A DNA stretch of 64,000 bases from NCBI GenBank assembly GCA_011525755.1, contig WYBS01000091.1:6922-70921 (forward strand), written 5' to 3'. The position numbers were made by a program, and so were the translations under genes. Under the pieces are notes generated by a model. That model was not told the DNA's origin. It saw only the letters and a list, made by a program, of their open reading frames with translations, and made no database searches. This document shows positions 1 through 64,000 of this stretch, one piece after another. Positions within the stretch are counted from its first letter, which is position 1, and every line of letters starts with the position of its first letter. This stretch comes from Planctomycetaceae bacterium (lineage in GTDB: Bacteria > Planctomycetota > PLA2).

Positions 1-1055
1 CGCCGCTCGTCCGCCGCCTGCGTGACCTCCTTCCCCGCCGCCCCTTCCTCTTCACGGTCACGTCGCGGTACGGCAAGGAGATGGCCGTCCGGAGGCTCTC
101 GGGCGTGGTGGACGCCATCGCGTTCTCGCCACTCGACCTCCCGCTCTTCTGCCGCCGCTTCCTCCGCCGCGTACGCCCGAGCCTCTACGTGATGGTCGAG
201 ACCGATCTCTGGCCGAACCTCGTCGTCCTCGCGAAGCGGCGCGGCGCGAAGGTCGCGGTCGCCTCCGGCCACGCCGGCCCGCGCACGTTCCCGCGCCCGT
301 TCTGGAGAAGCGTCTTCCGCAGCATCGACCTCCTCCTCATGCAGTCGGAGTCCGACGCGAGACACATCGTCGCCCGCGGGGCACCGGCGGAACGCGTGCG
401 GGTGGCGGGCAACCTCAAGTTCGACGGCGCGGCGCGCATGGAGGCCACCGCCCTCCCCGCCTGGCGCGCGGAGCTGAAGCTTCCCGGGGGCGCGCGCGTG
501 CTCGTCGCCGGCTCGACGCTTCTCGAGGACGAGGCGCCGGTCCTCGACGCGGTGCGGGCGCTCCGCGCGGAGGGCATCGATCTCGTGGCGGTGGTGGCGC
601 CGCGCCGGCAGGAGCGCGTGGCGCCGCTGCTCGAGGCGTGCGCGGCGCGCGGGCTTCCCGCGGCGACGCGAACCGGGGGGGGCTCGGGGGCCGTCCTCGT
701 GCTCGATACGATGGGGGAGCTGCAGCGGGCGTACGAGGTGGCGGACGTCGCGTACGTCGGCGGCGGCTTCACGCCGGAGGTCGGACTGCACAACGTGATC
801 GAGCCGCTCGTCTGCGAGGCGCCCGTGCTCATGGGGCCGCACCGCGGCAAGGCGCGCCGCCTCGCGGAGGAGGTGCTCCGCGCGGGCGCGGGCGTCGAGG
901 TCGTTGACGGCGCGGCGCTCGCGGCGGAGCTCCGCGCGCTCCTCCTCGACGGCGGGCGGCGCGACGCGCTCGCGGCGGCGGGGCGCGGGCTCCTCGCGGC
1001 CCACCGGGGGGCGGCGGACCGGCAGGCGGGGAGCCTCGCGGAGCTCCTCCGGTGA
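1..1055 (+). CDS. waaA: 3-deoxy-D-manno-octulosonic acid (Kdo) transferase, 5'-truncated at window edge
   Basis: Frame is open from base 1. 'FTVTSRYGKEMA...' matches the WaaA N-terminal region 'ITTMTPTGSE'. The C-terminal glycosyltransferase half has 'GGGFTPEVGLHNVIEPLVCEAPVLMGPH'. The neighbouring lpxB fits an LPS context. Confidence 0.85.
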   Translation, partial: PLVRRLRDLLPRRPFLFTVTSRYGKEMAVRRLSGVVDAIAFSPLDLPLFCRRFLRRVRPSLYVMVETDLWPNLVVLAKRRGAKVAVASGHAGPRTFPRPFWRSVFRSIDLLLMQSESDARHIVARGAPAERVRVAGNLKFDGAARMEATALPAWRAELKLPGGARVLVAGSTLLEDEAPVLDAVRALRAEGIDLVAVVAPRRQERVAPLLEACAARGLPAATRTGGGSGAVLVLDTMGELQRAYEVADVAYVGGGFTPEVGLHNVIEPLVCEAPVLMGPHRGKARRLAEEVLRAGAGVEVVDGAALAAELRALLLDGGRRDALAAAGRGLLAAHRGAADRQAGSLAELLR

Positions 1056-2503
1056 GGCTCCGCTCGCTGCTCCTCTGCTGCGCGGCGCTTGCGGCCGCCT
1101 GCTTCCTCCCGTCGGTGCGCGAGACGACGCTGCCGGAGGTCCGGAGCATCGACATGGGCGGGCGGGACAGCCCGGTGCCGCGCTCCTTCGCGTACGTCGA
1201 GGCGCCGAAGCGGGAGAAGGCCACGATCCTCTCGCCCTTCCACGACCTCGCGTACGCGGCCGCCGACGCCGGTCCGGAGGGCTGCCTCTGGGGGCTCGGG
1301 GCGGTCGTGCTCCTCGCGGTCGTGCGCGGCCTCTGGTCGCAGGGCGTCCGGGGCGCGCTGCGGAGGGCGGTCCTCGCGGTGGCGCTCGGGGCGCCGGTCT
1401 GCCTCGGGCTCCTCTATCTCTCGTGCCTCCTCGAAGGACGCGCGATCCGCCTCGGGCCGGACGCGGCGGAGTACGTCCCCGCGAGCCTCCACAACCACAC
1501 CGACGTCAGCACCGGGCTCCTCTCGCCGGGGCAGGTCGTGGCCTGGCACCTGAAGCGCGACTTCCGCGTGCTGAACATCAGCGACAAGGACTCGATCCGA
1601 GGGGGGGTGCGGGGGCAGGAGGCCTACCGCCGCCTCGAGAAGGAGAAGGGGCCCTTCCTGCCGCCGCTCCTCGTGGTCGTCGGCAACGAGTGGCACGGGC
1701 AGCCCGACATCGTGTTCGTGAACACGACGCACGAGCCGACGCTCCCGCCCGAGCCGCCGAAGGACCTTTCGAAGGAGGAGAGGCACGCGCAGCGCCTGCG
1801 CTACCTCGCGGAGCTCGCGCAGCGGATCCACGCGGAGGGCGGAGCGCTCTTCCTCGCGCACCCGTGGTCCAAGGTGCCGGGCGCGATGACGCTCGAGGAG
1901 ATCTTCCGGGCGGGCCTCGACGGCGTCGAGGTCGTGAACGGCGTGATCCACGGCGGCGACGCGCGCATCCGCGCCGCGCTGGACGCGAAGACGTCGCTCT
2001 TCGGCGTGATCGACTACAAGTTCGGGCCCCACGTGACCGCGATGACGCTGCTCGAGGAGCGGCTCGCGCGGACGCCGGAAGGCGTCGTCAAGGCCGTGCG
2101 CGAGGGGCGAAAGCTGGTCCTCTACGCGATCCCGGGCGGCCCCCTGAGCGCGGAGGAGTGGAAGGCGGGCCAGGTCGGGCTCCGTGGCGCGCTCGCCGGG
2201 CTCGACTCGCTCCGCGAGGCGCCGCGCGCGCGGCGCGCGGTCTGGTTCGCGTGGGGCGCGGGACTCCTCGCGCTCTGGTGGCTCGCGACGCGCCGGGAGG
2301 AGGGCCTCGGCAGGAACGCGGGTCGCATTCTCTTCGTCGCCTGCGCTGCCGCGCAGCTCCTCCTCCTGCTGCTTCTCTGGTCGGAGGTGCGTAAGACCGT
2401 CGGCGCGGTGCCGGTGCCGGTCCTCCTCGCCGCGCACGCCGTGATCGCGGTGCCCCTGCTCGCGGCGAGCCACTCCCTCGCGATCCTGGAGCGCAGGCAT
2501 TGA
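1052..2503 (+). CDS. PHP-domain (polymerase/histidinol-phosphatase-like) membrane protein
   Basis: GTG start overlaps the waaA stop (GTGA). 'HNHTDVS' is a PHP metal-binding motif. There are N- and C-terminal hydrophobic helices. GC3 is high. Confidence 0.6.
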   Translation: MRLRSLLLCCAALAAACFLPSVRETTLPEVRSIDMGGRDSPVPRSFAYVEAPKREKATILSPFHDLAYAAADAGPEGCLWGLGAVVLLAVVRGLWSQGVRGALRRAVLAVALGAPVCLGLLYLSCLLEGRAIRLGPDAAEYVPASLHNHTDVSTGLLSPGQVVAWHLKRDFRVLNISDKDSIRGGVRGQEAYRRLEKEKGPFLPPLLVVVGNEWHGQPDIVFVNTTHEPTLPPEPPKDLSKEERHAQRLRYLAELAQRIHAEGGALFLAHPWSKVPGAMTLEEIFRAGLDGVEVVNGVIHGGDARIRAALDAKTSLFGVIDYKFGPHVTAMTLLEERLARTPEGVVKAVREGRKLVLYAIPGGPLSAEEWKAGQVGLRGALAGLDSLREAPRARRAVWFAWGAGLLALWWLATRREEGLGRNAGRILFVACAAAQLLLLLLLWSEVRKTVGAVPVPVLLAAHAVIAVPLLAASHSLAILERRH

Positions 2504-3387
2504 GGCCGTGGGCGGACTTCGCGCTCCGGGCCGGCATCGCGTTCGTCGCCGCGGTCGCGCTCTCGCCGGTCCTCGGCGTCGTCTTCCCGGAGGCCCCCTT
2601 CCACCGGGTGATGACGCGCACCTTCCAGCTCGCGCTGGTCGTCGCGCTCGTCCTTCGCCGCGGCCCCGTGCGCGAGTGGCCGGGAAAGCTCCGCGCGATG
2701 GGATTCCGGGGCCCGGAGCGGCGGAGGCGCGCGCTTCTCGGCGCGGCCGTCGGCGCCTCGGCGCTCGTTCTCGTGCTCGCCGCCTCCTGGCTCCTCGGCG
2801 GGCGCGTGCTCGCGGGGCCGCACCGCGTCCCGTTCTGGAAGGATCTCGGGGAGGCGATCCTCACCGCGGTGTTCGTCTCGCTCTTCGAGGAGATCTTTTT
2901 CCGCGGCTACGTGAAGGCCGCGCTGGGCACATGGGCGAGCGCGGCGTTCTTCTCCGCGATCCACTTCGTGCAGCCGATCGGGAAGACGCCACCCGCCGGC
3001 GCGAGCTACGACCCGTTCCTCGCCGTGAAGCGCCTGCCGGAGGTCTTCGAGGCGTGGACCGAGCCGCGCCGGGCGACCCTCGGGTTCCTCTGCCTCTTCG
3101 TGCTCGGGCTCGCGCTGAACCGCCTCCGGGACCGGACCGGGACGCTCTACCTGGGGATGGGGATCCATGCCGGGGTGGTCTTCGTGATCCAGATCTACCG
3201 GCGCGTCCTCGAGGGGAACCCCACGATCCCGAAGGAAGGGGCCGCCGAGTTCCTCGGGACCCCGGTGCCGGTGTGGATCCACGGCGACGCGCTCATGCGA
3301 GGCGGCGGCGTCCTCCCCCTCCTCGCGCTCCTCCTCCTTCTCCTCGCGAGCTACCGCGCGCCGCTGCCGCCCTGGGCGCGCGCGTAG
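2500..3387 (+). CDS. CPBP family intramembrane metalloprotease (CAAX protease-like)
   Basis: 'EEIFFRG', 'FSAIHF' and 'GIHAGVVF' motifs. Multiple TM helices. Start overlaps the previous stop. Confidence 0.7.
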   Translation: MRPWADFALRAGIAFVAAVALSPVLGVVFPEAPFHRVMTRTFQLALVVALVLRRGPVREWPGKLRAMGFRGPERRRRALLGAAVGASALVLVLAASWLLGGRVLAGPHRVPFWKDLGEAILTAVFVSLFEEIFFRGYVKAALGTWASAAFFSAIHFVQPIGKTPPAGASYDPFLAVKRLPEVFEAWTEPRRATLGFLCLFVLGLALNRLRDRTGTLYLGMGIHAGVVFVIQIYRRVLEGNPTIPKEGAAEFLGTPVPVWIHGDALMRGGGVLPLLALLLLLLASYRAPLPPWARA

Positions 3388-4478
3388 GAGAGCACGACGT
3401 CCGCCGCGACCTCGGAAGGCTTCCTTCCCTTCAGCAGCCGCTCGCGGATCGCCGCGAATTCCCGCCGCTGCGCGTCGCGAAGCGATGCGTCGTCGAGCAG
3501 CCGCCGCGCCGCCTCCGCGACCGCGCGGCCCGAGCGGGTGGGCAGCAGGAACTCCGGCACGACGGTCCTCCCGGCGACGAGGTTCGGCTGCGCGATCGCG
3601 CAGGTGATGTGCGGCTTCGCGAAGAAGTAGCTCAGGGGCGAGAGCCGGTAGAGGACGACGGCGGGGCAGTCGTAGAAGACCGCCTCCATCGACGCGGAGC
3701 CTGACGTGATGAGCGCGACGTCGCTGCTCCGCAGGACCTCCGCGGTGCCGAAGTCGACGACCTCCGCGCCATCCGCGTGGCTCTCGATGAACGCGCGCGA
3801 CTCGGGGCGGCCCGCGGAGACGACGAGCGTCGGGCGCGGCGAGAGGCGGCGCGCGGCGTCGAGCATGACCGGGAGGCAGGCGGTGATCTCGGAGCGGCGG
3901 CTGCCGGGCAGGAGGCCGAGCCGCGGCCGCGGCAGCGCCTCGAGCCGGGAGAGCAGGAGGGGGTCCGGGGGCCGCAGCCGCTCGAACAGCGGGTGCCCGA
4001 TGAAGGTCGCCGGGATGCCGGCGCGGTCGTAGTAGGCCTTCTCGAACTCGTGGATCACGAGCACGTGGCTGTAGGCGCGACGGATCGGCTCGAGCGTGTA
4101 GTACCGCCGGGCCCAGAACTGCGAGCCGACGCAGTGGACGACCGGGATGCCGCGCGCGCGCGCGTGCGCGCCGACGAACAGGTGGAACGCCTGGTAGTCG
4201 ATCGTGACGACGACGTCGGGACGCTCGCGCTCCCAGTCCTCGATGCACGCCCGGAGCGCGCGGCGGTGGGCGGGGATGCGCTTCAGGTTCCCCCAGAGCC
4301 ACATGGCCGCCGTCGCGGCGGGGTCGTAGATCTGGCGGAGCCCTTCATCGAGCATCGCCTTCCCGCCGAGCCCGGCGAACGAGACATCGCCGGAGAGCCG
4401 CTCGCGGAGGGTGCGCATGAGCTGCGCTCCGATCGCGACGCCCGACGGCTCGCCGGCGCTCAGGAAGATCCGCGGCAA
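3351..4478 (-). CDS. lpxB: lipid-A-disaccharide synthase
   Basis: Full-length LpxB-like sequence ('IFLSAGEPSGVAIGAQLM...', 'GIPVVHCVGSQFWA', 'PGSRRSEI', 'LITSGSASMEA'). Confidence 0.9.
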   Translation of the reverse strand: MPRIFLSAGEPSGVAIGAQLMRTLRERLSGDVSFAGLGGKAMLDEGLRQIYDPAATAAMWLWGNLKRIPAHRRALRACIEDWERERPDVVVTIDYQAFHLFVGAHARARGIPVVHCVGSQFWARRYYTLEPIRRAYSHVLVIHEFEKAYYDRAGIPATFIGHPLFERLRPPDPLLLSRLEALPRPRLGLLPGSRRSEITACLPVMLDAARRLSPRPTLVVSAGRPESRAFIESHADGAEVVDFGTAEVLRSSDVALITSGSASMEAVFYDCPAVVLYRLSPLSYFFAKPHITCAIAQPNLVAGRTVVPEFLLPTRSGRAVAEAARRLLDDASLRDAQRREFAAIRERLLKGRKPSEVAADVVLSYARAQGGSGAR

Positions 4479-4589
4479 GGGTCGCGTAGGTTACCGGAGG
4501 GCGCCCGCTGTCGCGTCGTTTGACCCGCCCCTGGGCCGGGCGCCGTGTGCCCGGGCGGGTCCTCTCGGCGCGTGGCGGGCCTCGCGCCC

Positions 4590-4665
4590 GCGCGTGTGCG
4601 AACATCTGGCGCTCCGGGGCGGGGGCCGGGCGGGAGCGGCCGTGTGCGAACATCTGGCACCCGGT
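4590..4665. repeat. two direct copies of the 18-bp motif TGTGCGAACATCTGGCGC (second copy 16/18), about 50 bp apart, in the lpxB/S41-peptidase divergent intergenic region
   Basis: Direct reading. The same motif recurs in reverse orientation at 26283-26431. Confidence 0.6.
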
Positions 4666-4859
4666 CCGCGCGCGAGCGCCGTCGCCGGACGACCGGCCGG
4701 CGACCGGGAGCCCGCGGGCACGAGCATCCGTCGCCGAGGTGGGGACGGACCAAGTCCCCGCGGCAGAGCATCCGCCGTTTCCAACCATTCGCCCTTCCCC
4801 ATACGGCAGGGGTCCGACAGGTTCCCGGCAGCCGGGCCCGGCGGTACACTGGCGAGGCG

Positions 4860-6143
4860 ATGCTCGCGGCGGTCCTCGCGCTCCTGCTTGCGCCCCCGGG
4901 CCCCCCCGAAGTCTGCAAGAGCGACCTCGCGCACGCGTACGACGCGCTCGAGAAGCAGTGCGGCCACCTGCTCGAGCAGAAGGGCGTCTCCCTCGGAAAG
5001 ATCCGGAAGGAGCTCGCGAAGGCGGCGTCCTCCGTGCGCTCCACCGAGGACCACTGGGTCGTTCTCGTGCGGCTCGTCGCGCGGCTCAAGGACGGGCACG
5101 CGGCGGTGCTCACGACGGAGAAGACGAAGGACCTGAAGTGGCCGCTGCCGGGGCTCGACAGGGGGCCCGGCCTCTCTTGGTGCGAGGGCAAGGGGAAGGT
5201 CCATGTGAAGGGGGCGTGGGGGAAGGGAGCCGGCGCGGGCATCGAGGTCGGGATGGAGGTCGTGAAGGTCGAGGGGCTGCCTGCGGCGAAGTGGCTGGAG
5301 GGGCGTGTGGAGGAGATCTCGGACCTCGTCTCGTTCTCCACGCCGCAGCAGGCGCGCTACTTCGCCTGCCACTGGGGGCTCGGGGGCGCCGAGGGCTCGA
5401 CGCTCCAGCTCGAGCTCCGCCATCCGGTGACGAAGGACACGAAGAAGGCGACGCTCACGCGCGGCGACGGCGGGCTCGCGCCCGCGGGGCCGGTGTTCCC
5501 GCCGACGGGGCTCCAGGCGATCGGGCGGAACTCGTACGGGAAGCTCCCGTCGGGCCTCGGCTACATCCACCTGCGCGACGTCCCGCAGACGCTGCCCGAG
5601 GATCTGGACAGGATGCTCGAGGCGCTCGCGGATCCGCCGGGGCTCGTGCTCGACTGCCGCGCGAACGGCGGCGGAGGGTGCGACCACGATGCGGTGTTCG
5701 GGCGGTTCGTGCCCGCGGGCGCGACGCTCAAGTTCGAGAAGGAGTACGGGAGCGCGGGGCCGCGGCCGTACAAGGGGCCCGTGGTCGTGATCGTGGACGC
5801 AGGGGTCCGGAGCGCGGGCGAGACCGTTTCGGGGATGCTCAAGGAGGACGGCCGCGCGTACATGATCGGGCCGGAGCCCACAGCCGGCATGTCGTCCCAG
5901 AAGACGACGATCGACCTCCCGAGCGGACTCTTCCAGCTCTACGTGTCGGTCGGTTCGAACAAGGGCCGCTTCAACAAGGGCAAGGGGATCGAGGGGATCG
6001 GCGTGCCGCCGCACGAGATCGTGCCGTACGACCCCCAGGACCTCGCGAAGGGCGTCGACACGGAGATCAGGCGCGCGGAGGAGCTGCTTCAGAAGGGCTT
6101 CCCGAAGAACGCGGTGCCGTACCACCCGGAGCGGTACAAGTAG
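4860..6143 (+). CDS. S41 family (C-terminal processing/tail-specific-like) peptidase, secreted
   Basis: Signal peptide 'MLAAVLALLLAPPGPP'. The S41 catalytic region has 'PVVVIVDAGVRSAGE'. The ORF extends upstream to 4545, but the ATG at 4860 gives the signal peptide. Confidence 0.75.
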   Translation: MLAAVLALLLAPPGPPEVCKSDLAHAYDALEKQCGHLLEQKGVSLGKIRKELAKAASSVRSTEDHWVVLVRLVARLKDGHAAVLTTEKTKDLKWPLPGLDRGPGLSWCEGKGKVHVKGAWGKGAGAGIEVGMEVVKVEGLPAAKWLEGRVEEISDLVSFSTPQQARYFACHWGLGGAEGSTLQLELRHPVTKDTKKATLTRGDGGLAPAGPVFPPTGLQAIGRNSYGKLPSGLGYIHLRDVPQTLPEDLDRMLEALADPPGLVLDCRANGGGGCDHDAVFGRFVPAGATLKFEKEYGSAGPRPYKGPVVVIVDAGVRSAGETVSGMLKEDGRAYMIGPEPTAGMSSQKTTIDLPSGLFQLYVSVGSNKGRFNKGKGIEGIGVPPHEIVPYDPQDLAKGVDTEIRRAEELLQKGFPKNAVPYHPERYK

Positions 6144-6155
6144 CCGCCCGGCACG

Positions 6156-6845
6156 ATGCGGGAGGTCGGCGTCGTCCTCTGCCTCCTGTTCGCACTCGCC
6201 GGCTGCGCGCGACGCCGCGCCGAGCCCTACGTTGTCGACCGCACGCCGCTCGGAGCCGACGCTCGCCGCCACGGGGAGCGCGAGCTGCGGCGCATGCTCA
6301 AGGACCGCCCCGCCATGGGCCATGGCATCCGCGAAGGCGATGCGCTGTGGGAGTGGACCGTCGGCATGTTCGCCGGTCGCGGCAACGACAGGCCCGTTCC
6401 GTGGAGCGCAGCTCCGCCGCAACCCGGGTACGACGCGGACTGCCGCATGCCGCTCGACGGTTCTGCCGCGGTGATCCGAGTTCGCGCCGACACGGACGAC
6501 CTTGAGGTCCTATGGTCCCGCGCCGCGTACGAGCTGCACAACAGCCAGACCCGCGCCGCGAGCGAGCTGCTGGTTCGCGCCGCGATGGCGGGCTCCATCG
6601 ACAAACAGGCATACGTGGAGGGCGTGACCCGGTTGGAGTACGCCGCCCTCGGAAGGACCTGGGGGTTCTATCGCGCCATCTGGCGCCCGTGGGCGCATGA
6701 GCGTGGCATCCACACGGAGCGTCGGAAGTGGCCGTACCGGCTGCCATCGAGCTATGGGGCCTGGATCGGCGGGTTCGACGACCCGGACGGTTACCCTCGG
6801 GACTCGATCGGGGCGTACTACGACCGCGTCGTGGGGCGGCGATAG
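6156..6845 (+). CDS. hypothetical lipoprotein
   Basis: Lipobox 'LFALAGC'. It lies 12 nt after the S41 peptidase stop. High GC3. No recognisable domain. Confidence 0.5.
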   Translation: MREVGVVLCLLFALAGCARRRAEPYVVDRTPLGADARRHGERELRRMLKDRPAMGHGIREGDALWEWTVGMFAGRGNDRPVPWSAAPPQPGYDADCRMPLDGSAAVIRVRADTDDLEVLWSRAAYELHNSQTRAASELLVRAAMAGSIDKQAYVEGVTRLEYAALGRTWGFYRAIWRPWAHERGIHTERRKWPYRLPSSYGAWIGGFDDPDGYPRDSIGAYYDRVVGRR

Positions 6846-6928
6846 ACCGGCGCACGTGGCACCACCGCAGAGTCGCGCCCGCACGCGTGATGGCCGACCG
6901 GAGTCCTTGCGGATGTTAGAACTGGCGC

Positions 6929-7177
6929 ATGTCCACGGATGAGCTTCTTGCGACCATCCTCCGCCTCCCTCGCCACGAACGCGCGCGGATGGCCGAAGAG
7001 CTGCTGTCGAGCTTGGAGGAGCCTGAGGATGTCGTCGCGGCGGCTTGGGCCGAGGAGCTCCTGCGACGGAGCCGGGCCGTCGCAGAAGGGAAGGCGCAGA
7101 CCGTTCCTTGGGAGACCGCGCGCGCGCAGATCCTGAAGGATCTTGAGCAGAGACGTGCGGGTCGACCTCCATCCTGA
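6929..7177 (+). CDS. putative addiction-module antitoxin (TIGR02574-like 'addiction module component')
   Basis: 82 aa. 'ELLATILRLPRHERARMAEELLSSLEE...AWAEELLRRSRAVAEGKAQTVPWETA' is the typical pattern of this antitoxin family. It overlaps the toxin start. Confidence 0.7.
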   Translation: MSTDELLATILRLPRHERARMAEELLSSLEEPEDVVAAAWAEELLRRSRAVAEGKAQTVPWETARAQILKDLEQRRAGRPPS

Positions 7178-7477
7178 GGCGCTGAACGAACTTCATGCCG
7201 CTGCCGGCTGGTATGAGGAGCGGCGCGCCGGCCTCGGCGACGAGCTTGTCGCTGAGGTGTCGGCGGTGTTGACGCGGATCGCCGACGCGCCAGCCGCGTA
7301 CCCGCGGTGCCCGGGACGGAGAGTCCCGACGTGTCCATCCGCAGGGCACCCGTGCGGAGGTTCCCGTATCTGGTCGCTTTCGAGATGCACGCGGATCATG
7401 CGCTGGTCTTGGCCGTGGCGCATGCGAAGCGGCGACCGCTCTACTGGATTGGACGACTGCGCCGCGGGTCCGACTGA
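7143..7477 (+). pseudogene. ParE/RelE-family toxin interrupted by a frameshift
   Basis: The N-terminal part ('VDLHPEALNELHAAAGWY...LTRIADAPAAYP') is in frame (p-1)%3=2. The C-terminal part ('PGTESPDVSIRRAPVRRFPYLVAFEMHADHALVLAVAHAKRRPLYWIGRL*') is in frame 1, ending at the TGA at 7475-7477. The switch occurs in the CCCGGG run at about 7308-7316. Confidence 0.6.
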
Positions 7478-7500
7478 AGGTCGCGCCCGGCCGGCGCCCG

Positions 7501-7818
7501 CTACCGGAGAATGGCTCCCGCCGCGACCACGAACCACAGCGCGAGCCCGCACACGAACGCGATCGGGATCGAGTAGATCGTCGGCAGCAGGAAGAGGCCC
7601 TTCCGCGCGTCCACCGCGTGCACGGCGAGGTAGAGGCCCGGCGCGACCGCCAGCAGCGCGAAGACGACCGCGCCCCCCGGAGCCCCCAGGTATCGCGCCG
7701 CCGCGAAGGCCATCAGCGTCCAGTAGGCCGCGCCGCCCATCGCCGCGAGCCCGAACCGGCCGCGGAAGTAGATCCACGCAGAAGCCGCGTACGCAAGCGC
7801 CGCCAGGAGCAGGATCAT
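7501..7818 (-). CDS. small hypothetical membrane protein (105 aa)
   Basis: 'MILLLAALAYAASAWIYF...' gives about 3 TM helices. ATGA overlap with the upstream membrane protein. Confidence 0.5.
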   Translation of the reverse strand: MILLLAALAYAASAWIYFRGRFGLAAMGGAAYWTLMAFAAARYLGAPGGAVVFALLAVAPGLYLAVHAVDARKGLFLLPTIYSIPIAFVCGLALWFVVAAGAILR

Positions 7819-8384
7819 CGCCGGGGCGGCACGCGGGCCGCGCGCGGCGCGGGCGCCGGCGGGAGCCGCATTTTCGCGCGCACCTTCGCCGCGTAGGACT
7901 CGACCGTGTCCTCCTCGTCCCTGCGCACGCGCATCACGCGCCCGAGCTCGAGCACGAACGCCTCGTCCCCCTCGAGCGGGTAGTTGTGCGTCTCGATCAT
8001 GAAGCGGATGTTCTCGATGAACACCTTGTTGCTGAAGAAGCGCGCGATGCGGGAGAGCAGGAACGCGATCCCGAGCATCGCCACGACCGTGATGCCGATC
8101 ACGAGCCACCAGTTGTCGAAGCCCGACGGGCCCGGCTTCTCCCCGAGCGCCTGCACCTCGAGGTAGAGGAGCAGCGCGAACCCGAAGAAGCAGAACATGA
8201 ACCCGATCACCGAGTCGAGACGCTGGCTGATGTACTTCCGGAAGAAGCGGCTCCGGTTGACCTTGAACGAGAGCAGCTCGTGCAGGACGTACTTCGGCGT
8301 CTTGATCGAGATGCTCTTCGTGATGAAGAACGTGCCGAGGATCAGGCTGCAGATGGCGATGACGCGGATCGGGTCGGGCTGCAT
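7815..8384 (-). CDS. hypothetical membrane protein (189 aa)
   Basis: Hydrophobic helices ('ICSLILGTFFI', 'GFMFCFFGFALLLYL', 'WWLVIGITVVAMLGIAFLL'). Local GC is lower than surroundings (about 58%). Confidence 0.5.
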   Translation of the reverse strand: MQPDPIRVIAICSLILGTFFITKSISIKTPKYVLHELLSFKVNRSRFFRKYISQRLDSVIGFMFCFFGFALLLYLEVQALGEKPGPSGFDNWWLVIGITVVAMLGIAFLLSRIARFFSNKVFIENIRFMIETHNYPLEGDEAFVLELGRVMRVRRDEEDTVESYAAKVRAKMRLPPAPAPRAARVPPRR

Positions 8385-8428
8385 GTGAGCTCAAGGCCCC
8401 GCGGCCGGCCGAAAGGCTATGGCGGCCC

Positions 8429-9676
8429 GTGCCGCAAGTCAACGTGGCCGCTAGAATTCAGCCTGTGAACGAGGTTCGCGCGCTCCTCTCCGCGCACGCG
8501 AGGCGCCGGGCCACCGCCCGCGCCCGCCGCTCCGCGGGGCGGATCGTCCTCCTCGGCGGCGCGGCCGTCGCGGTCCTCCTCTTCCTCGAGCGCGCGGGAT
8601 ACCTCCCGGTGCCGTGGGTGGGGGGGCTCGGGGGGGAGGACAAGGTCCTCTCCTGGGTGGTCGTCTCGATCGCGGGGCTGCTGCAGGGCGTCGTCCTCCT
8701 GGCGGCGCTCTTCCTGCTCGCGTTCCTCGTGCGCGCCGCGGGGCCGCCGTTCCTGAAGCCCGGGATCCCGGCCGTCGCGCGCGAGATCGACGCGCGGCTC
8801 TCGACGGACCGATTCTCCTCCGCGCTCGAGGCGACGGGCCCGCTCGCGGCGCTCGCAGGCCGGCGCGCCGCGGAGAAGCCGCCGCCCGGCGATCTCTTCG
8901 CGCTCCCTTCACGCCGCGGCGAGCGCTGGCTCGCCCGCCTCGTCGTGCTCCTCGTCCTCCTCGTCGCCGTCCTTCCCGGGAAGGCGCCCGCGCAGGAGGG
9001 GGGGCTCGCCACGCGCGAGGAGGGCGGTCGCGAGGAGGGCGACCTCGTGCTCAGGCTCATCGGGACGAAGGAGATCGTCGATCCGAAGCTCCCGGTGCCG
9101 GTGCAGGTGATCCTCGAATCCTCCGTCGCGCCCGCCGCCGACTTCACGTTCCCGATTTCCATACGGATCGACGGGCGGAAGGACGACCCGACCGGCGCGA
9201 CGCTCTTCCTCCCGGCGGGGGCGCCGGGGCAGGACGCGGTCGGGCTCGACCTCCGCCCGTGGGTCGAGGATCTCCCGCCCGGCGAGCACGTCGCCGTCGC
9301 CCTTGCGGGGATCCTCGAGAGCAACGAGTACCGGTTCCGGATCGAGGGGCCGTCGGGCGGCGAGAGCGAGAGCCCGGAGTCGAAGCCCCCCCCGGAGCCC
9401 CCCCCGGTGCCGCAGCCGCAGGGGGGCGGACCGCAGGATGCGAAGCCCAAGTTCGTGGAGCCGCTGGTCAAGGGAGAGGACCAGGTCACGAAGAAAGCGA
9501 AGGTGCCGATCGAGGTGCCCGAGGGCGGCGGCGCGCAGCAGGAGAAGCCGATCGAGGAGGCGTGGCCGGAGCTGGAGCGCCGCCGCGAGGAGGCGCTCAA
9601 CAGGCCGGGGCTCTCGCCCGCCGCGAGAAAGCTCGTGCGCGAGTACTTCGAGCGGCTGCGGCCGGAGGGGAAGTGA
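8429..9676 (+). CDS. membrane protein with N-terminal 2-TM domain and C-terminal 'LVREYFERLRP' motif (possibly DUF4175-like), first gene of a DUF58/BatA cluster
   Basis: GTG start. TM helices 'IVLLGGAAVAVLLFL' and 'VVVSIAGLLQGVVLLAALFLLAFLV'. The N-terminal domain resembles that of the 752-aa protein at 55707-57965. The C-terminus resembles the 253-aa protein at 51608-52369. Stop overlaps the DUF58 start (GTGA). Confidence 0.55.
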   Translation: MPQVNVAARIQPVNEVRALLSAHARRRATARARRSAGRIVLLGGAAVAVLLFLERAGYLPVPWVGGLGGEDKVLSWVVVSIAGLLQGVVLLAALFLLAFLVRAAGPPFLKPGIPAVAREIDARLSTDRFSSALEATGPLAALAGRRAAEKPPPGDLFALPSRRGERWLARLVVLLVLLVAVLPGKAPAQEGGLATREEGGREEGDLVLRLIGTKEIVDPKLPVPVQVILESSVAPAADFTFPISIRIDGRKDDPTGATLFLPAGAPGQDAVGLDLRPWVEDLPPGEHVAVALAGILESNEYRFRIEGPSGGESESPESKPPPEPPPVPQPQGGGPQDAKPKFVEPLVKGEDQVTKKAKVPIEVPEGGGAQQEKPIEEAWPELERRREEALNRPGLSPAARKLVREYFERLRPEGK

Positions 9677-10527
9677 TCTTCACCGCGCAGGAGATCGCGC
9701 AGCTCCGGCATCTCGAGCTCCTCGCGGCGAAGGTCGTGCGCGGGCAGCTCTCGGGCGAGCGCGCGATGCGGAAGCCCGGCCCCGGGAGCGGGTTCCGCGA
9801 GCACCGCGCCTACCACCCGGGCGACGCGCTGCGCACGGTCGACTGGCACGCGTACGCGCGCATGGACGCGCTCGTCGTGAAGGAGTTCGACGCGGAGGAG
9901 GCGCTCGACCTCGTGCTGTTGCAGGACTGCTCGGGCAGCATGGCGGGCGCCGCGGCGGCGTGCGCGGCGAAGGTGTGCGCGGCGCTCGGCGCGATCGCGC
10001 TCCAGCAGCTCGACCGCGTGCTCTGGATCCCGGTCGGCGGCGGGCGCGCGGCGGAGTCGTTCTCCGGGCGAGCGCGGCTCGCGGACCTGCTCGAGAAGGC
10101 GGACGCGGAGGCATCGGGGCGGACGAATCTCCTCGGCGCGGCGCGCGCGTCGCTGCCGCGGGCGGCTCGCGGCGGCGTCGCGTTCCTCGTCTCGGACTTC
10201 TTCGACCCCTCGAGCGCGACGGCCGCGCTCACGTTCCTCCTCGGGAGGCGCTATCGCGTGCACGCGATCCTCGTCGAGGACCGCGAGGCGCTGAAGCCGC
10301 CGCCGCTCGGCCGCGTGAGACTCGTGGACCGCGAGACGGGCGAGGCGAAGACGCTCGACCTCACCGACCAGACCGTCGCGGAGTACCGCAGGTCGCGCGA
10401 GGCGCGGATCGAGGGGCTCCGCCACTTCTGCCGGCGCGCGGGCGCGGGGTTCCTGCGCGTGCGAGCGGACCAGCCCTTCTTCGAGATCGTGCGGGCGGCG
10501 ATCGCCCGAGGGTGGCTCGGCCGGTGA
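9673..10527 (+). CDS. DUF58 domain protein
   Basis: 'REHRAYHPGDALRTVDWHAYARMDALVVKEFDAEE' is the DUF58 signature. GTGA overlaps on both sides. Confidence 0.8.
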   Translation: MIFTAQEIAQLRHLELLAAKVVRGQLSGERAMRKPGPGSGFREHRAYHPGDALRTVDWHAYARMDALVVKEFDAEEALDLVLLQDCSGSMAGAAAACAAKVCAALGAIALQQLDRVLWIPVGGGRAAESFSGRARLADLLEKADAEASGRTNLLGAARASLPRAARGGVAFLVSDFFDPSSATAALTFLLGRRYRVHAILVEDREALKPPPLGRVRLVDRETGEAKTLDLTDQTVAEYRRSREARIEGLRHFCRRAGAGFLRVRADQPFFEIVRAAIARGWLGR

Positions 10528-12209
10528 TCGAGTTCCTCGACCCCCTTGGGTTCCTCCTCGGCATCGCGGCGGCGGGCGTGCTCGCCGCGCACCTCCTGCG
10601 GCGGCGCGCGCGGAAGCACGTCGTGCCCTTCCTGCAGCTCTGGACGGCGACGCTCGGCCTCCATCCGGGCGGCTTCGGTGCCCGCGTGGCGCGGTGGCTC
10701 GACCTCGCGCTCGTGCTCCTCGCGTGCGCGCTGATCGCCTTGGCCGCGGGGGGGCCGCGGCTGCCGGGCACCCCCGACCGCGTGCGCGACCTGGTCCTCG
10801 TGCTCGACGGCGGCGTGTCGCTGCGCGCCGGGAACCGTCACGCGAATCTGCGCAAGGTCGCCGAGGCGGAGATCCGGCGCCGCGCGAAGGGGACGCGGTT
10901 CGCGGTGATCGGCGTCGCGGACGAGGGCGCGACGCTCTGGACGGGAGCCGACGTGGCGGGCGCGGTCGCCGCCGTGCGCGCGCACGGCGCCGGCTGGACC
11001 GACGCCCCGCGCGACGAGGCGCTGGAGCTCGCGCGCGCCGCTGCGGAGGGGCTCTTCGATCCCGACGTCGTGCTCGTCGCGCACCGGCGCGGCCGCGCGG
11101 AGGGCATGCGCCTGCGGACGGTCGTCGAGGAGGTCGTCAACGCGGGGATCGCGTCGCTCGCGGTGGTCGGCGATCCCGAGAGCGGCGGCTCCGTGGCGCG
11201 CCTTCTCCTGCGCGGGGATGGGATGGTCTCCGTGGAAGGGAAGGGGGAGGTCGAGGTCCGCGGGACGGCGGAGGTGGCGGTGCCTCTCCCGGCGTCCGGC
11301 GAGAAGACGATCGCGGTCAAGGCCGCGGGCGACGGGTTCGCGCCGGACGACGTCGCCTACCTCCTGCTCTCGGAGCCCCCGCGCCCCCGGTTGATCGTCG
11401 TCTCGGAGGGCGATCCGTCGCCCTTCCTCGTCGCCGCGCTCTTGGCGCTCGAGAGCACGGGGATGATCCAGGGCCCGCTCGACCGGACGACGCCCGCGCA
11501 CGCGGTCGAGGCGGCAGGGCGGTACGACCTGCTCGTGTTCGACCGGTGCGCGCCGCCGGAGCGGATCCCGGGAGCGCCGGCGCTCTACCTCGCGCCGCCG
11601 GGCGGGGCGCTGCCGTTCCGCATGGGCGACGAGGGGGACGCGTCGGCGCTCTTCGGGGTGGAGAAGGAGCACCCGCTGCTGCTCGGATTCGACTTCTCGC
11701 GCGTGGCGCCGCTCAGGGCGCGTGCGATCCTCGGGGGCGACGCGGTGGCGACGGCGGCGCCGGGGCCGGTGGTCGCCGCGTCGCGGGGCTGGGTGGCGCT
11801 CGGCTTCGACCCGGACCGGTCGCTCCTCGCGGCGTCGCCCGCGTACCCGCTGCTCCTCCGGAACGCGGTCGAGTACCTCGCGCCAACGGCGTCGGCGGAG
11901 CGGCCGGAGTTCTACGCGATCGGCGAGGCGTCGCCGGAGACGGGGCTCGCGGCGATCGAGGGGCACGGGACGATCCGGGTCGCCGGCCAGCTGCTCGGCC
12001 CGCCGGGCTTCTGGCGGATGCAGGGCGCGACGCTCGCGGTGAACTTCCTCGCGAAGGATCTCGACCTCGCGCCGCCGGACGAGCCGTCGGACCCGCTGCC
12101 CGACGTGGGGGAGCCCGGCGTGCCGGCGCGCCCGCTCGCGCCGCACTTCGCGGCCGCGGCGATCGTGCTCCTGCTGCTCGCATGGTGGGCGTTCTGGAGG
12201 ACGCCGTGA
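10524..12209 (+). CDS. BatA-like aerotolerance-regulator N-terminal domain protein with large extracytoplasmic region
   Basis: N-terminus 'IEFLDPLGFLLGIAAAGVLAAHLLRRRARKHVVPFLQLW' matches the BatA N-terminal double-TM pattern. C-terminal TM 'AAAIVLLLLAWWAF'. Confidence 0.7.
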   Translation: MIEFLDPLGFLLGIAAAGVLAAHLLRRRARKHVVPFLQLWTATLGLHPGGFGARVARWLDLALVLLACALIALAAGGPRLPGTPDRVRDLVLVLDGGVSLRAGNRHANLRKVAEAEIRRRAKGTRFAVIGVADEGATLWTGADVAGAVAAVRAHGAGWTDAPRDEALELARAAAEGLFDPDVVLVAHRRGRAEGMRLRTVVEEVVNAGIASLAVVGDPESGGSVARLLLRGDGMVSVEGKGEVEVRGTAEVAVPLPASGEKTIAVKAAGDGFAPDDVAYLLLSEPPRPRLIVVSEGDPSPFLVAALLALESTGMIQGPLDRTTPAHAVEAAGRYDLLVFDRCAPPERIPGAPALYLAPPGGALPFRMGDEGDASALFGVEKEHPLLLGFDFSRVAPLRARAILGGDAVATAAPGPVVAASRGWVALGFDPDRSLLAASPAYPLLLRNAVEYLAPTASAERPEFYAIGEASPETGLAAIEGHGTIRVAGQLLGPPGFWRMQGATLAVNFLAKDLDLAPPDEPSDPLPDVGEPGVPARPLAPHFAAAAIVLLLLAWWAFWRTP

Positions 12210-12583
12210 TCCGGCCGGCGAGACCGACGGACTGGGGGAGCCAGGTCTTCCGCACCGCGCTGCTGCTGGGAGGGTGCTCGGTCTTCGAGCGGGAGGGCGA
12301 GGTCCTCGGCTACGTGGGCCTCGACTACTCGTTCTACGGCAACGGGTTCGTGTCGCACCTCTTCGTGCGCGAGGACGCGCGGCGCGAGGGCATCGGCGAG
12401 GCGCTCCTGCGCCACGCGATGGCGTCGTGCCGGACGGAGAAGCTCTTCACGTCGACGAACCTGTCGAACGCGCCGATGCAGGCGCTGCTCGGGAAGCTCG
12501 GTTTCGAGCTGACCGGCGTGGTCCACAACCTCGACCGCGGCGACCCGGAGCTCGTGTACCTGCGCCGCGCGGCCACGGGGTAG
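12206..12583 (+). CDS. GNAT family N-acetyltransferase
   Basis: 'VIRPARPTDW' is a typical GNAT start (GTG in a GTGA overlap). 'LFVREDARREGIGEALLRHAM' is the acetyl-CoA-binding motif. Confidence 0.7.
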   Translation: MIRPARPTDWGSQVFRTALLLGGCSVFEREGEVLGYVGLDYSFYGNGFVSHLFVREDARREGIGEALLRHAMASCRTEKLFTSTNLSNAPMQALLGKLGFELTGVVHNLDRGDPELVYLRRAATG

Positions 12584-12872
12584 GTCGTGCGCTCAACGCT
12601 TCGATGGGCGGCGAGCCCGCGCGCTTGCGCATCTCGGCGAGCGTGAGGTCCTCCCCTTCCGCCGGACCTCGATCAGCTTCCTGAAGGCTCCGCGGCTGGC
12701 TCGCGCGGGTGGTGCGCAACGCCGCGCGCAGCCGGTAGGCGGCGCCCTGCTCGGTGTAACACCCGTGTGACCTCGTTCCGAAGAGGGAGATCGCCACGGT
12801 CCTTCTGATCGCGCATCGCCGGTCCGTGCACGACCGAGTGACCGCCCGCATGCGGTCGAAGCCCTGATCCGC

Positions 12873-14009
12873 CTACGCGGAGAGGGACCGTTCCAGATCC
12901 CCTGCGAGCGTCTCGTACGGCTCGAGGCCGACCGAGAGGCGGATGAGGCCGTCGGCGATGCCCGCCCGCGCGCGATCCGCCGGCGGCACCATCGCGTGAG
13001 ACGTGTGCAGGGGCAGCGACGCGATCGACTCCACGCCGCCGAGCGACGGGGCCCGGCCGATCACACGGAACCGGTCATATACCCGCGCCGCCCCCGCGAG
13101 ACCGCCAAGGACCTCGAACGTGAGCATCGCCCCCGGCAATTCCATCTGCCGCTTCGCCACCGCGAAGTCCGGATGGCCCTCGAGCCCCGGGTAGTGCACG
13201 GCCGCGACGCCCTTCCGGCCCGCGAGCCACCGCGCCAGCCGCCCCGCCGTCTCCGCCTGCTGCCGCGCGCGGAGCGCAAGCGTCTTCATCGATCGCGCGA
13301 CGAGCCAAGCCGTGTCCGGGCCGAGGATCCCGCCCGTCCGCCGCCGGAACCCCTCGATCGCCGCGAGCTGCTCGTGTTGTCCCCCTAGGACCCCCCCGAT
13401 CGCGTCCGAATGGCCGCCGAGATACTTCGTCGCGCTGTGCATCACGAGATCCGCGCCGAGCGAGCACACCCTTTGCAGGGGCGGCGGCGCGAAGGTCGCG
13501 TCCACCGAGAGCAGCGCGCCCTTCGCGTGCGCGACCTCCGCGACGCGCGCGACGTCGACCACCCGGCAGAGCGGGTTCGTCGGCGTCTCGATGTGCACGA
13601 GCCGCACGTGGTCCGGCAGCGCGAGGTCGCCGAACGGGTCGAACCGCACGACGCGGATCCCGAAACGCGACAGATCCTTGTCGATCATCGCCATCGTCCC
13701 GCCGTACAGGTCGCGCGCGACCGCGATCGGACCCTCGCCGAGCGGCGCGCAGAAGAGCGCGTGGAGCGCGGCCATGCCCGACGCGAACGACACCGCTCCG
13801 TCGCAGCCCTCCGCCTCGGCGACCGCGCTCTCGAACGCGCGCGCCGCCGGGTGGCCGTAGCGGGCGTAGAACTCGCCCGGGCGCTCCCCGGCGCCCACGG
13901 CGCGGAGCGCCTCGGCACTCTCGTGCGCGAACGTCGTCGCGCGGGCAAGGGTGGGGGCGAGGGGGCCCAGGGGGGGCGCGGCATCGCCGCGGCAGCCGTA
14001 GGGTTTCAT
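12873..14009 (-). CDS. PLP-dependent trans-sulfuration enzyme (cystathionine gamma-synthase/beta-lyase family)
   Basis: 'MHSATKYLGGHSD' carries the PLP lysine. 'VHIETPTNPL'. Start chosen at 'MKPYGC...'. Confidence 0.85.
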   Translation of the reverse strand: MKPYGCRGDAAPPLGPLAPTLARATTFAHESAEALRAVGAGERPGEFYARYGHPAARAFESAVAEAEGCDGAVSFASGMAALHALFCAPLGEGPIAVARDLYGGTMAMIDKDLSRFGIRVVRFDPFGDLALPDHVRLVHIETPTNPLCRVVDVARVAEVAHAKGALLSVDATFAPPPLQRVCSLGADLVMHSATKYLGGHSDAIGGVLGGQHEQLAAIEGFRRRTGGILGPDTAWLVARSMKTLALRARQQAETAGRLARWLAGRKGVAAVHYPGLEGHPDFAVAKRQMELPGAMLTFEVLGGLAGAARVYDRFRVIGRAPSLGGVESIASLPLHTSHAMVPPADRARAGIADGLIRLSVGLEPYETLAGDLERSLSA

Positions 14010-14179
14010 GCGTGCCTCACTTGCCCTGCGCGAGGCGCCGGCTCGAAATCGTGTAGACCGGGAGGATCCCGTACTCGGCAGGGACCCGTTCCAGCAGCTC
14101 GCGGCGCGACATGCCGCCATTCTATCCGCGGGACCGGCGGGATTTTGCACCCCGCGGCCCGCGCGGCACAATAGGCGCC

Positions 14180-14995
14180 ATGAGAAGAGCCCTCCTCCTC
14201 TCCCTCGCGCTCCCTCTCCTCCTCGCCACCTGCAAGACGAGCCCGTATACGGGCCGGAAGCAACTCCACCTCTTCAGCGAATCGCAGATGAACGAGATGG
14301 GAGCGCAGGCGTACGTGGAGATGACGAGCTCCTCCTCGGTGAAGCTCATCACGGATGCGACGTACTTCGGCCCCCTCCAGGAGGTCGGCGGCGCGATCGC
14401 GCAGGCCGCGAACAAGCCGTCGTTCAAGTGGGAGTTCAAACTGATCGACGACCCGGAGACGGTCAACGCGTGGTGCCTGCCGGGCGGGAAGATCGCGTTC
14501 TACACCGCGATCTATCCGGTCCTCGTGGACACGAACGGGATGGCGATCGTCATGGGCCACGAGGTGATGCACGCGCTCCTCGAGCACGGGAACGAGCGGA
14601 TGAGCCAGAGCACGTTCGCGAACGGGATCCTCGCGGCGAGCTCGATCGCGCTCTCGAGCAACCAGTACCACGACCAGATCATCGGGCTCATCGGCGCGGG
14701 CGCGACCATCGGCGTGCTCCTGCCGTACAGCCGGAAGCACGAGAGCGAGGCGGACGAACAGGGGCTCTACCTCGCGGCGAAGGCGGGCTACGACCCGGAG
14801 GCGGGAATCCAGGTGTGGGAGCGCATGGCGAAGCTCTCGGAGGGCGCGCGGCCGCCGGAGTTCCTCTCGACGCACCCGGACCCGCGGAACCGCATCAAGA
14901 ACATGCAGAAGTGGATGCCCAAGGCGAAGCAGCTCTACGCGCAGTCGCAGAGGAAGACGAACCGGAAGCTCGCGATCCCGCCGGGCGTGAAGTAG
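14180..14995 (+). CDS. M48 family metallopeptidase lipoprotein
   Basis: Lipobox 'LLLATCK'. HExxH in 'MGHEVMHALLEHGNER'. A downstream Glu is in 'HESEADEQG'. Confidence 0.8.
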   Translation: MRRALLLSLALPLLLATCKTSPYTGRKQLHLFSESQMNEMGAQAYVEMTSSSSVKLITDATYFGPLQEVGGAIAQAANKPSFKWEFKLIDDPETVNAWCLPGGKIAFYTAIYPVLVDTNGMAIVMGHEVMHALLEHGNERMSQSTFANGILAASSIALSSNQYHDQIIGLIGAGATIGVLLPYSRKHESEADEQGLYLAAKAGYDPEAGIQVWERMAKLSEGARPPEFLSTHPDPRNRIKNMQKWMPKAKQLYAQSQRKTNRKLAIPPGVK

Positions 14996-15020
14996 GTGGG
15001 GGTGGGGCGCGGGGAGGGGG

Positions 15021-16319
15021 TCAGCCCCCGAACCGCCAGACGATCTCGTACTCCTCCGGCATGTCCTTGAACGCCTCCGGGACCGGAACCGCCGCCTGGA
15101 GGCGCACGCCGGGCTCGTACTGGAGCCGTTCGCCGGTGTAGGGGTCCTCGACCCACTTCTCCCCGACGAGCGGGACCACGGCGTCGAGCGACTCGGGCCA
15201 ATCGCCCGTCTCCTGCTTGAGTGCGAGGAGCGCGAGTCCGACGCGGGCGATGCGGATGCTCGCCTGATGTCTCAGGCGGTTCTTGAAGGCGGCGACGCTC
15301 AGCCCACCGAAGATGTTGCGGAAGAGCATGCCGCCGCGGTGCTCCTCGTCCAGCCGCTTCGCGGCCGTCAGCGCCTCCCGCGGGGGCGGGTCCACGAGAC
15401 GCAGGTTCTCCTCCATCAGGCTCAGGACGAGCAGCGCCTCCCGGTACGCGAGCGGCCGGGCGAGCCAAGAGGCCGAGATTGTGTCTGCGGTCGTCCAATC
15501 GATCTCGTCCGGCGAGGTGCCGCTTCTCTCCTCGGCGATCCGGAAGAGGCTGTCGCCATCGATCCAGCGGCGCATGGTGCTCAACCCCAGCACTCTCTGG
15601 CCACGGAACGCTTCCGTCAGCGGGCCGGGGTCGTCCGCCGATGCGAGGCGGCCGTCGAGGAGCGCCCGCGCCGCGGCAGCGTCGAAGCCAGGTTTCCTCG
15701 CCGCCTCTTCGAGCATTTCGGCGGCAGTGTGCTGGAAGGTCCACCGCACGAAAGCCTCGATCACGGTTGAACACTCGAGCTTCGGCGCGAGGTCCAGCAT
15801 GATGGCGACGAGGCGGAGGGCGTCGGGCGCGCGCTCGGCGTAGCGAGCGCGGTGCCGAAGGTAGGCGTGCGTGTCCCAGGCCATGCCGATGACTGGCACC
15901 TCCATGTCCCAGCCCTTCTCCCACTTGAGGTCCTGCCACATGTCCGCCTTCGCGGCGGCGCGGGCGAGGAGATCGATGTACGGGTCGCCGCCGCCAAGGT
16001 ACTCGGCCACCGCCTCCCGGTCGCCCTCATCCCACTCCTCCTCAGGGCGGGCGGTGAGGAGCACCGCGGGGATGTGAAGGTTCGCCTGATACCAGGCGTG
16101 CGCCTCCTCCCACAGAGGCGCGGCGTTGTCCTCGTCCGGGGGCTTCGGGCGGCAGAGGTCCTTCAGTTCCACCGGCTCGCCGGCGGCGCGCAGCTCCTCG
16201 ATCCGCCTCTCGAACTCCCACTTGAGCGCGAGCGTCCAGCCCGCGTGCGCCGTAAGCAGCGCCGCGACCGGCAGCACCAGCCAGCGCACCCACCAGCGGC
16301 GCAACAGCCGACGGATCAA
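15021..16319 (-). CDS. hypothetical Trp-rich secreted/membrane-anchored protein
   Basis: Long ORF with a plausible TTG start giving 'MIRRLLRRWWVRWLVLPVAALLTAHA'. No recognised domain. High GC3. Confidence 0.45.
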   Translation of the reverse strand: MIRRLLRRWWVRWLVLPVAALLTAHAGWTLALKWEFERRIEELRAAGEPVELKDLCRPKPPDEDNAAPLWEEAHAWYQANLHIPAVLLTARPEEEWDEGDREAVAEYLGGGDPYIDLLARAAAKADMWQDLKWEKGWDMEVPVIGMAWDTHAYLRHRARYAERAPDALRLVAIMLDLAPKLECSTVIEAFVRWTFQHTAAEMLEEAARKPGFDAAAARALLDGRLASADDPGPLTEAFRGQRVLGLSTMRRWIDGDSLFRIAEERSGTSPDEIDWTTADTISASWLARPLAYREALLVLSLMEENLRLVDPPPREALTAAKRLDEEHRGGMLFRNIFGGLSVAAFKNRLRHQASIRIARVGLALLALKQETGDWPESLDAVVPLVGEKWVEDPYTGERLQYEPGVRLQAAVPVPEAFKDMPEEYEIVWRFGG

Positions 16320-16768
16320 AGGCGCCTCCGCAGCGCTTCGTACAACGTGATGCCCACCGCCGTGCTCACGTTCAGCGACCGCGCGCGCGGGTCCACGATC
16401 GGGAGGCGCGTGAGCCGGTCCCGGTAGCGCTCGCGCGCGGCGGGGGGGAGGCCCTTGCTCTCGCTCCCGAACACGAACACCGCCTCGTCCGGGATCTCCA
16501 CCTCGAACAGGTTCCCGGGGCCCTCCACCGTCATGAAGAACGGGACGCCGAGCCTCGGAATCTCGGCCTCGAACGCCTCGAAGGAGTCGTGCACGACCGG
16601 GTCCACGTGCTCCCAGTAGTCGAGCCCGGCCCGCCGGAGCCACCGCTCGCCCAGGTGGAACCCGAGCGGCCGCACGAGGTGGAGTTTCGCCCCCGCCGCG
16701 AGGCACGTGCGACCGGCATTCCCCGTGTTCCACGGGATCTCCGGCTCGACGAGTACGACGTGCAACAT
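16316..16768 (-). CDS. trmL: tRNA (cytidine/uridine-2'-O-)-methyltransferase, SpoU/TrmL family
   Basis: 'MLHVVLVEPEIPWNTGNAGRTC...LHLVRPLGF' is TrmL-like (about 150 aa). Confidence 0.8.
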   Translation of the reverse strand: MLHVVLVEPEIPWNTGNAGRTCLAAGAKLHLVRPLGFHLGERWLRRAGLDYWEHVDPVVHDSFEAFEAEIPRLGVPFFMTVEGPGNLFEVEIPDEAVFVFGSESKGLPPAARERYRDRLTRLPIVDPRARSLNVSTAVGITLYEALRRRL

Positions 16769-16919
16769 CCTGCTACCCGGCCGTAGCCGGGAAGGTCCCA
16801 TCCTAGGCGCCGTGCCGCCCCCGGACCCGCTGTTTTTCGCGGCACGAGCCGTGCAACAAACGCGTTGCGCGTGCGTTTCCAATCTTCGGGAGCGCAGGGC
16901 TCCCGGGAGGTGCAGACGA

Positions 16920-18548
16920 ATGCGAAGCCTACGGTGCGGCATCGCGGCGGCGTTCCTCTTCGCCCCGCTCGCGGCGGCGGGGGAAGGGCGCTACGACCCC
17001 AAGGTGGAGCTCGGACGGCGGCTCTTCATGGACCCGACCGTCAGCCGGGGCGGGAAGTTCTCCTGCGCCTCGTGCCACGACCCCGAGCGCGGGTTTTCCG
17101 ACCCGCGCAGGTTCTCCGAGGACGAGACCGGCACGTCGCGGCGGCACAGCCAGCCCGTCGTCGACCTCTCCCATGAGCAGCCGCTCCACTGGGACGGCGA
17201 GTTCGGCTCCCTGAATGAGCTCCTGACCGCGCGCATCGCGCCGCCCGCGGAGGCGCTCCAGGTCGCCATCGGCTCCCGCACGCGGCAGTTCGAGCGCTCG
17301 CGCGCCACGGGCCTCGAGCCGAACGAGCAGCAGTTCCAGCAGACGATCTCCCGGCTCACGCCGCCCTACTACGGCCCCGTGACGCCCGGCCGCCCGCCGC
17401 CCGTCTCGCCGGTCCTCCGCCTCGGCGAGGACGACCGCTACGACGCCGCCTTCCGCGCCGCCTACGGCTCCTCGGAGGTGACGACGAAGCGCATCATCGA
17501 CGCGCTCCACGCGTACGTCCTCTCGATCCGGTCCCTTGAGAACGCCTACGACCGCTACGCCGCGGGCGACCCGGCCGCGCTCGGCCCCGCGGAGCGCCGC
17601 GGCCTCTCGCTCTTCACCGGCAAGGCCGACTGCGCGTCGTGCCACACGATCGGCGAGTCGAGGCGCTTCACCGACGACCTCTTCCACAACACCGGCGTCG
17701 CGTTCCGCGACATCACGCTCGAGTTCGGCGGAGCCCTCGGCGGCGACGGAGGCGCGGGCGAGCTGACTTTCGTCGCGCAAGACCTCGGGAAGTTCAAGAC
17801 CCCCTCGCTCCGGGACGTCGCGCGCCGCGCGCCCTACATGCACAACGGCGCCTTCGCGACGCTCGAGGAGGTCGTCGACTACTACGACAAGGGCGGCACC
17901 CTCAACGGACGCCTCGACAAGCACGTCCGCCCGCTCGCGCTCACGGAAGGCGAGCGGGGGGATCTCGTCGCGTTCCTGAAGGCGCTCACGGGCGACGAGC
18001 GGCCGGGCGTGGGGCCCCTTCCGAAGCAGTCCCGCCGCTCGCGTCTGAAGGTCGTCGACCTGAAGGGCCGGCCGATGAAGGGGCTCACGGTCGAGGTCCA
18101 CGCCGCGGGCGACCGGCTCGACGGCGGCCGCAGGGAACCGCCGCAGATCGCGGTCACGGATCCGGAGGGTTTTCTCGCCTTCGACTTCCCGGCGTGGACC
18201 CACGTGCGCCTCGCGAGCGAGGGACATGAGATCCAGTACGGCTGGATGATCCCCGACAGCGTGCGGCAGATGACCGTCACCGCGGCGCCGACGGGAGCGG
18301 TCGCGCTCAAGGTGCGGCCGGCCGAGGGCCAGAAGCTCCCGGACCACCTCCTCGCGGGCGAGGGCGAGTCGGGGAAGCGGAAGGCCTACTTCGAGCGCGT
18401 GCGCGTGCTGCCCGACCGGAGCGCCATCTACGTCGCCGGCGCGCGCGGCGGCAAGGGGATGGCCAACGTGATGGGCCGCGAGTTCGAGATCGACCTCTCC
18501 GGCGGCTGGGCGGAGCCCCTCGACCTCCGGCCGGAGCCGCAGGGATAG
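16920..18548 (+). CDS. di-haem cytochrome c peroxidase family protein with C-terminal extension
   Basis: Two CxxCH motifs ('CASCHDP', 'CASCHTIG'). Signal peptide '[21 protein letters not shown]'. 'PYMHNGAF' conserved. About 150-aa extra C-terminal beta-rich region. Confidence 0.85.
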
Positions 18549-18552
18549 ACGA

Positions 18553-18598
18553 TCGAGGGGGGGGCGGGGGCGCGGCCCTCGGAGCCCCCCCTTTTCTT
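18553..18598 (+). terminator. Rho-independent terminator (GC-rich hairpin followed by a TTTTCTT tract)
   Basis: 'gggggggcgggggcgcggccctcggagccccccc ttttcttcc' lies immediately after the peroxidase stop. Confidence 0.5.
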
Positions 18599-18623
18599 CC
18601 CGCGCAGGCGAAGATCGCGCTCC

Positions 18624-19730
18624 ATGAAGAGCGTGCTCGTCGTCGGCGCGGGCCGCGTCGGCAGGACCATCGTCCATATGCTCTCGGTCGAGGGCAGCTA
18701 CCGCGTCCGCATCGCCGACGCGGATGCCGTCGCCGCCGCGCGGGTCGCGAGAGAGGCCGAGCGGGTGGAGGCCTTCCCCGAGAGCGTGGAGGAGCGCGCG
18801 AGACTCCTGCGGGCGATGGAGGGGTGCGCGGCGGTCGTGTCCGCGGCGCCGTTCGCCGCGAACCCGCGGATCGCCGAGGCCGCCGCCGCGCAGGGCATCG
18901 CCTACCTCGACCTCACGGAGGATGTGCGGGTCACGCAGTTCGTGAAGGAGATCGCGGGGAAGGCGAAGTCCGCGTTCATCCCGCAGTGCGGCGTCGCGCC
19001 GGGCTTCGTCACCCTCGCGGGGATCCACATCATCGAGCAGTTCGACGAGGTGGACACGCTGACGCTCCGGGTCGGCGCGCTCCCCGAGCAGCCGAACAAC
19101 CGGCTCAAGTACAACCTCACCTGGTCGACGGAGGGGCTCGTCAACGAGTACCTGCACCCGTGCGAGGCGCTCCGCGAGGGGAAGCTGACCCTCGTGCCGC
19201 CCCTCGAGCAGCGCGAGGAGGTCGTGATCGGCGGCGTCACCTACGAGGCCTTCACGACCTCGGGGGGCGTCGGGACGCTCTGCCACAGCTACCAGGGCAG
19301 GATCCGCCAGCTCGACTACAAGACGATCCGGTACCCGGGGCACCTCGACCTGATCCGGTTCCTCGTGGACGACCTCGGCTTCAAGGACCACCCGGAGGAG
19401 CTCGTCCGCATCTTCCAGCGATCGATCCCCGCGACCCTCGACGACTTCGTGATCGTCTCCGTGCGCGGCCTCGGCACCTCGCAGGGGCGGTACATGGAGA
19501 AGACCTACTGGCGGCGCGTGAACGGGCGCTACCTCGGGAAGCACTTCTTCACCGGGATCGAGATCTCGACGGCCGCGGGGGTGTGCGGCGTCCTCCACCT
19601 GCTGCTCCTCGGCGAGCTGCCGCAGAAGGGGCTCGTGATGACCGAGCAGGTCTCCTACGAGCGGTTCATGGAGACGCCCTTCGGGCTCTACTACGCCCGC
19701 CCGGGCCAGGCCGGCCGCCAGCCGGACTGA
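18624..19730 (+). CDS. saccharopine dehydrogenase family protein
   Basis: Rossmann '[14 protein letters not shown]'. Saccharopine dehydrogenase-like C-terminal region. Confidence 0.8.
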
Positions 19731-19810
19731 GGCGCGCCTCGCAGCCGGGGGCCTGCAGCCTTAGGAGTGGACGGGGGGCCGGCGGGCGGTATACTCATGC
19801 CGATTCAAGA

Positions 19811-19840
19811 TCGGGCGCGGGAGAGCGCCCCTTTTTGTTT
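19811..19840 (+). terminator. Rho-independent terminator-like hairpin between the saccharopine-DH-like gene and guaB
   Basis: 'gggcgc ggga ga gcgccc' stem followed by 'ctttttgttt'. It is preceded by a TATACT -10-like hexamer at about 19790. Confidence 0.5.
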
Positions 19841-19885
19841 CGTACCGGATCGCGCGCCCTCCCGAACCCGGGAACCGAGGTGCGC

Positions 19886-21349
19886 ATGCTGGACCGGATC
19901 GTTGGCGAGGCCATCACCTTCGACGACGTCCTTCTCGTGCCGACGTACAGCGAGGTCGTCGGCTCGGACGTGGACGTGACAAGCCAGGCGACCCGCCGCG
20001 TCGGCCTGAAGATCCCCATCGTGAGTTCCGCGATGGACACGGTCACCGAGTCCGCGCTCGCGATCTCGCTCGCGCAGCAGGGCGGCCTCGGGATCATCCA
20101 CAAGAACCTCTCGATCGACCGGCAGGTGAAGGAGGTCTACCTCGTCAAGCGCTCGGTCAACGGGATCATCTACGACCCGATCACGCTGCCGCCGCACGAG
20201 AAGGTGGGCACGGCGCGCCGCCTCATGGAGGAGAACAAGATCTCCGGCATTCCGATCGTGGAGGGGAGGCGGGTCGTGGGCATCCTCACGAGCCGCGACC
20301 TCCGATTCCGCCGCGACGAGAACGCCCGGATCGCCGACGTGATGACGCGCGACAACCTCGTCACGGGACCGATCGACACCACGCTCGAGGACGCGAAGGA
20401 CGTCCTCCACAAGTCGAAGGTCGAGAAGCTGCTCCTCGTCGACAAGCAGTACAACCTCCAGGGGCTCATCACGATCAAGGACATCAACAAGCTGATGGAG
20501 TTCCCGTTCTCGAACCTCGACCCCAAGGGGCGGCTCCGGGCGGGGGCGGCCGTCGGCGCGACCGGCGACGCGCGCGAGCGCGCCGCGGCGCTCGTCGAGC
20601 AGGGCGTGGACGTGCTCGTCGTGGACACCGCCCACGGCCACAGCCGGAACGTCGGGCGGATGGTCGAGCACCTGAAGGCGCACCACGACGTGGACGTGAT
20701 CGCGGGCAACGTGGCGACGGCGGACGGGGCCAAGTATCTCGCGGACGCCGGCGCGGACGGCGTGAAGGTCGGGATCGGCCCGGGCTCGATCTGCACGACG
20801 CGCGTCATCGCTGGCGTCGGCGTGCCGCAGCTCTCCGCGATCGCGGGGGCCGTCGGGGCCCTGCGCGACCGCGACATCCCCGTGATCGCCGACGGCGGCA
20901 TCCGCTACAGCGGCGACATCGTGAAGGCGATCGGCGCCGGCGCCCACTGCGTGATGGTCGGCTCCCTCTTCGCGGGCACGGAGGAGAGCCCCGGCGAGAC
21001 CGTCCTCTTCCGAGGCCGGACGTTCAAGAGCTACCGCGGGATGGGGAGCCTCGGCGCGATGGCGCAGGGGAGCAAGGACCGCTACGGCCAGGAGGAGATC
21101 CGCGCGACCGAGAAGTTCGTCCCGGAGGGCGTCGAGGGGCGCGTGCCCTACAAGGGCCACCTGAAGGATCTCGTGCACCAGCTCGTCGGCGGGCTCAGGC
21201 AGGGGATGGGGTACTGCGGCACGCGCACGGTCCCGGAGCTCCGGACGAAGGCGCGCTTCCTCCGGGTGAGCCAGGCGGGCGTCGTCGAGAACCACCCGCA
21301 CGACATCGAGATCACGAAGGAAGCGCCGAACTACCGGACCGAGCGGTGA
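19886..21349 (+). CDS. guaB: IMP dehydrogenase
   Basis: Full-length IMPDH with CBS pair. Catalytic '[11 protein letters not shown]'. Confidence 0.95.
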
Positions 21350-22881
21350 GCCACGAAACCGTCTTCATCCTCGACTTCGGCGCGCAGTACGCGCAGCTGA
21401 TCGCCCGGCGGGTGCGCGAGCACCACTGCTACTGCGAGATCGTGCCCGCCTCGATCGACCCCGCGCGCCTCGCGGGCGCGAAGGGGATCATCCTCACCGG
21501 CGGCCCCGCGAGCGTCTATGCGAAGGGCGCCCCGCGCTGCGACCGGAGGGTCTTCGACCTCGGCGTCCCCGTGCTCGGCATCTGCTACGGCATGCAGCTC
21601 ATGTGCCACGAGCTCGGCGGCAAGGTGGTGGCGGCGGAGCGGCGCGAGTACGGCCACGCGCGGCTCGACGTCGCGGAGGAGGGCGACCTCTTCCACAAGA
21701 TCCCCCCGCGGACGCAGGTCTGGATGAGCCACGGGGACAGCGTGGAGGACCCGGGGCCCGGCTTCGAGACGCTCGCGCGCACGACGAACACGCCGTTCGC
21801 CGCCGTCCGTCACCCGGAGCGCCGGCTCTACGGCATCCAGTTCCACCCCGAGGTGACGCACACCGAGAAGGGGCGCGAGATCCTCGGCAACTTCCTCCTC
21901 CGCATCTGCAGGCTCTCGGGCGACTGGCAGATGGGCTCCTTCATCGAGGAGACCGTCGGGCGGATCCGGGAGAGGGTCGGGGAGAGCGGGGTCGTGCTCG
22001 GCCTCTCGGGCGGCGTCGATTCGATGGTGGTCGCGAAGCTCTGCGAGCGCGCGATCGCGGCGCACGTGCACCCGATCTTCGTGGACAACGGTCTCCTGCG
22101 GAAGGGCGAGGCCGAGGACGTGAAGAAGACGTTCGCGGACCACTTCTCGGTGCAACTCGACTTCGTGGATGCGAGCGCGCTCTTCCTCGACCGGCTGCGC
22201 GGCGTGGTCGATCCCGAGCGGAAGCGGAAGATCATCGGCCACACCTTCATCGAGGTCTTCAAGGCCGAGGCGAAGCGGTTCAAGGACGCGAGGTTCCTCG
22301 CGCAGGGCACGCTCTACCCGGACGTGATCGAGTCGGTCGCCGCGCACGGCGGCCCGACGGCGACGATCAAGACGCACCACAACGTCGGGGGGTTGCCGGA
22401 GGAACTCGGCTTCGAGCTGCTGGAGCCGCTGCGCGAGCTCTTCAAGGACGAGGTCCGCACCATCGGCCGCGCGCTCGGCCTTCCCGAGAGGATCGTGTCG
22501 CGCCACCCCTTCCCGGGCCCCGGCCTCGCGGTGCGTGTGCTCGGCGAGGTCACGCCCGAGCGGCTGCGGCTGCTGCAGGAGGCGGACGACCGCGTCCAGC
22601 AGGAGATCCGGGCCTCTGGCCTCTATCCGTCCCTCTGGCAGGCGTTCGCCGTGCTCCTCCCCGTCCAGAGCGTCGGCGTGATGGGGGACGAGCGGACCTA
22701 CGAGCACGTGGTCGCGGTCCGCGCGGTGACCTCGCTCGACGCGATGACCGCCGACGTGGCCGAGCTCCCCTACGACCTCCTGAAGCGCATCTCGAACCGG
22801 ATCATCAACGAGGTGCGCGGCATCAACCGCGTCGCGTACGACATCTCGAGCAAGCCGCCCGCGACGATCGAGTGGGAGTAG
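21346..22881 (+). CDS. guaA: GMP synthase (glutamine-hydrolysing)
   Basis: GATase 'GICYGMQ'. PP-loop 'SGGVDS'. Ends '...PATIEWE'. GTGA overlap with guaB. Confidence 0.95.
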
Positions 22882-22896
22882 GCCCTGACGCTCGAG

Positions 22897-23436
22897 GTGC
22901 TCCTCACCTGCGCGGCGATCGTCGTCGGCCGCGTCGCGGACGTGACCCTCGGCACGATCCGGACGGTCTTCGTCGTCCACGGCCGGCGCGGCGTCGCGTG
23001 CCTCCTCGGCTTCTTCGAGCTGCTCATCTGGGTCGTCGTCGTCTCGCGCGTCGTCCGGAACCTGGACCAGCCGATCTACGCCGTCAGCTACGCGGGCGGG
23101 TTCGCGCTGGGCACATTCCTGGGGATCACGGTCGAGGGCTGGTTCGGCGCGGGCGACCAGGTGATCCGCGTCTTCTCGCGGGTCGGCCCCCAGCTCGTGA
23201 AGGACCTCCGCGGGCAGGGCTACGTCGTGACCCAGTTCGACGGGACGGGCAAGCAGGGCCCGATCACCATGCTCTTCCTCCAGGCGCCGCGGCGGAAGAT
23301 GCGCCCCGTGATCGAGCACGTCGTCCGCGCCGACCCCGAGTGCTTCTACATCGTGGACGACATCCGCCTGAGCTCGGGGAGAAAGGTCCGGTTCAACCCG
23401 CCGACCGGCTGGCGCGCGCTCCTACGGAAGAAGTAG
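22897..23436 (+). CDS. DUF2179/UPF0316-like small membrane protein
   Basis: 179 aa. N-terminal TM helices plus a C-terminal region resembling DUF2179 (YebE/YitT-like). Confidence 0.55.
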   Translation: MLLTCAAIVVGRVADVTLGTIRTVFVVHGRRGVACLLGFFELLIWVVVVSRVVRNLDQPIYAVSYAGGFALGTFLGITVEGWFGAGDQVIRVFSRVGPQLVKDLRGQGYVVTQFDGTGKQGPITMLFLQAPRRKMRPVIEHVVRADPECFYIVDDIRLSSGRKVRFNPPTGWRALLRKK

Positions 23437-23699
23437 GAGCCCCGCGGCGGGGCGAGTCCGAGGGGGTCCGGGGGCACGCCGGCCGTACGCCGGGCACCCT
23501 CCCCCCGGAGCCCCCCTCCCTCGTGACGGAATCGATGGACGCGCGCACCACGCAGGGGTCCTCCTCCCTCCTCAGGGCTTGCGCTTCGCGGCGCGCGGGA
23601 GTTAAAAAAGGACCGCCGCGCGCGTGCGAGGAAGGCGCGGCGAAGCGAGTGAGGGCCGTGCGAGACGAGGGACAACGAATCCGGTACGCTGAGGGGTCC

Positions 23700-24533
23700 A
23701 TGCCCGCGTTCGAGCAGATCCGGCGCGACCTGGACGAATCCCCTTCCGACGTCGTCCAGTGGGAGGCCGCATGCCTGAAGGACATGGCGAGCCTCCTCGA
23801 TAGCCTCGAGCGGGCGCGGTCCGAATGGCAGTCGCTCTCGGCGCAGCTCGCGGAGGCGCGGTCGCTCGCTGCGGAGGCGCGCCGCACGCGCGAGGAGCTC
23901 GGGCTCGCGCGCGAGGAGGTCACGGCCCTCCGTCGCGAGGCGGACACGCTGCGCGACGAGGCCGGGCGTGTCGTTTTCGCCGAGGCGGCGGCGGCGGCGG
24001 CGCTCGAGCGCGTGGCGGAGCTCGAGCGGCGGCTCGGCGAGGCGCGAGCGAACACGGACACGGCCGAGGCGGAGCTCGTCCGCATGGCGGAGCGGCTCGC
24101 GACGGTCCAGCGGGAGCGCGACGTGCTCGCCGAGAACGAGCAGACGTGCGCGCAGCTCAAGGCCGAGGCGGCGGAGCTGCGCACCCGCCTGAAGCGCGCG
24201 GAGGGGGCGAGGAAGGAGCTCGACGAGGAGCGCGACCGCGCGGCGTCGATCGAGCGCGAGCTCGAGCGCGTGCGACGCGACGCGGGGCAGGCGAAGAAGG
24301 AGGCCGAGGCGCAGATGATCCTCGCCTGCGACCTGCGCGTGCAGCTGAACCGGCTCGAGAAGGAGCGCGACGAGGCGGCGGAGCGGGGGAAGAGGAAGCT
24401 CCGGGCGACGCTCGAGAAGGTGCACGCGGCGCTCGACGAGACCGGCGCCCCGCGCGGCGACGACCTGTCGTTCAGCGAGCGGATCCGCTGGGTCGCGGGC
24501 CGGCTCGCCGAGCGCGGCGGCGCGGCGGGCTGA
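23700..24533 (+). CDS. hypothetical coiled-coil protein
   Basis: 277 aa, heptad-rich ('LAEARSLAAEARRTREELGLAREEVTALRREADTLRDE...'). Start has an upstream purine-rich stretch. Chosen over the 912-aa antisense ORF. Confidence 0.55.
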   Translation: MPAFEQIRRDLDESPSDVVQWEAACLKDMASLLDSLERARSEWQSLSAQLAEARSLAAEARRTREELGLAREEVTALRREADTLRDEAGRVVFAEAAAAAALERVAELERRLGEARANTDTAEAELVRMAERLATVQRERDVLAENEQTCAQLKAEAAELRTRLKRAEGARKELDEERDRAASIERELERVRRDAGQAKKEAEAQMILACDLRVQLNRLEKERDEAAERGKRKLRATLEKVHAALDETGAPRGDDLSFSERIRWVAGRLAERGGAAG

Positions 24534-24594
24534 GCCGGGCGACGGGCTGAGGCGGGAGACGGGCTGAGCCGGGCGACGGGTTGAGCCGGGCGAA
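24527..24594. repeat. 4 tandem copies of a 17-bp unit (GGGCTGAGCCGGGCGAC)
   Basis: U1 24527-24543 contains the TGA stop of the coiled-coil gene. U2 'gggctgaggcgggagac'. U3 is identical to U1. U4 'gggttgagccgggcgaa'. Confidence 0.8.
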
Positions 24595-24626
24595 TACGGC
24601 CGGGCCGCCGCGAGTATCATCCATTC

Positions 24627-26138
24627 GTGCGGCGGGTCGCCCTCGCGTGCGTCGTTGTCGTCGCCGCGCTGGTGCTCCTGCTTGCCGGCGATCATGTGGC
24701 GCGGGCGCGCGCCCGGATGCCGCGGGCGGAAGCGGGCCAGGCTGACGGTGGGCGGGCGGCCGCACGAGGCGAAGCCGGGACCGCGCGGGCAGGCCGGGAG
24801 CGCGTGTCGGCCGCGCCGCCGGTCGTCCGCCTGCGCGCCGCCGGCGTCCTGCTCCTCGACGGCGAGGCCACGACGCTCGGCGGCCTCCGGCGCGCCTGCG
24901 CGGGGAGGGACGCCGTCGACCTCCGTGTCGACGAGGGGGCGCCGTGGGCGCGGATCCAGTGGGTGCTCGCTGCGCTCGAGCGGGCCCCGGTGGCGCGCGT
25001 CCGTTTCGAGCTCGCCGACGGCGCGGCGGAGGCCTGTTTCCGGTCGGACTTCTGGAAGCAGGATGCGCGCCACCTCGTGGGCGGGCACACCGCGGCAGTC
25101 CTCGCCGTGGACGCCAGGAGGCTCGTCGACCCCGGGCTTGCGGCGGACCTCGCGGACGAGGCCTTGGCGACCGGGCGGGAGCGCGGCCTCAGGCCTCTCG
25201 GGGAGCTGCGCCCGGCCCCGTCGCAGCCCTTCGGCGACGTCGCTCCCGCGCTGCGCGCCTTCCGTGACGCGGACGTCGAGCTGGAGTTCCGCTTCCTCCT
25301 CCCAGACGATCCGGTCCCCGAGTCGATCCCGGCGCTCGCCGACGACGTCTCGGAGTGGCCGGATCTCGCCGGGTGGTGGAACCCGCCCTGCTCCTGCGCT
25401 CCCGGTTTCATCGCCGTGGACCTGCCCGTCGCGGACTTGGGGGAGGCGAACAGGGGAGAGGAGGACGATAGGGTCATCATCCAGCTCGGCCGCGACGGGA
25501 ACCTGTTCCGGTATGGGGAGGTGAGCCTCGACGCGTTGGGCGAGCAGCTCGTCGCCGCCAAGGAGCGCTACGACCTCAAGATGAAGCAGCAGGGGAGACG
25601 TGGCGTCGAGGAGCTCCCGGACGGGACGTTCGCCTCGAAGCTCTACGTCCTGATCCGGGCCGACAGCGCCGCGCCGGCGCGGCAATTGGGCTGGATCCTG
25701 CATGTGCTCGCGAGGGAGCGCCTGTACAAGGTGCAGTACGCCGTGAGGCGGGCGCCGCCGGCGGGCGAGGAGCCCTGTGTCGACCCCGGCTACGTGATCC
25801 TCCGTTCGTTCCTGCCGACGGACAACCTGCCGGATCTCGCCGGGGCGACGCCGCCCGTCGTGCGCGTCTACGTCGATCCCGGCGCCTACGGCATCGGCCC
25901 CACGGGCGGGTTGGATCTCGAGACGGTCGAGAAGCTCGCGCGCGAGGAGCACGAGCGCGCGCGGGCAGGCGACAGCGCGAGCTTCGTCGCGGCCGTCCAC
26001 ATCGCTCCCGGCGTCGAGTGGGGGCGCGTCATCGCCGCGATCAACGTGCTCGCCCGCGCCGGCTTCGGAAAGATCGACTTCCACGGTCTTCCGGCGCCGG
26101 ACGAGGCGACGCGGCGGTTGAGCCCGCTCCCGCGCTGA
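24627..26138 (+). CDS. membrane-anchored protein with three ExbD/TolR-like domains
   Basis: N-terminal TM 'VALACVVVVAALVLLLAG'. Three segments resemble ExbD cores (e.g. 'VLLLDGEATTLGGLRRACAG...VDLRVDEGAPWARIQWVLAALE', 'VIIQLGRDGNLFRYG...LYVLIRADSAAPARQLGWILHVLA', 'VRVYVDPGAYGIG...VAAVHIAPGVEWGRVIAAINVLARAGF'). Confidence 0.45.
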   Translation: MRRVALACVVVVAALVLLLAGDHVARARARMPRAEAGQADGGRAAARGEAGTARAGRERVSAAPPVVRLRAAGVLLLDGEATTLGGLRRACAGRDAVDLRVDEGAPWARIQWVLAALERAPVARVRFELADGAAEACFRSDFWKQDARHLVGGHTAAVLAVDARRLVDPGLAADLADEALATGRERGLRPLGELRPAPSQPFGDVAPALRAFRDADVELEFRFLLPDDPVPESIPALADDVSEWPDLAGWWNPPCSCAPGFIAVDLPVADLGEANRGEEDDRVIIQLGRDGNLFRYGEVSLDALGEQLVAAKERYDLKMKQQGRRGVEELPDGTFASKLYVLIRADSAAPARQLGWILHVLARERLYKVQYAVRRAPPAGEEPCVDPGYVILRSFLPTDNLPDLAGATPPVVRVYVDPGAYGIGPTGGLDLETVEKLAREEHERARAGDSASFVAAVHIAPGVEWGRVIAAINVLARAGFGKIDFHGLPAPDEATRRLSPLPR

Positions 26139-26282
26139 GGCCGTGGGGCTCCCCGGTTCCTGTCGGACCCACGCCGTACGAATGTCCTTGAATGGAAAAG
26201 GGATCGAGTCCCCGCAGGGGAATCCCTGTTCATACGGTCACGCCTCGGCGAGGGCGCGGGCGGGCAGAGCGCCGCCGGGGCG

Positions 26283-26431
26283 AGCGCCAGATGTTCGCAC
26301 ACCGCCTTCCGCCGACGCGGGGCCCCGCGCTGGCGTCCGGGCGGCAGATGTCCGTACGCGGCGCCGCGCGCAGCGCAGGGCGCCCGTGGCATCGGGCGCG
26401 ATCGCCGCCAGGCGCCAGATGTTCGCACAAG
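26283..26431. repeat. three copies (two perfect, one degenerate) of the 18-bp motif GCGCCAGATGTTCGCACA, about 60 bp apart, in a convergent intergenic region
   Basis: Reverse complement of the motif at 4590-4665. Middle copy 'ggcagatgtccgtacgc'. Confidence 0.6.
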
Positions 26432-26551
26432 GATCCGCCCACGGCGGACCAGGGAAGTGCAGGAGCGGCACGCGTTCGTGCCTACGCCCGGATCCGCCGG
26501 GGCGCCCGGACGAGTCCTGGTCCTGCGCGGACCGCGCTCGCTCCGGCAGCG

Positions 26552-27904
26552 CTACCGGCCGTCGCCGCGGCCCGCGTCCTGCGGAATGTCGTCGCGGCGG
26601 GCGGGGTCGTCCCGGTCCTCCCAGAAGAGGAACCACGCCCCGCGGCCGAAGTCGCCCGACTCGCCGCGCAGGATGCGCATCGCCGTGCGGACGAAGTTCT
26701 TGCCGTTGTCGTCGTGCTGGTCCTCGAGGATCTTCCGGAAGACCGGCTCCGTCGTCTTCGGGTCGCCGACGTAGGCGAGCGTGAACACGATCCCGCCGCG
26801 CACGGCGCGGTCCTTCGTCTTCAGCGCCGCCTGCTCGAGCTTCGTCCGCACGAGCGGCGCCGCCTTCTCGCCCGTGTAGGAGCGGAGCGAGAGGGCCGCG
26901 TGCTTCCGGACCATGTTCTGCTTGTCGCCGTTGAGCGTCTTGAGGAGCGCCGCGGCCGCATCCTCGTGCGCCACGGGCCCGCCGCATGCACCCGCCGCCC
27001 GGCACGCGTTCTTGCGCGCGACCGGGTCGCTCTCCTTCTTCACGCGCTTCAGGAGCGGCTCGATCGACTCCTTCTGCGCGAGATACTCGAGCGCCACCGC
27101 CGCGAAGGAGCGCACGACCGCGTCCTTGTGCTCGAGGTGCTCCTCGATCGGCACCCGCGCGTCCAGCACCTGCGCGCGCCCGAGGCAGCGGATGGCGTCG
27201 CACTTCACCTCGGCGTCGTTCGTGCGCCGGAGAAGCTCGATCATCGCGGCGCGGGCCGCGGGCTTCTCGGTCGCGAGGAGGTTCCCCATCGCCATCCGGC
27301 GCGCCTCGCGGTCCTTGCCCTCGGCCCTCGCGAGGTCGTTCCGCTCCGCATCGGAGAGGGGGGTGCCCGCGGGGGGAGAACCCTCCGGCGTCCCCTCTTC
27401 CCCGGGCCCCTTCTCCTTCTCCTCGAGCGCGCGCCGCATCCGGGCGAGCAGCTCGCGCTTGTCCATCCAGTACTCCTTGCGGGCAAGGAGCGTCCCGTCG
27501 GAGGCGAACCACGCGTGCTGCGGCGAGATCATCTCGCCCCTCGCCTCGGCGGAGACGAACCGGTCGCCGTACTTCGCGGCGAGCGCCTGCCAGCAGTGGA
27601 GGTGCTCCGCGCAGGTCACGATCCCGAAGCGCGGGCAGGGGCCGCTCTCCCTGTGCGCCGGGACGCTCAGGACGACCATCACGAAGCTCTTCGAGAGCTC
27701 CACGAACTCCGGGTCCCGGTAGATCTCCTTCGCGGTCGCCTCGCTCGCCTTCTCCCCGTCGTTGCTGTTGATGCAGACCATGACCGGGCACTTCCGCTCC
27801 TTCGCGAGCTCGAAGGCCTTGTCGAAGTCGGGGACCCACTCGACCTGCGGGTCGGCCGCCGCGGCGGGGAGCGCCGCGAGGAGGAGGACGATCGCGATTC
27901 TCAT
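26552..27904 (-). CDS. secreted thioredoxin-like domain plus HEAT-repeat protein
   Basis: Signal peptide 'MRIAIVLLLAALPAAAADP'. 'KCPVMVCINSNDG' thioredoxin-fold-like. HEAT/PBS-lyase-like repeats ('DAVVRSFAAVALEYL...DPVARKNACRAAGACG'). ATGA overlap with the gatB stop. Confidence 0.65.
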   Translation of the reverse strand: MRIAIVLLLAALPAAAADPQVEWVPDFDKAFELAKERKCPVMVCINSNDGEKASEATAKEIYRDPEFVELSKSFVMVVLSVPAHRESGPCPRFGIVTCAEHLHCWQALAAKYGDRFVSAEARGEMISPQHAWFASDGTLLARKEYWMDKRELLARMRRALEEKEKGPGEEGTPEGSPPAGTPLSDAERNDLARAEGKDREARRMAMGNLLATEKPAARAAMIELLRRTNDAEVKCDAIRCLGRAQVLDARVPIEEHLEHKDAVVRSFAAVALEYLAQKESIEPLLKRVKKESDPVARKNACRAAGACGGPVAHEDAAAALLKTLNGDKQNMVRKHAALSLRSYTGEKAAPLVRTKLEQAALKTKDRAVRGGIVFTLAYVGDPKTTEPVFRKILEDQHDDNGKNFVRTAMRILRGESGDFGRGAWFLFWEDRDDPARRDDIPQDAGRGDGR

Positions 27905-29349
27905 GCGAGCAGGCGCCTCAACGTCGCCTCGACCACGGCCGGGTCGGCCTTGCCTTTCATCTCGCGCATCACGAAGCCCTTGATCGCGTTGAGCGCCGCC
28001 TGCTTGCCCCCGCGGTAGTCCGCGACGGCCTTCGCGTTCGCCGCGATCGCGCGGCGCGCGGTCTCCTCGATCTGCCCGAGGTCGTCGATCCGCGCGAGGC
28101 CGAGCTTCTGGACGAGCGCCGCGGGGTCGTCGCCGCCTTCGAGGAGGCGCGGCAGGAGGTCCTTCGCCGCGGCCTGGCGCGAGACCTTGCCCTCCTCGAC
28201 CAGCCGCACGAGCGCGGCGAGGCGCGCGGGCGGAAGGCGGAGCTCCGCGACCGTCTTCTTCGCCTCGTTCGCGTGACGCGCGAGGTCGCTGACGATCCAG
28301 TTCGCCGCGGGCTTCGGCGGCGCGCCGGCGGCGGTCACCTGCTCGAAGTAGTCCGCGGTCGAGCGCTCGCGGGTGAGCGCGTCGGCGTCGTAGTCGGAGA
28401 GCCCGAACTCCGCCGCGAAGCGGCCGCGCCGCGCGGCCGGGAGCTCCGGCACGCGCGCGCTCGCCTCGGCGCGCCATTGGTCGTCGATCGAGAAGGTCGG
28501 GATGTCCGGCTCCGGGAAGTACCGGTAGTCGTGCGCCTCCTCCTTCTCGCGCATCACGAAGGTCTGGTCCCGCTGGTCGTCGTAGCCGCGGGTGGCGCGC
28601 GGCCGCGCCGCGACCGCGGCCCCGAGCTCCCGGTACTCGGCGAGCTGGCGGTCGATCTCGAACTTGAGCGCGCGCTCGACGTTCCGTACGGAGTTCAGGT
28701 TCTTCACCTCGATGATCGGCGTCTTCACGATCGTGCCGCCGCTCTCGATGTGGAGATTGACGTTCGGCTCGCAGCGGAGGTTCCCCTCCTGCATGTTCGC
28801 GTCGCTCACGTCGAGGTACTGGACGAGCGCCCGGAGCGCGTTCAGGTAGGCGCGCGCCTCCTCGGGGGAGGCGATGTCGGGCTCGGAGACGATCTCGACG
28901 AGCGGCGTGCCCGCGCGGTTGAAGTCCACGCGCGAGAGCCCCTTCGCGTCGTCGTGGAGGTTCTTGCCGACGTCCTCCTCGATGTGCAGGCGGCGCAGCC
29001 GCACGACCTTAGCGCCCGCCTCGGTCACGACCTCGATCCCGCCGCCGGTCGCGAGCGGGCGATCGTACTGGCTGATCTGGTAGCCCTTCGGGAGGTCGGG
29101 ATAGAAGTAGTTCTTGCGGTCGAACTTCGTGAGGCCCGCGATCTCGCAGCCCATCGCGGTCGCGAGCGCGAGCGCCATCGTGATCGCCTCGCGGTTCGGC
29201 ACGGGGAGCGAGCCGGGCATGCCGAGGCAGACCGGGCAGACGAGCGTGTTCACGGGCGCGCCGAACTTCACCGGGCAGCCGCAGAACATCTTGCTCCGCG
29301 TCCGGAGCTGGAGGTGGACCTCCATGCCGACCAGCACCTTGTGCTTCAT
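27901..29349 (-). CDS. gatB: Asp-tRNA(Asn)/Glu-tRNA(Gln) amidotransferase subunit B
   Basis: 'MKHKVLVGMEVHLQLRTRSKMFCGCP...'. 483 aa. Confidence 0.95.
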   Translation of the reverse strand: MKHKVLVGMEVHLQLRTRSKMFCGCPVKFGAPVNTLVCPVCLGMPGSLPVPNREAITMALALATAMGCEIAGLTKFDRKNYFYPDLPKGYQISQYDRPLATGGGIEVVTEAGAKVVRLRRLHIEEDVGKNLHDDAKGLSRVDFNRAGTPLVEIVSEPDIASPEEARAYLNALRALVQYLDVSDANMQEGNLRCEPNVNLHIESGGTIVKTPIIEVKNLNSVRNVERALKFEIDRQLAEYRELGAAVAARPRATRGYDDQRDQTFVMREKEEAHDYRYFPEPDIPTFSIDDQWRAEASARVPELPAARRGRFAAEFGLSDYDADALTRERSTADYFEQVTAAGAPPKPAANWIVSDLARHANEAKKTVAELRLPPARLAALVRLVEEGKVSRQAAAKDLLPRLLEGGDDPAALVQKLGLARIDDLGQIEETARRAIAANAKAVADYRGGKQAALNAIKGFVMREMKGKADPAVVEATLRRLLA

Positions 29350-30833
29350 CGGGGGGGCTCCTGCCTTCGCCCCGGTTCCGGCGGGGCCGGGGGCCAGGAG
29401 AACAGCGGAAGCAGCGCCTCCGCCGCCCGCGCCGCGCGGAAGAGCGTGGCCTCGCCGAACCGCGGCGCGGTGAGCTGGAGGCCCACGGGCAGGCCCGCCG
29501 GCGTGCGGCCGCACGGGAGCGAGAGAGCCGGCACGCCGCAGAGGTTCGCGGTGACGGTGAGCACGTCCGAGAGGTACATCGCCAGCGGATCCGCGGCCTT
29601 CTCGCCGAGCGCGAAGGCCGCCGTCGGCGTCGTCGCGCTCGCGAGGAGGTCGACCTTCCGGAAGCACTCCTCCATCTCGTGGCGCATCGCCGCGCGCACC
29701 TTCTGGGCGCGGCCGTAATAGGCCTCGTAGTAGCCGCTCGAGAGCGCGAAGGTCCCGAGGAGGATCCGGCGCTTCACCTCGGCGCCGAACCCCTCGCCGC
29801 GCGTCTCCGCGAACATCTCCTCGACGCTCGCTCCCTCGCCGCGGATTCCGTAGCGCACGCCGTCGTAGCGCGCGAGGTTGCTCGACGCCTCGCTCGGCGC
29901 CACGATGTAGTAGACGGCGATCCCGTGCACCGAGAGCGGCAGCGAGACCTCCTCGATCCGCGCGCCCGCGGCCGTGAGCTTGCCGAGCGCGCCGTCGACG
30001 AGCGTGCGCACGTCGGCCGAGAGCCCCTCGCCGAAGCACTCCTTCGGCACGCCGATGCGGAGGCCCTTCAGGTCGCCGCGCTGCCGGAGGTCGGGCACGG
30101 CCTCCGCCGAGGAGGTCGCGTCGCGCGCGTCGCGGCCCGCGATCGCCTCGAGCAGCAGCGCCGCGTCGTCCACCGTCCTCGCGAAGGGACCGATCTGGTC
30201 GAGCGACGACGCGAACGCGATGAGGCCGTAGCGGGATACGAGGCCGTACGTGGGCTTCATCCCGACGACGCCGCAAAGCGCCGCGGGCTGGCGGATCGAG
30301 CCGCCCGTGTCGCTTCCGAGCGCGAGCGGCGCGAGCCCCGCCGCGACGGCCGCCGCGCTGCCGCCCGACGAGCCGCCCGCGGTGCGCGCGAGGTCGAACG
30401 GGTTGCGCGTCGGCCCGAACGCGGAGTTCTCCGTGCTCGAGCCCATCGCGAACTCGTCGAGGTTCGTCTTGCCGAAGAGGATCGCGCCCGCCGCCCGCAG
30501 CCGCTCGACGACGTGCGCGTCGTAGGGGGGGTGGAACGGCTCGAGGATCCTCGACGCGCAGGTGGTCGGCTGGCCGCGGACGCAGAGGTTGTCCTTGATC
30601 GCGACCGGGACGCCCGCGAGCGGGCCCGGATCCTCGCCGGCGGAGATCCGCCGGTCGATCTCGCGCGCCTGCCTCCGGACCTCCTCGGGCTCGAGGTGGA
30701 GGAAGGCCTCGACATGGTCGTTCCACCGGAGCGCGCGCTCGAGGTGCGCGTCGGCGACATCGACCGCGCTCGCCTCGCGGCCGCGGACGGCGGCGGCGAG
30801 GGCCGCGGCGCCCTCCTGCCAGAGCTCGCTCAC
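29346..30833 (-). CDS. gatA: Asp-tRNA(Asn)/Glu-tRNA(Gln) amidotransferase subunit A
   Basis: GTG start 'VSELWQ'. Amidase signature 'GGSSGGSAAAVAAG'. ATGA overlap with gatB. Confidence 0.95.
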   Translation of the reverse strand: MSELWQEGAAALAAAVRGREASAVDVADAHLERALRWNDHVEAFLHLEPEEVRRQAREIDRRISAGEDPGPLAGVPVAIKDNLCVRGQPTTCASRILEPFHPPYDAHVVERLRAAGAILFGKTNLDEFAMGSSTENSAFGPTRNPFDLARTAGGSSGGSAAAVAAGLAPLALGSDTGGSIRQPAALCGVVGMKPTYGLVSRYGLIAFASSLDQIGPFARTVDDAALLLEAIAGRDARDATSSAEAVPDLRQRGDLKGLRIGVPKECFGEGLSADVRTLVDGALGKLTAAGARIEEVSLPLSVHGIAVYYIVAPSEASSNLARYDGVRYGIRGEGASVEEMFAETRGEGFGAEVKRRILLGTFALSSGYYEAYYGRAQKVRAAMRHEMEECFRKVDLLASATTPTAAFALGEKAADPLAMYLSDVLTVTANLCGVPALSLPCGRTPAGLPVGLQLTAPRFGEATLFRAARAAEALLPLFSWPPAPPEPGRRQEPPR

Positions 30834-31126
30834 GCCTCCTCCTTGTCCACGATCTTCGGGACGAGGAAGAAGTCGCCGTCCTGCATCGGCGCGTTCCGGA
30901 GCGCGTCCTCCCGCGGCAGGCATGTGCCCGGCTCGTCCGCGCGGTGCACGTCCCGGCCGAAGCAGGTGAGCGCCTCGGAGCCCTCCGGGAGTTCCACGGC
31001 TCTCAGGCTGTCGATATGCCCGACGATCCGGTCGAGGTCTTTCGCGAGCCGTCGCGCCTCGTCCGGATCGACCTTCAACCGGGCGAGCCGGGCGATGCGC
31101 AGGACCTCGGCGGGATCGATCGCCAT
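30830..31126 (-). CDS. gatC: Asp-tRNA(Asn)/Glu-tRNA(Gln) amidotransferase subunit C
   Basis: 'MAIDPAEVLRIARLARL...'. The upstream in-frame ATG at 31144 is an alternative start. Confidence 0.85.
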   Translation of the reverse strand: MAIDPAEVLRIARLARLKVDPDEARRLAKDLDRIVGHIDSLRAVELPEGSEALTCFGRDVHRADEPGTCLPREDALRNAPMQDGDFFLVPKIVDKEEA

Positions 31127-31267
31127 GGCCGGCCTTTGTAGCACAGGGGACGCGATCCGGGGGGGGCCGGGGGGGGTGGACGGGAGGGCCCGGCCCGGGT
31201 GGTTCGCGAGGATCGAGCGACGGCCAGGATGGACTGCGCGGAACCGCGAGACCCGTGAAGATCCGGG

Positions 31268-32335
31268 CTAGGGGGCGCGGGAGAGCCGGAGCTGGCCGCA
31301 GGCCGCCGCCACGTCGTCGCCGCGCTGGCGCCGCGCGTGGACCACGACGCCCGCCTTGCGGAGGATCTCCTCGAAGCGCGCGACGCGCTCCGGCGCCGGG
31401 CTCTTCAGGTCCGGCGCGAACGAGACGGGGTTCATCGGGATCAGGTTGACGTTCCGGTGGGGGCCCGCGAGACGGGCGAGCGCGCGCGCGTCCTCGTCCC
31501 GGTCGTTGATCCCGCCGAGCAGCACGTACTCGAACGTCACGTCGCGCCCGGTCGTCTCGAACCAGCGGCGGGCCATGTCGAGGAGATCCGCGACGGTCCC
31601 CGTGCCGCCCCTGGGCACGAGGCGGCGCCGCATCTCGTCGGTCGGGGCGTGGAGCGAGATCGCGAGGTTCACGCGGAGGCCCGAGGCGAGAAGCTCCTCG
31701 AAGCCCCGGAGCGGCCCCGACGTCGAGACCGTGATCCGCCGCGAGCCGAGGTCGATCCCCTCCGGGTCCTGGACGATCCGGAGCGCGCGCACGAGGTTTG
31801 CGACGTTGTGGAGCGGCTCTCCCATCCCCATCACGACGATGTTCGTGAGCCGCGCCTGAGGCCCGGAGGGGCCGTCCGCCGGCGCCGCGGCGTCGCGGAG
31901 CCAGAGCACCTGCTCCACGATCTCGAACGCCTCGAGGTTGCGGACGACGCCCTTCGCGCCCGAGGCGCAGAAGACGCAGCCGACGCCGCAGCCCACCTGC
32001 GTCGAGATGCACGCGGTGCGGCGGTCGCCCTCCGGGATGAGCACGCACTCGACGCGTTCCCCGTCGGAGAGGCCGACGAGCAGCTTCACGGTCCCGTCCT
32101 CGGAGCGGTGCGTCTCGATCACGCGGCTCGACCGGACGGGGAGCCGCGCTGCGAGCGCCTCGCGGAGCGCTTTCGGGACGTCCGTCATGGCCTCGTAGGA
32201 GACGGCGCCGCGGACGTGGACCCAACGGAACACCTGCCTCGCGCGGTAGGGGGGATCCACGAGCGACTCGATCTCCTTCGTCGAGAGGCCCGCGAGCGAG
32301 CCTGCCCCCGAAGCCCCCTCACCTCGAGGCGCCAC
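31268..32335 (-). CDS. rlmN: 23S rRNA (adenine2503-C2)/tRNA methyltransferase, radical SAM
   Basis: 'RARQVFRWVHVRGA'. Radical-SAM 'CISTQVGCGVGCVFCASG'. Putative GTG start 2 nt after the clpX stop. Confidence 0.85.
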   Translation of the reverse strand: MAPRGEGASGAGSLAGLSTKEIESLVDPPYRARQVFRWVHVRGAVSYEAMTDVPKALREALAARLPVRSSRVIETHRSEDGTVKLLVGLSDGERVECVLIPEGDRRTACISTQVGCGVGCVFCASGAKGVVRNLEAFEIVEQVLWLRDAAAPADGPSGPQARLTNIVVMGMGEPLHNVANLVRALRIVQDPEGIDLGSRRITVSTSGPLRGFEELLASGLRVNLAISLHAPTDEMRRRLVPRGGTGTVADLLDMARRWFETTGRDVTFEYVLLGGINDRDEDARALARLAGPHRNVNLIPMNPVSFAPDLKSPAPERVARFEEILRKAGVVVHARRQRGDDVAAACGQLRLSRAP

Positions 32336-32337
32336 GG

Positions 32338-33621
32338 CTATGCGCTGTCGCGCTGGGGCGGACGCTTCACGTCGGCGCGCAGCACCTTCCCGACGGGCTC
32401 CTCGCCCCGGTAGGCCGCGGCGGTGACGATGTAGCGCGCGACCTTGTCCTTGTTCTCGGGCAGGTCGTAGAGGAGGTCGCGGAGGAAGTCCTCGACGAGC
32501 GCGCGGACGGCGCGCACGCCGGTCTCGCGCTTGAGCGCGTCCCTGGCGATCGCGCGGAGCGCGTCGTCGTCGAAGGCGAGCTCGACACCCTCGATCTCGA
32601 AGAATTTCTGGTACTGGCGGATGATCGCGTTCCTCGGCTCGACCATCACGCGCAGGATCTCGTCCTCGCCGAGCGGGTCGAGGACGGTCACCGCCGGGAG
32701 GCGGCCGATGAACTCGGGGATCATCCCGAAGGCGAGGAGGTCCTCCGTCTCGATCAGCGGGAGGTAGTGCGCGGCGCCCTCCTGGCCCTGTTCCCTGCCG
32801 TCGTCGACGAACCCGATCCGCTTCTTCCCGACGCGCTTCTTGATGAGCTCCTCGATGCCCGAGAAGGTGCCGCCGCAGATGAAGAGGATGTTCGTCGTGT
32901 CGATCTGGAGGTACTGCTGCTCGGGGTGCTTCCGCCCCCCCTGGGGCGGGATGTTGCTGACCGTGCCCTCGATGATCTTCAGGAGCCCCTGCTGCACGCC
33001 TTCGCCGGAGACGTCGCGCGTGATCGACTGGTTGTTCTGGGTCTTCGCGATCTTGTCGATCTCGTCGATGTAGACGATCCCGCGCTCGGCGCGCTCGCGG
33101 TCGAAGTCGGCCGCCTGGAGGAGCCGCAGGAGCACGTTCTCCACGTCCTCGCCGACATATCCCGCCTCGGTGAGCGTGGTCGCGTCGCTGATCGCGAAGG
33201 GCACGTCGAGGAAGCGCGCGAGGGAGCGGGCGAGGAGCGTCTTCCCCGAGCCGGTCGGCCCCACGAGGAGGATGTTGCTCTTCTCGAGCTCGACCTCGTC
33301 GGTCTTGAAGCCGACCGAGATGCGGCGGTAGTGGTTGTAGACGGCGACCGCGAGCGTCCGCTTGGCCCGCTCCTGGCCGATCACATACTCGTTCAGGAAG
33401 GAATGGATCTCGCGCGGCGTCCGGAGCCGGAAGGTGACGCCGGGCTCGCGGCGCGTCGTCCCGCCCTTGCGCGTCTCTTCGAGGAGGATCGTGTTGCAGA
33501 GCTCGACGCACTCGTTGCAGATGTAGACGTCCGGCGGGCCGGCCACGAGCGAGTCGACCATGTGGCGCGACTTGCCGCAGAAGGTGCACCGCTCGGTGTA
33601 GGTTCGCCGGCCCTTTGACAT
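32338..33621 (-). CDS. clpX: ATP-dependent Clp protease ATP-binding subunit ClpX
   Basis: Zn-finger 'CTFCGKS...CNEC'. Walker A 'GPTGSGKT'. Confidence 0.95.
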
Positions 33622-33635
33622 CCGTGCCCCGGATT

Positions 33636-34265
33636 CTAGCTGATCTTTCCCGGCGTGGGCGGGCCGCCCTTCAGCGGCTCGATCACCTCGTCCACGAGTC
33701 CGTACTTCTTGGCCTCCTGGGCGTTCAGGAAGAAGTCCCGATCCGAGTCGCGGTCGATCCGGTCGAGGGGCTGGCCCGTGTGGCGGGAGAAGATCTCGTT
33801 CATCTCCTTGCGGAGCTTGATGATCTCCTCGGCGTGCCGCTCGATGTCGGCCGCCGTTCCCCCGACGCCCCCGCTCGGCTGGTGGAGCATGACTCGCGCG
33901 TGGGGAAGGATGAACCTTTTGCCCGGCGCGCCGGCAGCGAGGAGCAGGGCGCCCATGGACATCGCCTGCCCGATGCAGTAGGTCGCGATGTCGCACGTGA
34001 TGAACTGCATCGTGTCGTAGATCGCGAGGCCGTCCGAGACGTATCCCCCGGGAGAGTTGATGTAGAGGCTGATCTCCTGGTTCTTGTTCTCCTTCTGGAG
34101 GAACAGGAGCTGCGCGATCACGATGTTCGCCACCGTGTCCGTGATCGGGGTGCCCACGAAGACGATGCGGTCCTCGAGGAGGCGCGAGTAGATGTCGTAG
34201 GCGCGTTCCCCCCGGCCCGTCTTCTCGATGACCGTCGGGATCCAGATGCTGGACGTGGGGTTCAT
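33636..34265 (-). CDS. clpP: ATP-dependent Clp protease proteolytic subunit
   Basis: '[20 protein letters not shown]...[14 protein letters not shown]'. Confidence 0.95.
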
Positions 34266-35707
34266 TTCTCCGCCTTCTTCTTCGTGGCCTTCTTCTTCGC
34301 GGGCTCGGCCGCCTCGGCCTCGGCCTCGCTCTTCTTCTTCGGCTGCTTCGGGGGGGCTCCCGCCTTCGCCGAGGCTTCGGCGGGCAGGCCGGGGGCCCCG
34401 GACTCCGTGACCTTGACCTGGGAGCGCAGCCGGGCCCGGGCCTTCTTCACCTTCAGGTGGTTCCGCAGCGAGGAGAGCCGCCCGGAGTCGCGCAGGAGCA
34501 CGTACATCTGCTCGGGCGACTGCCCCTGGTAGGCGGCGATCTGCGCGACCGCCTCGCGGACCTCGGTCTCGGGCACGAGGATCTTCTCCTTCTCCACGAG
34601 CTTATCGAGGAGGAACCACATCTTCAGCTCGTTCGCCGACTCCTCGCTCCGCCGGGCGCGCACCTCGGCGACCTGCTTCGCGATCTCCTCCTCGGGCTTC
34701 CCCTGGAGCTGGAGCTCGTAGGCGACCCGGCGCGCGATCTCGTCGCCCTCCTTCCGGATCAGGTCGTCCGGGAGGTCGATCGCGGTCTTCTGGAGGAGCT
34801 GCGCGAGGGCGAGGTCCTCGACCATCTTGTCGCGCTCCCCTGCCTTGTGGCGCGCGACGTCCTCGCGCACGAAGGCGAGGAACTCGTCCTTCGTCTTGAA
34901 GTCGTATGCCTCCGCGAGCTGGTCGTCCACCTCGGGCAGCTCCGGGCGCTTCAGGTCGACGATCTCCGCGTGCAGCGCGAGGTCCGCGCCCGCAAGCGGG
35001 TGGTTCTCGACGTGGGGCGGGACGAAGGCCTTCGCCGTGACCGTCGCGCCGACGTCCTTCCCGAGGAGCGCCTCGTCGAGGCCGTCGGTGAGGAGGTCCG
35101 CGAGCATCCGCGAGCCGACCTCGTAGGGGAGCCCCTCGTGCTGGAAGGCCTCCTTCTCCCCGGCCGTGCCCTTCACCTTGATCGTGACGACGTCGCCGTT
35201 CTCGACGCCGCCCTTCTTCACCGGCCTGAGCGTCGCCTTGCGCTTGCGCAGCGCGAGGACCGCGCCGTCCACCTCCTCGTCGGTGGGGGCGGCCGAGGGG
35301 ACCGAGACCTGGATGGCATGGAACTCCGGGAGGTCGAACTCGGGCTTGACCGTGACCGTGAAGTCGAAGTCCACCGCCTGGCTCGGCTCGACGCTCACCT
35401 TCTCGAGATCGACCTCGGGGTCGGCGATCGGGGAGAGCTTGTTCTCCTTGATCGCCTCGTTGTACGCGTTGTCGAGGAGCGACTGCTTCACCTCGACCGC
35501 GACCTGCTTGCCGAATCGCTTCTCCACGAGCTTCCGCGGCGCCTTGCCCGGCCGGAAGCCGGGGATCGGGACCGAACGGGTCCACTGGCGGTAGGACTTG
35601 TCGAACTCCTCGGTCACGATCTCCGGCGGGATCGTGACCTTGATCCGTTTGCGGCAGGGGCCAATAGGCTCGACCGAGAAGCGCATCGCCGTGGTGGTCT
35701 CCGTCAT
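34262..35707 (-). CDS. tig: trigger factor
   Basis: '[20 protein letters not shown]' is the ribosome-binding signature. Lys/Ala-rich tail. ATGA overlap with clpP. Confidence 0.9.
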
Positions 35708-36008
35708 GGAATCTCCAGGGAACGTTCCAGTGTAGAGTCTAGGGGCAAGCCCCAGCTAGCTTCGGTCCCTCGCGTGTCGGGCTCCGGGGCCCAGGATTTC
35801 GGGCCGGTGCGCGAAGGGGGCGGGGGGGCCTGTGATTTCTGCTTGCCGTCTCCCCCGGTCGGGTATGATGTCGGCAGTTACGGACCGGCTAGGCGCGGGC
35901 CCCCCGCAGGAGCGGAGGCGGGCCCCCTGTGCGGCGCCTCCCCGGTCGCGGCCCCAGAAGGTCCCACGTGCGGGACCGTTTGCAGCGGCTGCATTGGAGT
36001 TCGATTTG

Positions 36009-37211
36009 ATGAACGGGCAAGGTCCCCATGCGCCCCACGCAGGCAGGCGCCGTCGGCGCCGGCGGAGGCGCGGAGGTGCGAAGCTCACCGACCCGACGCC
36101 GGTCGCCCCGGTCGCCGGGATCCTCGCGGTCGCCCGCGAGGGCCATGGCTTCCTGCGCAACCCGAAACGCGACTGCCAGATCCAGGACGGGGATCCCTAC
36201 GTCCACCGGGAGCTGATCCAGCGCCACGGCCTCCGCGAGGGCCAGATGATCGAGGCCCACGTCTCGCGCCAGATGCGCGGGCCGGCCCCGATGGTCGCGA
36301 CCATCGACCGGGTCGAGGGACTCGACCCGGCGCAGGCGCGGGATATCCCGCGGATCGAGGAGCTGACGGTCGTGGACCCGGACAGGGCCTTCCAGCTCGT
36401 CGGCGGCGAACACCAGGACATGACGCTGCGCGTCATCGACCTCGTGACCCCGATCGGCATGGGCCAGCGCGCGCTCATCGTCGCGCCGCCTCGCACCGGC
36501 AAGACCGTGATCCTCCAGAAGCTCGCGAACGCGATCACGACCTTCCACCCCGACGTCAAGCTCCTCGTCTGCCTCGTGGACGAACGTCCCGAGGAGGCGA
36601 CGGACATGAAGCGCGCGGTGAAGGGCGAGGTCTACGCGAGCACGAACGACCTGCCCGCCGTGAACCACGTCGCGATGACCGAGCTCGTCACCGCGCGAGC
36701 GAAGCGTCTCTGCGAGCTGGGCAACAACGTGGTCGTCCTGATCGACTCGCTCACGCGCCTCGGCCGCGCGTACAACATCGAGGCGCGCGGGTCGGGGCGG
36801 ACGCTCACCGGCGGCCTCGACGCCAAGGTCCTCGAGAAACCCAAGGCGCACTTCGGCGCCGCGAGAAACATCGAGCACGGCGGCTCGCTCACCGTGATCG
36901 CCACCGCGCTCATCGACACGGGCTCGCGGATGGACCAGGTGATCTTCGAGGAGTTCAAGGGCACGGGCAACATGGAGCTCGTCCTCGACCGCGACGCGGC
37001 CGACCGGCGCATCTGGCCGGCGATCGACGTCACGACCTCCGGCACGCGCAAGGAGGAGAAGCTCGTCGCGGAGGCGAAGCTGAAGCGCATGTGGGCGCTC
37101 CGGCGGCTGCTCACGAAGATGAAGCCGCTCGAAGGGCTCGAGACGCTCATCGACCGGCTGAACAAGACGCGCAGCAACGAGGAGTTCCTCTCGCTCTTCG
37201 ACCCGAAGTGA
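36009..37211 (+). CDS. rho: transcription termination factor Rho (short N-terminus with 9-Arg tract)
   Basis: Walker A 'APPRTGKT'. OB/CSD-like region. An N-terminal extension to 35832 is possible. Confidence 0.9.
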   Translation: MNGQGPHAPHAGRRRRRRRRRGGAKLTDPTPVAPVAGILAVAREGHGFLRNPKRDCQIQDGDPYVHRELIQRHGLREGQMIEAHVSRQMRGPAPMVATIDRVEGLDPAQARDIPRIEELTVVDPDRAFQLVGGEHQDMTLRVIDLVTPIGMGQRALIVAPPRTGKTVILQKLANAITTFHPDVKLLVCLVDERPEEATDMKRAVKGEVYASTNDLPAVNHVAMTELVTARAKRLCELGNNVVVLIDSLTRLGRAYNIEARGSGRTLTGGLDAKVLEKPKAHFGAARNIEHGGSLTVIATALIDTGSRMDQVIFEEFKGTGNMELVLDRDAADRRIWPAIDVTTSGTRKEEKLVAEAKLKRMWALRRLLTKMKPLEGLETLIDRLNKTRSNEEFLSLFDPK

Positions 37212-37525
37212 ACCGCGCGGACGTCCTTGTCGAATTCGTGAAGGCGGGGGGGCCCGGGGGCCAGCACCGCAACAAGAGCGAGACGGGCGTGCGCCTCGTT
37301 CACGTCCCGACCGGGATCACGGTCACGGCGACCGAGCGCCGCGAGCGTACGCGCAACCTCGCGCTGGCCTGGGAGCGCCTCGAGGAAGCCCTGGAGCGCC
37401 GGGCGAGGAAACCGAAGCCGCGCCGCAAGACGAAGCCCTCGCGGACGTCCGTGCGCCGGCGGCTCGAGGGGAAGGCGCGGCGCGCGCGCACCAAGGAAGG
37501 CCGGCGCGCACCGGCGGCGGAGTAG
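37208..37525 (+). CDS. ArfB-like GGQ-motif peptidyl-tRNA hydrolase domain protein
   Basis: 'GGPGGQHRNKSETGVRLVHVPTGI' is the class-I release-factor GGQ domain. Basic C-terminal tail. GTGA overlap with the rho stop. Confidence 0.7.
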   Translation: MNRADVLVEFVKAGGPGGQHRNKSETGVRLVHVPTGITVTATERRERTRNLALAWERLEEALERRARKPKPRRKTKPSRTSVRRRLEGKARRARTKEGRRAPAAE

Positions 37526-37528
37526 CCC

Positions 37529-37867
37529 TCACGGGCGCCCGCCCTTCGCGCCTTTCGTCCGACCGGGCGGCGCCTTGCCGTGCCGGAGCGCGGCGACGCA
37601 GTCGTCCCAGGCCGCCTCCGCCGCGTGCGCGCGGGCAGCGAGGATGCTCGTGCCGTGCTCGTCGAAGGGGGGCGGCGCGCCCTCGTGGGGCGTGTCGCCC
37701 CCCTGCAGGCACCTTCCCGAGAGGCAGGCGCTGATCGCCTTCTCGATCACGCCCTGCTTTGCGGGCCTGGCCCGGCGCACGGCCCGCTGGATCTGCTCCA
37801 GGTGCGCGCGCGCCGTCGGGCCCCGCGGCGCGGGGATGCGGAGATCGGGCCACGCCTCGTCGGCCAT
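37529..37867 (-). CDS. small hypothetical Cys-containing protein, paralog A (113 aa)
   Basis: Shares 'AIxAC..G.C....PP...EH......A...AAE..W..C..L.HG' with the adjacent 37885-38169 ORF. Confidence 0.45.
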   Translation of the reverse strand: MADEAWPDLRIPAPRGPTARAHLEQIQRAVRRARPAKQGVIEKAISACLSGRCLQGGDTPHEGAPPPFDEHGTSILAARAHAAEAAWDDCVAALRHGKAPPGRTKGAKGGRP

Positions 37868-37884
37868 TGCCGTCCAGCCTCGGG

Positions 37885-38169
37885 CTAGGCGCCGTGCTCG
37901 AGCTCGTCGGCGCAGAGGCCCCAGTTGCTCTCGGCGGCGAGGCAGCGCGCCCAGAGCACGTGCTGCTCGTGCACGCCGGGGGCCGGCGGAGGCGTGCCGG
38001 TGGGCCTGCAGATCCCGCCCTTGCAGGCGTTGATCGCGAGCAAGATGCGGTTGAGCAGCGTCGGGTTGCTCGCGAGCTCCGTCTGCGCCCTGGTCCTGAT
38101 CCAGTCCAGGTGGTCCGCGGCGGTGTAGGTCGGACTGCCATGGGGACAAGGGTCGTTCGGCCACGCCAT
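37885..38169 (-). CDS. small hypothetical Cys-containing protein, paralog B (94 aa)
   Basis: GGGAGG RBS 5 nt upstream of the ATG. Paralogous to 37529-37867. Confidence 0.5.
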   Translation of the reverse strand: MAWPNDPCPHGSPTYTAADHLDWIRTRAQTELASNPTLLNRILLAINACKGGICRPTGTPPPAPGVHEQHVLWARCLAAESNWGLCADELEHGA

Positions 38170-38194
38170 GCCATACCTCCCGTTCCGACGGTCT

Positions 38195-38404
38195 TCTCAG
38201 AGCTTGTGAAGAGATCCCGGCGTCGGCCCGAGGCCGAGCGAGAAGCCGGTCCCGAAGGGACGCCGCTCTGCGCGGCCGCGTTGCGCGCCGGCGAGGCGCG
38301 CAGCCGACCTGGGTTGACGGAGAAACCCAGCGAGGCGGCGCGCCGAAGCCGGGCGGCTTCGTAGCCGGCCGAAGCCGGCAGGGATCTGTTCACAAGCTCT
38401 CAGA
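38195..38404. repeat. about 22-bp inverted repeats (TCTCAGAGCTTGTGAAGAGATC / GATCTGTTCACAAGCTCTCAGA, 20/22) flanking a 166-bp GC-rich segment
   Basis: Direct reading. It lies between the 3' end of the kinase gene and the 5' end of the small-protein pair. Confidence 0.5.
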
Positions 38405-38494
38405 CGTCAGCGTGCGCAGGATACCATATGGCACAGTTGCGTGCGCCGCCGGGCGGCCGGCCCTCCCCCGGGCCCCCTCCCTTCCACGGGTCGC

Positions 38495-41400
38495 TCAGGC
38501 CGGACCGGACCACGCCGCGACGAACATGCGCCGCTCCTCCTCCGTCGGGAGGCGGGCGGCAAGCTGGTGCAGCTCGTCCTTGCGGATCGTCGCGTGCTGC
38601 GACTCGCCGAGCCGAGCGAGCATCCCGCGGAGCCGCAGCGTGAGCCAGACGTGGCCGAGGCGGCGGGCGTCCGCGAGCGCGCGCTCCGCGCGGCCCTTGG
38701 CCCCGTCGAGGTAGCCCGCCCGTGCGCGCCCCTCGGCCTCGAGAACGCCGCCGAGCACGCGAAAGGCCGCGCGCCGGAGGCCCACGTCCTCCCCGCAGAG
38801 CCGCTCGGCCGCGGCGAGCAGCAGGGACGGATCCTTTTCGCGTGCGGCGAGCGCGCGTGCGGCACGTGCGAGCGCGAGGGGCCGGAGGACGACGTGCGCG
38901 TCGTCTGCGCGCGCATCCGCGACCAGCGCCTCCGCCTCCTCCAGCAGCTCCGCCGGCGCGCCGTAGACGCACGCCTCGGCGAGCCACAGCACGGCCTCGG
39001 CGCGCGGCGGGAGCTCCTTCACGGCCCTCGCCGTGGCGAGCGTCTGCCGCGCCGCGCTCGTGGCGCGGGCGAGGTCGCCCGCGAAGCACGCCACGTGGCA
39101 GGCCAACGCGTGGCCCTGGAGGATGTTGATCCTGTCGTCGCGGAGCTGGGCGAGACGCTGCATCTCGGCGAGGGCCTCCAGGGCCACGTCGAGGAACCCC
39201 TCGACCGCGGCGAGGTGCGCGCGCTGGCGGAGGGCGGGGATGAGGCCGCCGAGATACCGCTCCCGTCGCAGCGTCGGCAGGGCGTCGTCGATGGCGGCCT
39301 TCGCGCCCGGGAGGTCGCCGATCGCGTAGCGCGTTTCCGCGAGGAGGACGCGGGCGGCCGACGCATGGTGGAAGGAGCCCTCGCGAAGCAGCACCCGGAC
39401 CACGTCCTCGAGCCGCCCGCAAACCCCGTCGACGGCGCCGCGCTGCAGGGAGGCGAGGGCGCGGTTCCCCTCGGAGAGGGCGGCGTTGCTGCGCCGGCCG
39501 ACCATGGCGGAGATCCGGGCCGCGTCGCCGTAGAGGGCCTCCGCCTCACGCCACCGGCCCCGCCGGAGGGCGACCGATCCGAGCTGGTCGAGCGCCGAGG
39601 AGTGGTGCCCGAGATCGCCCGAGGCGACGTAGGCGTCGTCGGCGAGCCGGAACCGCCGCTCCGCCTCGTCGAGGTCGCCGCGGTACTTGGAGACCTGGCC
39701 GAGCAGGTACCAGGCCCGGCCCTGGTAGCTGCAGGGGGGGAGGGTCCGCACGGCCTGCCGGAGCGCTTCCTCGTCGAGGCCCACGAGCCCCTGCGACTGG
39801 TAGCGGGTGGTGGCGCGGAGGATCATCACCTTGAGGTCCAGGTGGGTGTCGTTCGCGAGCTTCGCGCCCTCGCTCAGCCGGGCGTACACCGCCTCGATCT
39901 CCTCGAGCCGTCCGACCTGCCCCAGGGCGACGCAGAGCCCGAGGAGCAGCTCGGAGTGGCGGACGGCGGTCTCCGGGTCGAGGCGTTCCGGGCCGAGGCC
40001 GGCGCGACGTGCGAGATCCAGCGCGCGGAGGGACTCCTGCCGCGCCAGGGCCTCCTGGGCCGCCCGCATGAGGTGCGGCCCCGCCTTCGCGGGCTCCCCC
40101 GCGCGCTCCCAGTGGATGCCGAGACGGGCCGCCGCGCCCGCCGTCCCGTCGGCGCGCGTTTCCAGGTGCTCGGCGAGGCAGCGATGGAGCGTCCGGCGCA
40201 GGTCCGGCACCAGATCCTCGTAGATCCCCTCCTGGACGGCCGCGTTCGCGAAGCGGAATCCCTTGGCCCGCGGCACGACGAGCCCCGTCGCCCGGTAGAT
40301 CCGCTGCGCGCCCCGGAGCACGTCGAGCACCGGCCGGCCCCAGGCGGCCGCGACGGCTTCGGCATCGAACTCGACGCCGTCGACCGCCGCGGTATCGAGG
40401 ATCGCCCGCTCGTCGTCCCCGAGCTCCCTCGCTCGAAGCAGCACGAGGTCGCGCACGCGGCTCGGGAGGGTGACGTCATGGAAGGCCGGGCCGGGGACCA
40501 GCATGCCCCTGTCGTTCGAGAGCGCTCCCGCCTCCTGGAGGTGGCGGAAGACCTCGATCGTCAGGAGGGGATTGCCCTCGGCGACGTCGAGTACGCGGCG
40601 CAGGACCTCCGGAGCCACGCGGGACCCGTGGGCACGTTCCTGGAGGAGCCGCGACACGGCGTCGGGGTCGAGAGGCCCCAGCTCGAGGATGGCCGCGCCG
40701 TCCTGCGCGAATCCGGAGAACGCGTCCGCCGCACGGTCCGGGCGCAGCGTGATCAGGAGGAGGACGCGCGCATCCCTGAGGCGACGCGCGATCTCCTGCA
40801 GCAGTCGCAGATCCGCCTCGTCAGCCTGGTGGGCGTCCTCGACGAGGATCCCCAGCGGGCGATCCTCCGCGAGGCCCGCGAGCAGGTCCTCCACGCCCCA
40901 GAACACCTGCTGGCGGCTGTCGATCCGCACCGGGCTCTCCTCCTCGAGCAGCGCCCGCAACAGGTTCGTCGCGGTCCCGAAGAGCCTCGACTCGACGAGG
41001 CCTTCCCCCTCTCGGCCCTGCGACGCACCGAGGAGGTCGCGCGCACTGGTCAGCAGCGGCCGGAGCAGCCCCTCGATCGGACTCGATCGCGCCTGGATCC
41101 ACCGGTAGCCGTGACGTCCGGAGCGAGCCATGAGGTCATGGGCGAGCGCGCTCTTGCCCAGCCCCGCCTCCCCCCGCAGGAGGACGGTCGTGCCGTGGGC
41201 CTCGGCCGCCCGCTGCGCCGCCTTGTCCAGCGCGTCCTGCTCGGCGCGGCGGCCGTGGAGCCGGGACGCCGGCGCCACCCTCGGCACGGCGGCCCGGGGC
41301 GCCGCCTCGGCGACCGTCGTCGCCGGATCGAGATCGGAGAGCGCCTCCGCGCACGACGCCGGCCGCTCCTCGGGCGCCTTCGACAGGCAGCGCATCGCGA

Positions 41401-42136
41401 GGTCGGCGAGGGGGCGCGGGAGGTCCGGGTCGAGCGGCGGGGGGTCGCCGTTCTGGATCGCGTAGAAGAGCGTGGCAAGCGTCTTCGCGAAGAACGGCAG
41501 CCGGCCCGAGAGGATCCGGTACAGCACGGCGCCGACGCTCCAGAGGTCGCTCGCGCGGGTCGGCTGCTCGCCCATGACGATCTCGGGGGCCATGTAGACC
41601 GGCGTGCCCACGACCGCCGCGAGCGGGACGCGGAGCGAGAGGTCGCCGGTGAGCCGCGAGAGCCCGAAATCGACGAGCTTCACCGTGCCGTCCCTCGCGA
41701 AGAGGACGTTGCCGGGCTTCACGTCGCCATGCACGACCCCCTGACCGTGCGCCTCCTTGAGACCGAGAAGGATCCCGCGGACGATGCGCCGCGCCTCGTC
41801 GAAGGGGATCCGCGGGGTCGAGTGGATCCGATCCTCGAGCGATCCGCCCTCGACGTACTCGAGCTCGAAGGCCCAGCCCCGCTCCGGCAGCGGATGCACG
41901 CGGTAGAGCGTGGCGACGTGCGATCCCTTCAGCTTGCCGACGAGCCGCGCCTCGCGGAGAAGCGCATCCTTCTCCTCCTCGACCGGCCCGCTCCCGGGCA
42001 GCTCGACGACCTTCAGGGCGACGTGCCGGCCAAGGAGCAGATCGCGGGCGAGATAGACCTGGCCGAATGCGCCGCTCCCGAGCGCACGGACGATCTCGAG
42101 GTCACCGAAGCGGGATCCGGATCGCCACGCCTCCAC
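38495..42136 (-). CDS. Ser/Thr protein kinase fused to AAA+ ATPase and TPR/regulatory C-terminal region
   Basis: Kinase motifs 'LGSGAFGQVYLA', 'VALK', 'HGDVKPGNVL', 'DFGLS', 'APE'. P-loop 'GEAGLGKS'. 1213 aa. Confidence 0.85.
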   Translation of the reverse strand: MEAWRSGSRFGDLEIVRALGSGAFGQVYLARDLLLGRHVALKVVELPGSGPVEEEKDALLREARLVGKLKGSHVATLYRVHPLPERGWAFELEYVEGGSLEDRIHSTPRIPFDEARRIVRGILLGLKEAHGQGVVHGDVKPGNVLFARDGTVKLVDFGLSRLTGDLSLRVPLAAVVGTPVYMAPEIVMGEQPTRASDLWSVGAVLYRILSGRLPFFAKTLATLFYAIQNGDPPPLDPDLPRPLADLAMRCLSKAPEERPASCAEALSDLDPATTVAEAAPRAAVPRVAPASRLHGRRAEQDALDKAAQRAAEAHGTTVLLRGEAGLGKSALAHDLMARSGRHGYRWIQARSSPIEGLLRPLLTSARDLLGASQGREGEGLVESRLFGTATNLLRALLEEESPVRIDSRQQVFWGVEDLLAGLAEDRPLGILVEDAHQADEADLRLLQEIARRLRDARVLLLITLRPDRAADAFSGFAQDGAAILELGPLDPDAVSRLLQERAHGSRVAPEVLRRVLDVAEGNPLLTIEVFRHLQEAGALSNDRGMLVPGPAFHDVTLPSRVRDLVLLRARELGDDERAILDTAAVDGVEFDAEAVAAAWGRPVLDVLRGAQRIYRATGLVVPRAKGFRFANAAVQEGIYEDLVPDLRRTLHRCLAEHLETRADGTAGAAARLGIHWERAGEPAKAGPHLMRAAQEALARQESLRALDLARRAGLGPERLDPETAVRHSELLLGLCVALGQVGRLEEIEAVYARLSEGAKLANDTHLDLKVMILRATTRYQSQGLVGLDEEALRQAVRTLPPCSYQGRAWYLLGQVSKYRGDLDEAERRFRLADDAYVASGDLGHHSSALDQLGSVALRRGRWREAEALYGDAARISAMVGRRSNAALSEGNRALASLQRGAVDGVCGRLEDVVRVLLREGSFHHASAARVLLAETRYAIGDLPGAKAAIDDALPTLRRERYLGGLIPALRQRAHLAAVEGFLDVALEALAEMQRLAQLRDDRINILQGHALACHVACFAGDLARATSAARQTLATARAVKELPPRAEAVLWLAEACVYGAPAELLEEAEALVADARADDAHVVLRPLALARAARALAAREKDPSLLLAAAERLCGEDVGLRRAAFRVLGGVLEAEGRARAGYLDGAKGRAERALADARRLGHVWLTLRLRGMLARLGESQHATIRKDELHQLAARLPTEEERRMFVAAWSGPA

Positions 42137-42253
42137 GGGACCATTAGACCCTCGCGGGCGTGAAGAGGGGAGGGGGTCCTCGGTGGACGACCCCTTCGCG
42201 GAGGCTTCGGCGGGCGGGCCCGCCCCCCGGAGCCGGACCGGGGAGCGGCGCGC

Positions 42254-44371
42254 TCAGCGCTTCTCGCGACGGGCCTTCGCTTCCTTGAGGATCTCCTCGG
42301 CCATGGCCTGGGGCACGGGGGCGTACATCGCGGGTTCCATCGTGTACGTGCCGCGGCCCGAGGTCAGCGACCGGAGCAGCGTGGCATACTGGAACATCTC
42401 CGCGAGCGGGACCTTGCCCTGGACCTGCGAGAAGTCGCCCTTCCCCTCGGTGATCGACTCGATCTCCGCGCGGCGCGCGTTGAGCGAGCCGATGACGTCG
42501 CCGAGGTTCGCGGACGGCGTCTGCGCGGTCACGCGCATGATCGGCTCGAGGAGCGTGACGCCGACCTTCTCGATCGCCGCCTGGAAGGCGAGGCGGCCCG
42601 CCTGCTGGAAGGCGATGTCGCTCGAGTCCACGGCGTGCGCCTTGCCGTCGTAGAGCTCGGCCTTGACCTGGACGAAGGGGAAACCGGCCTCGCCGCCGCG
42701 GGCCATGGCCGCCTCGATGCCCTTCCGGACCGGCGCGATGAACTCGCGCGGCACCGAGCCGCCCTTGACGCCGTCGATGAACTCGAGGTCGTCGGTCTCC
42801 GCGAGGTCGAACTTCACGTTGCAGACGCCGTACTGGCCGCTGCCGCCCGTCTGCTTGATATGGCGGCCCTCGGCGTCGCACGGACGGCGGAGACGCTGCC
42901 GGTAGGCGACGCGCGGCGCGCCGACCTCCACCTCGACCTTGAACTCGCCGAGGAGGCGGCTGCAGATGATCTCGAGGTGCAGCTCGCCCATGCCGGCGAT
43001 GATCGTCTCGCTCGTCTCCTCGTCCACGAAGTGGCGGAAGGTCGGGTCCTCCCGGCCGAGCGCCGCCAGGGCGTCGCCCATGCGGTCCCGCTCGGCGCGC
43101 TTCTTCGGCGCGATGGCCATCGAGATGACCGCGCGCGGGAACTGCATCGCCTCGAGGAGGATCTTGCCGTCGCGCGGGCAGAGCGTGTCGCCCGTCACGG
43201 TCTCCTTGAGCCCGATCGCCGCGACGATCTGCCCCGCGACGGCATGGTCCACGGGGAGGCGCTCGTCCGCCTTCATCACGCAGAGCCGTCCGACGCGCTC
43301 CTGGACGCTCCGGCGGGTGTTCCACACGCTGTCGCCCTGGCGCAACGTGCCCGAGTAGATGCGGAGGAACGTGAGGTCGCCGGTGCGGTCGTGGATGGTC
43401 TTGAAGGCGAGGGCCGCGAGCGGGCCCTTCGCGTCGCACGACCGCTCGATCGCCGTTCCCGCATCGTCCGTCCCCTTCATGGGGGGGACGTCGAGAGGCG
43501 ACGGGAGCAGGGCGACGAGCCCGTCCAGCAGCCGGTGGATGCCCTTGTTGCGGAGCGCCGCCCCGCAGAACACGGGATAGAGGTCGTTGGCGATCACGGC
43601 CTTCCTGAGCACGGCCACGACGTCGGCGGTCGGGATCTCCTCGCCGGCGGCATAGCGCTCGAGAAGGCTCTCGTCGCGCTCCGCGGCGGCCTCCACGAAC
43701 GCGCGCCGTCCTGCCTCGACCGCCTCGCGCATGTCCTCGGGGATCGGGATCTCCTCGCGCTCCTCGAGCGACGTGTATCGCCACGCCTTCATGCGCACGA
43801 GGTCGACGATGCCCTCGAACGAGTTGCCGAACCCGATCGGGAGCTGGACCGGCACCGCGTTGGCGCCGAGCTTCGTCCGGATCGACTCGACCGCCTTCAG
43901 GAAGTCGGCGCCCGGCTTGTCCATCTTGTTGATGAAGCAGATGCGGGGGACCTCGTACCGGTCGGCCTGGCGCCAGACGGTCTCGGACTGCGGCTCGACG
44001 CCCTCGCTCGCGTCGAAGACGCAGATCGCGCCGTCGAGGACGCGGAGGCTGCGCTCGACCTCGGCCGTGAAGTCGACGTGGCCGGGCGTGTCGATGAGCG
44101 TGATCGTGTGGTCGTTCCACATCACGTTGACCGCCGCGGAGGTGATCGTGATGCCACGGGCGCGCTCCTCGGCCATGTAGTCCATCGTGGCTTGGCCGTC
44201 GTGCACCTCGCCCATCTTGTGGATCTGGCCGGTGAGCTTCAGGATGCGCTCCGTCACCGTCGTCTTGCCCGCATCGATGTGGGCCATGATGCCCACGTTG
44301 CGGTGGTAGAGGAGCGGGTTCGCACCCTTGGGGCGTTCCATCTTCGTCGTCTCGGTCACGGCAGAGGTCAT
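42254..44371 (-). CDS. elongation factor G paralog
   Basis: 'AHIDAGKTT', 'DTPGHVDF', full EF-G domain set. The true start may be the internal Met at 44341. Confidence 0.9.
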
Positions 44372-44594
44372 ACGTGGATTGGGGAAGGAAGGGAAGAAAA
44401 CCTCCGGCAGGGGCCCGGAGGGAAACGGGGCATTCCAACACGAGATTTCGGTTTGTCCAGCGGGGAACCGCAGCGGGCGGCTTCCCGGGACGCGCCAAGA
44501 AGACGTGGAACCGCTTGGCCGCGCCGTCCGGAACCCGCCGGACCCCGCATGGGAGGCCCGATCCTGTCGCTCTTGCCTGCCACCCTAGCCGGGC

Positions 44595-46259
44595 ATGGCT
44601 TGGCACGGTCCCGATCCCGAGACGCGGCTCGAGCACGCGATCGACCGGTTCCACGAAGGCGACGTGACGGCCGCCGAGCAGGCGCTCCGGGCGCTGGCGG
44701 CGGTCGGGTATCGCTGCGCCGAGGTCGTGATCTACCTCGCGCACTGCGCGCTCGCCGGGGAACGGCTCGCGGAGGCGATGCGCCTCTACCGGGAGGCGAG
44801 AAGGATCGAGCCCGCGCGCCCCGACCCGAGCCTCGGGCTCGCGATCGTGGCCGCGCGGCGCCTGCACTTCGCGCGCGCGATCCGCCTCCTCGAGCGCGCG
44901 ATCCGGCTCGATCCGGAGCTGCAGGAGGCCTACGACAACCTGATCCTCTGCCATGCGGCGCTCGGCGCCCACGAGGACGCGGAGCGCGCCTACCGCCGTT
45001 CCGTCGAGATCGATCCCGACTCCCCGCACCCCTACTACAATCTGGGCTTCGTGCACTTCGACCGCGGGGACGCGGAGCGGGCACGCGGCTGCTGGATGAA
45101 GGCGATCGAGCTCGCGCCCAACTACCCCGACGCCGAACGCCTCGTGGCGAGCTGCGACCGGACGCTCGGGAACCTCCCCGCGGCCCGGCGGCGCCTCGAG
45201 GCGCTCCTGAAGCGCGAGCCCAGGAACGTGGATGCCCTCTCGGACCTCGGGCTCGTGCACGAGGAGCGCGACGAGTGGCAGTCCGCGGTGTTCGCCTACA
45301 CGCGCCTGCTCGAGGTCGACCCGACCCACGCGCGCGTGCGGTCCCGGCTCGGCGTCCTCCTCTCCCGGCACGGCAGCGGCGAGGAGGGTCTCTTCCACCT
45401 CCGGCGCGCCGCGCACGAGGACGGGACGGATCCCGATATCGGGGAGCCGCTCGCGATCGCGCTCGTCGAGCGGGGCGATGCCGACGGTGCGCTGCGCGCC
45501 CTGCGCGGGCCCGTGCGCGCGCGTGCAGGCGAAGCGGCGCCCCGGCTCGCCCGCGCCCGCGTGCTCGAGCTGCTCGGGCGGCACGGGCGGGCGGCGGCGG
45601 AGTACGCGCGCGCGTGCCGCCTCGAGGGAAAGGTCGTCGGTCACCGGTGCGCGCTCGCGAAGGCGCTCTTCCGCGCCGGGGCGGCGACCCGTGCCGTCGG
45701 CGTGCTCGAAGCGTCGCTCGCGATCGCGGAGGAGCCCGCGCCCTACCGGCTGCTCGCCCACGTGGCGCTCGGCCGGGGAGACCCGCGGGAGGCGTCCCGC
45801 CACCTCGCGCGGGGGCTTCGTCGCTTCCCCGACGATCCGGAGCTGCTCGTTCGCGAGGCGGAGTGCCGCCTCAGGCTTGGCGACGCTGCGCGCGCGATCG
45901 CGGTGGCGAGACGGGCGCGGCGGCATGAGCAGGTGCGTGCGGACTGCCTCGACGTCCTCGCCCGCGCCCACCTCGCCCTCGGCGAGCAGCGTCAGGCGAT
46001 GGAGATCGCGAACTCGCTCCTCTCCCGCTTCCCGGACGACCCCCGCGGCCTCCGCCTGCGCGGCTGCGCGAGCCTCGCGCAAGGCAACGCGAAGGCGGCG
46101 GCGCGCGACCTCGAGCGCTACGTGCGCGAGAGGCCGGGGGATCCCGCCGGCTACGGCGACCTCGCCATGGCGCTCGCCGCTCTCGGCGAGCGGGAGAAGG
46201 CGGCGGCGCAGGAGAGGATCGGCGCCTTCGTGGCCCAGGGGGCGGGGAGGGGGGCATGA
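44595..46259 (+). CDS. TPR repeat protein
   Basis: Repeated TPR-like 34-aa units. ATGA overlap with the next gene. Confidence 0.7.
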   Translation: MAWHGPDPETRLEHAIDRFHEGDVTAAEQALRALAAVGYRCAEVVIYLAHCALAGERLAEAMRLYREARRIEPARPDPSLGLAIVAARRLHFARAIRLLERAIRLDPELQEAYDNLILCHAALGAHEDAERAYRRSVEIDPDSPHPYYNLGFVHFDRGDAERARGCWMKAIELAPNYPDAERLVASCDRTLGNLPAARRRLEALLKREPRNVDALSDLGLVHEERDEWQSAVFAYTRLLEVDPTHARVRSRLGVLLSRHGSGEEGLFHLRRAAHEDGTDPDIGEPLAIALVERGDADGALRALRGPVRARAGEAAPRLARARVLELLGRHGRAAAEYARACRLEGKVVGHRCALAKALFRAGAATRAVGVLEASLAIAEEPAPYRLLAHVALGRGDPREASRHLARGLRRFPDDPELLVREAECRLRLGDAARAIAVARRARRHEQVRADCLDVLARAHLALGEQRQAMEIANSLLSRFPDDPRGLRLRGCASLAQGNAKAAARDLERYVRERPGDPAGYGDLAMALAALGEREKAAAQERIGAFVAQGAGRGA

Positions 46260-46915
46260 GCGCCGGCGAGCAGGTCTACGTCGTGCCGCGCGCGGAGCTC
46301 TTCCCCGACGGCGCGCCCCACGGCTTCTTCCGCGGGGGGCCGGAACTCTTCGCGCGCATCTACGCGCGCGGCTTCTTCGCAGGGCGGGACCGTGTCGAGG
46401 AGGACCCGTCGCTCAAGCAGGTGATCCCGTATGCGCTCGTCGCTCGCGACGACGCGATCTTCCTGTGCCGCCGGAGCCACAAGGGGGGCGAGCGCCGGCT
46501 CCACGGCCTGCTGTCGGTGGGCGTGGGGGGGCACGTCAACCCCGAGGACCGTGCCGATGTCATCGGGGACGCGCTCCGGCGGGAGCTCCAGGAGGAGCTC
46601 GTGCTCCCCGCGCGCTACGACGCGCGCATCGTGGGGCTCGTCAACAACGACACGACGCCCGTCGGGTCGGTGCACATCGGCGTCGTCGCCGTCGTCGATC
46701 CGGGTCCCCATCCCGTGAAGGTTCGCGAGGAGGATACGATGTCCGGCGGCTTCGTGAGCAGGGCCGACCTCCTCGCGCTGCACGCGCGTTCGCGCGAGAG
46801 CTTCGAGGGCTGGTCGGCCCTGCTCATCGACCGGCTCGACGAGGTGCTCGAATGGGGAAGACAGCCCGGCTCATCTACGCCGATTCCGAGAGCAACGCCG
46901 ACCTCTACTACCTGA
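46256..46915 (+). CDS. NUDIX-fold hydrolase family protein
   Basis: Nudix-box-like 'GGHVNPEDRADVIGDALRRELQEELVL'. 3' end overlaps the next gene by about 60 nt. Confidence 0.6.
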   Translation: MSAGEQVYVVPRAELFPDGAPHGFFRGGPELFARIYARGFFAGRDRVEEDPSLKQVIPYALVARDDAIFLCRRSHKGGERRLHGLLSVGVGGHVNPEDRADVIGDALRRELQEELVLPARYDARIVGLVNNDTTPVGSVHIGVVAVVDPGPHPVKVREEDTMSGGFVSRADLLALHARSRESFEGWSALLIDRLDEVLEWGRQPGSSTPIPRATPTSTT

Positions 46916-47991
46916 CGCGGTTCCTCGCCGGCGATCCGTTCCTCTACGCGGAGGAGGGCGGGAAGAAGACGCTCCTCCTCTCCGACCTGGAGATCGACCG
47001 TGGGCGCCGGGAGGCCTCGGTGGACGAGGTCGTGCGGCTCCAGAAGATCACCGAGGAGGTGAGGAAGCGCTTCCCCGTGGCGCCGCGCGACCCCGCGGTG
47101 CGGATCGGCGCGCACATCCACGTGTTCGCACAGGAGCGGGGCATCGCCTCGTTCGAGGTCCCGGGGAGCTTCCCGGTCGCGGTCGCGGACGTCCTGCGGG
47201 GCCACGGCCTCGGCGTCCACTGGCTGCCGCCGCCGTTCGTGCCGAAGCGGGCGACGAAGACCGCCGCGGAGGTGAAGCACATCCGGCGCGCGATCGCCCA
47301 CACCGAGGCTGCGATGACCGCCGCGATCGAGCGGATCCGCCGGGCGACGATCCGCGGGAGCCGTCTCTACGAGGGGAGCACGCCCCTCACGAGCGAGGAG
47401 GTGCGAAAGACCGTCGAGCGGGTCCTCCACGAGCGCGGTTGCTACCCCTACCAGGCGATCATCGCGGGCGGCGACCAGGGCGTGGACCCTCACGAGCGCG
47501 GCCACGGTCCGCTCCCCGCGAACCTGCCGATCATCCTCGACATCTTCCCGCGCGACAACGCGACCCGGTACCACGGCGACATGACGCGCACGGTCGTGCG
47601 CGGCCGGGCGAGCAAGACGGCGAAGCGGATGTTTCACGCGGTACGCGAGGCCAAGGCGCGGGCGGAGGACATGCTCCGGGACGGCGTCGACGGCAAGGAT
47701 GTCCACGAGGCGGTCCGGAAGACCTTCGAGAAGGCGAAGTTCAAGACCGGCGAGCGCGGGGGGCGCATGGTCGGGTTCTTCCACGGCACCGGCCACGGCC
47801 TCGGGCTTGCGGTCCACGAGTACCCGGGCCTCGGGCAGGTCTCCGACACGATGCGCGCGGGCCACGTCGTGACGGTGGAGCCGGGCCTCTACTATCCGGG
47901 CGCCGGGGGGGTGCGGCTCGAGGACGATGTGCTTGTCACGATGAGGGGCTCCGAGAACCTCTGCACGCTGCCGGACGAGTTCGAGATCTGA
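46852..47991 (+). CDS. M24 family Xaa-Pro aminopeptidase/creatinase-like peptidase
   Basis: 'HGTGHGLGLAVHE...VEPGLY...GGVRLEDDVLVT' are M24 metal-binding motifs. Confidence 0.85.
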   Translation: MGKTARLIYADSESNADLYYLTRFLAGDPFLYAEEGGKKTLLLSDLEIDRGRREASVDEVVRLQKITEEVRKRFPVAPRDPAVRIGAHIHVFAQERGIASFEVPGSFPVAVADVLRGHGLGVHWLPPPFVPKRATKTAAEVKHIRRAIAHTEAAMTAAIERIRRATIRGSRLYEGSTPLTSEEVRKTVERVLHERGCYPYQAIIAGGDQGVDPHERGHGPLPANLPIILDIFPRDNATRYHGDMTRTVVRGRASKTAKRMFHAVREAKARAEDMLRDGVDGKDVHEAVRKTFEKAKFKTGERGGRMVGFFHGTGHGLGLAVHEYPGLGQVSDTMRAGHVVTVEPGLYYPGAGGVRLEDDVLVTMRGSENLCTLPDEFEI

Positions 47992-48168
47992 CGGGGTGCC
48001 CCGGGGGAGGCTCCGGGATCCGCCTCCGCAGGCGCTCCGGCGAAGGAGACGGGGGACAAGTCGGGGGCTGGGCGGTTAGGCTTTCGCCGTGCGACTCCCT
48101 CCCGCCGAGCCCCCTCGGTGTCCGGGCATGCCGCCCTCGCGGGTCCTTCCGGAGGCCCCTCGCTGACC

Positions 48169-48723
48169 ATGGACCAGAAGGCGGCACGGGATCTCCTAGG
48201 CGTCGCGCACGACGCGGGCGCGGTCGAGGTGCTCGCGGCGTACGGTCGCCGGAGCCGGAGGCTCAAGCAGGATGTCATGGAGGCGGGAAGCCTCGAGGCG
48301 CGGGACCGCGCCCGCCGCGCGCTCAGGAACCTCGTAACGGTCCGCGACCTTGCGCTTGGCCCGCACGACGCGGAGAGGTTCCGGCAGCGGCGCGCCGCGG
48401 AGCGCGCCGTGCTCGTGGACGACTGGTGGCGGCCGGAGGACGGCGTGCCGATGGCCGTCCCCGACCGCGCGGGCGCGCTGCGCTGGCTCGGCTTCGCCGG
48501 CAACCCCGCGGGCCCGACGATCCGGCGCGTGCTCGACGCGCGCGCGAGGGGGATCAAGCTTCGGATCGCCCGCGCGACGACGGACTACGACCTCCGCCAG
48601 TGGCAGCAGACGCTCACGGACCTCCGGCGCATCGCCGCGGCGGCGCTCGGCGCCGAGTCCGGGATCCCGTACATCCCGGTGGACTTCGAGGACACGATGA
48701 CCGACACGCCGCCGAAGGCGTGA
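48169..48723 (+). CDS. hypothetical protein with J-domain-like N-terminus
   Basis: 'ARDLLGVAHDAGAVEVLAAYGRRSRRLKQD' resembles a degenerate DnaJ domain. Confidence 0.45.
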   Translation: MDQKAARDLLGVAHDAGAVEVLAAYGRRSRRLKQDVMEAGSLEARDRARRALRNLVTVRDLALGPHDAERFRQRRAAERAVLVDDWWRPEDGVPMAVPDRAGALRWLGFAGNPAGPTIRRVLDARARGIKLRIARATTDYDLRQWQQTLTDLRRIAAAALGAESGIPYIPVDFEDTMTDTPPKA

Positions 48724-48735
48724 CCGGCGCGCCCC

Positions 48736-50130
48736 TCAGCCTTCCTGCACGAGCCCGAAGCGAGCGAGGAACGCGGCAAGGACCTCGTGGAACTTCGCGT
48801 TCTCCTCGACGAACGGCATCGCCTTCGTCTCCCGGATCGGCGCGACCATCGAGCGCGGGAAGATCCGCTGGATCCGCTCGGCGTCCACGTGCCCGCTGAA
48901 CGGGCTCGACGCGCTGGAGAGGAAGAGGGCCGGCACGTCGAGCCGCCCTTCCCGGCTCCACGAGATCTCGGGCACCGTCGCGAACCCCTGCGGTTCGCGG
49001 GCGCGGTGGAAGAGCCACGCGATCTCGAGGTCGGCGGGGTCGAGGAACCCCTGCGCGAGCCCGATCGCGTGGAGTTTCGCGAGGAGCCCCTCGTCGAACC
49101 GCGCGCCGGTCTCGCGGAGCAGCGTGCGCGCGACGAACTTCTCGTTCGCGTCGCCCGCCGCCGCGCCGCGCCGCAGCGCGTCGGCGTACGCCCGCTTGTC
49201 GAGCGCCGTGTCGATGAGCACGAGGCCGCTGCACCGGTCGGGATGGAGCACGGCGTAGCGGAGCGCGATCCAGCCCGAGGCCCCGTTCGCGAGCACGACG
49301 AACCGCTCGATCGAAAGCGACGCGCGGAACGCGTCGAGCGCGCGCACGAGCCGGTCGACGGGGTACTCCGGGAGATCGTCGCCGTACCCGCTCCTCCCGG
49401 TCAGCTCCTGCACGCCGGGCAGCCGCACCCATGTGATGGCCGCCCTGTCCCGGAGCGGGAGGAGGTAGGGCCCGAACGCGGCGGTCGTGAATCCGAACGC
49501 CGGCAGCACGAGGATGTGGGGGGGCTTCGGGGGCGGGCCGCCCTTCCTCTCCGTCGGGACCGGCGCGACGGTCCGCGTCTCGAGCTTCACCCCCTCGTAC
49601 TCCCCCTGCTTCGCCTCCTCGTCGGCGGGTGCGAACCGCGGGTCGCCCTCGTTCTTCTTCCACCACTCGCTCCAACGTGCAGGGTCGAGGAGGCACGGCG
49701 CGGGCGTGAGCGCGCGGAGCGTCTCCACGATCTGGAGCGCCGTGCGGCGGTCGGTCTCCTTGCCGAGGGCCTCGACGAGCGCGCTGACGGCCCGCCGGTC
49801 CCTGTGGCGCGCGAGGGCGCGCGCCGCGGCGCGCCGGACGGCCGGGGTCCCGTCCTTGAGCGCGAGCGCGAGCACGGTGGCGTTCCCGAGGTCGGGCTCA
49901 AGAAGGCACGCCCAGGCGACCGCCTCGCGCGCTTTCGGCCTCCCGTCCCGGAGGAGCGCCGCCCGCGCCCGGAAGACCTCCTCGGTCCCGGCAAGCCGGG
50001 CGAGCCCCTCTACCGCCTCCCACCGGGTCTCCCAGCGAGGGGCGTCGGCCCTCTCGAGCAGGACGTCGAGGGAGCCCTCGGCGGGGGCCCTCGCCGCGAA
50101 AAGGAGGAGAACGGGCAGGAGGCGCCGCAT
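48736..50130 (-). CDS. secreted HEAT-repeat plus alpha/beta-hydrolase fold protein
   Basis: Signal peptide 'MRRLLPVLLLFAARAPAEG'. HEAT-like 'AVRRAAARALARHRDRRAVSALVEAL'. Hydrolase-like 'VVLANGASGWIALRYAVLHPDR'. Confidence 0.65.
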   Translation of the reverse strand: MRRLLPVLLLFAARAPAEGSLDVLLERADAPRWETRWEAVEGLARLAGTEEVFRARAALLRDGRPKAREAVAWACLLEPDLGNATVLALALKDGTPAVRRAAARALARHRDRRAVSALVEALGKETDRRTALQIVETLRALTPAPCLLDPARWSEWWKKNEGDPRFAPADEEAKQGEYEGVKLETRTVAPVPTERKGGPPPKPPHILVLPAFGFTTAAFGPYLLPLRDRAAITWVRLPGVQELTGRSGYGDDLPEYPVDRLVRALDAFRASLSIERFVVLANGASGWIALRYAVLHPDRCSGLVLIDTALDKRAYADALRRGAAAGDANEKFVARTLLRETGARFDEGLLAKLHAIGLAQGFLDPADLEIAWLFHRAREPQGFATVPEISWSREGRLDVPALFLSSASSPFSGHVDAERIQRIFPRSMVAPIRETKAMPFVEENAKFHEVLAAFLARFGLVQEG

Positions 50131-50371
50131 CGGCTTCCTTGGAAACGTCCCAAGGCCCGTGCAGTTTCGCACGCTTTGGCCGTGCGGCTCGGCACCGGGT
50201 GCTCAGGGAAAGGGGCTTCCCAAGCGGGTTCCCGAAGTCGTAGGATTGGCAAGCCCTGTGCATCAGGGCCTTTGGGCACCGCGGGGATCCGCCCCGCGGG
50301 GCGTGTGGCAAGCGTCCGATCCGAGAGACTCGTAGGCGAACGGGGCCGTTGCCGAGGGAGGCCCCGGTAGC

Positions 50372-50406
50372 CCGAGGGCGTCCGGTCGAGAGCCGGACGC
50401 CCTCGG
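50372..50406. terminator. perfect 14-bp stem-loop (CCGAGGGCGTCCGG-N7-CCGGACGCCCTCGG), candidate factor-independent terminator after the minus-strand prenyltransferase-like gene
   Basis: Direct reading. No U-tract. Confidence 0.4.
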
Positions 50407-50465
50407 ACCGCTCCTTCGTTCGGGCCGACGGCCCCCCTTGCCCCCGGACCCCCTGATTCCCCCCG

Positions 50466-51548
50466 CTAGCGCTGGAAGATCGGCAGATAGCCCTCGTCCA
50501 CCGAGAGGGCGAGCACCGCGAACGCGGTCGCGTGGTGGCGGCCGTGCGAGCCGCGACGCGCGTCGGCCGTGAGGCGGTCGTCCCAGAATCCCTCGCGCTG
50601 CTGCTCGTCGAGGAGGCGCGGGATCCCGTACCGCTTCCAGGTCTCCCAGTGCGCGCCGCCAGCGCGGTAGAAAGCCTGCGCCGCGTAGTAGTGGCAGTAG
50701 AACGGCCACTGCAGGTGGAAGAGGTCGCGGCCGCGGTAGGAGCGGTCGAGGTACTCGAGCCCCTTCGTGATGGGGCGGGAGTAGTACTCGCCGAAGCCGT
50801 GCATCGCGGTGAGCGCCGCGGCCGTGAGCGCGGGCGTGGACGTGTCCGCCATGTGGCTGTACTTGAACGAGCCGTCGGGCTTTTGCGAATCGCGCAGGTA
50901 CTTGAGGCCGCGCTCCTGCACCTCGCGGTCGACGACGAAGCCCGCATCCGCCGCGAGGCGGAGCGCCTGCACGACGGTGACCGTGACCGAGCCCTCGTGC
51001 ATCGTCGAGGAGCGCGGCTCGTAGCCCCAGCCGCCCGTGATCGTCTGCGAATCCTCGATCACCTGCACCGCGCGCTTGATCTTCTCCCTGAGCTCGCGCT
51101 CGCGCGCCGCGTCGGCCCTGCCCGTGCCGTAGACGAGGATGAGCGCCTGCGTGGCGTAGCCGTGGCCGTGCATCCGGGAGTCCGCGTCGCCCTCGGCGAA
51201 GATGTAGCCCGCGGGATTTCCCTGGAGGGGCGTCGGTGCGCTGTTCTTGAGCAGGAAGTCGACCGCGCGGCGCACGACGTCGCCGCGACCGGGGAAGTCG
51301 GCGTAGGGGCCGAACCCCTCCTGGTGGCCCTGCGCGAGGAACGCGAGCACGCCGAGCGCGGTGATGCCGATGATGCCGCGGTCCGGGGCGCCCCACGATC
51401 CTTCCTTGCTCTGCTCCTGCGCGAGGTAGTCGAGGCCCCTGCGGACCGCCCTCGCCCGGTCCCCCTCGAGCTCGCGGGGGGGCGCCGAGATGTCCTGCGG
51501 CCGCGCCAGGGGCGCGAGTGCCAGGAGGAGGGCGAGGGACGCGCGCAC
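50466..51548 (-). CDS. secreted prenyltransferase/squalene-oxidase-repeat (terpenoid-cyclase-fold) protein, paralog 1
   Basis: GTG start giving signal peptide 'MRASLALLLALAPLARPQ'. 'QEQSKEGSWG' and 'DSQKPDGSFKY' are PFTB-type repeats. C-terminus '...EGYLPIFQR'. Confidence 0.65.
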   Translation of the reverse strand: MRASLALLLALAPLARPQDISAPPRELEGDRARAVRRGLDYLAQEQSKEGSWGAPDRGIIGITALGVLAFLAQGHQEGFGPYADFPGRGDVVRRAVDFLLKNSAPTPLQGNPAGYIFAEGDADSRMHGHGYATQALILVYGTGRADAARERELREKIKRAVQVIEDSQTITGGWGYEPRSSTMHEGSVTVTVVQALRLAADAGFVVDREVQERGLKYLRDSQKPDGSFKYSHMADTSTPALTAAALTAMHGFGEYYSRPITKGLEYLDRSYRGRDLFHLQWPFYCHYYAAQAFYRAGGAHWETWKRYGIPRLLDEQQREGFWDDRLTADARRGSHGRHHATAFAVLALSVDEGYLPIFQR

Positions 51549-51607
51549 CCGTAGAGGGTACCCCGCGGCGGGGCCGAGACGATCGAATCCCGCGCGGGGC
51601 CGCCGCG

Positions 51608-52369
51608 TTACCGGTCCCCCTCGGGTTCCTTCTCCGCCTCGCGCTTCGCGCGCTGCGCGGTGTACTCCTCGACGAGACGTCGGTACTGGATCGGGATGCG
51701 GCTGAAGTCGTTCCGGTTGATCCGCTCCTGGTCCTCCGGCGGCAGGCGGGCGATCCACGCCTCCACCCGCTTCACCTTCGCCGCCGCCGTGTCCTCGGGA
51801 GCCTGCGGCCGCCGTTGCCGGTCGAGCTGGCGCTTGTCCTTCTGTTCGTCCTTCTGCTGGCGCGGGGACCGGGGCTGGTGCTGCTTCCGGTCCTCTTCCT
51901 CGCGCTCGCGGAGCTGCTTCTCCCGCTCCTCGGCGGACTTCTTCTCCTTCGAGTCGGAGGACGTGCCCTGCATCTGCTGCTGGCGAGGGAGGGAGTTGAG
52001 CAGCTCCTCGAGCTGCTTGACCGTGAGGTCCGCCTTCTCCCGCTCGCTCCGGAGCATCTCCTCGAGGCGCTGCGAGATCTCGCCGTGCTTCGACTCGAGC
52101 TGTTGCCGCTGCTGCGCGCGCTCCTCGGCGCCGGCGCCGCCCTCGCCTCCCTGCTCGGGCGGGAGCAGCTTCTTCATCTCCTCCTCGACCTGCTTCTGCG
52201 CCTCGACCAGGCGGTCGACGCGCGTGATCTCGAGGAGGAGGCGCTCGCTCTCGCGCATGAGGCGGGAGATCTCGGCGACCTGCTGCCGGAGCTTCTCCTC
52301 GACGGATTCCTGCTGCGCCGCGGCGGTTGCCGCCGCGAGGAGCAGCGCGAGGAAGGTCTTTCGGATCAT
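51608..52369 (-). CDS. secreted coiled-coil protein (253 aa) with C-terminal 'RRLVEEY' motif
   Basis: Signal peptide 'MIRKTFLALLLAAATAAAQQ'. Highly charged E/R/Q/K-rich. The C-terminus resembles that of the 8429-9676 protein. ATGA overlap with the upstream giant gene. Confidence 0.55.
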   Translation of the reverse strand: MIRKTFLALLLAAATAAAQQESVEEKLRQQVAEISRLMRESERLLLEITRVDRLVEAQKQVEEEMKKLLPPEQGGEGGAGAEERAQQRQQLESKHGEISQRLEEMLRSEREKADLTVKQLEELLNSLPRQQQMQGTSSDSKEKKSAEEREKQLREREEEDRKQHQPRSPRQQKDEQKDKRQLDRQRRPQAPEDTAAAKVKRVEAWIARLPPEDQERINRNDFSRIPIQYRRLVEEYTAQRAKREAEKEPEGDR

Positions 52370-55300
52370 CGTCCGTCCTCCTTGTCGTCGCCGGGCGCGT
52401 CGCCGTTCCCGGCCCCGCCGCCCTCCTCCGGACCCGCGCCGCCGCCCTCGGGCGGCGTCTCGCCCCCGGCCCCGTGGCCCTCGTCGGAGGGCCCGAGGGG
52501 GTGGTCCTCCTCCGAGCCGAAGAGCGACTGGGAGAGCGAGTCGAAGAGCTCCGCGAGCGATCCCTGCTGGTGGTACATCCGCTCGACGCGCGCCTTGTCC
52601 GCGTCCGTCGGCGGCTCCTTGCCGAATTCGGGCCGGTTCGCGAAGAAGTTCTCGCGCTCCTGGTTGAGCGACTGCTGGAGCACGAGCATCATGCGGATCT
52701 CGGCGTCCGGCGGCACGAGCACCGGCTTGTTCTGCACGTCGGTCGGCCGCTCGCCCTGCTGCTGCTGTTGCTGCTGCTGCTGGCGACGGTCCTGGAGGTC
52801 GCGTTCGAGGCCCTTGATCGCGAGGTCGAACCGGCGCACGACGTCGCCGAGGAGCTCCTGCGGGAGCAGGCCGACCTCGCTCATCTCGAGCTGCGCGGCC
52901 GTCTCCTTCAGGTCCGCGGAGCAGCCCTTGAGGATGTAGGTGTAGACGACCGCACCCTCGCCCTCGACGGCCCCCGCCTTGTCCGCGACGTCGCGCTGGA
53001 GCGCCGAGACCTGGTCGATGAGCTTCTTGAGGTCGCCCCTCCGGATGTCGCGCGTCACGCGCCCGCGCTTCTTCACCTCGGCCTCGATCGCCATCAGCAT
53101 CTCGCGATGGCCCTGCGCGGCGCGGCGGAAGTTCCGGAGCTCCTCCTTGAGCTTGTAGAGCAGCTCGTGCTGGCGGAGCTGGCGGTAGCGGCGCTCCTCC
53201 TTGTCGAGCTGCTGCTGCGCCTGCTCGAGCGCCTTCTCCGCGCGCTCCTGCGAGCGCTCGGCCTCGTCCGGGTCGCCCTCCTCGAGGGCCTGACGCGCCT
53301 GCCGCATCGCGGCCTGCGCGTCCTGGAGCGATTCGACCCCCGGCTTCTGGTCCTGCCGGCGCAGCCGCTGCTCGAGCTTTTTCACCTGGTCCTCGAGCTC
53401 CGCCTGCCGCTCGCCGATCTTCTTCATCGCCTCGCGCCCGCCGGGCGTCGTGTCGCGGTGCGACTCGCGGAGGCCGTCGAGGCTCCGCTTCGCGGCATCG
53501 ACCTTCTCGTCGGCCTCGCGGCGGTCCTGCTCCGCGCTCTTCGGCAGCCCCTGCCGGAGCCGGCGCAGCGAGCGACGGAGGGCCTCCGTGGCCTCCTTCG
53601 TCCGCTCGGCGGCATCCTCGAGGCGGCCGCGGGAATCGCTCTCGCGGGCCGCGCGGGCCCCTTCCCCGAGCCCCTTCCCGATCTCCTCCGCGCGACGCGC
53701 GGCCGCCTCCGTGGCCTTCTCGATCCTCTGCAGCGCCTCGGCGTTCCTCTCGGCGGTCGCCTGCGCCTCGCGCTGCGCGTCGGCGACGAGCTTGTCGAGC
53801 TGCCGGATGACCTCGTCCTGTCGCTTCTGCGCGGCGACCGGGTCGTCGCGGCGGATCTCGTCGCGGGCGGCAGCAGCCTCGTTCGCGGCGGCCTCAAGCA
53901 CCTCGCGCTGCGCCTCGCCGGGCCGCTCCGCGAGGCCCTTCAGGTCGTCCGCCACGAGCCCCTGCCGCCCGGCGAGGTCCTCGCTCGGGCGCGTGGCCGC
54001 GGCGATCTCGCGCATCGCGCGCTCGGCCCGCTCGGCGGCGGCGCGCGCCCGCTCCTCCGCGCGGCCGGCCTGCCCCTCGCGGGCCGACGCGGCGGCCGCC
54101 TCGAGATCCTCCTTGGCGCGCTCGGCGGCGGCGCGGGCGGCGTCGGCGGCGGCCGCCATCCCGCCCTCCTTCGCCTTCGGGTGGTCGGCGAGCGCCTTGA
54201 GCCTCTCCGCGAGAGCCTCGGCGCGGGCTGCGGCCTCCTCTGCCTTCCGGTCCTCGCCCGCGGCAGGCCCTTGGGTCTCCTTCGACGCTCCGGCGAGCGC
54301 ATCGTGCGCGCGGCGGAGGGCGTCCGCGGACTTCCGGGCGGCGGCCTCGGACGGGCGCCCCTGCTCGAGCCCCTCGGCCGCCTTCCTGGACTCAGCGGCG
54401 GCCTCCTTCAGCGCGCTCTCCGCGGCCTCCGGGGCGCCGGCGACGGCGGATTCGGCCTCGCGAGCGACGCTCTCCTCGTCCCGCGCGAGCGTCTCCCTGG
54501 ACGGCGCGCGAGCGAGCGCCGCCTCGATCGCCTCGCGCGCCCGCTCCAGGGTGAGCGCCTGCGTGCCGAGCGCCTCCGCGATCCTGCGCAGCGCGTCCGC
54601 CTCGCCCTCGCGCGCTGCCGCCGCGGCCTTCTCGATCTCCTCCTTGGCCTTGGTCGTGTCCGCCGCGTCGCGCGCTCGCTCGAGCGCCTCGCGCGCGGCG
54701 ATCTCCCTGGCCACGGCGTCCTGGCGCCGGGCGAGCGCGTCGATGGCCCGTGCCTTCTCGCCGAGGGCGTTCCTCTTCGCGGCGGCCTCTTCGGCGGCCC
54801 GGGCATCCCGCGCGAGCGCCTCGAGCTCCGCGAGGGCCTCGTTCGCCTGAGGCGTGAGGGCGTCCGCCTCGCCGCGCCGGGCGCCGGTCTCCTGGCGCAG
54901 GCGCTGCTGGCGCGTGAGGAGATCCGCGAGCCGCGTGGCGCGCTCCCGCGCCGCGTCGATCTCCTTCAACTCCGCGGCGGCGCGCCGGTCCAGATCCTCG
55001 ATCTGCCTGCCGAGCTGGTCGAGTTCCTTCGCGCCCTTCCGCGCGGCCTCCTCGGCTGGCGTGCGGGCCACGGCGTCTTGCGTCTCCTTCCGGAGCTCGC
55101 GCTGGCGCCGCGTGAGGGCGTCGGCCTCGGCGCGCGCGTCGCGGAGCGCCGCCTCGCGGTCGCCGAGCTCCTTCAGGTCGTCCGGTCCCGTGAGGACGTG
55201 GAGGATCTCCTCGAGCGTTCCCACCACGCCCTGCCCGAGCTCCTGCACCTCCTCGGTCGCGTCGGGGCGCTCCTCGAGGGTGCGCGCCATCTGTTCCATC

Positions 55301-55608
55301 GCGCGCTGGAGGTTCACGAGCATCAGCTCGGTCTCCTCGCTCCCCGCGACGCCGCCCACCTTGATCTTCTGCTGGAGGATGATCGCGCGGACGCGTTCGA
55401 GGATCTCGGCCTTCTCCTGCTCGTTGCGGCGGCGCAGGTCCTCCTTGAGCACGTCCATCTTGTCGAGGAGGTCGCCGAGCTGCTCGGCCGCGCGCCTCTG
55501 GCGCGCCGCGAGCTTCTGGAGCGTCGAGCGCGCCTCCGGCTCCTGGCCGCCCGCGGGGAGCGCGAGCGCGCAGGCGAGGGCGAAGAGGAGGATCGGGGGG
55601 ATTCGCAT
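52366..55608 (-). CDS. giant secreted Ala/Glu/Arg-rich coiled-coil protein (1080 aa) with Q9 tract
   Basis: ATG at 55608 has a GGAGG RBS 7 nt upstream. Signal peptide 'MRIPPILLFALACALALPAG'. Low complexity. The (CTG)4TTG(CTG)4 run at 52756-52782 encodes the poly-Q. Confidence 0.6.
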   Translation of the reverse strand: MRIPPILLFALACALALPAGGQEPEARSTLQKLAARQRRAAEQLGDLLDKMDVLKEDLRRRNEQEKAEILERVRAIILQQKIKVGGVAGSEETELMLVNLQRAMEQMARTLEERPDATEEVQELGQGVVGTLEEILHVLTGPDDLKELGDREAALRDARAEADALTRRQRELRKETQDAVARTPAEEAARKGAKELDQLGRQIEDLDRRAAAELKEIDAARERATRLADLLTRQQRLRQETGARRGEADALTPQANEALAELEALARDARAAEEAAAKRNALGEKARAIDALARRQDAVAREIAAREALERARDAADTTKAKEEIEKAAAAAREGEADALRRIAEALGTQALTLERAREAIEAALARAPSRETLARDEESVAREAESAVAGAPEAAESALKEAAAESRKAAEGLEQGRPSEAAARKSADALRRAHDALAGASKETQGPAAGEDRKAEEAAARAEALAERLKALADHPKAKEGGMAAAADAARAAAERAKEDLEAAAASAREGQAGRAEERARAAAERAERAMREIAAATRPSEDLAGRQGLVADDLKGLAERPGEAQREVLEAAANEAAAARDEIRRDDPVAAQKRQDEVIRQLDKLVADAQREAQATAERNAEALQRIEKATEAAARRAEEIGKGLGEGARAARESDSRGRLEDAAERTKEATEALRRSLRRLRQGLPKSAEQDRREADEKVDAAKRSLDGLRESHRDTTPGGREAMKKIGERQAELEDQVKKLEQRLRRQDQKPGVESLQDAQAAMRQARQALEEGDPDEAERSQERAEKALEQAQQQLDKEERRYRQLRQHELLYKLKEELRNFRRAAQGHREMLMAIEAEVKKRGRVTRDIRRGDLKKLIDQVSALQRDVADKAGAVEGEGAVVYTYILKGCSADLKETAAQLEMSEVGLLPQELLGDVVRRFDLAIKGLERDLQDRRQQQQQQQQQGERPTDVQNKPVLVPPDAEIRMMLVLQQSLNQERENFFANRPEFGKEPPTDADKARVERMYHQQGSLAELFDSLSQSLFGSEEDHPLGPSDEGHGAGGETPPEGGGAGPEEGGGAGNGDAPGDDKEDGR

Positions 55609-55706
55609 GGGGGTGCCTCCGCTGACGGACCGCCGCGGGTCGCCCGGATGCGCGCCCGCCGCGCCGCGGGCGCGGGGGAGCCGGGGAGATCTCGTCGGGC
55701 GCACGG

Positions 55707-57965
55707 CTACTTCTTCTCCTTGCGCAGCTCGTCCACGATGCCCTGCTCCGTCTCCTTGAGACCCTTGAACCAGCTGATGACCCCCTCGTAGCTCTCCCAC
55801 TCGCGCATGAGGCGCTCGAGCTTCTCGAGCCCGGCGAGGATCGTCCGCAGGGCGGCGTCGGCCTCGGCGAGGGCCGTGCCACGCTCCGCGGAGTCCGCGG
55901 CGGAGCCGGCGCGGCCGAGGGCGCGGTAGGTGCGCGGTCCCTCGTCCGTCGCGAGGTCGTCGGCGAGGAACGCCATCTCGAGCAGCTTCATCTGGGCGTC
56001 GCCGAGGCGGATGCGCTTCTCGACGAACGCGACCCAGAGCTCGCGGTAGAGCTCGCCGCGGAACGGCAACGCGCCGGCGTCGGACGGGGCGAGGAGGTGC
56101 CGCTCGTAGAACGGGAGGATCTGCTCGGCGGCCGAGCGGTCGTCGAGCCGGTTGAAGACGTACAGGTTGACGACGGTGCCCACGCGCGCGGCGAGCGTCT
56201 CGAGCTGCTCGAGGACCCGCCCCTGCGAGGCCTGGGCGAGGTCGTTCGCGTGCCGGAACTCCTGGGGCACGTCCGAGACGTCGCGCGCGAGCGTGAGCTT
56301 CTCGCCCGTCTCCCGCGCGCGACCGTCGGCGCGCCGCACCGTCTCGCGCAGCTCCTGCTGCCGCGCCTGGAGGATCTGCGCGAGCTCCTCGTCGCCGACC
56401 ACGTCGATACGCTGCTGGCTCCGCGTCTCGCGGGTCTTCCCGCCCGAGTCGAGCGCCTCGAGGGTATAGGTGAGCTTGTCGCCCTTGTCGATCAGCTTGC
56501 CGTCCTCGCGCAGGAGCCGCGCGAGGTCGATCGCGAAGATGCCGTGGAGCTCGGTGCCCGTGCGCGCCGCGGGGACGAGAGCGCGGATCGCGTCCCCGCC
56601 CGACTCGCCCGCCTTCACGCTGCGCGGGGACTCCTCGTTGACGCGGTACCGGAGCGTCACGCTCTCGACGCGGTAGTCGTCCTGGGCGGAGAACGCGACG
56701 AGGACGATGCCCCCTTCGAGGTACTCCGACTGGGCGGCCGGCGTCCGCACGCGGATCGACGGCGGCTGGTCCTGCACGACCTGGAGGAGGAACGTGTCCG
56801 CGCCCGGGTCATTCTCCTCGCCGTTCGTGCCGACGAGGCGCAGCGCGTACCGGAGGTTCTTCTCGGCCACGACGTCGAGGACCGCGAGGTCGGGCTCGAG
56901 GAGCTCCATCGGCCGGGGCTCCTCGGTGCCGAGGACGGCCGAGGCCTCGCGCAGCGGCAGGTTCGTGCGCACGCGGACCTTGAGCTTCGTCCCCTGCGGG
57001 ATTCGCTGTCCGCCCCCCTCGAGCTTCGCGGGGGGCCTCGCCAGGTAGTCGGGGTACGTCGCCTCCATCTCGATCCCGAGCACGGAGGGCGGCGTGAGCG
57101 CCTCGATCCCGTAGTTCTCCGCGCGATCGTCGTCCCCGCCGGTCACGGTGAACCGGTAGGAGGAGTAGACCTTCAGCGTGAACGCGAAGAGCGAGGGGTC
57201 GTCCGCCGAGGGCGTGAGGTCGATCTCGTCGGCCCGGCCGGGGCCGGCGGTCGTCTCCCAGAACGTGAAGCGGACGCGGTCGGGGACCGAGCCCTCCGCG
57301 CGCACGCGGAGGGTCGTCTCGTGCCCCAGCGTCACGCGACGCGAGACGCCCGGCTCCATCCCCTCGACGACGAGCACCGTGCGGCGCGGCCACGAGATCT
57401 CCCGCAGGAGCAGGGAGCGCTGCACGAAGATCCTCGCGAGGTCGGCGCGCGCGACCGCGGCCGTGCCGACGAGGAGCGCGACCGCTCCGGCCGCCGCCGC
57501 CCAGCGCGCCGGGATCCGCCCGGCCGCGACACGCCGGAAGGGGATCGTCGCGACCTCGCGCACCGTCTCCTCGACGACCGCGCGCATGAGCTCCCGCGAG
57601 TCCTCGTTCTCCGGGTCGTCGGCCGCGCTTGCGAAGGCGAGGCTCGAGCGCAGCCGGTCGTTCAGGCGCGGGTGCGCGCGCTCCACGCTCGCGGCGAGCG
57701 TCTCGTCGGGAAGCTTCCTGAGGAGCGGCCGGAGCAGGTTGCGGACGATCACGGTCCCCGCGCCGAGCAGGAGCATCAGGAGGAGCACCGCGCGGACGGA
57801 CAGCGGCAGGCGGAGCACGTAGTCGAGCCCGAAGAGGAGGGCGAGCGCCGCGCCGAGGAAGATCGCGAGGCGGCCCGCGCCCAGCACGAGCATGAGCCCG
57901 CGGACGCGCGTCCGCAGGCTCCCGAGGCCCCGGCGCAGCGGGCGGACGAGCTCCGCGAGGCTCAT
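55707..57965 (-). CDS. large membrane protein (752 aa), 2 N-terminal TM helices (possibly DUF4175-like)
   Basis: TMs 'LMLVLGAGRLAIFLGAALALLFGL' and 'AVLLLMLLLGAGTVIV'. The segment 'RNLLRPLLRKLPDETLAASVERAHPRLNDRLRSSL' parallels 'FLKPGIPAVAREIDARLSTDRFSSAL' of the 8429-9676 protein. ATGA overlap with the anti-sigma stop. Confidence 0.6.
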   Translation of the reverse strand: MSLAELVRPLRRGLGSLRTRVRGLMLVLGAGRLAIFLGAALALLFGLDYVLRLPLSVRAVLLLMLLLGAGTVIVRNLLRPLLRKLPDETLAASVERAHPRLNDRLRSSLAFASAADDPENEDSRELMRAVVEETVREVATIPFRRVAAGRIPARWAAAAGAVALLVGTAAVARADLARIFVQRSLLLREISWPRRTVLVVEGMEPGVSRRVTLGHETTLRVRAEGSVPDRVRFTFWETTAGPGRADEIDLTPSADDPSLFAFTLKVYSSYRFTVTGGDDDRAENYGIEALTPPSVLGIEMEATYPDYLARPPAKLEGGGQRIPQGTKLKVRVRTNLPLREASAVLGTEEPRPMELLEPDLAVLDVVAEKNLRYALRLVGTNGEENDPGADTFLLQVVQDQPPSIRVRTPAAQSEYLEGGIVLVAFSAQDDYRVESVTLRYRVNEESPRSVKAGESGGDAIRALVPAARTGTELHGIFAIDLARLLREDGKLIDKGDKLTYTLEALDSGGKTRETRSQQRIDVVGDEELAQILQARQQELRETVRRADGRARETGEKLTLARDVSDVPQEFRHANDLAQASQGRVLEQLETLAARVGTVVNLYVFNRLDDRSAAEQILPFYERHLLAPSDAGALPFRGELYRELWVAFVEKRIRLGDAQMKLLEMAFLADDLATDEGPRTYRALGRAGSAADSAERGTALAEADAALRTILAGLEKLERLMREWESYEGVISWFKGLKETEQGIVDELRKEKK

Positions 57966-58969
57966 CGGCGTGCCTCCGCGCGGACGCCTCCTCGCGGGTA
58001 CGAAACGAAAAGCGCCTCCCCATCCGTCACCGGACGCGGGAGGCGCAGGTCGAAGGTCCGCTCTGCCCCGGGCGCGAGCGGGAAGGGCTGGAAGTCGTCC
58101 GGCGCGAGGGGGAAATCGTGGCCCGCATAGCTCGCGAAGAAGAGCGGCTCGCCGCCCTTCGAGGGCGCGAGGTCGATGGGGTCGGGCATCTCGTTCCGCA
58201 GCGTGACCCGGATCGTCGAGGCGTCAAGGGTCCGGGCTTCGAGCGAGGGGCGGCGGAACCAGGAGCGGGGGGAGGGGGGCAGGGGGGGAGGGGGGGCGGT
58301 CGATGCGAAGAAGGCCTCGCCGGGGCCGGCGACGGCCTCCCGGCCTTGCCACGAGCATCGCACGTGGCCGGACTCCGTCCAGACGAACGTGTGCTCCCTC
58401 CGCTCGACGAGAAACGCGGTCCCGGTCGTCACCGCGACGAGGTCCCCGGCCGTCACGGAAAACCCCGACTGCTCCGGAGGAACCTCCAAAAAGACGCGGC
58501 CCGCGCCGAGCGCGAGCCGTGTCTTCGAGAGCAGCCGGATGTCCGTGCCGGCGTCCATCGTGATCGTGATGCCGTCCGCCGTGACGACGCGGGCCACGTC
58601 CGACGCCTCGTAGACGCCCGGCTCGCGCTCCGCGACGTGGCCGTGCACGCGCGTGAGGCCCGTGGCGCCCTGCGGCCACAGGAGCGCGAACACGATGAGC
58701 GCGGCGGCGGCCAGCGGCAGCCGGAAGCGGTGGAGGAGGGAACGCTGCCTCGGCGCGGGCTCCTCGATGCGTTCGCGGATCGAGGACCAGAGTGCCGGGG
58801 GAGGCTCGAGCCGGGGCGCCTTGTCATGGAGACGCATGTGGCGCTCGATCTCCCGGAGCTCCTTCGCGAGGTCCTTGTCGCTCGCGACCGCCGCCGCCAC
58901 GCGAGGCGCGTCGCCGGGAGGAAGCCCGCCGAGGGCGAAGGCGACGAGATCCTCCCGCGTGATGTCCAT
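57962..58969 (-). CDS. anti-sigma factor, FecR-domain
   Basis: N-terminal anti-sigma segment. TM 'LPLAAAALIVFALLW'. FecR-like 'TADGITITMDAGTDIRLL...GRVFLEV...TGTAFLVER'. Start abuts the sigma stop. Confidence 0.75.
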   Translation of the reverse strand: MDITREDLVAFALGGLPPGDAPRVAAAVASDKDLAKELREIERHMRLHDKAPRLEPPPALWSSIRERIEEPAPRQRSLLHRFRLPLAAAALIVFALLWPQGATGLTRVHGHVAEREPGVYEASDVARVVTADGITITMDAGTDIRLLSKTRLALGAGRVFLEVPPEQSGFSVTAGDLVAVTTGTAFLVERREHTFVWTESGHVRCSWQGREAVAGPGEAFFASTAPPPPLPPSPRSWFRRPSLEARTLDASTIRVTLRNEMPDPIDLAPSKGGEPLFFASYAGHDFPLAPDDFQPFPLAPGAERTFDLRLPRPVTDGEALFVSYPRGGVRAEARR

Positions 58970-59563
58970 TCACTCCTCCAGATACGATGCGAGCCGGTCT
59001 CGCAGCAGGCGTTCCGCCAGCGCCACCCGGCTCTTCACGGTCCCCACGGGGATGTCGAGGATCTGCGCGATCTCCGCGTAGGGGAGCTGCTGGTAGCGTG
59101 CGAGCACGAAGGCCGCGCGCAGCTTCTCCGATAGCCCGGCGACGGCGCGACCGACCGCCTCGGACAGCTCCTTCGCCCGCGCCCCGCCGAACGGCGACCC
59201 GTCGCCGCGCGCGTCGGGCACGAGCGAGAGCTGCGCCTGCGCCTCCTCGCCGCCGGCACCCGTCGCGAACGGGCGGCGCCGGATCTTCTCCCGCTCGTTG
59301 AACCAGAAGTTCTTCGCGATCTCGAAGAGCCAGGTCGACACCTTCCCGATGGGGCGGTAGGTCGCGCGGGCGCGCCAGACGCGGAGGAAGGTCTCCTGGA
59401 GGTAGTCCTCGGCCGCGATGCGGTCGAAGCACATCTGGTGGAAGAAGTTCAGGAGGGGGTGCGCGTAGCGGCCGTAGAGCAACTCGAAGGCCCTCACGTC
59501 GCCCGCTTGAACGCGGGCCATGAGCTCCTGGTCGGAACGGTCGTCGGAAATCCCACTGGCCAT
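58970..59563 (-). CDS. ECF-type RNA polymerase sigma-70 factor
   Basis: Region 2 'LLYGRYAHPLLNFFHQMC...DYLQETFLRVWR'. Region 4 'LARYQQLPYAEIAQILDIPVGTVKSRVALA'. Confidence 0.9.
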   Translation of the reverse strand: MASGISDDRSDQELMARVQAGDVRAFELLYGRYAHPLLNFFHQMCFDRIAAEDYLQETFLRVWRARATYRPIGKVSTWLFEIAKNFWFNEREKIRRRPFATGAGGEEAQAQLSLVPDARGDGSPFGGARAKELSEAVGRAVAGLSEKLRAAFVLARYQQLPYAEIAQILDIPVGTVKSRVALAERLLRDRLASYLEE

Positions 59564-59709
59564 ATAACCGCTCCGGTTCCCGGGGGTTCGGCGCGAGCCT
59601 AGCACCGGGCCGGGATACGCGCAAATGTCTGTACACCAAAGGCTTATGTCGTCCGGTCTACTGCGGGGGGCTCCGGGGGCCCGGCCTCGCGTGTCCGGCG
59701 CAAAGAGGC

Positions 59710-60882
59710 CTACCGCTGGAAGATCGGGAGGTAGTGCTTCGGCACCTGGAGGATGATCGCGGCCACCGAGGTCGAGAACGCATCCCCGACGTGGCGGGCG
59801 CGCCAGGAGGTTTCGCTGCCGCGCGGGCCGCCGGCCGTCGTGTAGGCCCTCTCGAGCAGGTGGTCGCGCACCATCGAGTACCACGCCCGCCATGTCTCCC
59901 CGCCGCGGGTGTACATCGCCTGGGCGGCGTAGTAGTTCCCGTAGAAGTAGAAGTAGTGGTCGTCGAACTCCTGGAGCACGGCGTCGTAGGTGCGCTCGAG
60001 GTAGAGGAGGCAGTCGCTGATCTTCGGGATCTTCGTGATCCCGTTCTGCATGCAGAATCGGTGGACGTCGGCGTCGGAGTAGAGCCCGGCCTGGTAGATC
60101 GTCGTGAGGCCGGCGGCCGTCAGCGCGAAGCTGTTCCTGTTGAACGGGACGTCCTTGTGCTGGTAGAGGAACGCGCCCCGCTCGTTGGGCCGCGTGACCG
60201 CGGAGTTCATCACGTATTCGAGCGCCTTGTCGATGTGGATCTTCGGGACCTTGATCCCGATGTTTCTGGCCTCGCGCAGCGCGACCACCTGGCAGACGGT
60301 GATCGACATGTCGGCGTCCTGCGCCCCGGGCGCGTAGCGCCAGCCACCCAGCGCGTTCTGCGAGTTGTAGGTGAACTCGACGGCGCGGTCGAGCCGCTCC
60401 CGGAGGATCGGGTTGCCCGTCATGCCGTACATCTCCGCGAGGAAGAGCAGGCTGAAGGCGTGGCTGTACATGCGGCTTCCGTTGCGCGTGATGTAGCCGT
60501 CCTCGTGCACGGAGGAGAGCACGAAGTCGAGCGCGTCCTTGACGACCACGCCGTACGGACCCTCGCCCGGCAGGTGACCGCCCGCGAGGAATGCCATGCC
60601 GGCCAGCGCGGTCACGCCGAGGTGCGGCAGCCCGCCCGGCGGCTGGTGGACGGGATCGGGACGGTAGCCGTCGTTGATCTTGAAGCCGAGGGTCGCGTTC
60701 CACGAGCCCTTCGCGTCCCCCGTCCGGTTCTGGCGCTCGGCGAGCCAGCGGAGCGCGCCTTCGACCGCGTCGTCCGTCCGGTCGGTGTAAAGGGTCTCCC
60801 GCGGCCGGATCTCCTCCTGGGCCCACGCACCGCCGCCCAAGGCGGCCATGAGGCTCAGGAGCGCTGTCAGGCGAAGGTGCAT
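59710..60882 (-). CDS. secreted prenyltransferase/squalene-oxidase-repeat protein, paralog 2
   Basis: Signal peptide 'MHLRLTALLSLMAALGGGAWAQ'. 'RQNRTGDAKGSW', 'NSQNALGGWRY'. C-terminus '...PKHYLPIFQR', same tail as paralog 1. Confidence 0.65.
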   Translation of the reverse strand: MHLRLTALLSLMAALGGGAWAQEEIRPRETLYTDRTDDAVEGALRWLAERQNRTGDAKGSWNATLGFKINDGYRPDPVHQPPGGLPHLGVTALAGMAFLAGGHLPGEGPYGVVVKDALDFVLSSVHEDGYITRNGSRMYSHAFSLLFLAEMYGMTGNPILRERLDRAVEFTYNSQNALGGWRYAPGAQDADMSITVCQVVALREARNIGIKVPKIHIDKALEYVMNSAVTRPNERGAFLYQHKDVPFNRNSFALTAAGLTTIYQAGLYSDADVHRFCMQNGITKIPKISDCLLYLERTYDAVLQEFDDHYFYFYGNYYAAQAMYTRGGETWRAWYSMVRDHLLERAYTTAGGPRGSETSWRARHVGDAFSTSVAAIILQVPKHYLPIFQR

Positions 60883-60987
60883 CGGCCTCTCATCCACAGT
60901 ATACGTGCCTCGCGGTCTCTTGGGCGGGCCCCACGATAGATCCATCGGCCGACAGGGCGGCGCGGGTAAGAGGAGGGCGGGAGTCCG

Positions 60988-63900
60988 CTACCGGGGCCCG
61001 TAGGCGAAGACCCAATTCGTGTCGGTCGCGACGAGCAGGACGCCGTTCTGGACCCTCGCGCTCGTCGACTTCATGTCGGCCCGGGGCAGCACGATCTCCT
61101 CGAGAAGATCGCCGGACAGGGGGTCGAGAAGCCGCAGGCGATGCTCGCCGACGCGCCTCCGGGGCGCGATCGAGACGACGAGGACGCCTTGTGCCTCGAC
61201 CAGCTTCGGGATCTCGCTGCTCGTCTCCGTCAGCTCGACCGAGAACCGGACCCGGAGGTCGGGCATCTCGTAGGCGGTGAGCCGCGCCGGCGCCTCCCCG
61301 GTCGTCGGGGTGACGACGAGGAGCAGCGAGTCGTGACGCGGCTGCGGGTCGGGATCGAGGTAGCGCTCCTCGTCGTCCCCGGCGCGGGGAACGTCGAGCC
61401 TCGGGACCGACTTCACCTCGCGCCCGGTCTCGAGCTCCAGGACCGTGGCGCCGCGCGTGTCGTCGACCGCCGCCACGAAGTCGCCGGCCACGTTGAGGTG
61501 GCGGAGGGAGCGGTTCTCGTCGTCGGCGCGCGAGCGGTGCCTCCATACGATGGCGGACTCGCCGGACTCGGCGGGGTCGAGGAGGAAGAGCGAGTAGGCG
61601 TGCCGGTACTGGAACCCCTGCGCCTGCTGGCGGGTGCCGACGCCGACGAGGATCCGGCCGCCGGGGAGCAGGAACGGCTCGAGTCGCCGCTCCGCGCCCG
61701 GCGAGGACTCGAGCCCGATCCGGTTCTCGACCGCGCCGCTCGTGGGGTCGAGGACCCAGACCTCCACGGGCTGCGTGCTGAGGAGGAGGAGCCGCTCCTC
61801 GTGCGCGACGATCTGGTAGCTGGCGCCCGGCGGGTCCATCGCGCCGGCCGGAAGCAGCCGGAACCAGAGGAAGCTCCCGTCCACGGGGTGGAGCGCCGCG
61901 ACGCCCACCTGGCCGTGGATGCCGCGCTCGCGGTAGAGCAGGAAGACCTGCCCGCGGTGCTCGGCGAGCGAGAGCGCGCGTCCGCGGTCGGGCACGGGCC
62001 GGCGCGCGATCGCGCGGCCCGTGGCCGCGTCGAAGACGTGCACGAACCCCTCCGTCACGGCGCAGAGGCGATCCCCCGCAAGCACGAGCGGGCCTTTCGG
62101 CTGGTCGTGCGCGAAGTCGATCGCGTAGCGCTCCGCGCCCGTGCGGGCGTCGAGGACGCGCACGCGCATGCCGGCCTTGAGGACGACGGTCCCCGCGAGG
62201 GCCTCGGGGATCTGGCCGAGCAGGTCGGGGACCTCCGGCGTCGAGTCGTTCAGGAGTTCCTGCTCGAAGAGGAGTCCGAGCTTCGGGGGGAGGTCGCGCC
62301 GCCGCGCGCTCCGCGCGAGGGAGGCATAGGGCTCCCGGGCCAGCCACTCGCCGGCGATCGTGCCCGCCCGCATCTTCGTCCCGTCCGGCCGCGGCCATGT
62401 CGCGTCGGGGTGGCGGGCGCGGAGCCTCAGGAGGGCTGCGTAGGCCGGGCCGTACGAGCCCCGCGCGTGGAGCGCCTCGACCATGAGGACCAGCGCCTCG
62501 GGGACACGCGGCGACGTCCCGTGCTCGGCGAGGAACCCCTGCATCGTCCGCGCGGCCCCGGTCGCGTCCTTCGCGCGCAGCTGGCGGCGCGCGAGCTCGA
62601 TCGAGGCCGCGTCTGCCGCCGCGGCGTTGGCGTAGATCTTGAGTCCGCGCTCGAGTGCCTCGAGGTCGTTGCTCGCGAGCGCGGCCTCGAAGAGCTTCCC
62701 CGCCCTCTTCTCGTAGGGTTCGTAGGCGTCCCGGTGCTGCTCGAGCAGCCTCCGGATGCGGCGGCTCGCGATGCGGCCGTCCTCGCCGTCGGGGTCGTTC
62801 TCGACGAGCTGCTGCAGGAACGCGAGTGCGCGGCGCGGCGACCCCTCATCCACCTGGAGCTCGGCGAGACGGAGGAGCGCCCAGCTGCGCAGCGGCCTCC
62901 CGGTCGTCTCGTCCGTCGCGTCGCCGTGGTCCCGCTCGATCGCCTTCAGGTTCCGCGCCCGCCACTTGCGCGCCTCGTCCTCGCCCGCGCCCGCGAGGGC
63001 CTCCTCCAGCGCCCGTCGCGCCCGGATCCGCGACCGGTCGTCCTGCACGGCGCGGAGCGCGGCGTCGAACTCGCCCTCGGCGCGCTCGAACGCGCGCTCG
63101 TCGAGGGATGCCCACGCCCTCCGGAGCAACGCGCGGTGGAGCCCCTGCTCGGCGCGTCGCGACGCGGCCGCCGCCCCGCGCGCGTCGGCAAGCGCCTTGG
63201 CGCGCCGGAAGAGGTCCACCGCGGGGCTCACCTGGCCCGCCGCCAGGTGGATGTCCCCGGCCTCGAGCAGCGGAAGCGGCTCGTCCGGGTGGAGCCGCGC
63301 CCGCTCGCGGGCCTCGTCGAGGACCGCCGCCCCGTCGAAGCGCGCGCCGACCAGCAGGCGGCTCGCGGTCACGAGCACGCCGTCGCCCCAGGCGAGGTGG
63401 ACATGGAGGTTCCCGTCCCGTCCGACGCGCTCCGGCGCCGCCTTGCACTTGCCGGTCACGGGATCGATCAGGTAGATGGCGTCGGCGGTCGGGACCCAGA
63501 GCGCGTCCTCGGCGAGGAAGCCGCGGCCCGCGCCCACGTCCCGCTCGAACCATGTCGTCCACGCGATCTCCCCGGGCTCCGCGCCCCGCTTCGGATCGCG
63601 GATGAGCCAGATCGCGGCGACGCCCCTGGGGCCGCCCACGTAGGCCCGCTCCGCATCGACCGCGTGGAGGATCTCGATCTCCATGGGCCGGTCGCCTGAA
63701 AACATCTCCTGCGGCACGGTGAAGACCCGCTCGCCGTTCCTGCGGTCGAGGCCGAGGAGGCCCGTGCTGTCGATCGGCGCCGCGACGACGACGTCCCCCG
63801 ACACGAGCGGGGGGCCGTTCGCGAACCGGGGCCAGCGGCGGGGCGCCTCGAACCAGTAGAACGTCGAGGGGATCCGCTCGGTCTCGTAGCCGGTCGCCCA

Positions 63901-64000
63901 GAGCGGCGTGCCGAGGAGCGCGTCCACGGCGCAGACGACGCCGAGGTTCGTCCCGAGGTAGAGGACGCCGTCGACCTCGGTGACGGGCATCGGCATGCAC
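60988..64000 (-). CDS. giant PQQ-like beta-propeller plus TPR protein, N-terminus beyond window
   Basis: ORF open to the window edge. Repeated 'G.L.A.D..TG...W' propeller-like units in both terminal thirds. Central TPR/helical region. Confidence 0.6.
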   Translation of the reverse strand, partial: CMPMPVTEVDGVLYLGTNLGVVCAVDALLGTPLWATGYETERIPSTFYWFEAPRRWPRFANGPPLVSGDVVVAAPIDSTGLLGLDRRNGERVFTVPQEMFSGDRPMEIEILHAVDAERAYVGGPRGVAAIWLIRDPKRGAEPGEIAWTTWFERDVGAGRGFLAEDALWVPTADAIYLIDPVTGKCKAAPERVGRDGNLHVHLAWGDGVLVTASRLLVGARFDGAAVLDEARERARLHPDEPLPLLEAGDIHLAAGQVSPAVDLFRRAKALADARGAAAASRRAEQGLHRALLRRAWASLDERAFERAEGEFDAALRAVQDDRSRIRARRALEEALAGAGEDEARKWRARNLKAIERDHGDATDETTGRPLRSWALLRLAELQVDEGSPRRALAFLQQLVENDPDGEDGRIASRRIRRLLEQHRDAYEPYEKRAGKLFEAALASNDLEALERGLKIYANAAAADAASIELARRQLRAKDATGAARTMQGFLAEHGTSPRVPEALVLMVEALHARGSYGPAYAALLRLRARHPDATWPRPDGTKMRAGTIAGEWLAREPYASLARSARRRDLPPKLGLLFEQELLNDSTPEVPDLLGQIPEALAGTVVLKAGMRVRVLDARTGAERYAIDFAHDQPKGPLVLAGDRLCAVTEGFVHVFDAATGRAIARRPVPDRGRALSLAEHRGQVFLLYRERGIHGQVGVAALHPVDGSFLWFRLLPAGAMDPPGASYQIVAHEERLLLLSTQPVEVWVLDPTSGAVENRIGLESSPGAERRLEPFLLPGGRILVGVGTRQQAQGFQYRHAYSLFLLDPAESGESAIVWRHRSRADDENRSLRHLNVAGDFVAAVDDTRGATVLELETGREVKSVPRLDVPRAGDDEERYLDPDPQPRHDSLLLVVTPTTGEAPARLTAYEMPDLRVRFSVELTETSSEIPKLVEAQGVLVVSIAPRRRVGEHRLRLLDPLSGDLLEEIVLPRADMKSTSARVQNGVLLVATDTNWVFAYGPR

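What the first reader, a model, noticed from the sequence alone, without database searches (positions are those of the whole stretch)
4590..4665. 18-bp motif TGTGCGAACATCTGGCGC repeated five times in two unrelated intergenic regions
There are two direct copies about 50 bp apart in the lpxB/S41-peptidase divergent region. Three more copies (two perfect, opposite orientation) lie about 60 bp apart at 26283-26431 in a convergent intergenic region. Perfect 18-mers recurring 22 kb apart in non-coding DNA are unlikely by chance. The regular spacing suggests a multi-site regulator operator or a short dispersed REP-like element. Its presence in a convergent (terminator-side) region argues against a simple promoter operator.
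Basis: seen in the sequence. Interest (0 to 1): 0.55.

Follow-up and report, generated by a model that had tools for sequence, protein, structure and literature searches.

The report
Miniature relics of an HNH gene
The repeated 18-mer is a 21-bp piece of a selfish HNH-endonuclease gene that survives, in one to four copies, inside small non-coding derivatives of that gene scattered between host genes; it is probably a site the endonuclease itself recognises.

Summary
There are four copies with at most one mismatch plus one degenerate copy, against 0.08 expected by chance. The operator and REP readings do not hold.

Each 18-mer cluster lies in a 300-400 bp composite element. The element also carries a second shared module (CCATTC-N11-TACGGC-NN-GGGTCCGACAGG) in fixed orientation.

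Related Planctomycetota genomes hold a roughly 550-aa HNH endonuclease gene with distant DUF222 relatives. Its coding strand contains the reverse complement of the motif (GAG CGS MAG ATG TTC GCA CWN, peptide ERQMFAH). Its 5' flank and start codon match module 2. A profile built only from the 5' flanks of four such genes ranks the four module-2 sites first.

Array copies vary only at the codon positions that vary among the genes. The motif's GCA is the only codon column that ends in A or T in all seven genes. Core copies are either perfect or decayed.

Region A is absent from the same locus in two relatives and decayed in a third.

Best reading: these are non-autonomous, MITE-like mini-derivatives of a selfish HNH gene, and they keep a cis-acting site. 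Binding or cutting by the HNH protein is inferred, not shown. No full-length gene was found in the window.

The parts
4507..4821 (-). Mini-element A. This is a non-coding derivative of an HNH endonuclease gene, and the gene-sense strand is the minus strand. It replaces the sequence that relatives carry between lpxB and the S41 peptidase gene.
   Evidence: Homology to the relative L164 stops at 4506 and resumes at 4873. The 5' terminus CCTGTCGGACCC lies at 4821-4810.
4595..4612 (+). 18-mer copy 1 (exact). On the minus strand it reads GAG CGC CAG ATG TTC GCA CAC, which translates as ERQMFAH.
4643..4660 (+). 18-mer copy 2 (1 mismatch). On the minus strand it reads GGG TGC CAG ATG TTC GCA CAC.
4779..4827 (-). 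Module 2 of region A. It is homologous to the 5' flank plus start codon of the HNH gene (CCTGTCGGACCC..CCGTATG..GAATGGTTGGAA). The relic ATG is at 4788-4786.
   Evidence: It is the top hit (E 0.015) of an nhmmer profile built only from the 5' flanks of four full-length HNH genes. Further similarity extends to about +90 of the gene by eye.
4556..4568 (-). Block X (CCGAGAGGACCCG on the minus strand). It is a distal block shared exactly with the independent mini-element in L141.
26160..26440 (+). Mini-element B, with the gene-sense strand on the plus strand, inside the convergent spacer 26139-26551. The distal boundary is not defined.
26153..26196 (+). Module 2 of region B, homologous to the HNH gene 5' flank plus start codon. 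The relic ATG is at 26192-26194.
   Evidence: It is the fourth-ranked hit (E 0.66) of the 5'-flank profile, after region A, L007 and L141. It is about 90% conserved in the ortholog L007.
26284..26301 (-). 18-mer copy (exact). About 60 nt of further homology to the HNH gene follows it on the plus strand (26281-26349).
26341..26358 (-). Degenerate copy (14 of 18 bases). The corresponding copy in the ortholog L007 has a perfect core.
26412..26429 (-). 18-mer copy (exact).
26199..26227 (-). Hairpin followed by TTTT on the minus strand, resembling an intrinsic terminator. The T-run corresponds to the GGGAAAC near the 5' end of the gene, so it may be inherited and not a functional terminator.
4845..4850 (+). 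TACACT, a -10-like hexamer 9 nt upstream of the S41 ATG. Relatives have TAGACT at the same place. This is the host promoter remnant next to the terminus of the mini-element.
   Evidence: read from the sequences

Best explanation
Regions A and B are two copies of a 300-400 bp non-coding, non-autonomous mini-element derived from a selfish HNH endonuclease gene. The gene encodes about 550 aa: two helical modules followed by an HNH nuclease domain. Only distant members carry Pfam DUF222, and a ParB-HTH likeness of the helical modules rests on weak hits only. The gene is found in variable contexts in related Planctomycetota.

Shown: each mini-element keeps the gene's 5' end (about 42 nt of flank, the start codon and roughly 90 nt beyond it). 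It also keeps one to four tandem, diverged units that each contain a 21-bp internal segment of the gene. In some copies outside the window a piece of the gene's 3' end is also kept.

Shown: the 13-nt core is under nucleotide-level constraint both in the genes and in the non-coding arrays. The elements come and go at orthologous loci.

Inferred: the core is a cis-acting site that the HNH protein binds or nicks. That activity would keep the site intact in the mini-elements, drive its tandem multiplication, and allow the mini-elements to be maintained or mobilised in trans.
For: 1. The motif is a 21-23 nt exact match to the sense strand of two paralogous HNH genes in MAG.302 (L003, L022), while its expected chance frequency in one genome is about 1e-4.

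2. The peptide RQRVWLER(Q/K/R)MFA(H/L/V)P is conserved in the closer members of the family, about 40 of the first 100 of the 120 homologs recovered.

3. The 20 core-conserved array copies, from seven loci, vary only at CGC/CGG, CAG/AAG and CAC/CTC/CTT/CTG (one CAA). Apart from that CAA, these are the codon positions, and mostly the variants, seen in seven full-length genes.

4. A profile of the 5' flanks of four full-length genes gives its four best hits, in about 115 kb searched on both strands, exactly at module 2 of region A, L007, L141 and region B, all in the correct orientation.

5. The gene's 3'-end block GGGAGGTGCC follows the motif in mini-elements L004 (18 of 18 bases, E 1.5e-5) and L141.

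6. Among about 560 codon columns of seven genes, the only one where every gene uses an A/T-ending codon is the GCA inside the motif. GCA accounts for 7% of Ala codons.

7. In nine array regions the core mismatch spectrum is 18, 2, 1, 1 copies for 0, 1, 2, 3 mismatches, then background levels. Flanks beyond about +8 are 37% identical, against 97% for the core.

8. Spacers within L141, and between region A and L141, are detectably homologous (z up to 5.5). The arrays are therefore diverged tandem duplications and the mini-elements share ancestry.

9. Insertion polymorphism at the lpxB/S41 locus: L165 has a 34-nt spacer, L164 and a JGI contig have an 880-aa gene, and L197 has a shorter, decayed mini-element.

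10. The protein carries an HNH domain (PHROGs E 1e-5 to 1e-7; Foldseek matches to McrA and IscB HNH at probability 0.99). Its helical modules show only a weak ParB likeness (Foldseek probability 0.84, E 1.6).
Against: No full-length HNH gene lies in the 64-kb window, and whether the source genome has one is unknown. Binding or cleavage of the site by the protein is untested.

Copies do decay: the L197 copy and the middle copy of region B. Constraint is therefore not universal.

Copies were collected by similarity to the core, which inflates the 97% core identity. The bimodal mismatch spectrum only partly answers this.

No clear terminal inverted repeats or target-site duplications were found. 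A 3'-end piece was not identified in the window copies.

The individual E-values for module 2 are modest (0.015 to 0.66). The argument rests on rank, orientation and collinearity together.

The full-length gene holds only one copy of the site, so its multiplication in the mini-elements has no demonstrated mechanism.
Confidence: 0.6

Rival explanations
1. The elements are inert pseudogene debris. HNH genes inserted, were almost wholly deleted, and the leftovers have no function. The core looks conserved only because the surviving copies are young, or because they are patched by gene conversion from intact genes.
For: Copies do decay: L197 has 3-4 GC-ward substitutions in the core, and the middle copy of region B has 2. 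The array codon variants mirror the gene variants, which conversion or repeated sampling from genes would also produce.
Against: The mismatch spectrum is bimodal, 18 perfect copies against 4 intermediate, while the spacers of the same tandem units have diverged almost to background. The A-ending GCA codon is fixed in all seven genes, so the nucleotide sequence matters in the gene itself. Conversion tracts of only about 21 nt without flanking homology would be unusual (general knowledge). Region A and L141 share the same module order, block X and spacer similarity, which points to spread of a mini-element and not to independent decay.
Confidence: 0.2
2. The arrays act through RNA or as a decoy against the HNH gene. 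Transcripts reading the 18-mer strand would be antisense to both the start region and the conserved internal segment of HNH mRNAs. Alternatively, the DNA arrays titrate the nuclease. Either way the arrays would act as a host-side trap for a selfish gene.
For: On the 18-mer strand both module 2 and every repeat are perfectly antisense to the gene. In region B this strand lies downstream of, and co-oriented with, the HEAT-repeat gene and ends in a hairpin plus TTTT. Array variants match several gene variants.
Against: There are no expression data. No promoter was identified. The arrays have no consistent orientation relative to host genes across seven loci. The T-run is inherited from the gene's GGGAAAC. 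The RNA fold is only marginally better than shuffles (z -2.3), and there is no Rfam family.
Confidence: 0.08
3. The arrays are operators for a host transcription factor that controls the neighbouring genes.
For: The short conserved sites are clustered in intergenic DNA. In region A they lie 200-260 nt upstream of the S41 peptidase gene.
Against: The same upstream region in orthologs lacks the sites altogether. Region B lies between two gene ends. The sites are fragments of a coding sequence accompanied by other fragments of the same gene. The neighbouring genes at the seven loci share no function.
Confidence: 0.05
4. The arrays are a REP/REPIN-type or CRISPR-like repeat array.
For: Short, nearly identical repeats are separated by variable spacers in intergenic DNA.
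Against: There is no stable hairpin at or around the units. All copies within an array are direct. Spacing is irregular at 48-148 nt, and the spacers are diverged duplicates of one another and not unique inserts. Of the eight ORFs nearest the two regions that were scanned, none hit a cas or RAYT-type family. No viral matches occur in clusters.
Confidence: 0.02

Closest known systems
MITEs and other internally deleted, non-autonomous derivatives of mobile elements
   Same: They are short, non-coding and present at several loci. They keep the parent's end (the 5' flank and start, plus a 3' piece in L004 and L141) and lack almost all of the coding region. They are present or absent at orthologous loci.
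   Different: The parent is a free-standing HNH endonuclease gene and not a transposase-bearing IS. No clear terminal inverted repeats or target-site duplications were found. An internal 21-bp segment of the ORF is retained and tandemly multiplied, which is not a MITE feature.
REP13E12 / DUF222-HNH repeated genes of mycobacteria (Gordon et al. 1999, as cited in PMC10589994)
   Same: The parent gene encodes an HNH nuclease preceded by a helical N-terminal region. Only distant members (P0218, P0238) reach the Pfam DUF222 threshold. The gene occurs in more than one copy and in variable contexts.
   Different: The close members do not reach the Pfam DUF222 or HNH thresholds. The lineage is Planctomycetota. 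To my knowledge no mini-derivatives or internal cis site have been described for REP13E12.
Neisseria dRS3/NTS repeat clusters and the Ssn nuclease (PMC11893778)
   Same: A conserved site of about 20-28 nt is repeated in clusters in intergenic DNA and separated by variable segments. In Neisseria a genome-encoded site-specific nuclease recognises the repeat, and the repeats mark variable loci.
   Different: dRS3/NTS is a palindromic hairpin cut in single-stranded DNA by a GIY-YIG enzyme. Here the site is non-palindromic and sits inside the candidate nuclease's own ORF, and the nuclease link is only inferred.
Multiple subterminal transposase-binding repeats (for example Tn7 TnsB sites or Mu end sites; from general knowledge)
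   Same: There are several direct copies of a roughly 20-bp protein-binding site within a few hundred bp of an element end.
   Different: The full-length gene shows only one copy, about 900 nt from its 5' end. No transposase is involved.

Membership tests
REP/REPIN (RAYT-mobilised palindromic repeats) | The unit is an imperfect palindrome that forms a stable hairpin. | tested here: not met
   Ten units were folded as DNA. The z-scores ranged from -1.8 to +1.2 and no common hairpin appeared.
REP/REPIN (RAYT-mobilised palindromic repeats) | The repeats occur as inverted pairs and are linked to a RAYT gene. | tested here: not met
   All copies within an array are direct. Of the eight ORFs nearest the two regions that were scanned against Pfam, none hit a RAYT-type family; the rest of the window and the whole genome were not scanned.
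CRISPR array | Repeats of 23-50 nt occur at a regular period, with unique spacers and an adjacent leader or cas genes. | tested here: not met
   The conserved unit is about 21 nt. Spacing is 48-148 nt. Some spacers resemble one another. No cas family was hit among the eight ORFs nearest the two regions.
MITE-like non-autonomous derivative | It shares its termini with an autonomous parent and has lost the interior. | tested here: met
   The 5' end matches. A 3'-end block is present in L004 and L141. Apart from the motif region, the interior of the gene gives no hits better than scattered, background-level matches (E of 0.014 or worse). A 3' block was not found in the window copies.
MITE-like non-autonomous derivative | It has terminal inverted repeats and a target-site duplication. 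| tested here: inconclusive
   An inverted GTTGTCGGAC follows the stop codon only in L192 and L195. Both flanks of region A carry TAG(G/A)(T/C)T-like words, but so does the element-free relative L164.
MITE-like non-autonomous derivative | It shows presence/absence polymorphism at orthologous loci. | tested here: met
   At the lpxB/S41 locus the element is intact in the window, decayed in L197 and absent in L164 and L165.
Transcription-factor operator of the adjacent genes | The sites are conserved at the same position upstream of orthologous genes. | tested here: not met
DUF222-HNH (REP13E12-type) gene family, for the parent gene | It has an HNH nuclease domain. | tested here: met
   PHROGs HNH families match at E 1e-5 to 1e-7. 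Foldseek gives local matches to McrA and IscB HNH at probability 0.99. The Pfam HNH match is below threshold for close members and above it for P0206 and P0209.
DUF222-HNH (REP13E12-type) gene family, for the parent gene | It has a Pfam DUF222 (PF02720) N-terminal region. | tested here: inconclusive
   Close members have no hit. The distant homologs P0218 and P0238 hit at E 3e-8. P0218 aligns with the L003 protein over 484 residues at E 4e-37.
Known structured RNA (Rfam) or tRNA-like element | It matches a covariance model or a tRNA scan. | tested here: not met

The most novel reading that the evidence does not exclude
This is a previously undescribed kind of selfish element. A nuclease with helical, possibly DNA-binding N-terminal modules and an HNH domain has its own recognition site embedded in, and co-evolving with, its coding sequence. 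It spawns non-coding mini-elements that carry tandem arrays of that site. Those arrays would work as landing pads, binding platforms or decoys for the nuclease, or as antisense traps against it. They would also remodel host loci: in region A an 880-aa gene present in the closest relatives is gone, and the relic promoter now faces lpxB.
Probability: 0.25. Interest if true: 0.75.

Novelty: new variant of a known kind. Interest (0 to 1): 0.58.

Why it matters
HNH genes of the DUF222 type (the REP13E12 type in mycobacteria) are common, repeated and assumed to be mobile, but how they move or persist is unknown.

This finding supplies a concrete, testable cis element. It is a 13-21 bp site that is nucleotide-constrained inside the gene and preserved, often in multiple copies, in non-coding derivatives. 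It also supplies natural 'minimal' versions of the element.

The finding shows that a short 'regulatory-looking' intergenic motif in a high-GC genome can be a fossil of coding sequence. It documents locus turnover (gene loss and replacement of promoter context upstream of lpxB) tied to such an element. The arrays also tend to sit at contig ends, so they probably break metagenome assemblies.

Tried and rejected
- **Replication-terminator (Ter-like) sites with opposed polarity.** The cumulative GC skew shows no turning point between the two regions, and the composite structure argues against it.
- **tRNA-like or att remnants.** ARAGORN found nothing.
- **Rfam families.** None reached gathering thresholds, and relaxed thresholds gave only noise.
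- **Sigma-54, ECF or sigma-70 promoter reading of module 2 or of the 18-mer.** No consensus fitted by eye, and the promoter scan found nothing.
- **Small ORFs or repeated peptides.** The copies in region A and two copies in region B are in frame with the relic ATG. Across all arrays, however, only 5 of 12 spacings are multiples of 3, which is about chance, and the codon-position GC profile is non-coding.
- **Phage association.** Scans of viral contigs with the 17-mer gave only single matches consistent with chance. Scans with module 2 hit collagen-like coding repeats.
- **Literature search for the sequence.** It returned only unrelated primers.
- **Region A as a decayed remnant of the HEAT/SQHop gene seen in L164.** No residual similarity was found.
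- **Finding the parent gene in the source genome.** It is not in the window.
- **Metagenome scan.** It was capped at 120 rows that were mostly chance hits, so no genome-wide count was possible.

Full report
**Observation.** The 18-mer TGTGCGAACATCTGGCGC is present at 4595 (+, exact), 4643 (+, 1 mismatch), 26284 (-, exact) and 26412 (-, exact). With up to three mismatches the window holds four matches against 0.08 expected. A fifth, degenerate copy (14 of 18 bases) lies between the two copies of region B. The window is 72% G+C. Codon-position GC profiles and Pfam confirm the contexts. Region A is the divergent lpxB / S41 peptidase spacer. Region B is a 413-nt spacer between the convergent ends of an ExbD-like gene and a HEAT-repeat gene.

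**A larger composite.** Aligning region A (+) with region B (-) revealed a second shared module downstream of the 18-mers in the same orientation. It reads CCATTC-N11-TACGGC-NN-GGGTCCGACAGG and lies at 4802-4821 (+) and 26159-26178 (-). No Rfam family and no tRNA-like gene covers either region.

**Relatives.**
- A scan of species-representative genomes with the 18-mer gave mostly single matches consistent with chance. The exceptions were five contigs of one Planctomycetota MAG (MAG.302, JAKLKT01) and one contig of another (DASUGR01).
- A capped metagenome scan added two more high-GC arrays, L141 and L049.
- The arrays hold 1-4 direct copies at spacings of 48-148 nt.
- The 13-nt core GTGCGAACATCTG is exact in 18 of 20 copies scored. 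About 8 further bases are partly conserved. The rest is at background identity, 0.37 against 0.97 for the core.
- L007 is the ortholog of region B, with three copies and module 2. The stretch from the second copy through module 2 is about 90% conserved and the distal part is not alignable.
- L141 is an independent locus with four copies followed by module 2.
- Scans of viral contigs gave nothing relevant.

**The link to a gene.** Two of the MAG.302 hits lie inside paralogous ORFs of about 550 aa (81% identical) in different genomic contexts. NCBI annotates them as HNH endonuclease. Their sense strand carries CGAGCGCCAGATGTTCGCACACC, which is the reverse complement of the motif with its flanks and encodes LERQMFAH.

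The family has 120 detectable homologs. Every member that carries a source taxon label is from a Planctomycetota MAG, apart from three distant ones labelled Anaeromyxobacteraceae or Lentisphaerae. The segment RQRVWLER(Q/K/R)MFA(H/L/V)PPLREAL is conserved in its closer members.

The protein has an HNH domain (PHROGs E 1e-5 to 1e-7; Foldseek local matches to McrA and IscB HNH at probability 0.99). It is preceded by two helical modules. In distant members these reach Pfam DUF222, and they show a weak ParB-like match. The AlphaFold model has a mean pLDDT of 89.5. No relative was found among PDB sequences and the protein matches no PADLOC defence family.

**Is the resemblance homology?** Four independent lines say yes.
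- The array copies, read on the gene-sense strand and frame, vary only at CGC/CGG, CAG/AAG and CAC/CTC/CTT/CTG (one CAA). Apart from that CAA, these are the positions, and mostly the variants, that differ among seven full-length genes. The Lys (AAG) variant occurs in an array of the MAG whose HNH gene also has AAG (L006 and L194). All eight array copies of MAG.302, whose genes have CAG, have CAG.
- The 5' flanks of four full-length genes share CCTGTCGG..CCGTAYG-N8-9-GAATGGATGGAA with the reverse complement of module 2. A profile HMM built from those four gene flanks alone, searched against the window and eight other loci, ranks module 2 of region A (E 0.015), L007, L141 and region B first to fourth, all in the right orientation. 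By eye, similarity continues to about +90 of the ORF (GGGGCCTTGGATCTCGCGTTCGGCGAGGGG in the gene against GGGGACTTGGTCCGTCCCCACCTCGGCGACGG in region A).
- A block from the 3' end of the ORF (GGCGAGGAGGGAGGTGCC) follows the motif in L004 (18 of 18 bases, E 1.5e-5). A shorter version follows the motifs in L141, in collinear order.
- A profile of the whole gene finds the motif region as its best hits in every array. In three arrays homology extends to 43-69 nt, including 26281-26349 in region B. blastx gives a matching weak protein-level alignment.

The composite elements are therefore internally deleted derivatives of this gene.

**Constraint on the core.** In the seven genes the GC3 level is very high: 7.5% of codons end in A or T. 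Among about 560 aligned codon columns exactly one has an A/T-ending codon in every gene. It is the GCA of ATG TTC GCA, inside the motif, and GCA accounts for 7% of Ala codons. This indicates selection on the nucleotide sequence itself within the gene.

In nine array regions the core shows 18 perfect copies, 2 with one mismatch (both the Lys variant), 1 with two and 1 with three mismatches. Counts then equal the shuffle expectation.

Spacers within L141 and L038, and between region A and L141, retain detectable similarity (z up to 5.5). The arrays are therefore old tandem duplications of a 50-64-nt unit in which only the core stayed intact. Region A and L141 also share an exact 13-nt distal block.

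Two caveats apply. Copies were collected by similarity to the core. Real decay is also seen, in the middle copy of region B and in the L197 copy.

**Turnover at the locus.** In the closest S41 ortholog available (L197, 84% aa identity), the lpxB/S41 spacer is 240 nt. It holds module 2 and a single copy with GC-ward substitutions, GCGCCAACGTCTG. In L164 (80%) and in a JGI contig (82%), an 880-aa HEAT/SQHop-like gene lies there, co-oriented with lpxB. In L165 (73%) the two genes are 34 nt apart. Window positions 4507-4872 have no similarity to L164. The element is thus lineage-specific. In the window genome its gene-sense strand, with the relic promoter and ATG, now points at lpxB.

**Mechanism.** What is shown is the origin, the architecture, the nucleotide-level constraint and the gain, loss and decay of the element. 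What is inferred is that the core is a site bound or nicked by the HNH protein. That would explain why it is fixed inside the ORF, why it alone survives in non-coding copies, and why it multiplies.

I could not test binding. I could not find a full-length gene in the window. I could not survey the source genome, because the collection scans and contig look-ups were exhausted and one extension failed.

**Alternatives considered.** These were inert debris, an antisense or decoy trap, a host operator, a REP- or CRISPR-like array, Ter sites and a structured RNA. Each is weighed in the report sections.

**Comparison with known systems.** The elements work like MITE-type deletion derivatives, but their parent is a free-standing HNH gene. 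In the arrangement of their arrays they resemble the Neisseria dRS3/NTS clusters that a genome-encoded nuclease recognises (PMC11893778). The parent gene is related to the DUF222-HNH (REP13E12) repeated genes (PMC10589994). They do not meet the defining features of REP, CRISPR or Rfam families. I rate the finding as a new variant of a known kind, of moderate interest.

Noticed in passing
window 24522-24593: A tandem repeat of a 17-nt unit (GCGACGGGCTGAGCCGG; 4.2 copies, 89% matches) lies just upstream of the ExbD-like gene that starts at 24627. The period is not a multiple of 3, so it is probably non-coding.
   Followed up: no
L164 7332-9974, compared with window 4507-4872: An 880-aa HEAT_2/SQHop_cyclase_C gene lies between lpxB and the S41 peptidase gene in two close relatives. 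It is missing from the window genome, where the mini-element takes its place. lpxB has therefore lost its co-oriented upstream neighbour.
   Followed up: partly
window 4845-4850; L164 about 9986; L165 about 474; L197 about 523: A conserved TA(G/C)ACT hexamer lies 9-17 nt upstream of the S41 ATG in all four genomes. The HNH genes have TAYNNT 8-9 nt before their ATG. This suggests very short or absent mRNA leaders in this lineage.
   Followed up: no
L192 5656-5665 and L195 1578-1587: An inverted copy of the element's 5' terminus (GTTGTCGGAC) lies 3-7 nt after the HNH stop codon in two loci. It may be a terminal inverted repeat, but it is absent from L003, L022 and L194.
   Followed up: partly
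L004, L038, L049, L163 (contig ends): The arrays sit within 150 nt or less of contig ends in several assemblies. This suggests that the repeat breaks short-read metagenome assemblies and is more abundant than the scans show.
   Followed up: no
L058 (8 copies) and L144 (3 copies), low-GC metagenome contigs: The same 17-mer recurs with a period of about 147 nt in unrelated contigs of 47-52% GC. This is probably a repeat unrelated to the element described here.
   Followed up: no
L003 protein residues 48-121 and 274-333: The HNH protein contains two internal copies of the same helical module (DYARERLG... and EYCIERLG...). The motif-encoding segment lies in the second copy.
   Followed up: partly

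Follow-up and report, generated by a model that had tools for sequence, protein, structure and literature searches.

MoxR/VWA 'Bat-like' operons are widespread and mutants in them show envelope and stress phenotypes; we know of no mechanism for these systems. Described operons of the BatI type include batA-E of B. fragilis, with MoxR and DUF58 genes upstream, bb0170-bb0176 of Borrelia and RL3499-RL3502 of Rhizobium leguminosarum, and the phenotypes of the Rhizobium mutants suggest a function in envelope maintenance (PMC5700661). The locus described here lies in a 64-kb stretch of planctomycetal DNA (the window). It shares with the BatI operons a DUF58 gene and, probably, the gene for a BatA-type inner-membrane VWA protein that follows it, and an envelope- or stress-related role is presumed for those operons; unlike it, they also encode MoxR, a second VWA protein (BatB) and the TPR/SH3 proteins BatC, D and E, and no DUF4175-type gene has been described in them (PMC5700661). 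The window cluster has no second VWA gene, no TPR gene and no BatD/E.

A further system for comparison is found in a cultured organism, Gemmatirosa kalamazoonensis, whose plasmid 1 carries an operon with the order MoxR–DUF58–BatA/VWA–DUF4175 (Table 1). Pfam recognizes AAA_3 (200 bits), DUF58 (140 bits) and BatA together with VWA_2 in its first three products; the fourth, a DUF4175-like protein that ends ...PPGYRALVDEYFKALARGRQP, narrowly misses the DUF4175 cutoff (26.1 versus 27.3 bits). As in the window, the genes stand close together on one strand, the DUF58 protein has a MIDAS, and the DUF4175-type protein displays the same N-terminal module (N-module) and C-terminal ...YRALVDEYFKAL motif; a membrane protein combines BatA_N with VWA, as its counterpart in the window probably does. 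By contrast with the window, a MoxR AAA_3 ATPase heads the operon, and the BatA protein has an intact VWA domain with a weak GATase1_like signal, whereas the corresponding window protein, g3, has a degenerate MIDAS. Moreover, the DUF4175-type protein comes last in Gemmatirosa, where it has about 1250 aa and a coiled coil, whereas in the window it comes first, is 403 aa long and has none. A literature search on DUF4175 returned nothing relevant.

Because Gemmatirosa carries all four components in one operon, the first protein of the window cluster, g1, is best understood as a DUF4175 component in miniature. Judging from the sequence comparisons below, we think it likely that the triad g1–DUF58–BatA/VWA derives from the MoxR–DUF58–BatA/VWA–DUF4175 operon by reduction and reordering, that g1 has a paralogue in a 752-aa protein encoded about 45 kb away in the window, and that the latter belongs, with a 1080-aa and a 253-aa protein, to a second, expanded DUF4175-type system.

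Table 1. Position of the genes discussed, in window coordinates except for the Gemmatirosa operon
Feature	Position	Strand	Remarks
Four-gene chain g1-g2-g3-g4		+ (all)	g1, DUF58, BatA-type, GNAT
g1, miniature DUF4175-like inner-membrane protein (probable)	8465..9676	+	family, model and N-module homology
g2, DUF58 protein, 284 aa	9673..10527	+	PF01882
g3, BatA-type membrane protein, 561 aa	10524..12209	+	BatA_N, degenerate VWA
g4, small GNAT acetyltransferase, 125 aa	12206..12583	+	Acetyltransf_1
189-aa membrane protein	7815..8384	-	divergently transcribed; conserved neighbour of g1
105-aa membrane protein	7501..7818	-	overlaps 189-aa gene by 4 nt; conserved neighbour too
253-aa protein	51608..52369	-	own signal peptide, coiled coil, conserved C-terminus
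1080-aa coiled-coil protein	52366..55608	-	own signal peptide
752-aa protein	55707..57965	-	DUF4175-type N-terminal module and periplasmic domains
FecR-type anti-sigma factor	57962..58969	-	ATGA overlap with 752-aa gene
ECF sigma factor	58970..59680 (start codon approximate)	-	Sigma70_r2 and r4_2 domains
Gemmatirosa kalamazoonensis operon MoxR–DUF58–BatA/VWA–DUF4175	plasmid 1, NZ_CP007129.1, L018 8709-16868		cultured organism

The triad and the question of MoxR

An earlier note on this DNA had described four genes chained by GTGA overlaps, and all three stop/start overlaps were located (9673-9676, 10524-10527 and 12206-12209); the peptide strings that it quoted are likewise all present in the translated sequence. 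The cluster of four is, however, conserved only in part. The triad g1–DUF58–BatA/VWA is the conserved unit: it was seen in all related Planctomycetota loci of sufficient length, very distant family members included, with the order g1–DUF58–g3 in L004, in L007 to L014 and in the distant loci of P0226 and P0237, while the short contig L015 contains a g1-like–DUF58 pair. At the triad junctions of the related loci, the genes overlap by 1-4 nt according to gene-finder calls. The triad, probably translationally coupled, is an inner-membrane module found across a clade of uncultured Planctomycetota. The GNAT gene g4 (PF00583, 46.7 bits versus a cutoff of 20.7, E 4.5e-12), by contrast, lies outside this core and is a lineage-specific addition in close relatives, being found in L001-L003 and L007 alone, with no copy in L004, L005 or L009-L014. 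In the window, g3 is followed by the GNAT gene and then by a convergent Cys/Met-metabolism gene.

The second protein of the triad, g2, clearly scores as a DUF58 protein (100.2 bits versus a cutoff of 23.4, E 1.2e-28). It is VWA-like, with an intact MIDAS motif (D-C-S-G-S, T, D) whose residues are kept in 11 orthologues, and has neither a membrane helix nor a signal peptide. The third protein, g3, appears to consist of an N-terminal BatA domain with a double membrane helix, a VWA domain, a C-terminal half without a domain assignment and a C-terminal membrane anchor. On its own it falls slightly below the BatA_N cutoff (22.9 versus 25.9 bits) and has no NCBIfam match, but BatA_N is recognized in nine of nine orthologues (best E 1.6e-8) and VWA_2 in two of the nine; comparison with the Gemmatirosa BatA/VWA protein by hhalign gave a probability of 93.7% (E 1.9e-7). 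The DxSxS signature of the MIDAS has degenerated to DGGVS in the clade, whereas the distant orthologue in L005 has an intact DVSRS motif. In the PDB, nothing useful turned up for the sequences of g2 or of the g3 family, and a single-sequence structure model of g3 was unusable (pLDDT 42).

The cluster had also been said to lack a MoxR ATPase, and this holds true in cis. Pfam detected no MoxR/AAA_3 protein among the about 50 window proteins, a motif scan of the window for MoxR was negative, and the Gemmatirosa MoxR, used as a tblastn query at E<=1, found only itself, with no match in the window or in any of 16 related loci. The triad could nonetheless belong to an ordinary MoxR-dependent Bat-like system, canonical in its workings, whose ATPase gene is merely unlinked and lies elsewhere in the genome. 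We give this explanation an even chance: Planctomycetota genomes usually contain several MoxR genes, the remaining components all match those of the canonical Gemmatirosa operon, and g2, in addition to its intact MIDAS, shares 31% identity with the MoxR-linked DUF58 of Gemmatirosa (E 2.8e-17). What speaks against it is that MoxR is absent within about 10 kb of the triad in each of about 12 independent related loci, very distant ones included, which implies that the unlinking is ancient and stable. Note that an ancient, stable separation from MoxR is unusual for DUF58.

The membrane module and C-terminal motif of g1

The start codon of g1 is probably GTG 8465, as judged from its homologues, which gives a protein of 403 aa; the longest open reading frame starts at GTG 8429 and encodes 415 aa (residue numbers below refer to the 415-aa version). 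In the AF2 model (pLDDT 81), g1 consists, in this order, of membrane helices 1 and 2, a cytoplasmic three-helix insert (residues about 103-165), membrane helix 3, a periplasmic 7-strand beta-sandwich (206-305), a disordered Pro-rich linker of ~50 residues and a helical hairpin (375-409). The 415-aa protein with two N-terminal transmembrane helices that had been proposed earlier thus has to be revised to three membrane helices and, probably, 403 aa. The hairpin is highly conserved and ends with an R-x-L-V-x-x-Y-F motif, while the conserved cytoplasmic insert reads 'A..lD..L.TDRf.aALEa.GPl'. Homologues of g1 (n=53) were found in Planctomycetota MAGs, the complete ones being about 400 aa long; those members of the family that match confidently (E<1e-8) measure 390-545 aa, or are shorter fragments, and have no coiled coil. 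No Pfam family, DUF4175 included, matched g1 at E<=0.01, nor was there an NCBIfam match; distant g1-like proteins gave no Pfam match either. A Foldseek search of the PDB with the g1 model returned only generic FnIII/Ig-like sandwiches with a TM-score of about 0.2.

Despite the absence of a match to the model, g1 resembles Pfam DUF4175 (PF13779) in its N-terminal membrane module with a cytoplasmic 'A..(I/V)(E/D)......L.DRL..A(L/V)E' insert, and, of the DUF4175-type proteins, P0210 and the Gemmatirosa protein were checked for the C-terminal R-x-L-V-x-x-Y(F/Y) motif and both share it with g1. Unlike DUF4175 proteins, g1 is without the long coiled-coil/low-complexity centre and has less than half the usual length.

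The earlier note had matched the N-terminus of g1 to the 752-aa protein and its C-terminus to the 253-aa protein. Pairwise BLASTP does not bring out either likeness at a significant level (E 0.07 to 0.5, the N-terminal match to the 752-aa protein having E 0.07), and a search of all six-frame window ORFs by the core g1 family HMM, its filters disabled, recovered only g1 itself. Profile–profile comparison (hhalign) of the core family alone gave E 9e-4 for the N-terminus and E 0.029 for the C-terminus. The decisive N-terminal comparison was made with the g1 family extended by distant members from a representative search: this profile aligned with that of the 752-aa family over 154 columns with a probability of 95.9% and E 5.6e-9. 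It also matched an independent alignment of P0199-P0210 (96.8%, E 3.1e-10), P0210 alone (83%, E 8.4e-6) and the Gemmatirosa protein (63%, E 7.2e-5). In the controls, the reversed target gave E 6.7e-4, the column-shuffled target no better than 0.28 and an unrelated membrane-protein family 0.04; the corresponding scores were 39.9, 15.2 and 24.9, compared with 79.5 for the real alignment. The membrane helices therefore contribute to the score, as recognized by the E-value still reached by the reversed control, and the juxtamembrane segment alone gave E 0.007. On the strength of these profiles, the three membrane helices and the cytoplasmic helical insert that make up the N-module of g1 have homologous counterparts in the 752-aa and DUF4175-type proteins. 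The relationship is one of remote homology and not of composition, and, with the DUF4175 N-terminal membrane module in common, g1 and the 752-aa protein are paralogues.

The evidence is of a different order at the C-terminus, where the match of g1 to the 253-aa protein was marginal (hhalign, E 0.03-0.05) and an unbiased scan of 49 window proteins with the C-terminal profile ranked the 253-aa protein only third. The short motif itself is nevertheless conserved on both sides: R.L[VIL]..Y occurs twice in the 113,693 residues of the six-frame ORFs, at the tails of g1 and of the 253-aa protein, and is kept in 43/46 members of the g1 family and 63/86 members of the 253-aa family. When the g1 family was compared with P0210 and with the Gemmatirosa protein, the two best hhalign matches were the N-module and the last 18-28 residues. 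The motif thus appears to be common to both families and to the end of DUF4175-type proteins, a link that is not statistically secure.

Could the likeness of g1 to the 752-aa and 253-aa proteins be compositional or fortuitous, reflecting membrane helices and richness in Arg, Leu and Glu in two unrelated clusters? The BLASTP values, the failure of the core HMM to match anything else in the window, the reversed control and the third rank in the C-terminal scan would all fit, but the margin by which the N-module alignment outscores its controls, the recurrence of this result when the target is an independent alignment or either of two single DUF4175-type proteins, and the rarity and conservation of R.L[VIL]..Y would not. 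We regard this explanation as improbable and, as far as the N-module is concerned, the profile comparisons already disfavour it.

The trio of the sigma-factor cluster

The genes for the 752-, 1080- and 253-aa proteins (the trio) lie together downstream of the genes for an ECF sigma factor and a FecR-type anti-sigma factor, and the gene order of this cluster is the same in L016 (56% identity), the one relative in which the whole cluster was read. The coiled-coil gene does lie between the other two, as stated earlier, and encodes 1080 aa if started at ATG 55608. The N-terminus of its product reads MRIPPILLFALACALALPAGGQ, and the conserved C-terminus of the 253-aa protein ...EAWIARLPPEDQERINRNDFSRIPIQYRRLVEEYT...; most of the 88 homologues of the latter are 240-280 aa long. 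None of the three proteins has an NCBIfam match, but an NCBI entry 88% identical to the 752-aa protein is named 'DUF4175 domain-containing'.

The earlier note had further proposed that one ancestral protein is split in the sigma-factor-controlled cluster, its N- and C-terminal pieces residing on two proteins with the coiled-coil gene inserted between them. The idea is partly right, since the trio maps colinearly, in gene order, onto single-chain DUF4175-type proteins; what does not stand is an ancestral part for g1, which is a paralogue. One such chain, P0210, scores above the cutoff of Pfam DUF4175 (44.6 versus 27.3 bits). By hhalign, the 752-aa family matches P0210 with E 5.7e-23, P0207 with E 6.2e-40 and the Gemmatirosa protein with E 2.1e-26. 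P0207 (Posidoniimonas) is a single protein that spans both the 752-aa protein (residues 1-730, E 6e-40) and the 1080-aa protein, whose C-terminal third aligns with residues 847-1191 (probability 72%, E 3.3e-5, with a two-sequence profile). A middle part of the 1080-aa protein matches residues 604-720 of P0210 (E 0.0019). For the motif of the 253-aa protein, the match lies at the extreme C-terminus both in P0210 (E 0.019) and in the Gemmatirosa DUF4175-like protein (E 0.013). By eye, the 1080-aa protein also seemed to resemble P0206 and P0207 in its tail, but BLASTP did not pick this up. In both P0210 and the Gemmatirosa protein, one chain carries the N-module together with a coiled coil and the C-terminal motif. 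In L016, the trio genes are separate.

Taken to its full extent, the proposal makes g1 the unsplit ancestor from which the sigma-factor-controlled cluster arose by splitting and insertion of a coiled-coil gene. It draws on the presence of the N-module and the C-terminal motif on one chain in g1 and on two proteins flanking a coiled-coil gene in the cluster. However, the coiled coil is already part of the single chains P0210, P0207 and Gemmatirosa, onto which the trio maps; with E 1e-23 to 1e-40, the 752-aa family is far closer to these long proteins than to g1, which it matches with E 5.6e-9; and g1 differs from the 752-aa protein in its middle domains. Likewise, the 1080-aa and 253-aa proteins have separate signal peptides, and lengths are constant in the g1 architecture and in that of the trio across all relatives found, as they are in the 253-aa and 752-aa families across all homologues found. 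A descent of the cluster from g1 is accordingly very unlikely in our estimation.

A possible role for the triad, and its neighbourhood

In the reading that we prefer, that of a derivative of the MoxR–DUF58–BatA/VWA–DUF4175 operon, the DUF4175-type component would have shed its coiled coil and come to head an operon with no MoxR encoded nearby, and the trio would be a second, expanded DUF4175-type system whose parts are three separately exported proteins. The products of the triad may form one complex, in which the cytoplasmic DUF58 protein would dock via its MIDAS site onto the conserved insert of g1, the only cytoplasmic part of that protein, and/or onto a basic loop of g3. On the periplasmic side, the beta-sandwich, the Pro-rich linker and the conserved C-terminal hairpin of g1 could reach a partner in the envelope. 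By comparison with the Rhizobium Bat-like mutants, the module might serve envelope maintenance, with a MoxR encoded elsewhere or with none.

We consider rather doubtful the more far-reaching proposal that the triad is a truly MoxR-independent DUF58/VWA machine, with the miniature DUF4175 protein in the position and partner role of the ATPase, and that DUF4175-type proteins are modular, periplasm-spanning proteins that can be shrunk, or divided under ECF-sigma control. If this modular view were true, these proteins would be defined by the N-terminal three-helix membrane module together with the C-terminal R-x-L-V-x-x-Y-F motif, g1 being the shrunk form and the trio the form split into separately exported subunits.

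The comparison assigns a DUF4175-type protein to the same operon as MoxR–DUF58–BatA in Gemmatirosa and, on the preferred reading, to that of DUF58–BatA throughout the Planctomycetota clade, the whole of which would retain DUF58–BatA–DUF4175 without a linked ATPase. The same type of protein would then occur in miniature, single-chain and three-subunit forms, which offers testable handles on its indispensable parts, on the partners of the cytoplasmic insert and of the C-terminal motif, and on whether DUF58 is able to work without MoxR. We see in this a useful annotation and a source of hypotheses and not a new kind of system.

Three genes at 29.3-33.6 kb were tested as candidate paralogues and proved not to be. 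Upstream of the triad, the gene for the divergently transcribed 189-aa membrane protein, which has no Pfam match, adjoins g1 in L004 and L009-L014.

A conserved DUF58/BatA module without a linked MoxR

The gene map of the window (72% G+C), drawn from codon-position GC profiles, is clean and agrees with the earlier note in showing four forward-strand genes at 8429–12583, g1 to g4, linked at 9673, 10524 and 12206 by GTGA overlaps of stop and start codons. The start of g1 is probably GTG 8465 rather than 8429, because this is where the alignment of homologues places it. g2 has a conserved MIDAS motif (DxSxS, T, D); that of g3 is degenerate (DGGVS) within the window's clade and reads DVSRS in a distant orthologue (locus L005). 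BatA_N is matched by all nine g3 orthologues, and VWA_2 by two of the nine.

Coordinates of the features discussed, in window positions
Feature	Position	Strand	Description
S41 peptidase gene	4545–6143		
229-aa gene	6156–6845		no Pfam match
Antitoxin-like gene	6929–7177		'Unstab_antitox', PF09720
105-aa and 189-aa genes	7501–8384	−	overlapping; membrane proteins without family, divergent from g1
g1	8465–9676	+	403 aa from the probable start; no Pfam or NCBIfam match
g2	9673–10527	+	DUF58 (PF01882, 100 bits)
g3	10524–12209	+	BatA N-terminal domain match slightly under threshold
g4	12206–12583	+	GNAT
guaB and guaA	19730–22878		7.5 kb downstream of g1–g3
Kinase gene	38495–42136	−	1213-aa fusion of a Ser/Thr protein kinase with an AAA_16 (STAND-type) ATPase domain and with TPR repeats of MalT-like type
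253-aa gene	51608–52369	−	ECF-sigma cluster
1080-aa gene	52366–55608	−	ECF-sigma cluster; coiled coil
752-aa gene	55707–57965	−	ECF-sigma cluster
Flanks of the sigma cluster	50466–51554, 59710–60945, 60988–63996	−	two squalene-hopene cyclase/prenyltransferase-like proteins (alpha/alpha-toroid fold); 1002-aa PQQ_2/TPR protein

The absence of MoxR in cis, also remarked on earlier, held in every search: AAA_3/MoxR was absent from the ~50 predicted window proteins scanned with Pfam, a MoxR motif scan was negative, and tblastn with a genuine MoxR gave no match (E ≤ 1) in the window or any of 16 related loci.

The g1 family consists of proteins of ~400 aa from uncultured Planctomycetota (53 matches). 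The order g1, DUF58, g3 orthologue recurs at L004 and L007 to L014, nine related but independent loci. Seven of them (L004, L009–L014) have lpxB and two small, divergently transcribed membrane-protein genes (105 and 189 aa) upstream of g1, and most of the seven have an M48 peptidase gene downstream. An exhaustive profile search also returned distant members; those matched confidently (420–545 aa) all have the family's C-terminal architecture, and in most the N-terminal architecture agrees as well. Two of the distant loci (those of P0226 and P0237) read g1-like, DUF58, BatA + VWA_2, guaB, guaA, with 4-nt overlaps in the gene calls and no MoxR; the short contig of a third member, P0262, carries a g1-like gene and then DUF58. 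The DUF58/BatA module is conserved and MoxR-unlinked. GNAT is limited to the closest relatives and is therefore an add-on.

The 105-aa/189-aa pair, kept beside g1 in seven related loci, may be part of the same functional unit; the 189-aa gene is unusually low in G+C at its first and second codon positions (0.58 and 0.40). Since lpxB directly adjoins this pair in L004, the block at 4545–7500 that lies between them in the window looks like a lineage-specific insertion; it holds the S41 peptidase, 229-aa and antitoxin-like genes, the last overlapped by a downstream ORF without Pfam match. guaB and guaA directly follow the triad (g1–g2–g3) in the distant relative L005 (14489–17586) as at the P0237 locus and lie near it in the window, which points to a chromosomal neighbourhood of long-standing conservation.

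Relationship of g1 to the ECF-sigma cluster

The sigma cluster, ~45 kb away, comprises the ECF sigma, FecR-like anti-sigma, 752-aa, 1080-aa and 253-aa genes, an order kept in a relative at 56% identity (L016). The earlier note proposed that one ancestral protein is represented here by N- and C-terminal pieces on two proteins, with the coiled-coil gene inserted between them. BLASTP of g1 against the 752-aa and 253-aa proteins and an HMM search were negative, and profile–profile comparison with the core g1 family alone was weak. With the extended family, the N-terminal module of g1 (residues 16–181) aligns with 10–171 of the 752-aa family (probability 95.9%, E 5.6e-9), far ahead of the reversed target (E 6.7e-4), column-shuffled targets (E no better than 0.28) and an unrelated membrane-protein family (E 0.04); the g1 juxtamembrane segment by itself gave only E 0.007. 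The match recurred with N-termini of distant DUF4175-like proteins, aligned independently (96.8%, E 3.1e-10), and with P0210 alone (E 8.4e-6), a single-chain protein that passes Pfam DUF4175. A relative 88% identical to the 752-aa protein bears the NCBI name 'DUF4175 domain-containing'. The resemblance at the N-terminus is therefore genuine remote homology.

The C-terminal resemblance between g1 and the 253-aa protein is a short motif, R.L[VIL]..Y. Across the six-frame ORFs of the whole window it occurs only twice, in precisely these two tails, and it is kept in 43/46 g1-family, 63/86 253-aa-family and 0/58 752-aa-family members. The second-best hhalign match of the g1 family falls at the extreme C-terminus of P0210 (E 0.011) and of the Gemmatirosa DUF4175-like protein described below (E 0.017). 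Against this rare motif stand profile E-values of only 0.01 to 0.05 and the rank of the 253-aa protein, third among 49 window proteins scanned without bias, leaving this half of the proposal plausible but unproven.

The trio of 752-aa, 1080-aa and 253-aa proteins is colinear with single-chain DUF4175-type proteins: in P0207 (1193 aa) the 752-aa family maps to 1–730 (E 6e-40) and the 1080-aa pair to 847–1191 (E 3.3e-5), with no entry for the 253-aa family; in P0210 (1050 aa) the three map to 16–422 (E 6e-23), 604–720 (E 0.002) and 1031–1041 (E 0.019). Moreover, both the 1080-aa and the 253-aa protein carry a signal peptide of their own. Both observations support a DUF4175-type system taken apart, and not g1 as the ancestor. 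P0207 is Pla123a_21600 of Posidoniimonas polymericola, a cultured Pirellulales species; its single chain corresponds to the adjacent 752-aa and 1080-aa genes, a fusion or fission event inside the DUF4175-like family.

Read as the longest ORF (1144 aa, 52366–55800, from GTG 55800), the coiled-coil gene would share 94 nt with the end of the 752-aa gene; its actual start is almost certainly ATG 55608 (1080 aa), the first codon of the signal peptide. The genes flanking the cluster are the same in L016, so the toroid-fold and PQQ_2/TPR proteins may belong to its system.

A putative envelope complex and its Gemmatirosa counterpart

In the AlphaFold model of g1 (mean pLDDT 81), a three-helix insert separates the second and third of three membrane helices; a 7-strand beta-sandwich follows, then a disordered linker rich in Pro and, at the C-terminus, a helical hairpin. 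Foldseek returned only generic Ig/FnIII sandwiches. The conserved insert, in which D121 and T126 are nearly invariant, is the hallmark of the DUF4175 N-module. By the positive-inside rule, it would be cytoplasmic and everything beyond helix 3 periplasmic. The usual ligand of a MIDAS site is an acidic side chain supplied by a partner protein. The conserved overlaps imply that the triad proteins would be co-translated and form a stoichiometric complex, in which soluble DUF58 could reach just two cytoplasmic parts, the g1 insert and the basic loop in the hairpin of g3. On the periplasmic side, the sandwich, the linker and the highly conserved hairpin of g1 would touch g3 or an envelope component. 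In Borrelia, the BatA-type protein BB0173 is an inner-membrane protein whose VWA domain is periplasmic, and mutants of the equivalent Rhizobium operon are defective in envelope and cell shape (PMC5700661).

A comparator on Gemmatirosa kalamazoonensis plasmid 1, located by tblastn of P0210 against plasmid records, encodes in order MoxR (AAA_3, 200 bits), DUF58 (140 bits), a BatA + VWA_2 protein with a weak GATase1_like signal and a DUF4175-like protein of ~1250 aa ending in ...PPGYRALVDEYFKALARGRQP. This operon makes DUF4175-type proteins partners of MoxR–DUF58–BatA, the first contextual assignment of a DUF4175-like protein family. The window triad likewise has DUF58, BatA-type and DUF4175-type members, but it lacks MoxR, and its DUF4175-type member has shrunk and shifted to first position. 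The gene directly upstream of P0210 (L017, 2–1171; 4-nt overlap) gives weak GATase1_like, DUF4350 and ThuA matches, as the BatA protein of Gemmatirosa does in its C-terminal part. The unassigned C-terminal half of g3 may adopt this fold too.

Follow-up and report, generated by a model that had tools for sequence, protein, structure and literature searches.

A tandem pair of small Cys/His-conserved proteins as a candidate partner of a PknK-like STAND-type Ser/Thr kinase

What are the two small genes that lie side by side between rho-arfB and the gene of a very large Ser/Thr kinase, are they genes at all, and what could a protein pair of this kind do? Our analysis covers a window of 64,000 nucleotides, by which we mean the whole stretch of DNA under study, with a G+C content of 72.3%. 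A preliminary description of this window, which was made from the sequence alone, had reported two adjacent minus-strand open reading frames, here called A and B, and had left them without a family. Both are present in the ORF list and in the sequence where they had been placed (Table 1). The size of 94 aa given for A is correct, whereas the 113 aa given for B includes the stop codon, so that the true size is 112 aa. B starts 17 nt past the stop codon of A, and 3 nt separate its own stop from that of the convergent arfB, which is preceded by rho. The reported flanks were likewise recovered by Pfam searches, with rho and arfB (RF-1 domain) on one side and the kinase gene on the other. The proteins begin with M-A-W-P (A) and M-A-D-E-A-W-P (B). 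A is the acidic copy, with W3-P4, C8, H20, C49, C54, H67, C76, W83, C86 and H92 as landmarks; B is a basic paralogue with a Pro/Lys/Arg-rich C-terminal tail and carries the same motifs (C48, C53, H71, W87, C90 and H96 in its own numbering). In total, there are five Cys in A and three in B.

Table 1. Positions of the genes and spacer elements of the locus within the window.
Feature	Position	Strand	Description	Source
Gene A	37885-38169	minus	94 aa, ATG at 38169	ORF list
Gene B	37529-37867	minus	112 aa plus stop	ORF list
RBS of A, GGGAGG	38176-38181	minus	6 nt upstream of A's ATG	read from sequence
Kinase gene	38495-42136	minus	1213-aa cytoplasmic Ser/Thr kinase	Pfam
Conserved box GTGCCAT(A)TGGTA	38421-38434	minus	kinase-A spacer	intergenic alignment
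MITE-like insertion	38195-38404	unassigned	27-nt inverted arms, 7-nt direct repeat TCTGAGA at both ends	

A and B are real genes of one family, a conclusion that we hold with near certainty. The opposite view, according to which they are chance frames in 72% G+C DNA or the conserved gene lies on the other strand, can point to the high-GC shadow ORFs that occur on both strands here, e.g. at 37323-38393 and 37575-38033, and to antisense frames that are free of stops in some relatives. However, stops interrupt each of the three antisense frames both in the window and in L019, which disposes of the earlier proviso that the antisense frame might turn out to be the conserved one, and the shadow ORFs are missing from the public protein collection in which the exact sequences of A, B and the kinase are present without names (NCBI; Logan, 92.6-kb contig). 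GC3 is 0.94 in A and in B and 0.93 in the kinase gene, and the indels between orthologues in the alignment are whole codons. The GGGAGG ribosome binding site that had been reported for the upstream gene is present, and its GGAGG core is invariant in the five aligned loci (window, L003, L007, L001 and L019), as is the ATGGC-ATG start context, while the remainder of the spacer diverges. An in-frame upstream extension is impossible for A, and for B there is just one, which looks non-coding. Between A and B the spacer measures 17, 6 or 11 nt depending on the locus; because these lengths differ by non-multiples of three, an ORF spanning both genes cannot be conserved. For orthologue pairs, dN/dS (Nei-Gojobori) ranges from 0.23 to 0.8 for A and from 0.47 to 0.58 for B. 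The exception is the closest A pair with a value of 1.17, for which dS is unusually low and dN is not high. A and its L003 copy differ by 16 non-synonymous and 3 synonymous codon changes; positive selection on A was considered for this reason and dropped, since the all-pair dN/dS is 0.23-0.8 and the value of 1.17 reflects the low dS. Together with motifs that are kept in 79 domain copies and a confident predicted fold (both described below), dN/dS values that stay below 1 with a single exception leave chance or antisense frames as an almost negligible prospect.

The paralogy of A and B and their shared spaced pattern, both proposed in the preliminary description, are borne out by direct comparison (36% identity, BLASTP E=9e-6), by an alignment of the profiles built from their orthologue sets (HHalign probability 99.7%, E=3e-25) and by the combined alignment. 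Unnamed homologues of both occur in metagenomes and MAGs; they are 52-84% identical to A (P0001-P0008) and 64-97% identical to B (P0009-P0011), and P0054 is an exact match of B, so that the doubt raised initially, namely that homologues might be lacking everywhere and the frames be products of chance, no longer holds. In the alignment of A, B and 13 orthologues, H20, C49, C54, H67, C86 and H92 (A numbering) are invariant, and so are W-P, AxxHLxxI, AR..A, W83 and LxHG. The three conserved Cys of the preliminary description therefore stand, but its single conserved His has to be replaced by three.

Searching 1.84 billion representative proteins with a profile widened the family to 43 clusters, defined at 50% identity, at E≤1e-3. 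In the six-frame translation of the window, the family HMM matched only A (E=4e-32) and B (E=4e-30). The longest member has at most 257 aa, and fusions to known domains are therefore absent. Four types of member can be distinguished. The first comprises cytoplasmic single domains that start with M-x-W-P and are subdivided into an A type with a net charge of -1 to -5 and a neutral to basic B type, mostly 0 to +6, which ends in a Pro/Lys/Arg-rich tail. In the second type a single domain follows an N-terminal hydrophobic helix, and in the third, with at least eight proteins, one or two domains follow a textbook lipoprotein signal (lipobox-bearing relatives are P0026, P0030, P0036, P0041, P0042, P0047, P0049, P0055 and P0056). 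The fourth type carries two domains in one chain (11 proteins). The lipobox [LVI][ASTVI][GAS]C is absent from A and B of the window, which are taken to be cytoplasmic because they lack a signal peptide. All 79 domain copies have C49 and H92, and H67 is missing in only three; W83, L90 and the W3-P4 pair are each kept with few exceptions. C54 and H20 occur only in the cytoplasmic A/B clade, outside which C8, C68 and C86 are frequent, though none of these three is kept by every member. The resulting family signature, W3-P4, C49, H67, A74, W83 and L90-x-H92 in this order over about 90 residues, is complete in both A and B. The family is known only from uncultured lineages, which are probably planctomycete, and two relatives were labelled Planctomycetota by their depositors. 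A scan of GTDB genomes with the A-family alignment gave no match, the pattern being too strict, and a metagenome scan for the members with a transmembrane anchor likewise found nothing.

The earlier statement that A and B belong to no known family also holds. No match was found in Pfam, NCBIfam, PADLOC or PHROGs for A, B, 38 aligned relatives and 10 fusions; for A and B the Pfam, NCBIfam and PADLOC searches were read down to E≤10. Family profiles matched PDB sequences only at chance level (a terpene synthase at E=0.15 and eIF3c at E=0.75), and Foldseek gave no match among PDB and viral structures. Searches for homologues in phages and plasmids found none: a weak tblastn match in Rhizobium replicons (E=6e-3) lies in frame inside an unrelated ORF of 484 aa, lacks the motifs and was discarded as a chance match.

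Several families of small proteins resemble A and B in outline and were considered in turn. Zinc-binding anti-sigma (ZAS) domains such as RsrA are small cytoplasmic helical proteins with invariant His and Cys as well, which in their case hold zinc, and their thiol oxidation switches the binding to a signalling partner. Their motif H-x3-C-x2-C differs from the arrangement H20...C49-x4-C54...H67...H92 found here, however, and is absent from A and B; there is neither a Pfam or NCBIfam match to zf-HC2 at E≤10 nor a sigma factor gene among the neighbours, and the partner differs as well. The copper storage proteins Csp1 and Csp3 (DUF326) are small four-helix bundles with cytoplasmic and exported forms, too, but 13 or more inward-facing Cys line their whole core and bind metal, whereas the family described here has one universal Cys and two His. 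Pfam gave no match to DUF326, and Foldseek against Csp3 of B. subtilis (5fig) gave only E=6.8 and a TM score of 0.28. WXG100 proteins (EsxA/EsxB) are likewise helical and encoded by neighbouring paralogues of about 100 codons each; they are two-helix hairpins with a W-x-G turn that form 1:1 heterodimers and are substrates of type VII secretion. In contrast, four helices are predicted here, a WxG turn, a PF06013 match and secretion genes nearby are all absent, and W83 (next residues G-L in A, D-D in B) opens a helix instead of standing in a hairpin turn. Finally, a RiPP precursor was rejected on the basis of conservation over the whole length including the extreme C-terminus, a confident globular fold, and the absence of a maturase-like neighbour from all loci.

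The AlphaFold model of A is confident (pLDDT 91.5, pTM 0.85) and contains four helices at residues 17-31, 36-50, 66-79 and 83-90. The model of the two-domain protein P0036 shows the same helix pattern in both halves, and for B a four-helix fold is inferred from its 99.7% HHalign match to A. Within the predicted helices the conserved positions are 17-21-24-28, 42-45-49, 67-71-74-78 and 83-86-90, many of them Ala; because they recur at i, i+3/4 and i+7, the conserved residues lie on single helix faces. A loop of 15 residues joins helices 2 and 3, and the topology is compatible with more than one arrangement. The models thus suggest a domain of about 90 residues from a previously undescribed family, a predicted four-helix bundle. 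Its hallmarks would be an N-terminal Trp-Pro, an invariant Cys that ends helix 2, a His that opens helix 3, a Trp that opens helix 4 and a further His just past helix 4.

The kinase encoded next to the pair combines a Pkinase domain (residues 14-265, 7e-48) with an AAA_16 STAND ATPase (293-460, 1e-16) and a MalT-like TPR region at about 770-961, for which TPR_MalT scores E=1e-5 and thus falls under the Pfam gathering cut-off. Its catalytic loop HGDVKPGN is of the non-RD type, the Walker A motif reads GEAGLGKS, and RLGHVWL is found at the C-terminal end. Neither this kinase nor the full-length orthologues compared with it contain a transmembrane segment. The window's kinase accordingly displays the PknK-like layout of Hanks kinase, AAA_16 and MalT-like TPR on one cytoplasmic polypeptide, i.e. 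the three-part architecture of the Mycobacterium tuberculosis PknK type, a likeness at the level of architecture. Where a kinase sequence was in hand, orthologues from related loci were 39-70% identical to it and had the same architecture or C-terminal motif. All full-length kinases, whose sequences share 40-70% identity, possess the non-RD loop HGD[VI]KPxN and the C-terminal LGH[VA][WF]L...AW, and a Walker A motif is recognisable in five of the six. The preliminary description had treated this kinase as a landmark only, and its link to the small genes had been missed.

Our comparison of loci revealed that nothing in the genomic context is conserved except the kinase. Wherever a related locus offered enough flanking sequence (about 11 loci), a small gene of the family adjoins the 3′ end of the kinase gene, and the distance in the relatives is 0-125 nt unless the genes overlap. 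In the window, A starts 325 nt past the kinase stop, a distance that shrinks to ~122 nt when the 203 nt of the MITE-like insertion are left out. The close clade (the window, L001/L002, L003-L006, L007-L009 and L019) shows the co-directional order kinase-A-B throughout, so that the tandem pair is kept in relatives, as the preliminary description had suggested checking. In more distant members, which are 23-44% identical to A or to the fusion P0036, the small gene and the kinase gene converge, either overlapping or lying within ~66 nt of each other. This arrangement was found in L010-L012 (P0036), L013 (P0034), L017 (P0042), L018 (P0033), L020 (P0026), L021 (P0041) and the P0035 contig; in the last of these the neighbour was called a kinase from gene size and orientation alone. 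The other neighbours differ completely from lineage to lineage: the window and L001 have rho/arfB and EF-G, L010 has clpC/mcsB, L020 encodes URO-D together with an epimerase, and L021 an ABC transporter along with a glycosyltransferase. Moreover, a search for the C-terminal kinase motif in 185,579 species-representative GTDB genomes yielded one confirmed locus, L019, and this locus carries A-B.

This context strongly supports a functional partnership of A-B with the kinase, which we consider very probable. All of it comes from a few related uncultured lineages, and some of the adjacency could be inherited and not selected. The principal rival accepts the linkage as purely regulatory: the family would consist of stand-alone metal or redox proteins (metallochaperones, metal buffers or thiol-redox proteins) that work on either side of the membrane, next to a kinase that is a regulatory or co-regulated neighbour without physical contact. 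A spread over cytoplasmic, membrane-anchored and lipoprotein forms is usual for a metal or redox domain and hard to reconcile with a ligand dedicated to a cytoplasmic kinase, and the Cys-His-His trio is kept in all of these forms. Many of the gene pairs are, furthermore, convergent and thus not co-transcribed. On the other hand, adjacency to the kinase 3′ end lasts at 40% kinase identity, in two orientations and through a complete turnover of the other neighbours, and there is no metal transporter, oxidoreductase or metalloregulator among the conserved neighbours. We therefore regard the stand-alone explanation as a serious yet rather unlikely one.

The spacer between the kinase gene and A contains two further elements (Table 1). 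The box GTGCCAT(A)TGGTA is preceded by TTGACG in L001, L007 and L019 and represents, judged by its conservation, a candidate promoter or operator for A-B; a scan of positions 37300-38700 for sigma-70 promoters and terminators gave no match. The inverted repeat that had been noted beside the pair is indeed there, with 27-nt arms, and belongs to the MITE-like insertion between the conserved box and the RBS of A. This element is an intruder in the locus and stands outside the protein system. A related MITE-like element occurs in L027, and Rfam found nothing in the window.

STAND ATPase, TPR sensor and N-terminal effector are also the layout of bacterial defence proteins of the Avs/NLR-like kind, which raises the question of whether the locus could be a conflict or defence module with the kinase as an Avs/NLR-type STAND sensor and the small, fast-evolving partners as trigger mimic, antitoxin or modulator. 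The window's kinase shares this layout and is non-RD; the distribution is rare and patchy; and A, B and the C-terminal region of the kinase evolve faster (dN/dS 0.23-0.8) than arfB (0.11-0.23). PADLOC, however, holds no model for A or B, and PADLOC-DB v2 matched the kinase only via residues ~7-330, i.e. the generic kinase domain. The kinase looks instead like a set of 1:1 orthologues among housekeeping genes (rho, arfB, EF-G, trigger factor and clpC), and the locus is not in a defence island. The lack of phage or plasmid homologues argues against this explanation as well, and exported lipoprotein forms would be ill-suited to an antitoxin. A role in defence is thus very unlikely.

Several observations indicate that the two domains work as one unit. 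Tandem genes are found in every locus of the close clade, and L014, a contig of 1.2 kb, shows a tandem pair of membrane-anchored paralogues. In the 11 natural two-domain fusions the protein aligns domain for domain with A-linker-B. That relatives carry the pair as one fused protein had gone unmentioned in the first account of the locus. The model of the natural fusion P0036 reaches a pTM of 0.80 despite about 30 disordered residues, the signal peptide and the linker being of low confidence, and this value suggests a fixed packing of the two domains. The pair is not obligatory, since L017 has a single-domain copy alone. On balance, A and B probably form a heterodimer of the acidic with the basic partner.

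What could such a heterodimer do next to a PknK-like kinase? MalT, the source of the comparison for the C-terminal sensor, is under the control of small ligands as well as regulatory proteins. As set out in PMC4381067, a signal bound by the sensor domain of MalT frees the nucleotide-binding domain for multimerisation. Our best overall explanation, to which we assign a probability of roughly 0.4, is that A and B are paired four-helix domains that would act as one A·B heterodimer, a metal- or thiol-sensing module and dedicated partner of the adjacent cytoplasmic kinase with its Hanks kinase, STAND ATPase and MalT-like TPR sensor. The Cys-His-His trio, to which C54, H20 and C86 are added in the cytoplasmic clade, would either hold Zn or Cu or serve as an oxidisable thiol switch. 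In its loaded or oxidised state A·B would then be read by the C-terminal TPR sensor in the manner of MalT, and this reading would gate ATP-dependent oligomerisation and kinase output. The proposal thus copies the logic of a signal read by a sensor domain, with binding to the TPR region inferred. Its parts differ in strength. Conservation makes a metal or redox site in the trio a plausible proposition at slightly less than even odds; C49, H67 and H92 would have to lie close together in space. Direct input of A·B to the TPR sensor, which is drawn from the MalT analogy, is more tentative.

The residues of the trio are equally central to another explanation, in which A·B would serve the kinase as a substrate, pseudosubstrate, inhibitor or docking adaptor and its Cys and His would be purely structural, forming zinc sites or disulfides without any sensing. 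It shares the kinase linkage with our preferred proposal and fits the small size of the domains, since small domains often rely on a structural metal or disulfide. The usual set in exported members is four Cys (C8, C49, C68 and C86), as would be expected for two disulfides, and most members have a Thr before helix 1 (GPTA). This Thr, however, stands where a helix N-cap is typically found, and several members have another residue in its place. Furthermore, C49 is invariant although its possible partners are all dispensable: domain 1 of P0036 lacks C8, C68 and C86, and because no other Cys is kept by all members, C49 has no universal disulfide partner. The conservation argument thus favours a functional thiol over a disulfide, and a Cys-His-His functional site is the simplest reading of it. 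A purely structural role in a substrate or adaptor appears unlikely, somewhat more so than the stand-alone proteins considered above.

The sensing partnership of A·B with the kinase has a difficulty of its own in the exported relatives. At least eight of these carry a textbook lipobox and others a signal anchor, and the neighbouring kinase has no transmembrane segment. Because such relatives are exported and the kinase is cytoplasmic, direct binding is not the universal mode, although it is possible for the cytoplasmic pair of the window. In its most far-reaching formulation, the pair may represent the signal-input subunit of a STAND-type Ser/Thr kinase, a pseudo-dimeric four-helix Cys-His-His module from a hitherto unseen fold family that would sense a metal or an oxidant and switch the kinase. 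Evolution would have used this module as a split cytoplasmic pair, as in the window, as a membrane-bound form, or as a lipoprotein outside the cell. Stated in this full form, the proposal is doubtful and put forward with due reserve.

Overall, our analysis adds a protein family and its association with a kinase, both of which are new. The novelty is limited to these two, and the mechanism is offered as a hypothesis; the family itself is rare and comes from uncultured lineages. It provides a clean example of an undescribed domain that has no relative in Pfam, NCBIfam or the PDB and occurs on both sides of the membrane, and its split pairs and fusions constitute a natural "Rosetta stone" for a heterodimer. 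A published report of a dedicated small-protein partner of PknK-type kinases was not found within the literature searches made. To our knowledge, no activator has been identified to date for Hanks kinases that are fused to a STAND ATPase and a TPR sensor. The co-located Cys-His-His partner is a concrete and testable candidate for this missing input of the PknK type, and if its reading as an input is true, PknK-like kinases would have gained their first defined ligand or sensor partner.

Between the kinase and gene A, the first of two paralogous small Cys/His genes, the window carries a MITE-like insertion of ~203 nt, placed between a conserved upstream box and the ribosome-binding site of A (see the table for positions). 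Its inverted arms of 27 nt are 89% complementary, it is flanked by a 7-nt direct repeat, TCTGAGA, and its RNA fold reaches -144.5 kcal/mol (z = -7.6). In four related loci with co-directional kinase, A and B genes (L001, L003, L007 and L019) the insertion site is intact and TCTGAGA is present once (TCCGCGG in L019). No second copy occurs within the window, and L027 contains a shorter element whose arms are the same.

The box itself, GTGCCAT(A)TGGTA, is conserved in the kinase-A spacers. The spacers of L001, L007 and L019 also have TTGACG ahead of the box, at a distance that would suit a promoter; the window and L003 have the box without this hexamer. A simple sigma-70 scan over the window's box reported no promoter.

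Positions of the features discussed
Feature	Sequence	Positions	Strand
Kinase	window	38495-42136	minus
GTGCCAT(A)TGGTA box	window	38421-38434	
MITE-like insertion	window	38195-38404	
TCTGAGA copies	window	38398-38404; 38195-38201	
Shorter element with the same arms	L027	319-486	
Gene A	window	37885-38169	minus
Gene A, closest relative	L003	1342-1626	
Basic tail of B	window	37529-37573	minus
B and arfB stop codons	window	37525-37529	minus; plus
rho	window	35832-37211	
5′ part of the rho ORF	window	35832-36100	
clpC	L010	12317-14785	

Compared with its closest relative in L003, gene A shows an anomalously low dS of 0.073; in the same contig pair, its flanking genes give 0.27 for B, 0.34 for the C-terminal part of the kinase gene and 0.42 for arfB. 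The low value could reflect either recent local recombination or constraint at the nucleotide level. At the far end of the A-B pair, the stop codons of B and the convergent arfB lie 3 nt apart, and a promoter/terminator scan of 37300-38700 detected no terminator-like hairpin; from this arrangement, the two transcripts should overlap. In the distant relatives L010, L013 and L021, the small gene overlaps the 3′ end of the kinase gene by 4-13 nt.

The kinase is of the non-RD type, with HGDVKPGN at residues 136-143 instead of HRD. This feature, together with an intact DFG motif, is shared by all five full-length orthologues examined, and Walker A is intact in five of these six kinases. Its architecture is similar to that of M. 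tuberculosis PknK, for which both Rho and ClpC are among the reported candidate targets (PMC9045387). The neighbour of the kinase is rho in the window and in L001, and clpC/mcsB in L010; that orthologous kinases lie beside genes for both candidate targets may be coincidence. The longest rho ORF of the window has 459 aa versus 374 aa for the rho called in L001, so the true start may lie further downstream or the protein may be a Rho with an N-terminal extension. The N-terminal stretch of the 459-aa ORF is Arg-rich and of low complexity, and it includes RRRRRRRRGG.

Furthermore, B-type proteins terminate in short Pro/Lys/Arg-rich tails, the cytoplasmic fusions P0034 and P0046 have poly-Lys C-termini, and members of the remaining subfamilies have either a lipobox or a hydrophobic helix at the N-terminus. 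On the basis of these sequence features, a membrane tether is possibly available to most subfamilies of the small-protein family.

Follow-up and report, generated by a model that had tools for sequence, protein, structure and literature searches.

What does a compact gene cluster encode that pairs an ECF sigma factor and a FecR-type anti-sigma factor with membrane-anchored and secreted proteins, and is it a system of its own or part of a larger one? The cluster lies in a 64-kb stretch of DNA (the window) from an uncultured planctomycete. ORF calls and profile searches across the window found all six co-directional minus-strand ORFs at 50466-59563, in the order first given by a sequence-only reading: sigma, anti-sigma, 752-aa protein, 1080-aa protein, 253-aa protein and a toroid protein (toroid-2). 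The junctions described by that reading are correct. The sigma and anti-sigma genes abut, TGA being followed directly by ATG, and ATGA overlaps join the anti-sigma to the 752-aa gene and the 1080-aa to the 253-aa gene; 98 nt separate the 752-aa and 1080-aa genes and 59 nt the 253-aa and toroid-2 genes. The neighbourhood check suggested at that stage found gene order to be colinear in every related locus long enough, with identity of the 752-aa protein ranging from 88% down to 43%, a recurrence far beyond chance. All of these relatives are uncultured Planctomycetota. Because the junctions are tight or overlapping, colinearity is conserved and a strong hairpin lies 58 nt past the last stop codon, a single operon-like unit is supported, as had been proposed. 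The six genes thus appear to form a real and deeply conserved operon. The hairpin region has a z-score of -2.06 and is a candidate transcript end; a similar hairpin follows toroid-2 in L006, and other hairpins do so in L012 and L019.

The six genes are nevertheless not the whole unit, contrary to the initial delimitation, which missed a second toroid gene (toroid-1). Toroid-1 holds its position in the remote loci L019 (1.1e-76) and L016, and is a positionally conserved core member directly upstream of the sigma gene. The PQQ/TPR giant (full-length orthologs of 1449-1484 aa) always lies directly upstream of toroid-1 in related loci, and relatives with longer contigs carry PQQ, MoxR, DUF58, BatA, VWA and PQQ/TPR giant genes directly upstream and in the same orientation. 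MoxR, DUF58 and BatA are out of view here because the 64-kb window stops inside the PQQ gene. Judged from these relatives, the six-gene cluster occupies the downstream half of a conserved locus of ~25 kb with the order PQQ, MoxR, DUF58, BatA, VWA, PQQ/TPR giant, toroid-1, sigma, anti-sigma, 752, 1080, 253, toroid-2. No publication describing this module was found in the literature, in line with the initial impression that it was not a described system.

Table 1. Features of the locus, with coordinates in the window
Feature	Position	Strand	Evidence
HEAT-repeat + alpha/beta-hydrolase protein, predicted secreted	48736..50130	-	HEAT_2 3.3e-12, Abhydrolase_1 9.5e-8
GC-rich stem-loop without U-tract	50372..50408	-	58 nt past toroid-2 stop; fold with ~17 paired positions
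Toroid-2, 360 aa, last operon gene	50466..51548	-	SQHop_cyclase_C 1.5e-13
253-aa secreted, highly charged coiled-coil protein	51608-52369	-	Signal-peptide-like N-terminus; no Pfam or NCBIfam match
1080-aa secreted helical-repeat/coiled-coil protein, putative DUF4175 C-half	52366-55608	-	No Pfam or NCBIfam match itself
752-aa membrane protein, putative DUF4175 N-half	55707-57965	-	No Pfam or NCBIfam match itself
FecR-type anti-sigma	57962-58969	-	FecR 1.4e-6, 29.1 bits vs cut-off 24
ECF sigma	58970-59563	-	Sigma70_r2 3.8e-13, r4_2 2.1e-15
ECF-type promoter motif GAACC-N14-CGGTT, putative autoregulated operon promoter	59566..59589	-	Conservation upstream of sigma
Toroid-1, secreted single-domain (alpha/alpha)6, toroid-2 paralog	59710..60882	-	SQHop_cyclase_N 1.5e-4
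PQQ-like beta-propeller/TPR protein, C-terminal ~1002 codons of ~1460 aa	60988..64000	-	PQQ_2 1.9e-15 + TPR_6; runs off window end

This gene content places the locus with the MoxR/BatA "aerotolerance-type" envelope loci, here with its own acquired sigma/anti-sigma switch. MoxR-proper ATPases are typically encoded in operons with DUF58, VWA and TPR proteins (PMC11834572). Directly upstream in the related loci, genes for MoxR, DUF58 and two VWA proteins, one of them of the BatA-N type, likewise run in the same orientation; MoxR comes first among them, as reported for this class (PMC11834572), and both kinds of locus are envelope-associated (PMC3557215). They differ in that proteins of the BatD or BatE (SH3) type did not turn up in the related loci, that PQQ propellers, toroids, a split DUF4175 and the ECF/FecR pair are added, and that the MoxR part falls outside this window and is known from relatives. 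In some organisms, Bat-type loci have shown little or no phenotype (PMC3557215).

The structural proteins had been considered unassignable, which proved too strong for the family, although the 752-, 1080- and 253-aa proteins themselves indeed lack matches. The 752- and 1080-aa proteins appear to be the N- and C-terminal halves of Pfam DUF4175 (PF13779), a profile that had been proposed as a check together with DUF4129, which was never seen. DUF4175 is not detected in the two window proteins even at E<=10; it is detected in their homologs. Two remote members of the 752-aa family, P0223 and P0251, match PF13779 positions 185-351 (36.3 and 34.6 bits), and the 1080-aa orthologs of L005 and L016 align to positions ~650-760 (35.0 and 31.7 bits), all against a cut-off of 27.3; 1080-aa homologs overall match positions ~505-760. 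The C-terminal link depends on a helical region of repeats, whose match could in part be a composition effect. No fused 752+1080 protein occurs among 222 retrieved family members. The 752-aa family is very large: 18,961 representatives reach E<=1e-3 and 5,124 reach E<=1e-30, and among the matches listed most are full length.

The 752-aa protein was first read as having two transmembrane segments; we find three N-terminal hydrophobic helices (26-51, 56-74 and 156-174). In its structural model (pLDDT 91), three TM-like helices enclose a helical domain; next come three Ig-like domains, and a four-helix bundle forms the C-terminus. The 1080-aa protein has the coiled coil and the Q9 run previously noted in it, but also helical-hairpin repeats of ~38 aa, as well as a signal-peptide-like N-terminus, an acidic tail and a conserved C-terminal region. 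This arrangement resembles that of DUF4175 proteins (TIGR02302-type, Alphaproteobacteria), which have 2-3 N-terminal TM helices, an Ig-like middle and, predicted to lie outside the membrane, a long C-terminal half that is helical and of low complexity. Here, however, the unit is divided between two genes, of which the downstream one encodes a signal peptide of its own, and it totals 752 + 1080 aa, much longer than the 825 positions of the profile; a small coiled-coil and two toroid proteins accompany it, and the two window proteins fall below the Pfam threshold. A split pair in Bradyrhizobium is reportedly mentioned in the TIGR02302 description. In Rhodobacter sphaeroides, the envelope/division regulator CenR directly targets a gene of the TIGR02302 (DUF4175) type (PMC9275681).

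The sigma factor scores 78 bits with TIGR02937 (sigma70-ECF; cut-off 42.9). Its maximal ORF begins at ATG 59563, which the conserved promoter motif abuts; an alternative ATG at 59521 is universally conserved and gives 183 aa. The latter is probably the start, because this internal "ELM" start is conserved and the first 14 codons are conserved at the DNA level. The FecR assignment of the anti-sigma factor is borne out above the Pfam cut-off (Table 1), and the NCBIfam "antisigma" model matches at 3.6e-13, below that model's own cut-off. Its predicted layout comprises an N-terminal anti-sigma domain, one hydrophobic segment (TM ~84-102), indicating a single-pass protein, a periplasmic FecR domain and a beta-rich C-terminal region.

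Known ECF promoters carry AAC in the -35 element and GTT in the -10 element. The GAACC-N14-CGGTT motif has its sole exact match in the 64-kb window here (0.18 expected), and it precedes sigma at fixed spacing in 9/9 orthologous loci, within intergenic DNA that is otherwise unalignable. Two very distant loci have it with one or two changes (GAACA-N14-GGGTT in L015, GAACC-N14-TGGTT in L017), bringing the count to 11/11 sigma-bearing loci. ECF control of the operon is therefore plausible, although the motif forms a partial palindrome (AACC...GGTT) and might serve a different regulator as operator instead. The putative arrangement recalls the autoregulated sigmaE-RseA and sigmaW-RsiW operons, with their AAC-containing -35 and GTT-containing -10; it differs in carrying its own large structural cargo, for which the pair is dispensable in other lineages.

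The explanation we favour, with confidence and doubt evenly balanced, is that the cluster makes up the regulated half of a planctomycetal envelope locus of the Bat type, associated with MoxR/DUF58/BatA/VWA, and combines a scaffold with FecR/ECF feedback. Gene content, folds, family links, synteny and conservation of the promoter motif are observed; the protein contacts, the topology, the signal, the single transcript and the part played by MoxR are proposed. Its structural core would consist of five proteins (toroid-1, 752-aa, 1080-aa, 253-aa and toroid-2). The 752-aa protein would reside in the inner membrane, its Ig-like domains and four-helix bundle facing the periplasm. As two halves of one DUF4175 polypeptide, the 752- and 1080-aa proteins would be expected to bind each other and to form a long membrane-anchored periplasmic scaffold, joined by the 253-aa coiled-coil and toroid proteins. 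In this lineage, the sigma and anti-sigma genes would have been inserted between those of toroid-1 and the 752-aa protein. The anti-sigma, translationally coupled to the 752-aa gene, would monitor the scaffold from the periplasmic side while keeping sigma at the membrane, and disturbance of scaffold contact or of the envelope would release sigma. Bound to its own promoter, sigma would raise transcription of a single message that covers sigma, anti-sigma, 752, 1080, 253 and toroid-2 and stops at the hairpin downstream of toroid-2, the supply of scaffold being set by this feedback loop. The upstream MoxR AAA+ ATPase, with DUF58/BatA/VWA and the PQQ propellers, would assemble or remodel the complex, and the scaffold is possibly matured by MoxR/VWA.

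Remote loci, in which the structural core recurs at ~22-27% identity, bear on how far this unit stands alone. L015 and L017 have sigma, FecR, an 825- or 921-aa counterpart of the 752-aa protein, a giant and a small protein, while L018 has FecR alone, without sigma, followed by 701, 993, 241 and a toroid. No BatA or MoxR was found within 8-10 kb upstream in these three loci, and the MoxR link is therefore not universal. L015 and L017 would thus fit a surface or adhesion apparatus that stands alone under ECF control, complete in six genes and with MoxR, BatA and PQQ as unrelated neighbours, as would the resemblance in structure comparison of the Ig-like arrays to the bacterial adhesin SiiE and an ice-binding adhesin. 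We consider this unlikely. The core occurs without sigma or anti-sigma in L016 (toroid, 772, 885, 255, toroid), L019 (BatA, VWA, PQQ, toroid, 774, 459+481, 242, toroid) and L020, so that the pair appears optional. Immediately upstream, this lineage and remote L019 alike carry BatA, VWA, PQQ and toroid genes. The N-terminal helices serve as the anchor of the 752-aa protein, which shows no outer-membrane or cell-wall sorting feature, and the locus contains no secretion-system genes. Of the sigma-controlled system first envisaged, ECF control remains plausible and self-containment does not stand; an adhesion or S-layer role finds no specific support in anything tested.

A trans-envelope signalling device of the FecI-FecR-FecA kind is a still less probable account. 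The 752/1080/253/toroid complex would then sense an external or periplasmic ligand, such as a lipid or glycan in the toroid cavity, and the important sigma targets would lie elsewhere in the genome. As in FecIRA, the gene for an ECF sigma precedes that for an anti-sigma with one membrane pass and a periplasmic FecR domain (FecI-like ECF groups are ECF239-243; PMC7826278). Neither the cluster nor the related loci shown contain a TonB-dependent transducer, however, and the anti-sigma is instead coupled to an inner-membrane Ig-domain protein; FecR lies directly upstream of the 752-aa homolog in 3/3 remote FecR-bearing loci (L015, L017 and L018). No second copy of the promoter motif was found at other genes in any locus examined, so that the regulon is defined by one site, that at sigma. 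Several lineages keep the core without any sigma or anti-sigma, and structure matches of the four-helix bundle are generic, with designed bundles scoring highest.

The remaining proteins are predicted to be exported, signal-peptide-like N-termini being present in the 1080-aa, 253-aa and both toroid proteins. The 253-aa protein has a conserved C-terminal motif, W-x-x-LPP...P..YR.L..EY, common to its counterparts in L015, L016, L017, L018 and L019. Toroid-2 most likely starts at GTG 51548, giving 360 aa and matching ortholog lengths; a start at 51611 was rejected, as the codon there is GTA. The longest ORF of toroid-1 reaches 60945, its likely start is M22 at 60882, and its signal-peptide-like sequence is MHLRLTALLSLMAALGGGAWA. 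The two toroids are ~31% (tblastn) or 37% (family alignment) identical.

The prenyltransferase/squalene-oxidase-type fold attributed to the last gene is confirmed (Table 1). Toroid-2 is modelled as a secreted single-domain (alpha/alpha)6 barrel (AF2 pLDDT 90.7, pTM 0.87) whose nearest Foldseek matches (E 3e-8 to 5e-7) are SHC, single-domain myxobacterial class II terpene cyclases (8paj, 8pak; TM up to 0.63), MstE (6sbe) and drimenyl-diphosphate synthase. This barrel, its QW-type repeats like those of squalene-hopene cyclase, a profile match to SHC in the PDB (5e-14) and a conserved D-A-D-S/M where an acidic motif might be expected could suggest a periplasmic lipid-modifying pathway, in which both toroids would work on envelope terpenoids as active class II terpene cyclases or prenyl-utilising enzymes, with the rest as their scaffolds. 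We regard this as very unlikely, and toroid catalysis is not supported. The toroid lacks DxDD; as a single domain with a predicted signal peptide, it would be exported away from cytoplasmic isoprenoid diphosphates. It shares 15-20% identity with cyclases, the sequence match spans no more than ~70 residues of QW-type repeats, and non-cyclases (AprG, glycosidases, thioester domains) fit the fold equally well. Both toroids also end in a conserved YLPIFQR tail.

A MoxR-vWA conflict or defence system of the beta-propeller ternary class, reported in planctomycetes (Kaur et al. 2020), with the downstream proteins as effectors, is largely refuted: the MoxR genes of related loci match Pfam bpMoxR and are flanked by PQQ propellers, but the class is defined by fusion of its vWA component to a propeller of ~4 blades, whereas here the propellers belong to large PQQ/TPR proteins encoded separately, gene content stays rigidly the same without effector turnover, and the window proteins yielded no PADLOC match for the eight core members and no toxin-like domains in Pfam-type profile searches.

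The HEAT/alpha-beta-hydrolase gene is kept downstream in L001, L002, L006, L008, L010, L012 and L013 and absent from the remote loci. It appears to be a syntenic neighbour in this lineage only, of uncertain membership in the system, and its product gave one weak PADLOC match (HEAT-ARM_XIII, 9.1e-6).

The cluster is best read as a split, elaborated DUF4175/Bat-type envelope locus (the MoxR/DUF58/BatA/VWA "aerotolerance" operon type) with an added ECF/FecR switch, and it is real and widespread. The six co-directional minus-strand genes at 50466-59563, first proposed from sequence alone as an ECF/FecR-controlled envelope cluster, are borne out by domain matches and conserved order. The junctions described then can be read from the sequence (TGA abutting ATG for sigma/anti-sigma, ATGA for anti-sigma/752 and for 1080/253, proteins being named by their length in aa), as can the Q9 run of the 1080-aa protein. 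The interval itself was drawn too short: it omits toroid-1, a secreted and conserved paralog of toroid-2, the last product of the set. Gaps of 98 nt and 59 nt precede the 1080 and toroid-2 genes. The start of toroid-2 is most likely GTG 51548, which gives 360 aa, a length like that of its orthologs; a GTGA overlap with the 253 gene was ruled out, the codon at 51611 being GTA. The window has a G+C content of ~72% and consequently long spurious ORFs on both strands. Very long antisense ORFs, such as the 1154-aa frame at 52327-55791 (+) opposite the 1080-aa gene, are artefacts of 72-79% G+C and an Ala/Glu/Arg-rich coding strand.

Features of the cluster and its upstream neighbours in the window
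Feature	Position	Strand	Remarks
Sigma gene	58970-59563	-	regions 2 and 4; TIGR02937
Anti-sigma gene	57962-58969	-	FecR; anti-sigma-like N-terminus; one hydrophobic segment
752-aa gene	55707-57965	-	no Pfam or NCBIfam match
1080-aa gene	52366-55608	-	no Pfam or NCBIfam match
253-aa gene	51608-52369	-	no Pfam or NCBIfam match
Toroid-2 gene	stop side 50466, likely start GTG 51548	-	SQHop_cyclase_C 1.5e-13
Toroid-1 gene	59710-60882	-	secreted toroid-2 paralog
PQQ/TPR giant, partial	60988-64000		window end falls inside gene

That these genes form one operon, as had been claimed, is supported and not proven: the gene overlaps, the motif upstream of sigma and a GC-rich hairpin of ~17 pairs lying 58 nt past the toroid-2 stop (50372-50408) together favour a single transcript from sigma to toroid-2. 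The hairpin has a similar counterpart in one related locus (L006) and different hairpins occupy the place in others. An Rfam search of the whole window returned 0 matches and a sigma-70 promoter scan 0 sites, while all terminator-like sites listed fell within coding regions. In two related loci an Asn_synthase-like gene on the opposite strand lies between toroid-2 and the HEAT/hydrolase gene (L001 17340-18149, L002 18511-19296), where the window has only a 335-nt spacer (50131-50465).

The structural proteins had been described as having no assignable function. In the window, the 752-, 1080- and 253-aa proteins match no Pfam or NCBIfam family, DUF4175 included, at E<=10, but some of their homologs do. 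Three of 42 remote 752-family members match Pfam DUF4175 (PF13779, cut-off 27.3 bits), among them P0223 (36.3 bits) and P0251 (34.6 bits), both at profile positions 185-351. Counterparts of the 1080-aa protein match positions ~505-760 of the same profile (35.0 bits in L005, 31.7 bits in the remote locus L016). One DUF4175-type protein thus appears to be represented by the two genes, 752 giving its N-half and 1080 its C-half. For the C-half, the match falls in a ~38-aa helical-hairpin repeat (A..AM..A..AL..GD...A...Q..A...L), of which the window protein has 4 copies and relatives have as many as 9, so part of that signal could be compositional. As in DUF4175 proteins, the 752-aa protein has N-terminal hydrophobic helices followed by a long predicted extracytoplasmic region; unlike them, the window and all related loci use two genes in place of a single chain. 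No fused 752+1080 form was present among 222 retrieved homologs, and P0057, the only candidate for a 752+1080 or FecR+752 fusion, looks like a gene-calling artefact. The 'DUF4175' protein AdvA of Acinetobacter (PMC7481262), a much smaller division protein with a partial domain call, was uninformative. In Rhodobacter sphaeroides CenR directly targets a TIGR02302 gene (PMC9275681), which fits an envelope role.

The 752-aa protein, previously given two transmembrane segments, has three hydrophobic helices instead. Its AlphaFold model (42-sequence alignment, pLDDT 91) runs from a transmembrane hairpin through a helical domain and the third hydrophobic helix to three Ig-like sandwiches (196-522) and a long C-terminal four-helix bundle (525-750). 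From the charge distribution and the third helix, we infer that the Ig-like domains and the bundle are periplasmic. In the PDB, fold searches with this model returned generic Ig arrays and four-helix bundles only; sequence-profile searches hit Ig-like chains or designed helical proteins and nothing else, for the 752 and 1080 families alike, so by sequence neither family has a solved relative. Invariant acidic clusters in the Ig-like domains (residues 276-280, GGDDD; 429-430, DD; 506, D) recall, by analogy, the sites that bind Ca2+ in the Ig-like domains of bacterial adhesins. The family is very large: its profile matched 18,961 of 1.84 billion representatives at E<=1e-3, of which 5,124 reached E<=1e-30, and the best 150 matches are mostly full length. 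Most sampled members are covered by neither Pfam nor NCBIfam, an NCBIfam search of 42 remote homologs found no family, and the 752-aa protein had no tblastn match on plasmids. With ~19,000 representative members and no model for the window protein or most of those sampled, a family definition would improve the annotation of many planctomycetal genomes. Close homologs all come from uncultured Planctomycetota assemblies, and a close relative was found in just nine species-representative genomes; the sole relative from a cultured organism is P0066, of Posidoniimonas polymericola. These nine loci were found with a 20-sequence alignment, the 42-sequence alignment being too diverse for the purpose. 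The other components (1080, 253 and both toroids) have signal-peptide-like N-termini, and the 253-aa protein carries a conserved C-terminal motif, W.xLPP...P..YR.L..EY, common to its counterparts in five remote loci.

Neighbourhood conservation, proposed earlier as a check, was found when the window proteins were mapped onto 14 related loci: order and orientation are the same in every sufficiently long one, at 752-aa identities from 88% to 43%. On longer contigs the full unit reads PQQ propeller (~700 aa), MoxR, DUF58, BatA-N/VWA (~750 aa), VWA/GATase1-like (~830 aa), PQQ/TPR giant (~1460 aa), toroid-1, sigma, anti-sigma, 752, 1080, 253, toroid-2. The MoxR part lies outside the window, which ends inside the PQQ/TPR giant. 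As in Bat and MoxR-proper operons, MoxR, DUF58 and BatA-N/VWA occur together, directly upstream and co-oriented, in L003, L004 and L005. We also sampled six remote loci, in which the 752 homolog shares ~22-27% identity with the window protein.

Gene order in the six remote loci (numbers are protein lengths in aa)
Locus	Gene order	Regulators
L015	Ser/Thr kinase, sigma, FecR, 825, 1247, 347	both sigma and FecR
L017	toroid ... sigma, FecR, 921, 1457, 160+85	both sigma and FecR
L018 (Brocadiia MAG)	FecR, 701, 993, 241, toroid	FecR only
L016	toroid-1, 772, 885, 255, toroid-2	no sigma, no FecR
L019	BatA, VWA/GATase1-like, PQQ, toroid-1, 774, 459+481, 242, toroid-2	no sigma, no FecR
L020	PDZ-PQQ, 829, 255, ...	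no sigma, no FecR

By this comparison of gene content, the conserved core is toroid-1, 752, giant (the 1080-aa protein or its counterpart), small coiled-coil and toroid-2, and the sigma/anti-sigma pair is an optional insertion. In L019 both toroids keep their position and orthology (1.1e-76 and 9e-52). Linkage to BatA/VWA/PQQ is seen in the window lineage and in L019; MoxR and BatA are absent from the sequence shown for L015, L017 and L018. In L020, a PDZ domain is joined to the PQQ propeller. A stand-alone surface apparatus under ECF control would fit L015 and L017, but it does not account for sigma-less cores or for the recurring BatA/PQQ linkage, and we consider it improbable.

The assignment of an ECF sigma and a FecR-type anti-sigma was confirmed by Pfam and NCBIfam profiles. 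The window sigma resembles group 4 (ECF) sigma-70 factors in having regions 2 and 4 only (Sigma70_r2, residues 29-96; Sigma70_r4_2, residues 135-186; r1 and r3 absent), a cognate-type anti-sigma in the abutting downstream gene, and a conserved motif, detected in silico, upstream of its own gene. It scores 78.1 bits against TIGR02937 (cut-off 42.9), and its NCBIfam equivalog matches are all far under their cut-offs. The anti-sigma matches PF04773 FecR (29.1 bits, cut-off 24), a domain recorded in its orthologs too; its N-terminus matches NF052375 at 3.6e-13, under the model cut-off, and it has one hydrophobic/TM segment.

The motif, GAACY-N14-CGGTW, stands at fixed spacing upstream of sigma in all nine orthologous loci, within intergenic DNA of varied length (~100-550 bp) that cannot be aligned across them. 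The window version, GAACC-N14-CGGTT, is the single exact match in 64 kb (0.18 expected). Since ECF promoters typically carry AAC in the -35 element and GTT in the -10 element, we read it as the putative autoregulated promoter of the sigma operon; the motif is also partly palindromic, which keeps an operator for another regulator as an alternative. The remote loci with a sigma gene have related forms, GAACA-N14-GGGTT in the AT-rich genome of L015 and GAACC-N14-TGGTT in L017. L005 has one extra exact GAACY-N14-CGGTW (20139-20174, the same as L008 12171-12206), which falls within the 752 homolog at its 3' end and precedes the giant gene by ~120 nt; it is a possible internal promoter in that lineage with no equivalent in the window. 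The window motif abuts ATG 59563. The ~14 codons that follow it (59521-59563, -) are kept at the DNA level regardless of frame and the 'ELM' ATG at 59521 is universal, so the sigma start is probably ATG 59521. The ~20 nt after the motif (..ATGGCCAGTGGGA..), conserved in most orthologous loci even off the sigma frame (L005, L011), may be a transcription-start or 5'-UTR element and not coding.

Allowing one mismatch, the window holds 6 matches to the motif (3.4 expected), none of them at a gene start besides that of sigma, and no further regulon members were found. A FecIRA-like sensor with targets elsewhere shares the FecR domain of the anti-sigma. Against it, the only motif copy found at a gene start is sigma's own, and no TonB-dependent transducer with an N-terminal signalling domain is encoded by the cluster, by the genes beside it in the window or in the related loci; we give this sensor slightly less credence than the stand-alone apparatus.

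The terpenoid-cyclase fold proposed for the secreted toroid-2 was correct, as judged by its SQHop_cyclase_C profile match and by fold matches. Its AF2 model (pLDDT 90.7, pTM 0.87) is a single (alpha/alpha)6 barrel like that of class II terpene cyclases, with squalene-hopene cyclase, the single-domain myxobacterial cyclases 8paj/8pak, MstE and drimenyl-diphosphate synthase as nearest solved folds. AprG, glycosidases and thioester domains match about equally, all at 15-20% identity. The catalytic general acid motif of class II terpene cyclases is DxDD, and the thioester motif of alpha-2-macroglobulin and complement thioester domains is CGEQ. Neither toroid has either motif; D-A-D-S (toroid-2) and D-A-D-M (toroid-1) are conserved in place of DxDD, and similarity to the thioester proteins is weak in both fold and profile. 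Because non-cyclase folds match as well and both motifs are missing, membership of toroid-2 among the cyclase enzymes is not supported. A periplasmic terpenoid-modifying pathway could explain such barrels, but with toroids predicted to be exported, DxDD missing and non-cyclase folds matching equally well, it is a poor candidate.

The two toroids are ~31% identical by tblastn (37% in the family alignment) and end in a common YLPIFQR. A tail of the form (Y/H)LP(I/S)(F/H/L)Q(R/V)-COOH is encoded at window 50466-50486 and 59710-59730 and in the toroid genes of L016-L019. Its retention in every toroid of the module, across lineages otherwise ~30% identical, suggests a docking or sorting peptide.

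MoxR-vWA-beta-propeller ternary conflict systems carry a vWA fused to a ~4-bladed beta-propeller and variable effectors (Kaur et al. 2020). The MoxR and VWA genes upstream recall them, but the defining fusion is missing (the propellers are separate PQQ/TPR proteins), gene content is invariant with no effector turnover, and PADLOC matched none of the eight core window proteins, so that such a system is hardly credible here. The neighbouring HEAT/hydrolase protein gave one weak PADLOC match (HEAT-ARM_XIII).

We are confident of the identity and architecture of the split DUF4175/Bat-type locus and, as the best explanation overall, put it at about even; the mechanism that follows is, as a whole, tentative. 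The 752 and 1080 proteins, which appear to correspond to one chain in DUF4175, would probably bind each other as a long membrane-anchored periplasmic scaffold, to which the small coiled-coil and both toroids would attach. The FecR-type anti-sigma, encoded directly upstream of the 752 homolog whenever present and overlapping its gene in the window, would probably contact the scaffold, so that disturbance of this contact or of the envelope would release sigma and feed back on supply. Assembly or remodelling would fall to the MoxR/DUF58/BatA/VWA set, a role proposed generally for MoxR-VWA pairs (PMC7159879; PMC11834572).

The closest known systems are DUF4175/TIGR02302 proteins, Bat-type MoxR operons, FecIR signalling and single-domain class II cyclases. 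The sequence-only reading held that this is not a described system. In fact, we found no paper on the module or its ECF association, and these families go unmentioned in the essential-gene paper on P. limnophila; yet the locus reads as a split, elaborated DUF4175/Bat-type locus, and the evidence so far makes it an uncharacterised envelope operon rather than biology of a new kind. Both DUF4175 proteins and loci of the MoxR/DUF58/BatA type occur very widely, with no known mechanism (PMC3557215, PMC11834572). The locus joins the DUF4175 halves, two toroids predicted to be exported and a small coiled-coil as one conserved structural set. In one lineage this set is wired to an ECF sigma and an anti-sigma whose predicted promoter is clear. 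With such wiring, overexpressing sigma or deleting the anti-sigma becomes an experimental switch, and a reporter is at hand, for a system that otherwise offers no phenotype to follow. A bolder and rather unlikely extension is that toroid-1, split DUF4175, small coiled-coil and toroid-2 form an unrecognised phylum-wide planctomycetal envelope machine, in which assembly of a periplasmic scaffold would be driven by MoxR/VWA, its integrity reported by FecR/ECF, and the toroids would be non-catalytic binders of envelope lipid or glycan docked via the YLPIFQR tail. If true, it would give a first mechanistic handle on Bat/MoxR 'aerotolerance' operons and DUF4175 proteins.

Window 8429-12209 (+) contains another Bat-like cluster, smaller than the first, with no MoxR gene seen beside it. 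One product, of 415 aa, has a TM hairpin at its N-terminus and a C-terminus (AWPEL...ARKLVREYFERL) like the 253-aa C-terminal motif; a DUF58 protein (9640-10527, 1.4e-28) and then a BatA-N protein (10530-12209, 1.6e-3) follow. The window further encodes a Ser/Thr protein kinase of 1213 aa whose C-terminal region is long (38495-42136, -), ~8 kb downstream from the genes that neighbour the cluster; in L015, a Ser/Thr kinase of 1688 aa (2806-7872) lies directly upstream of sigma.
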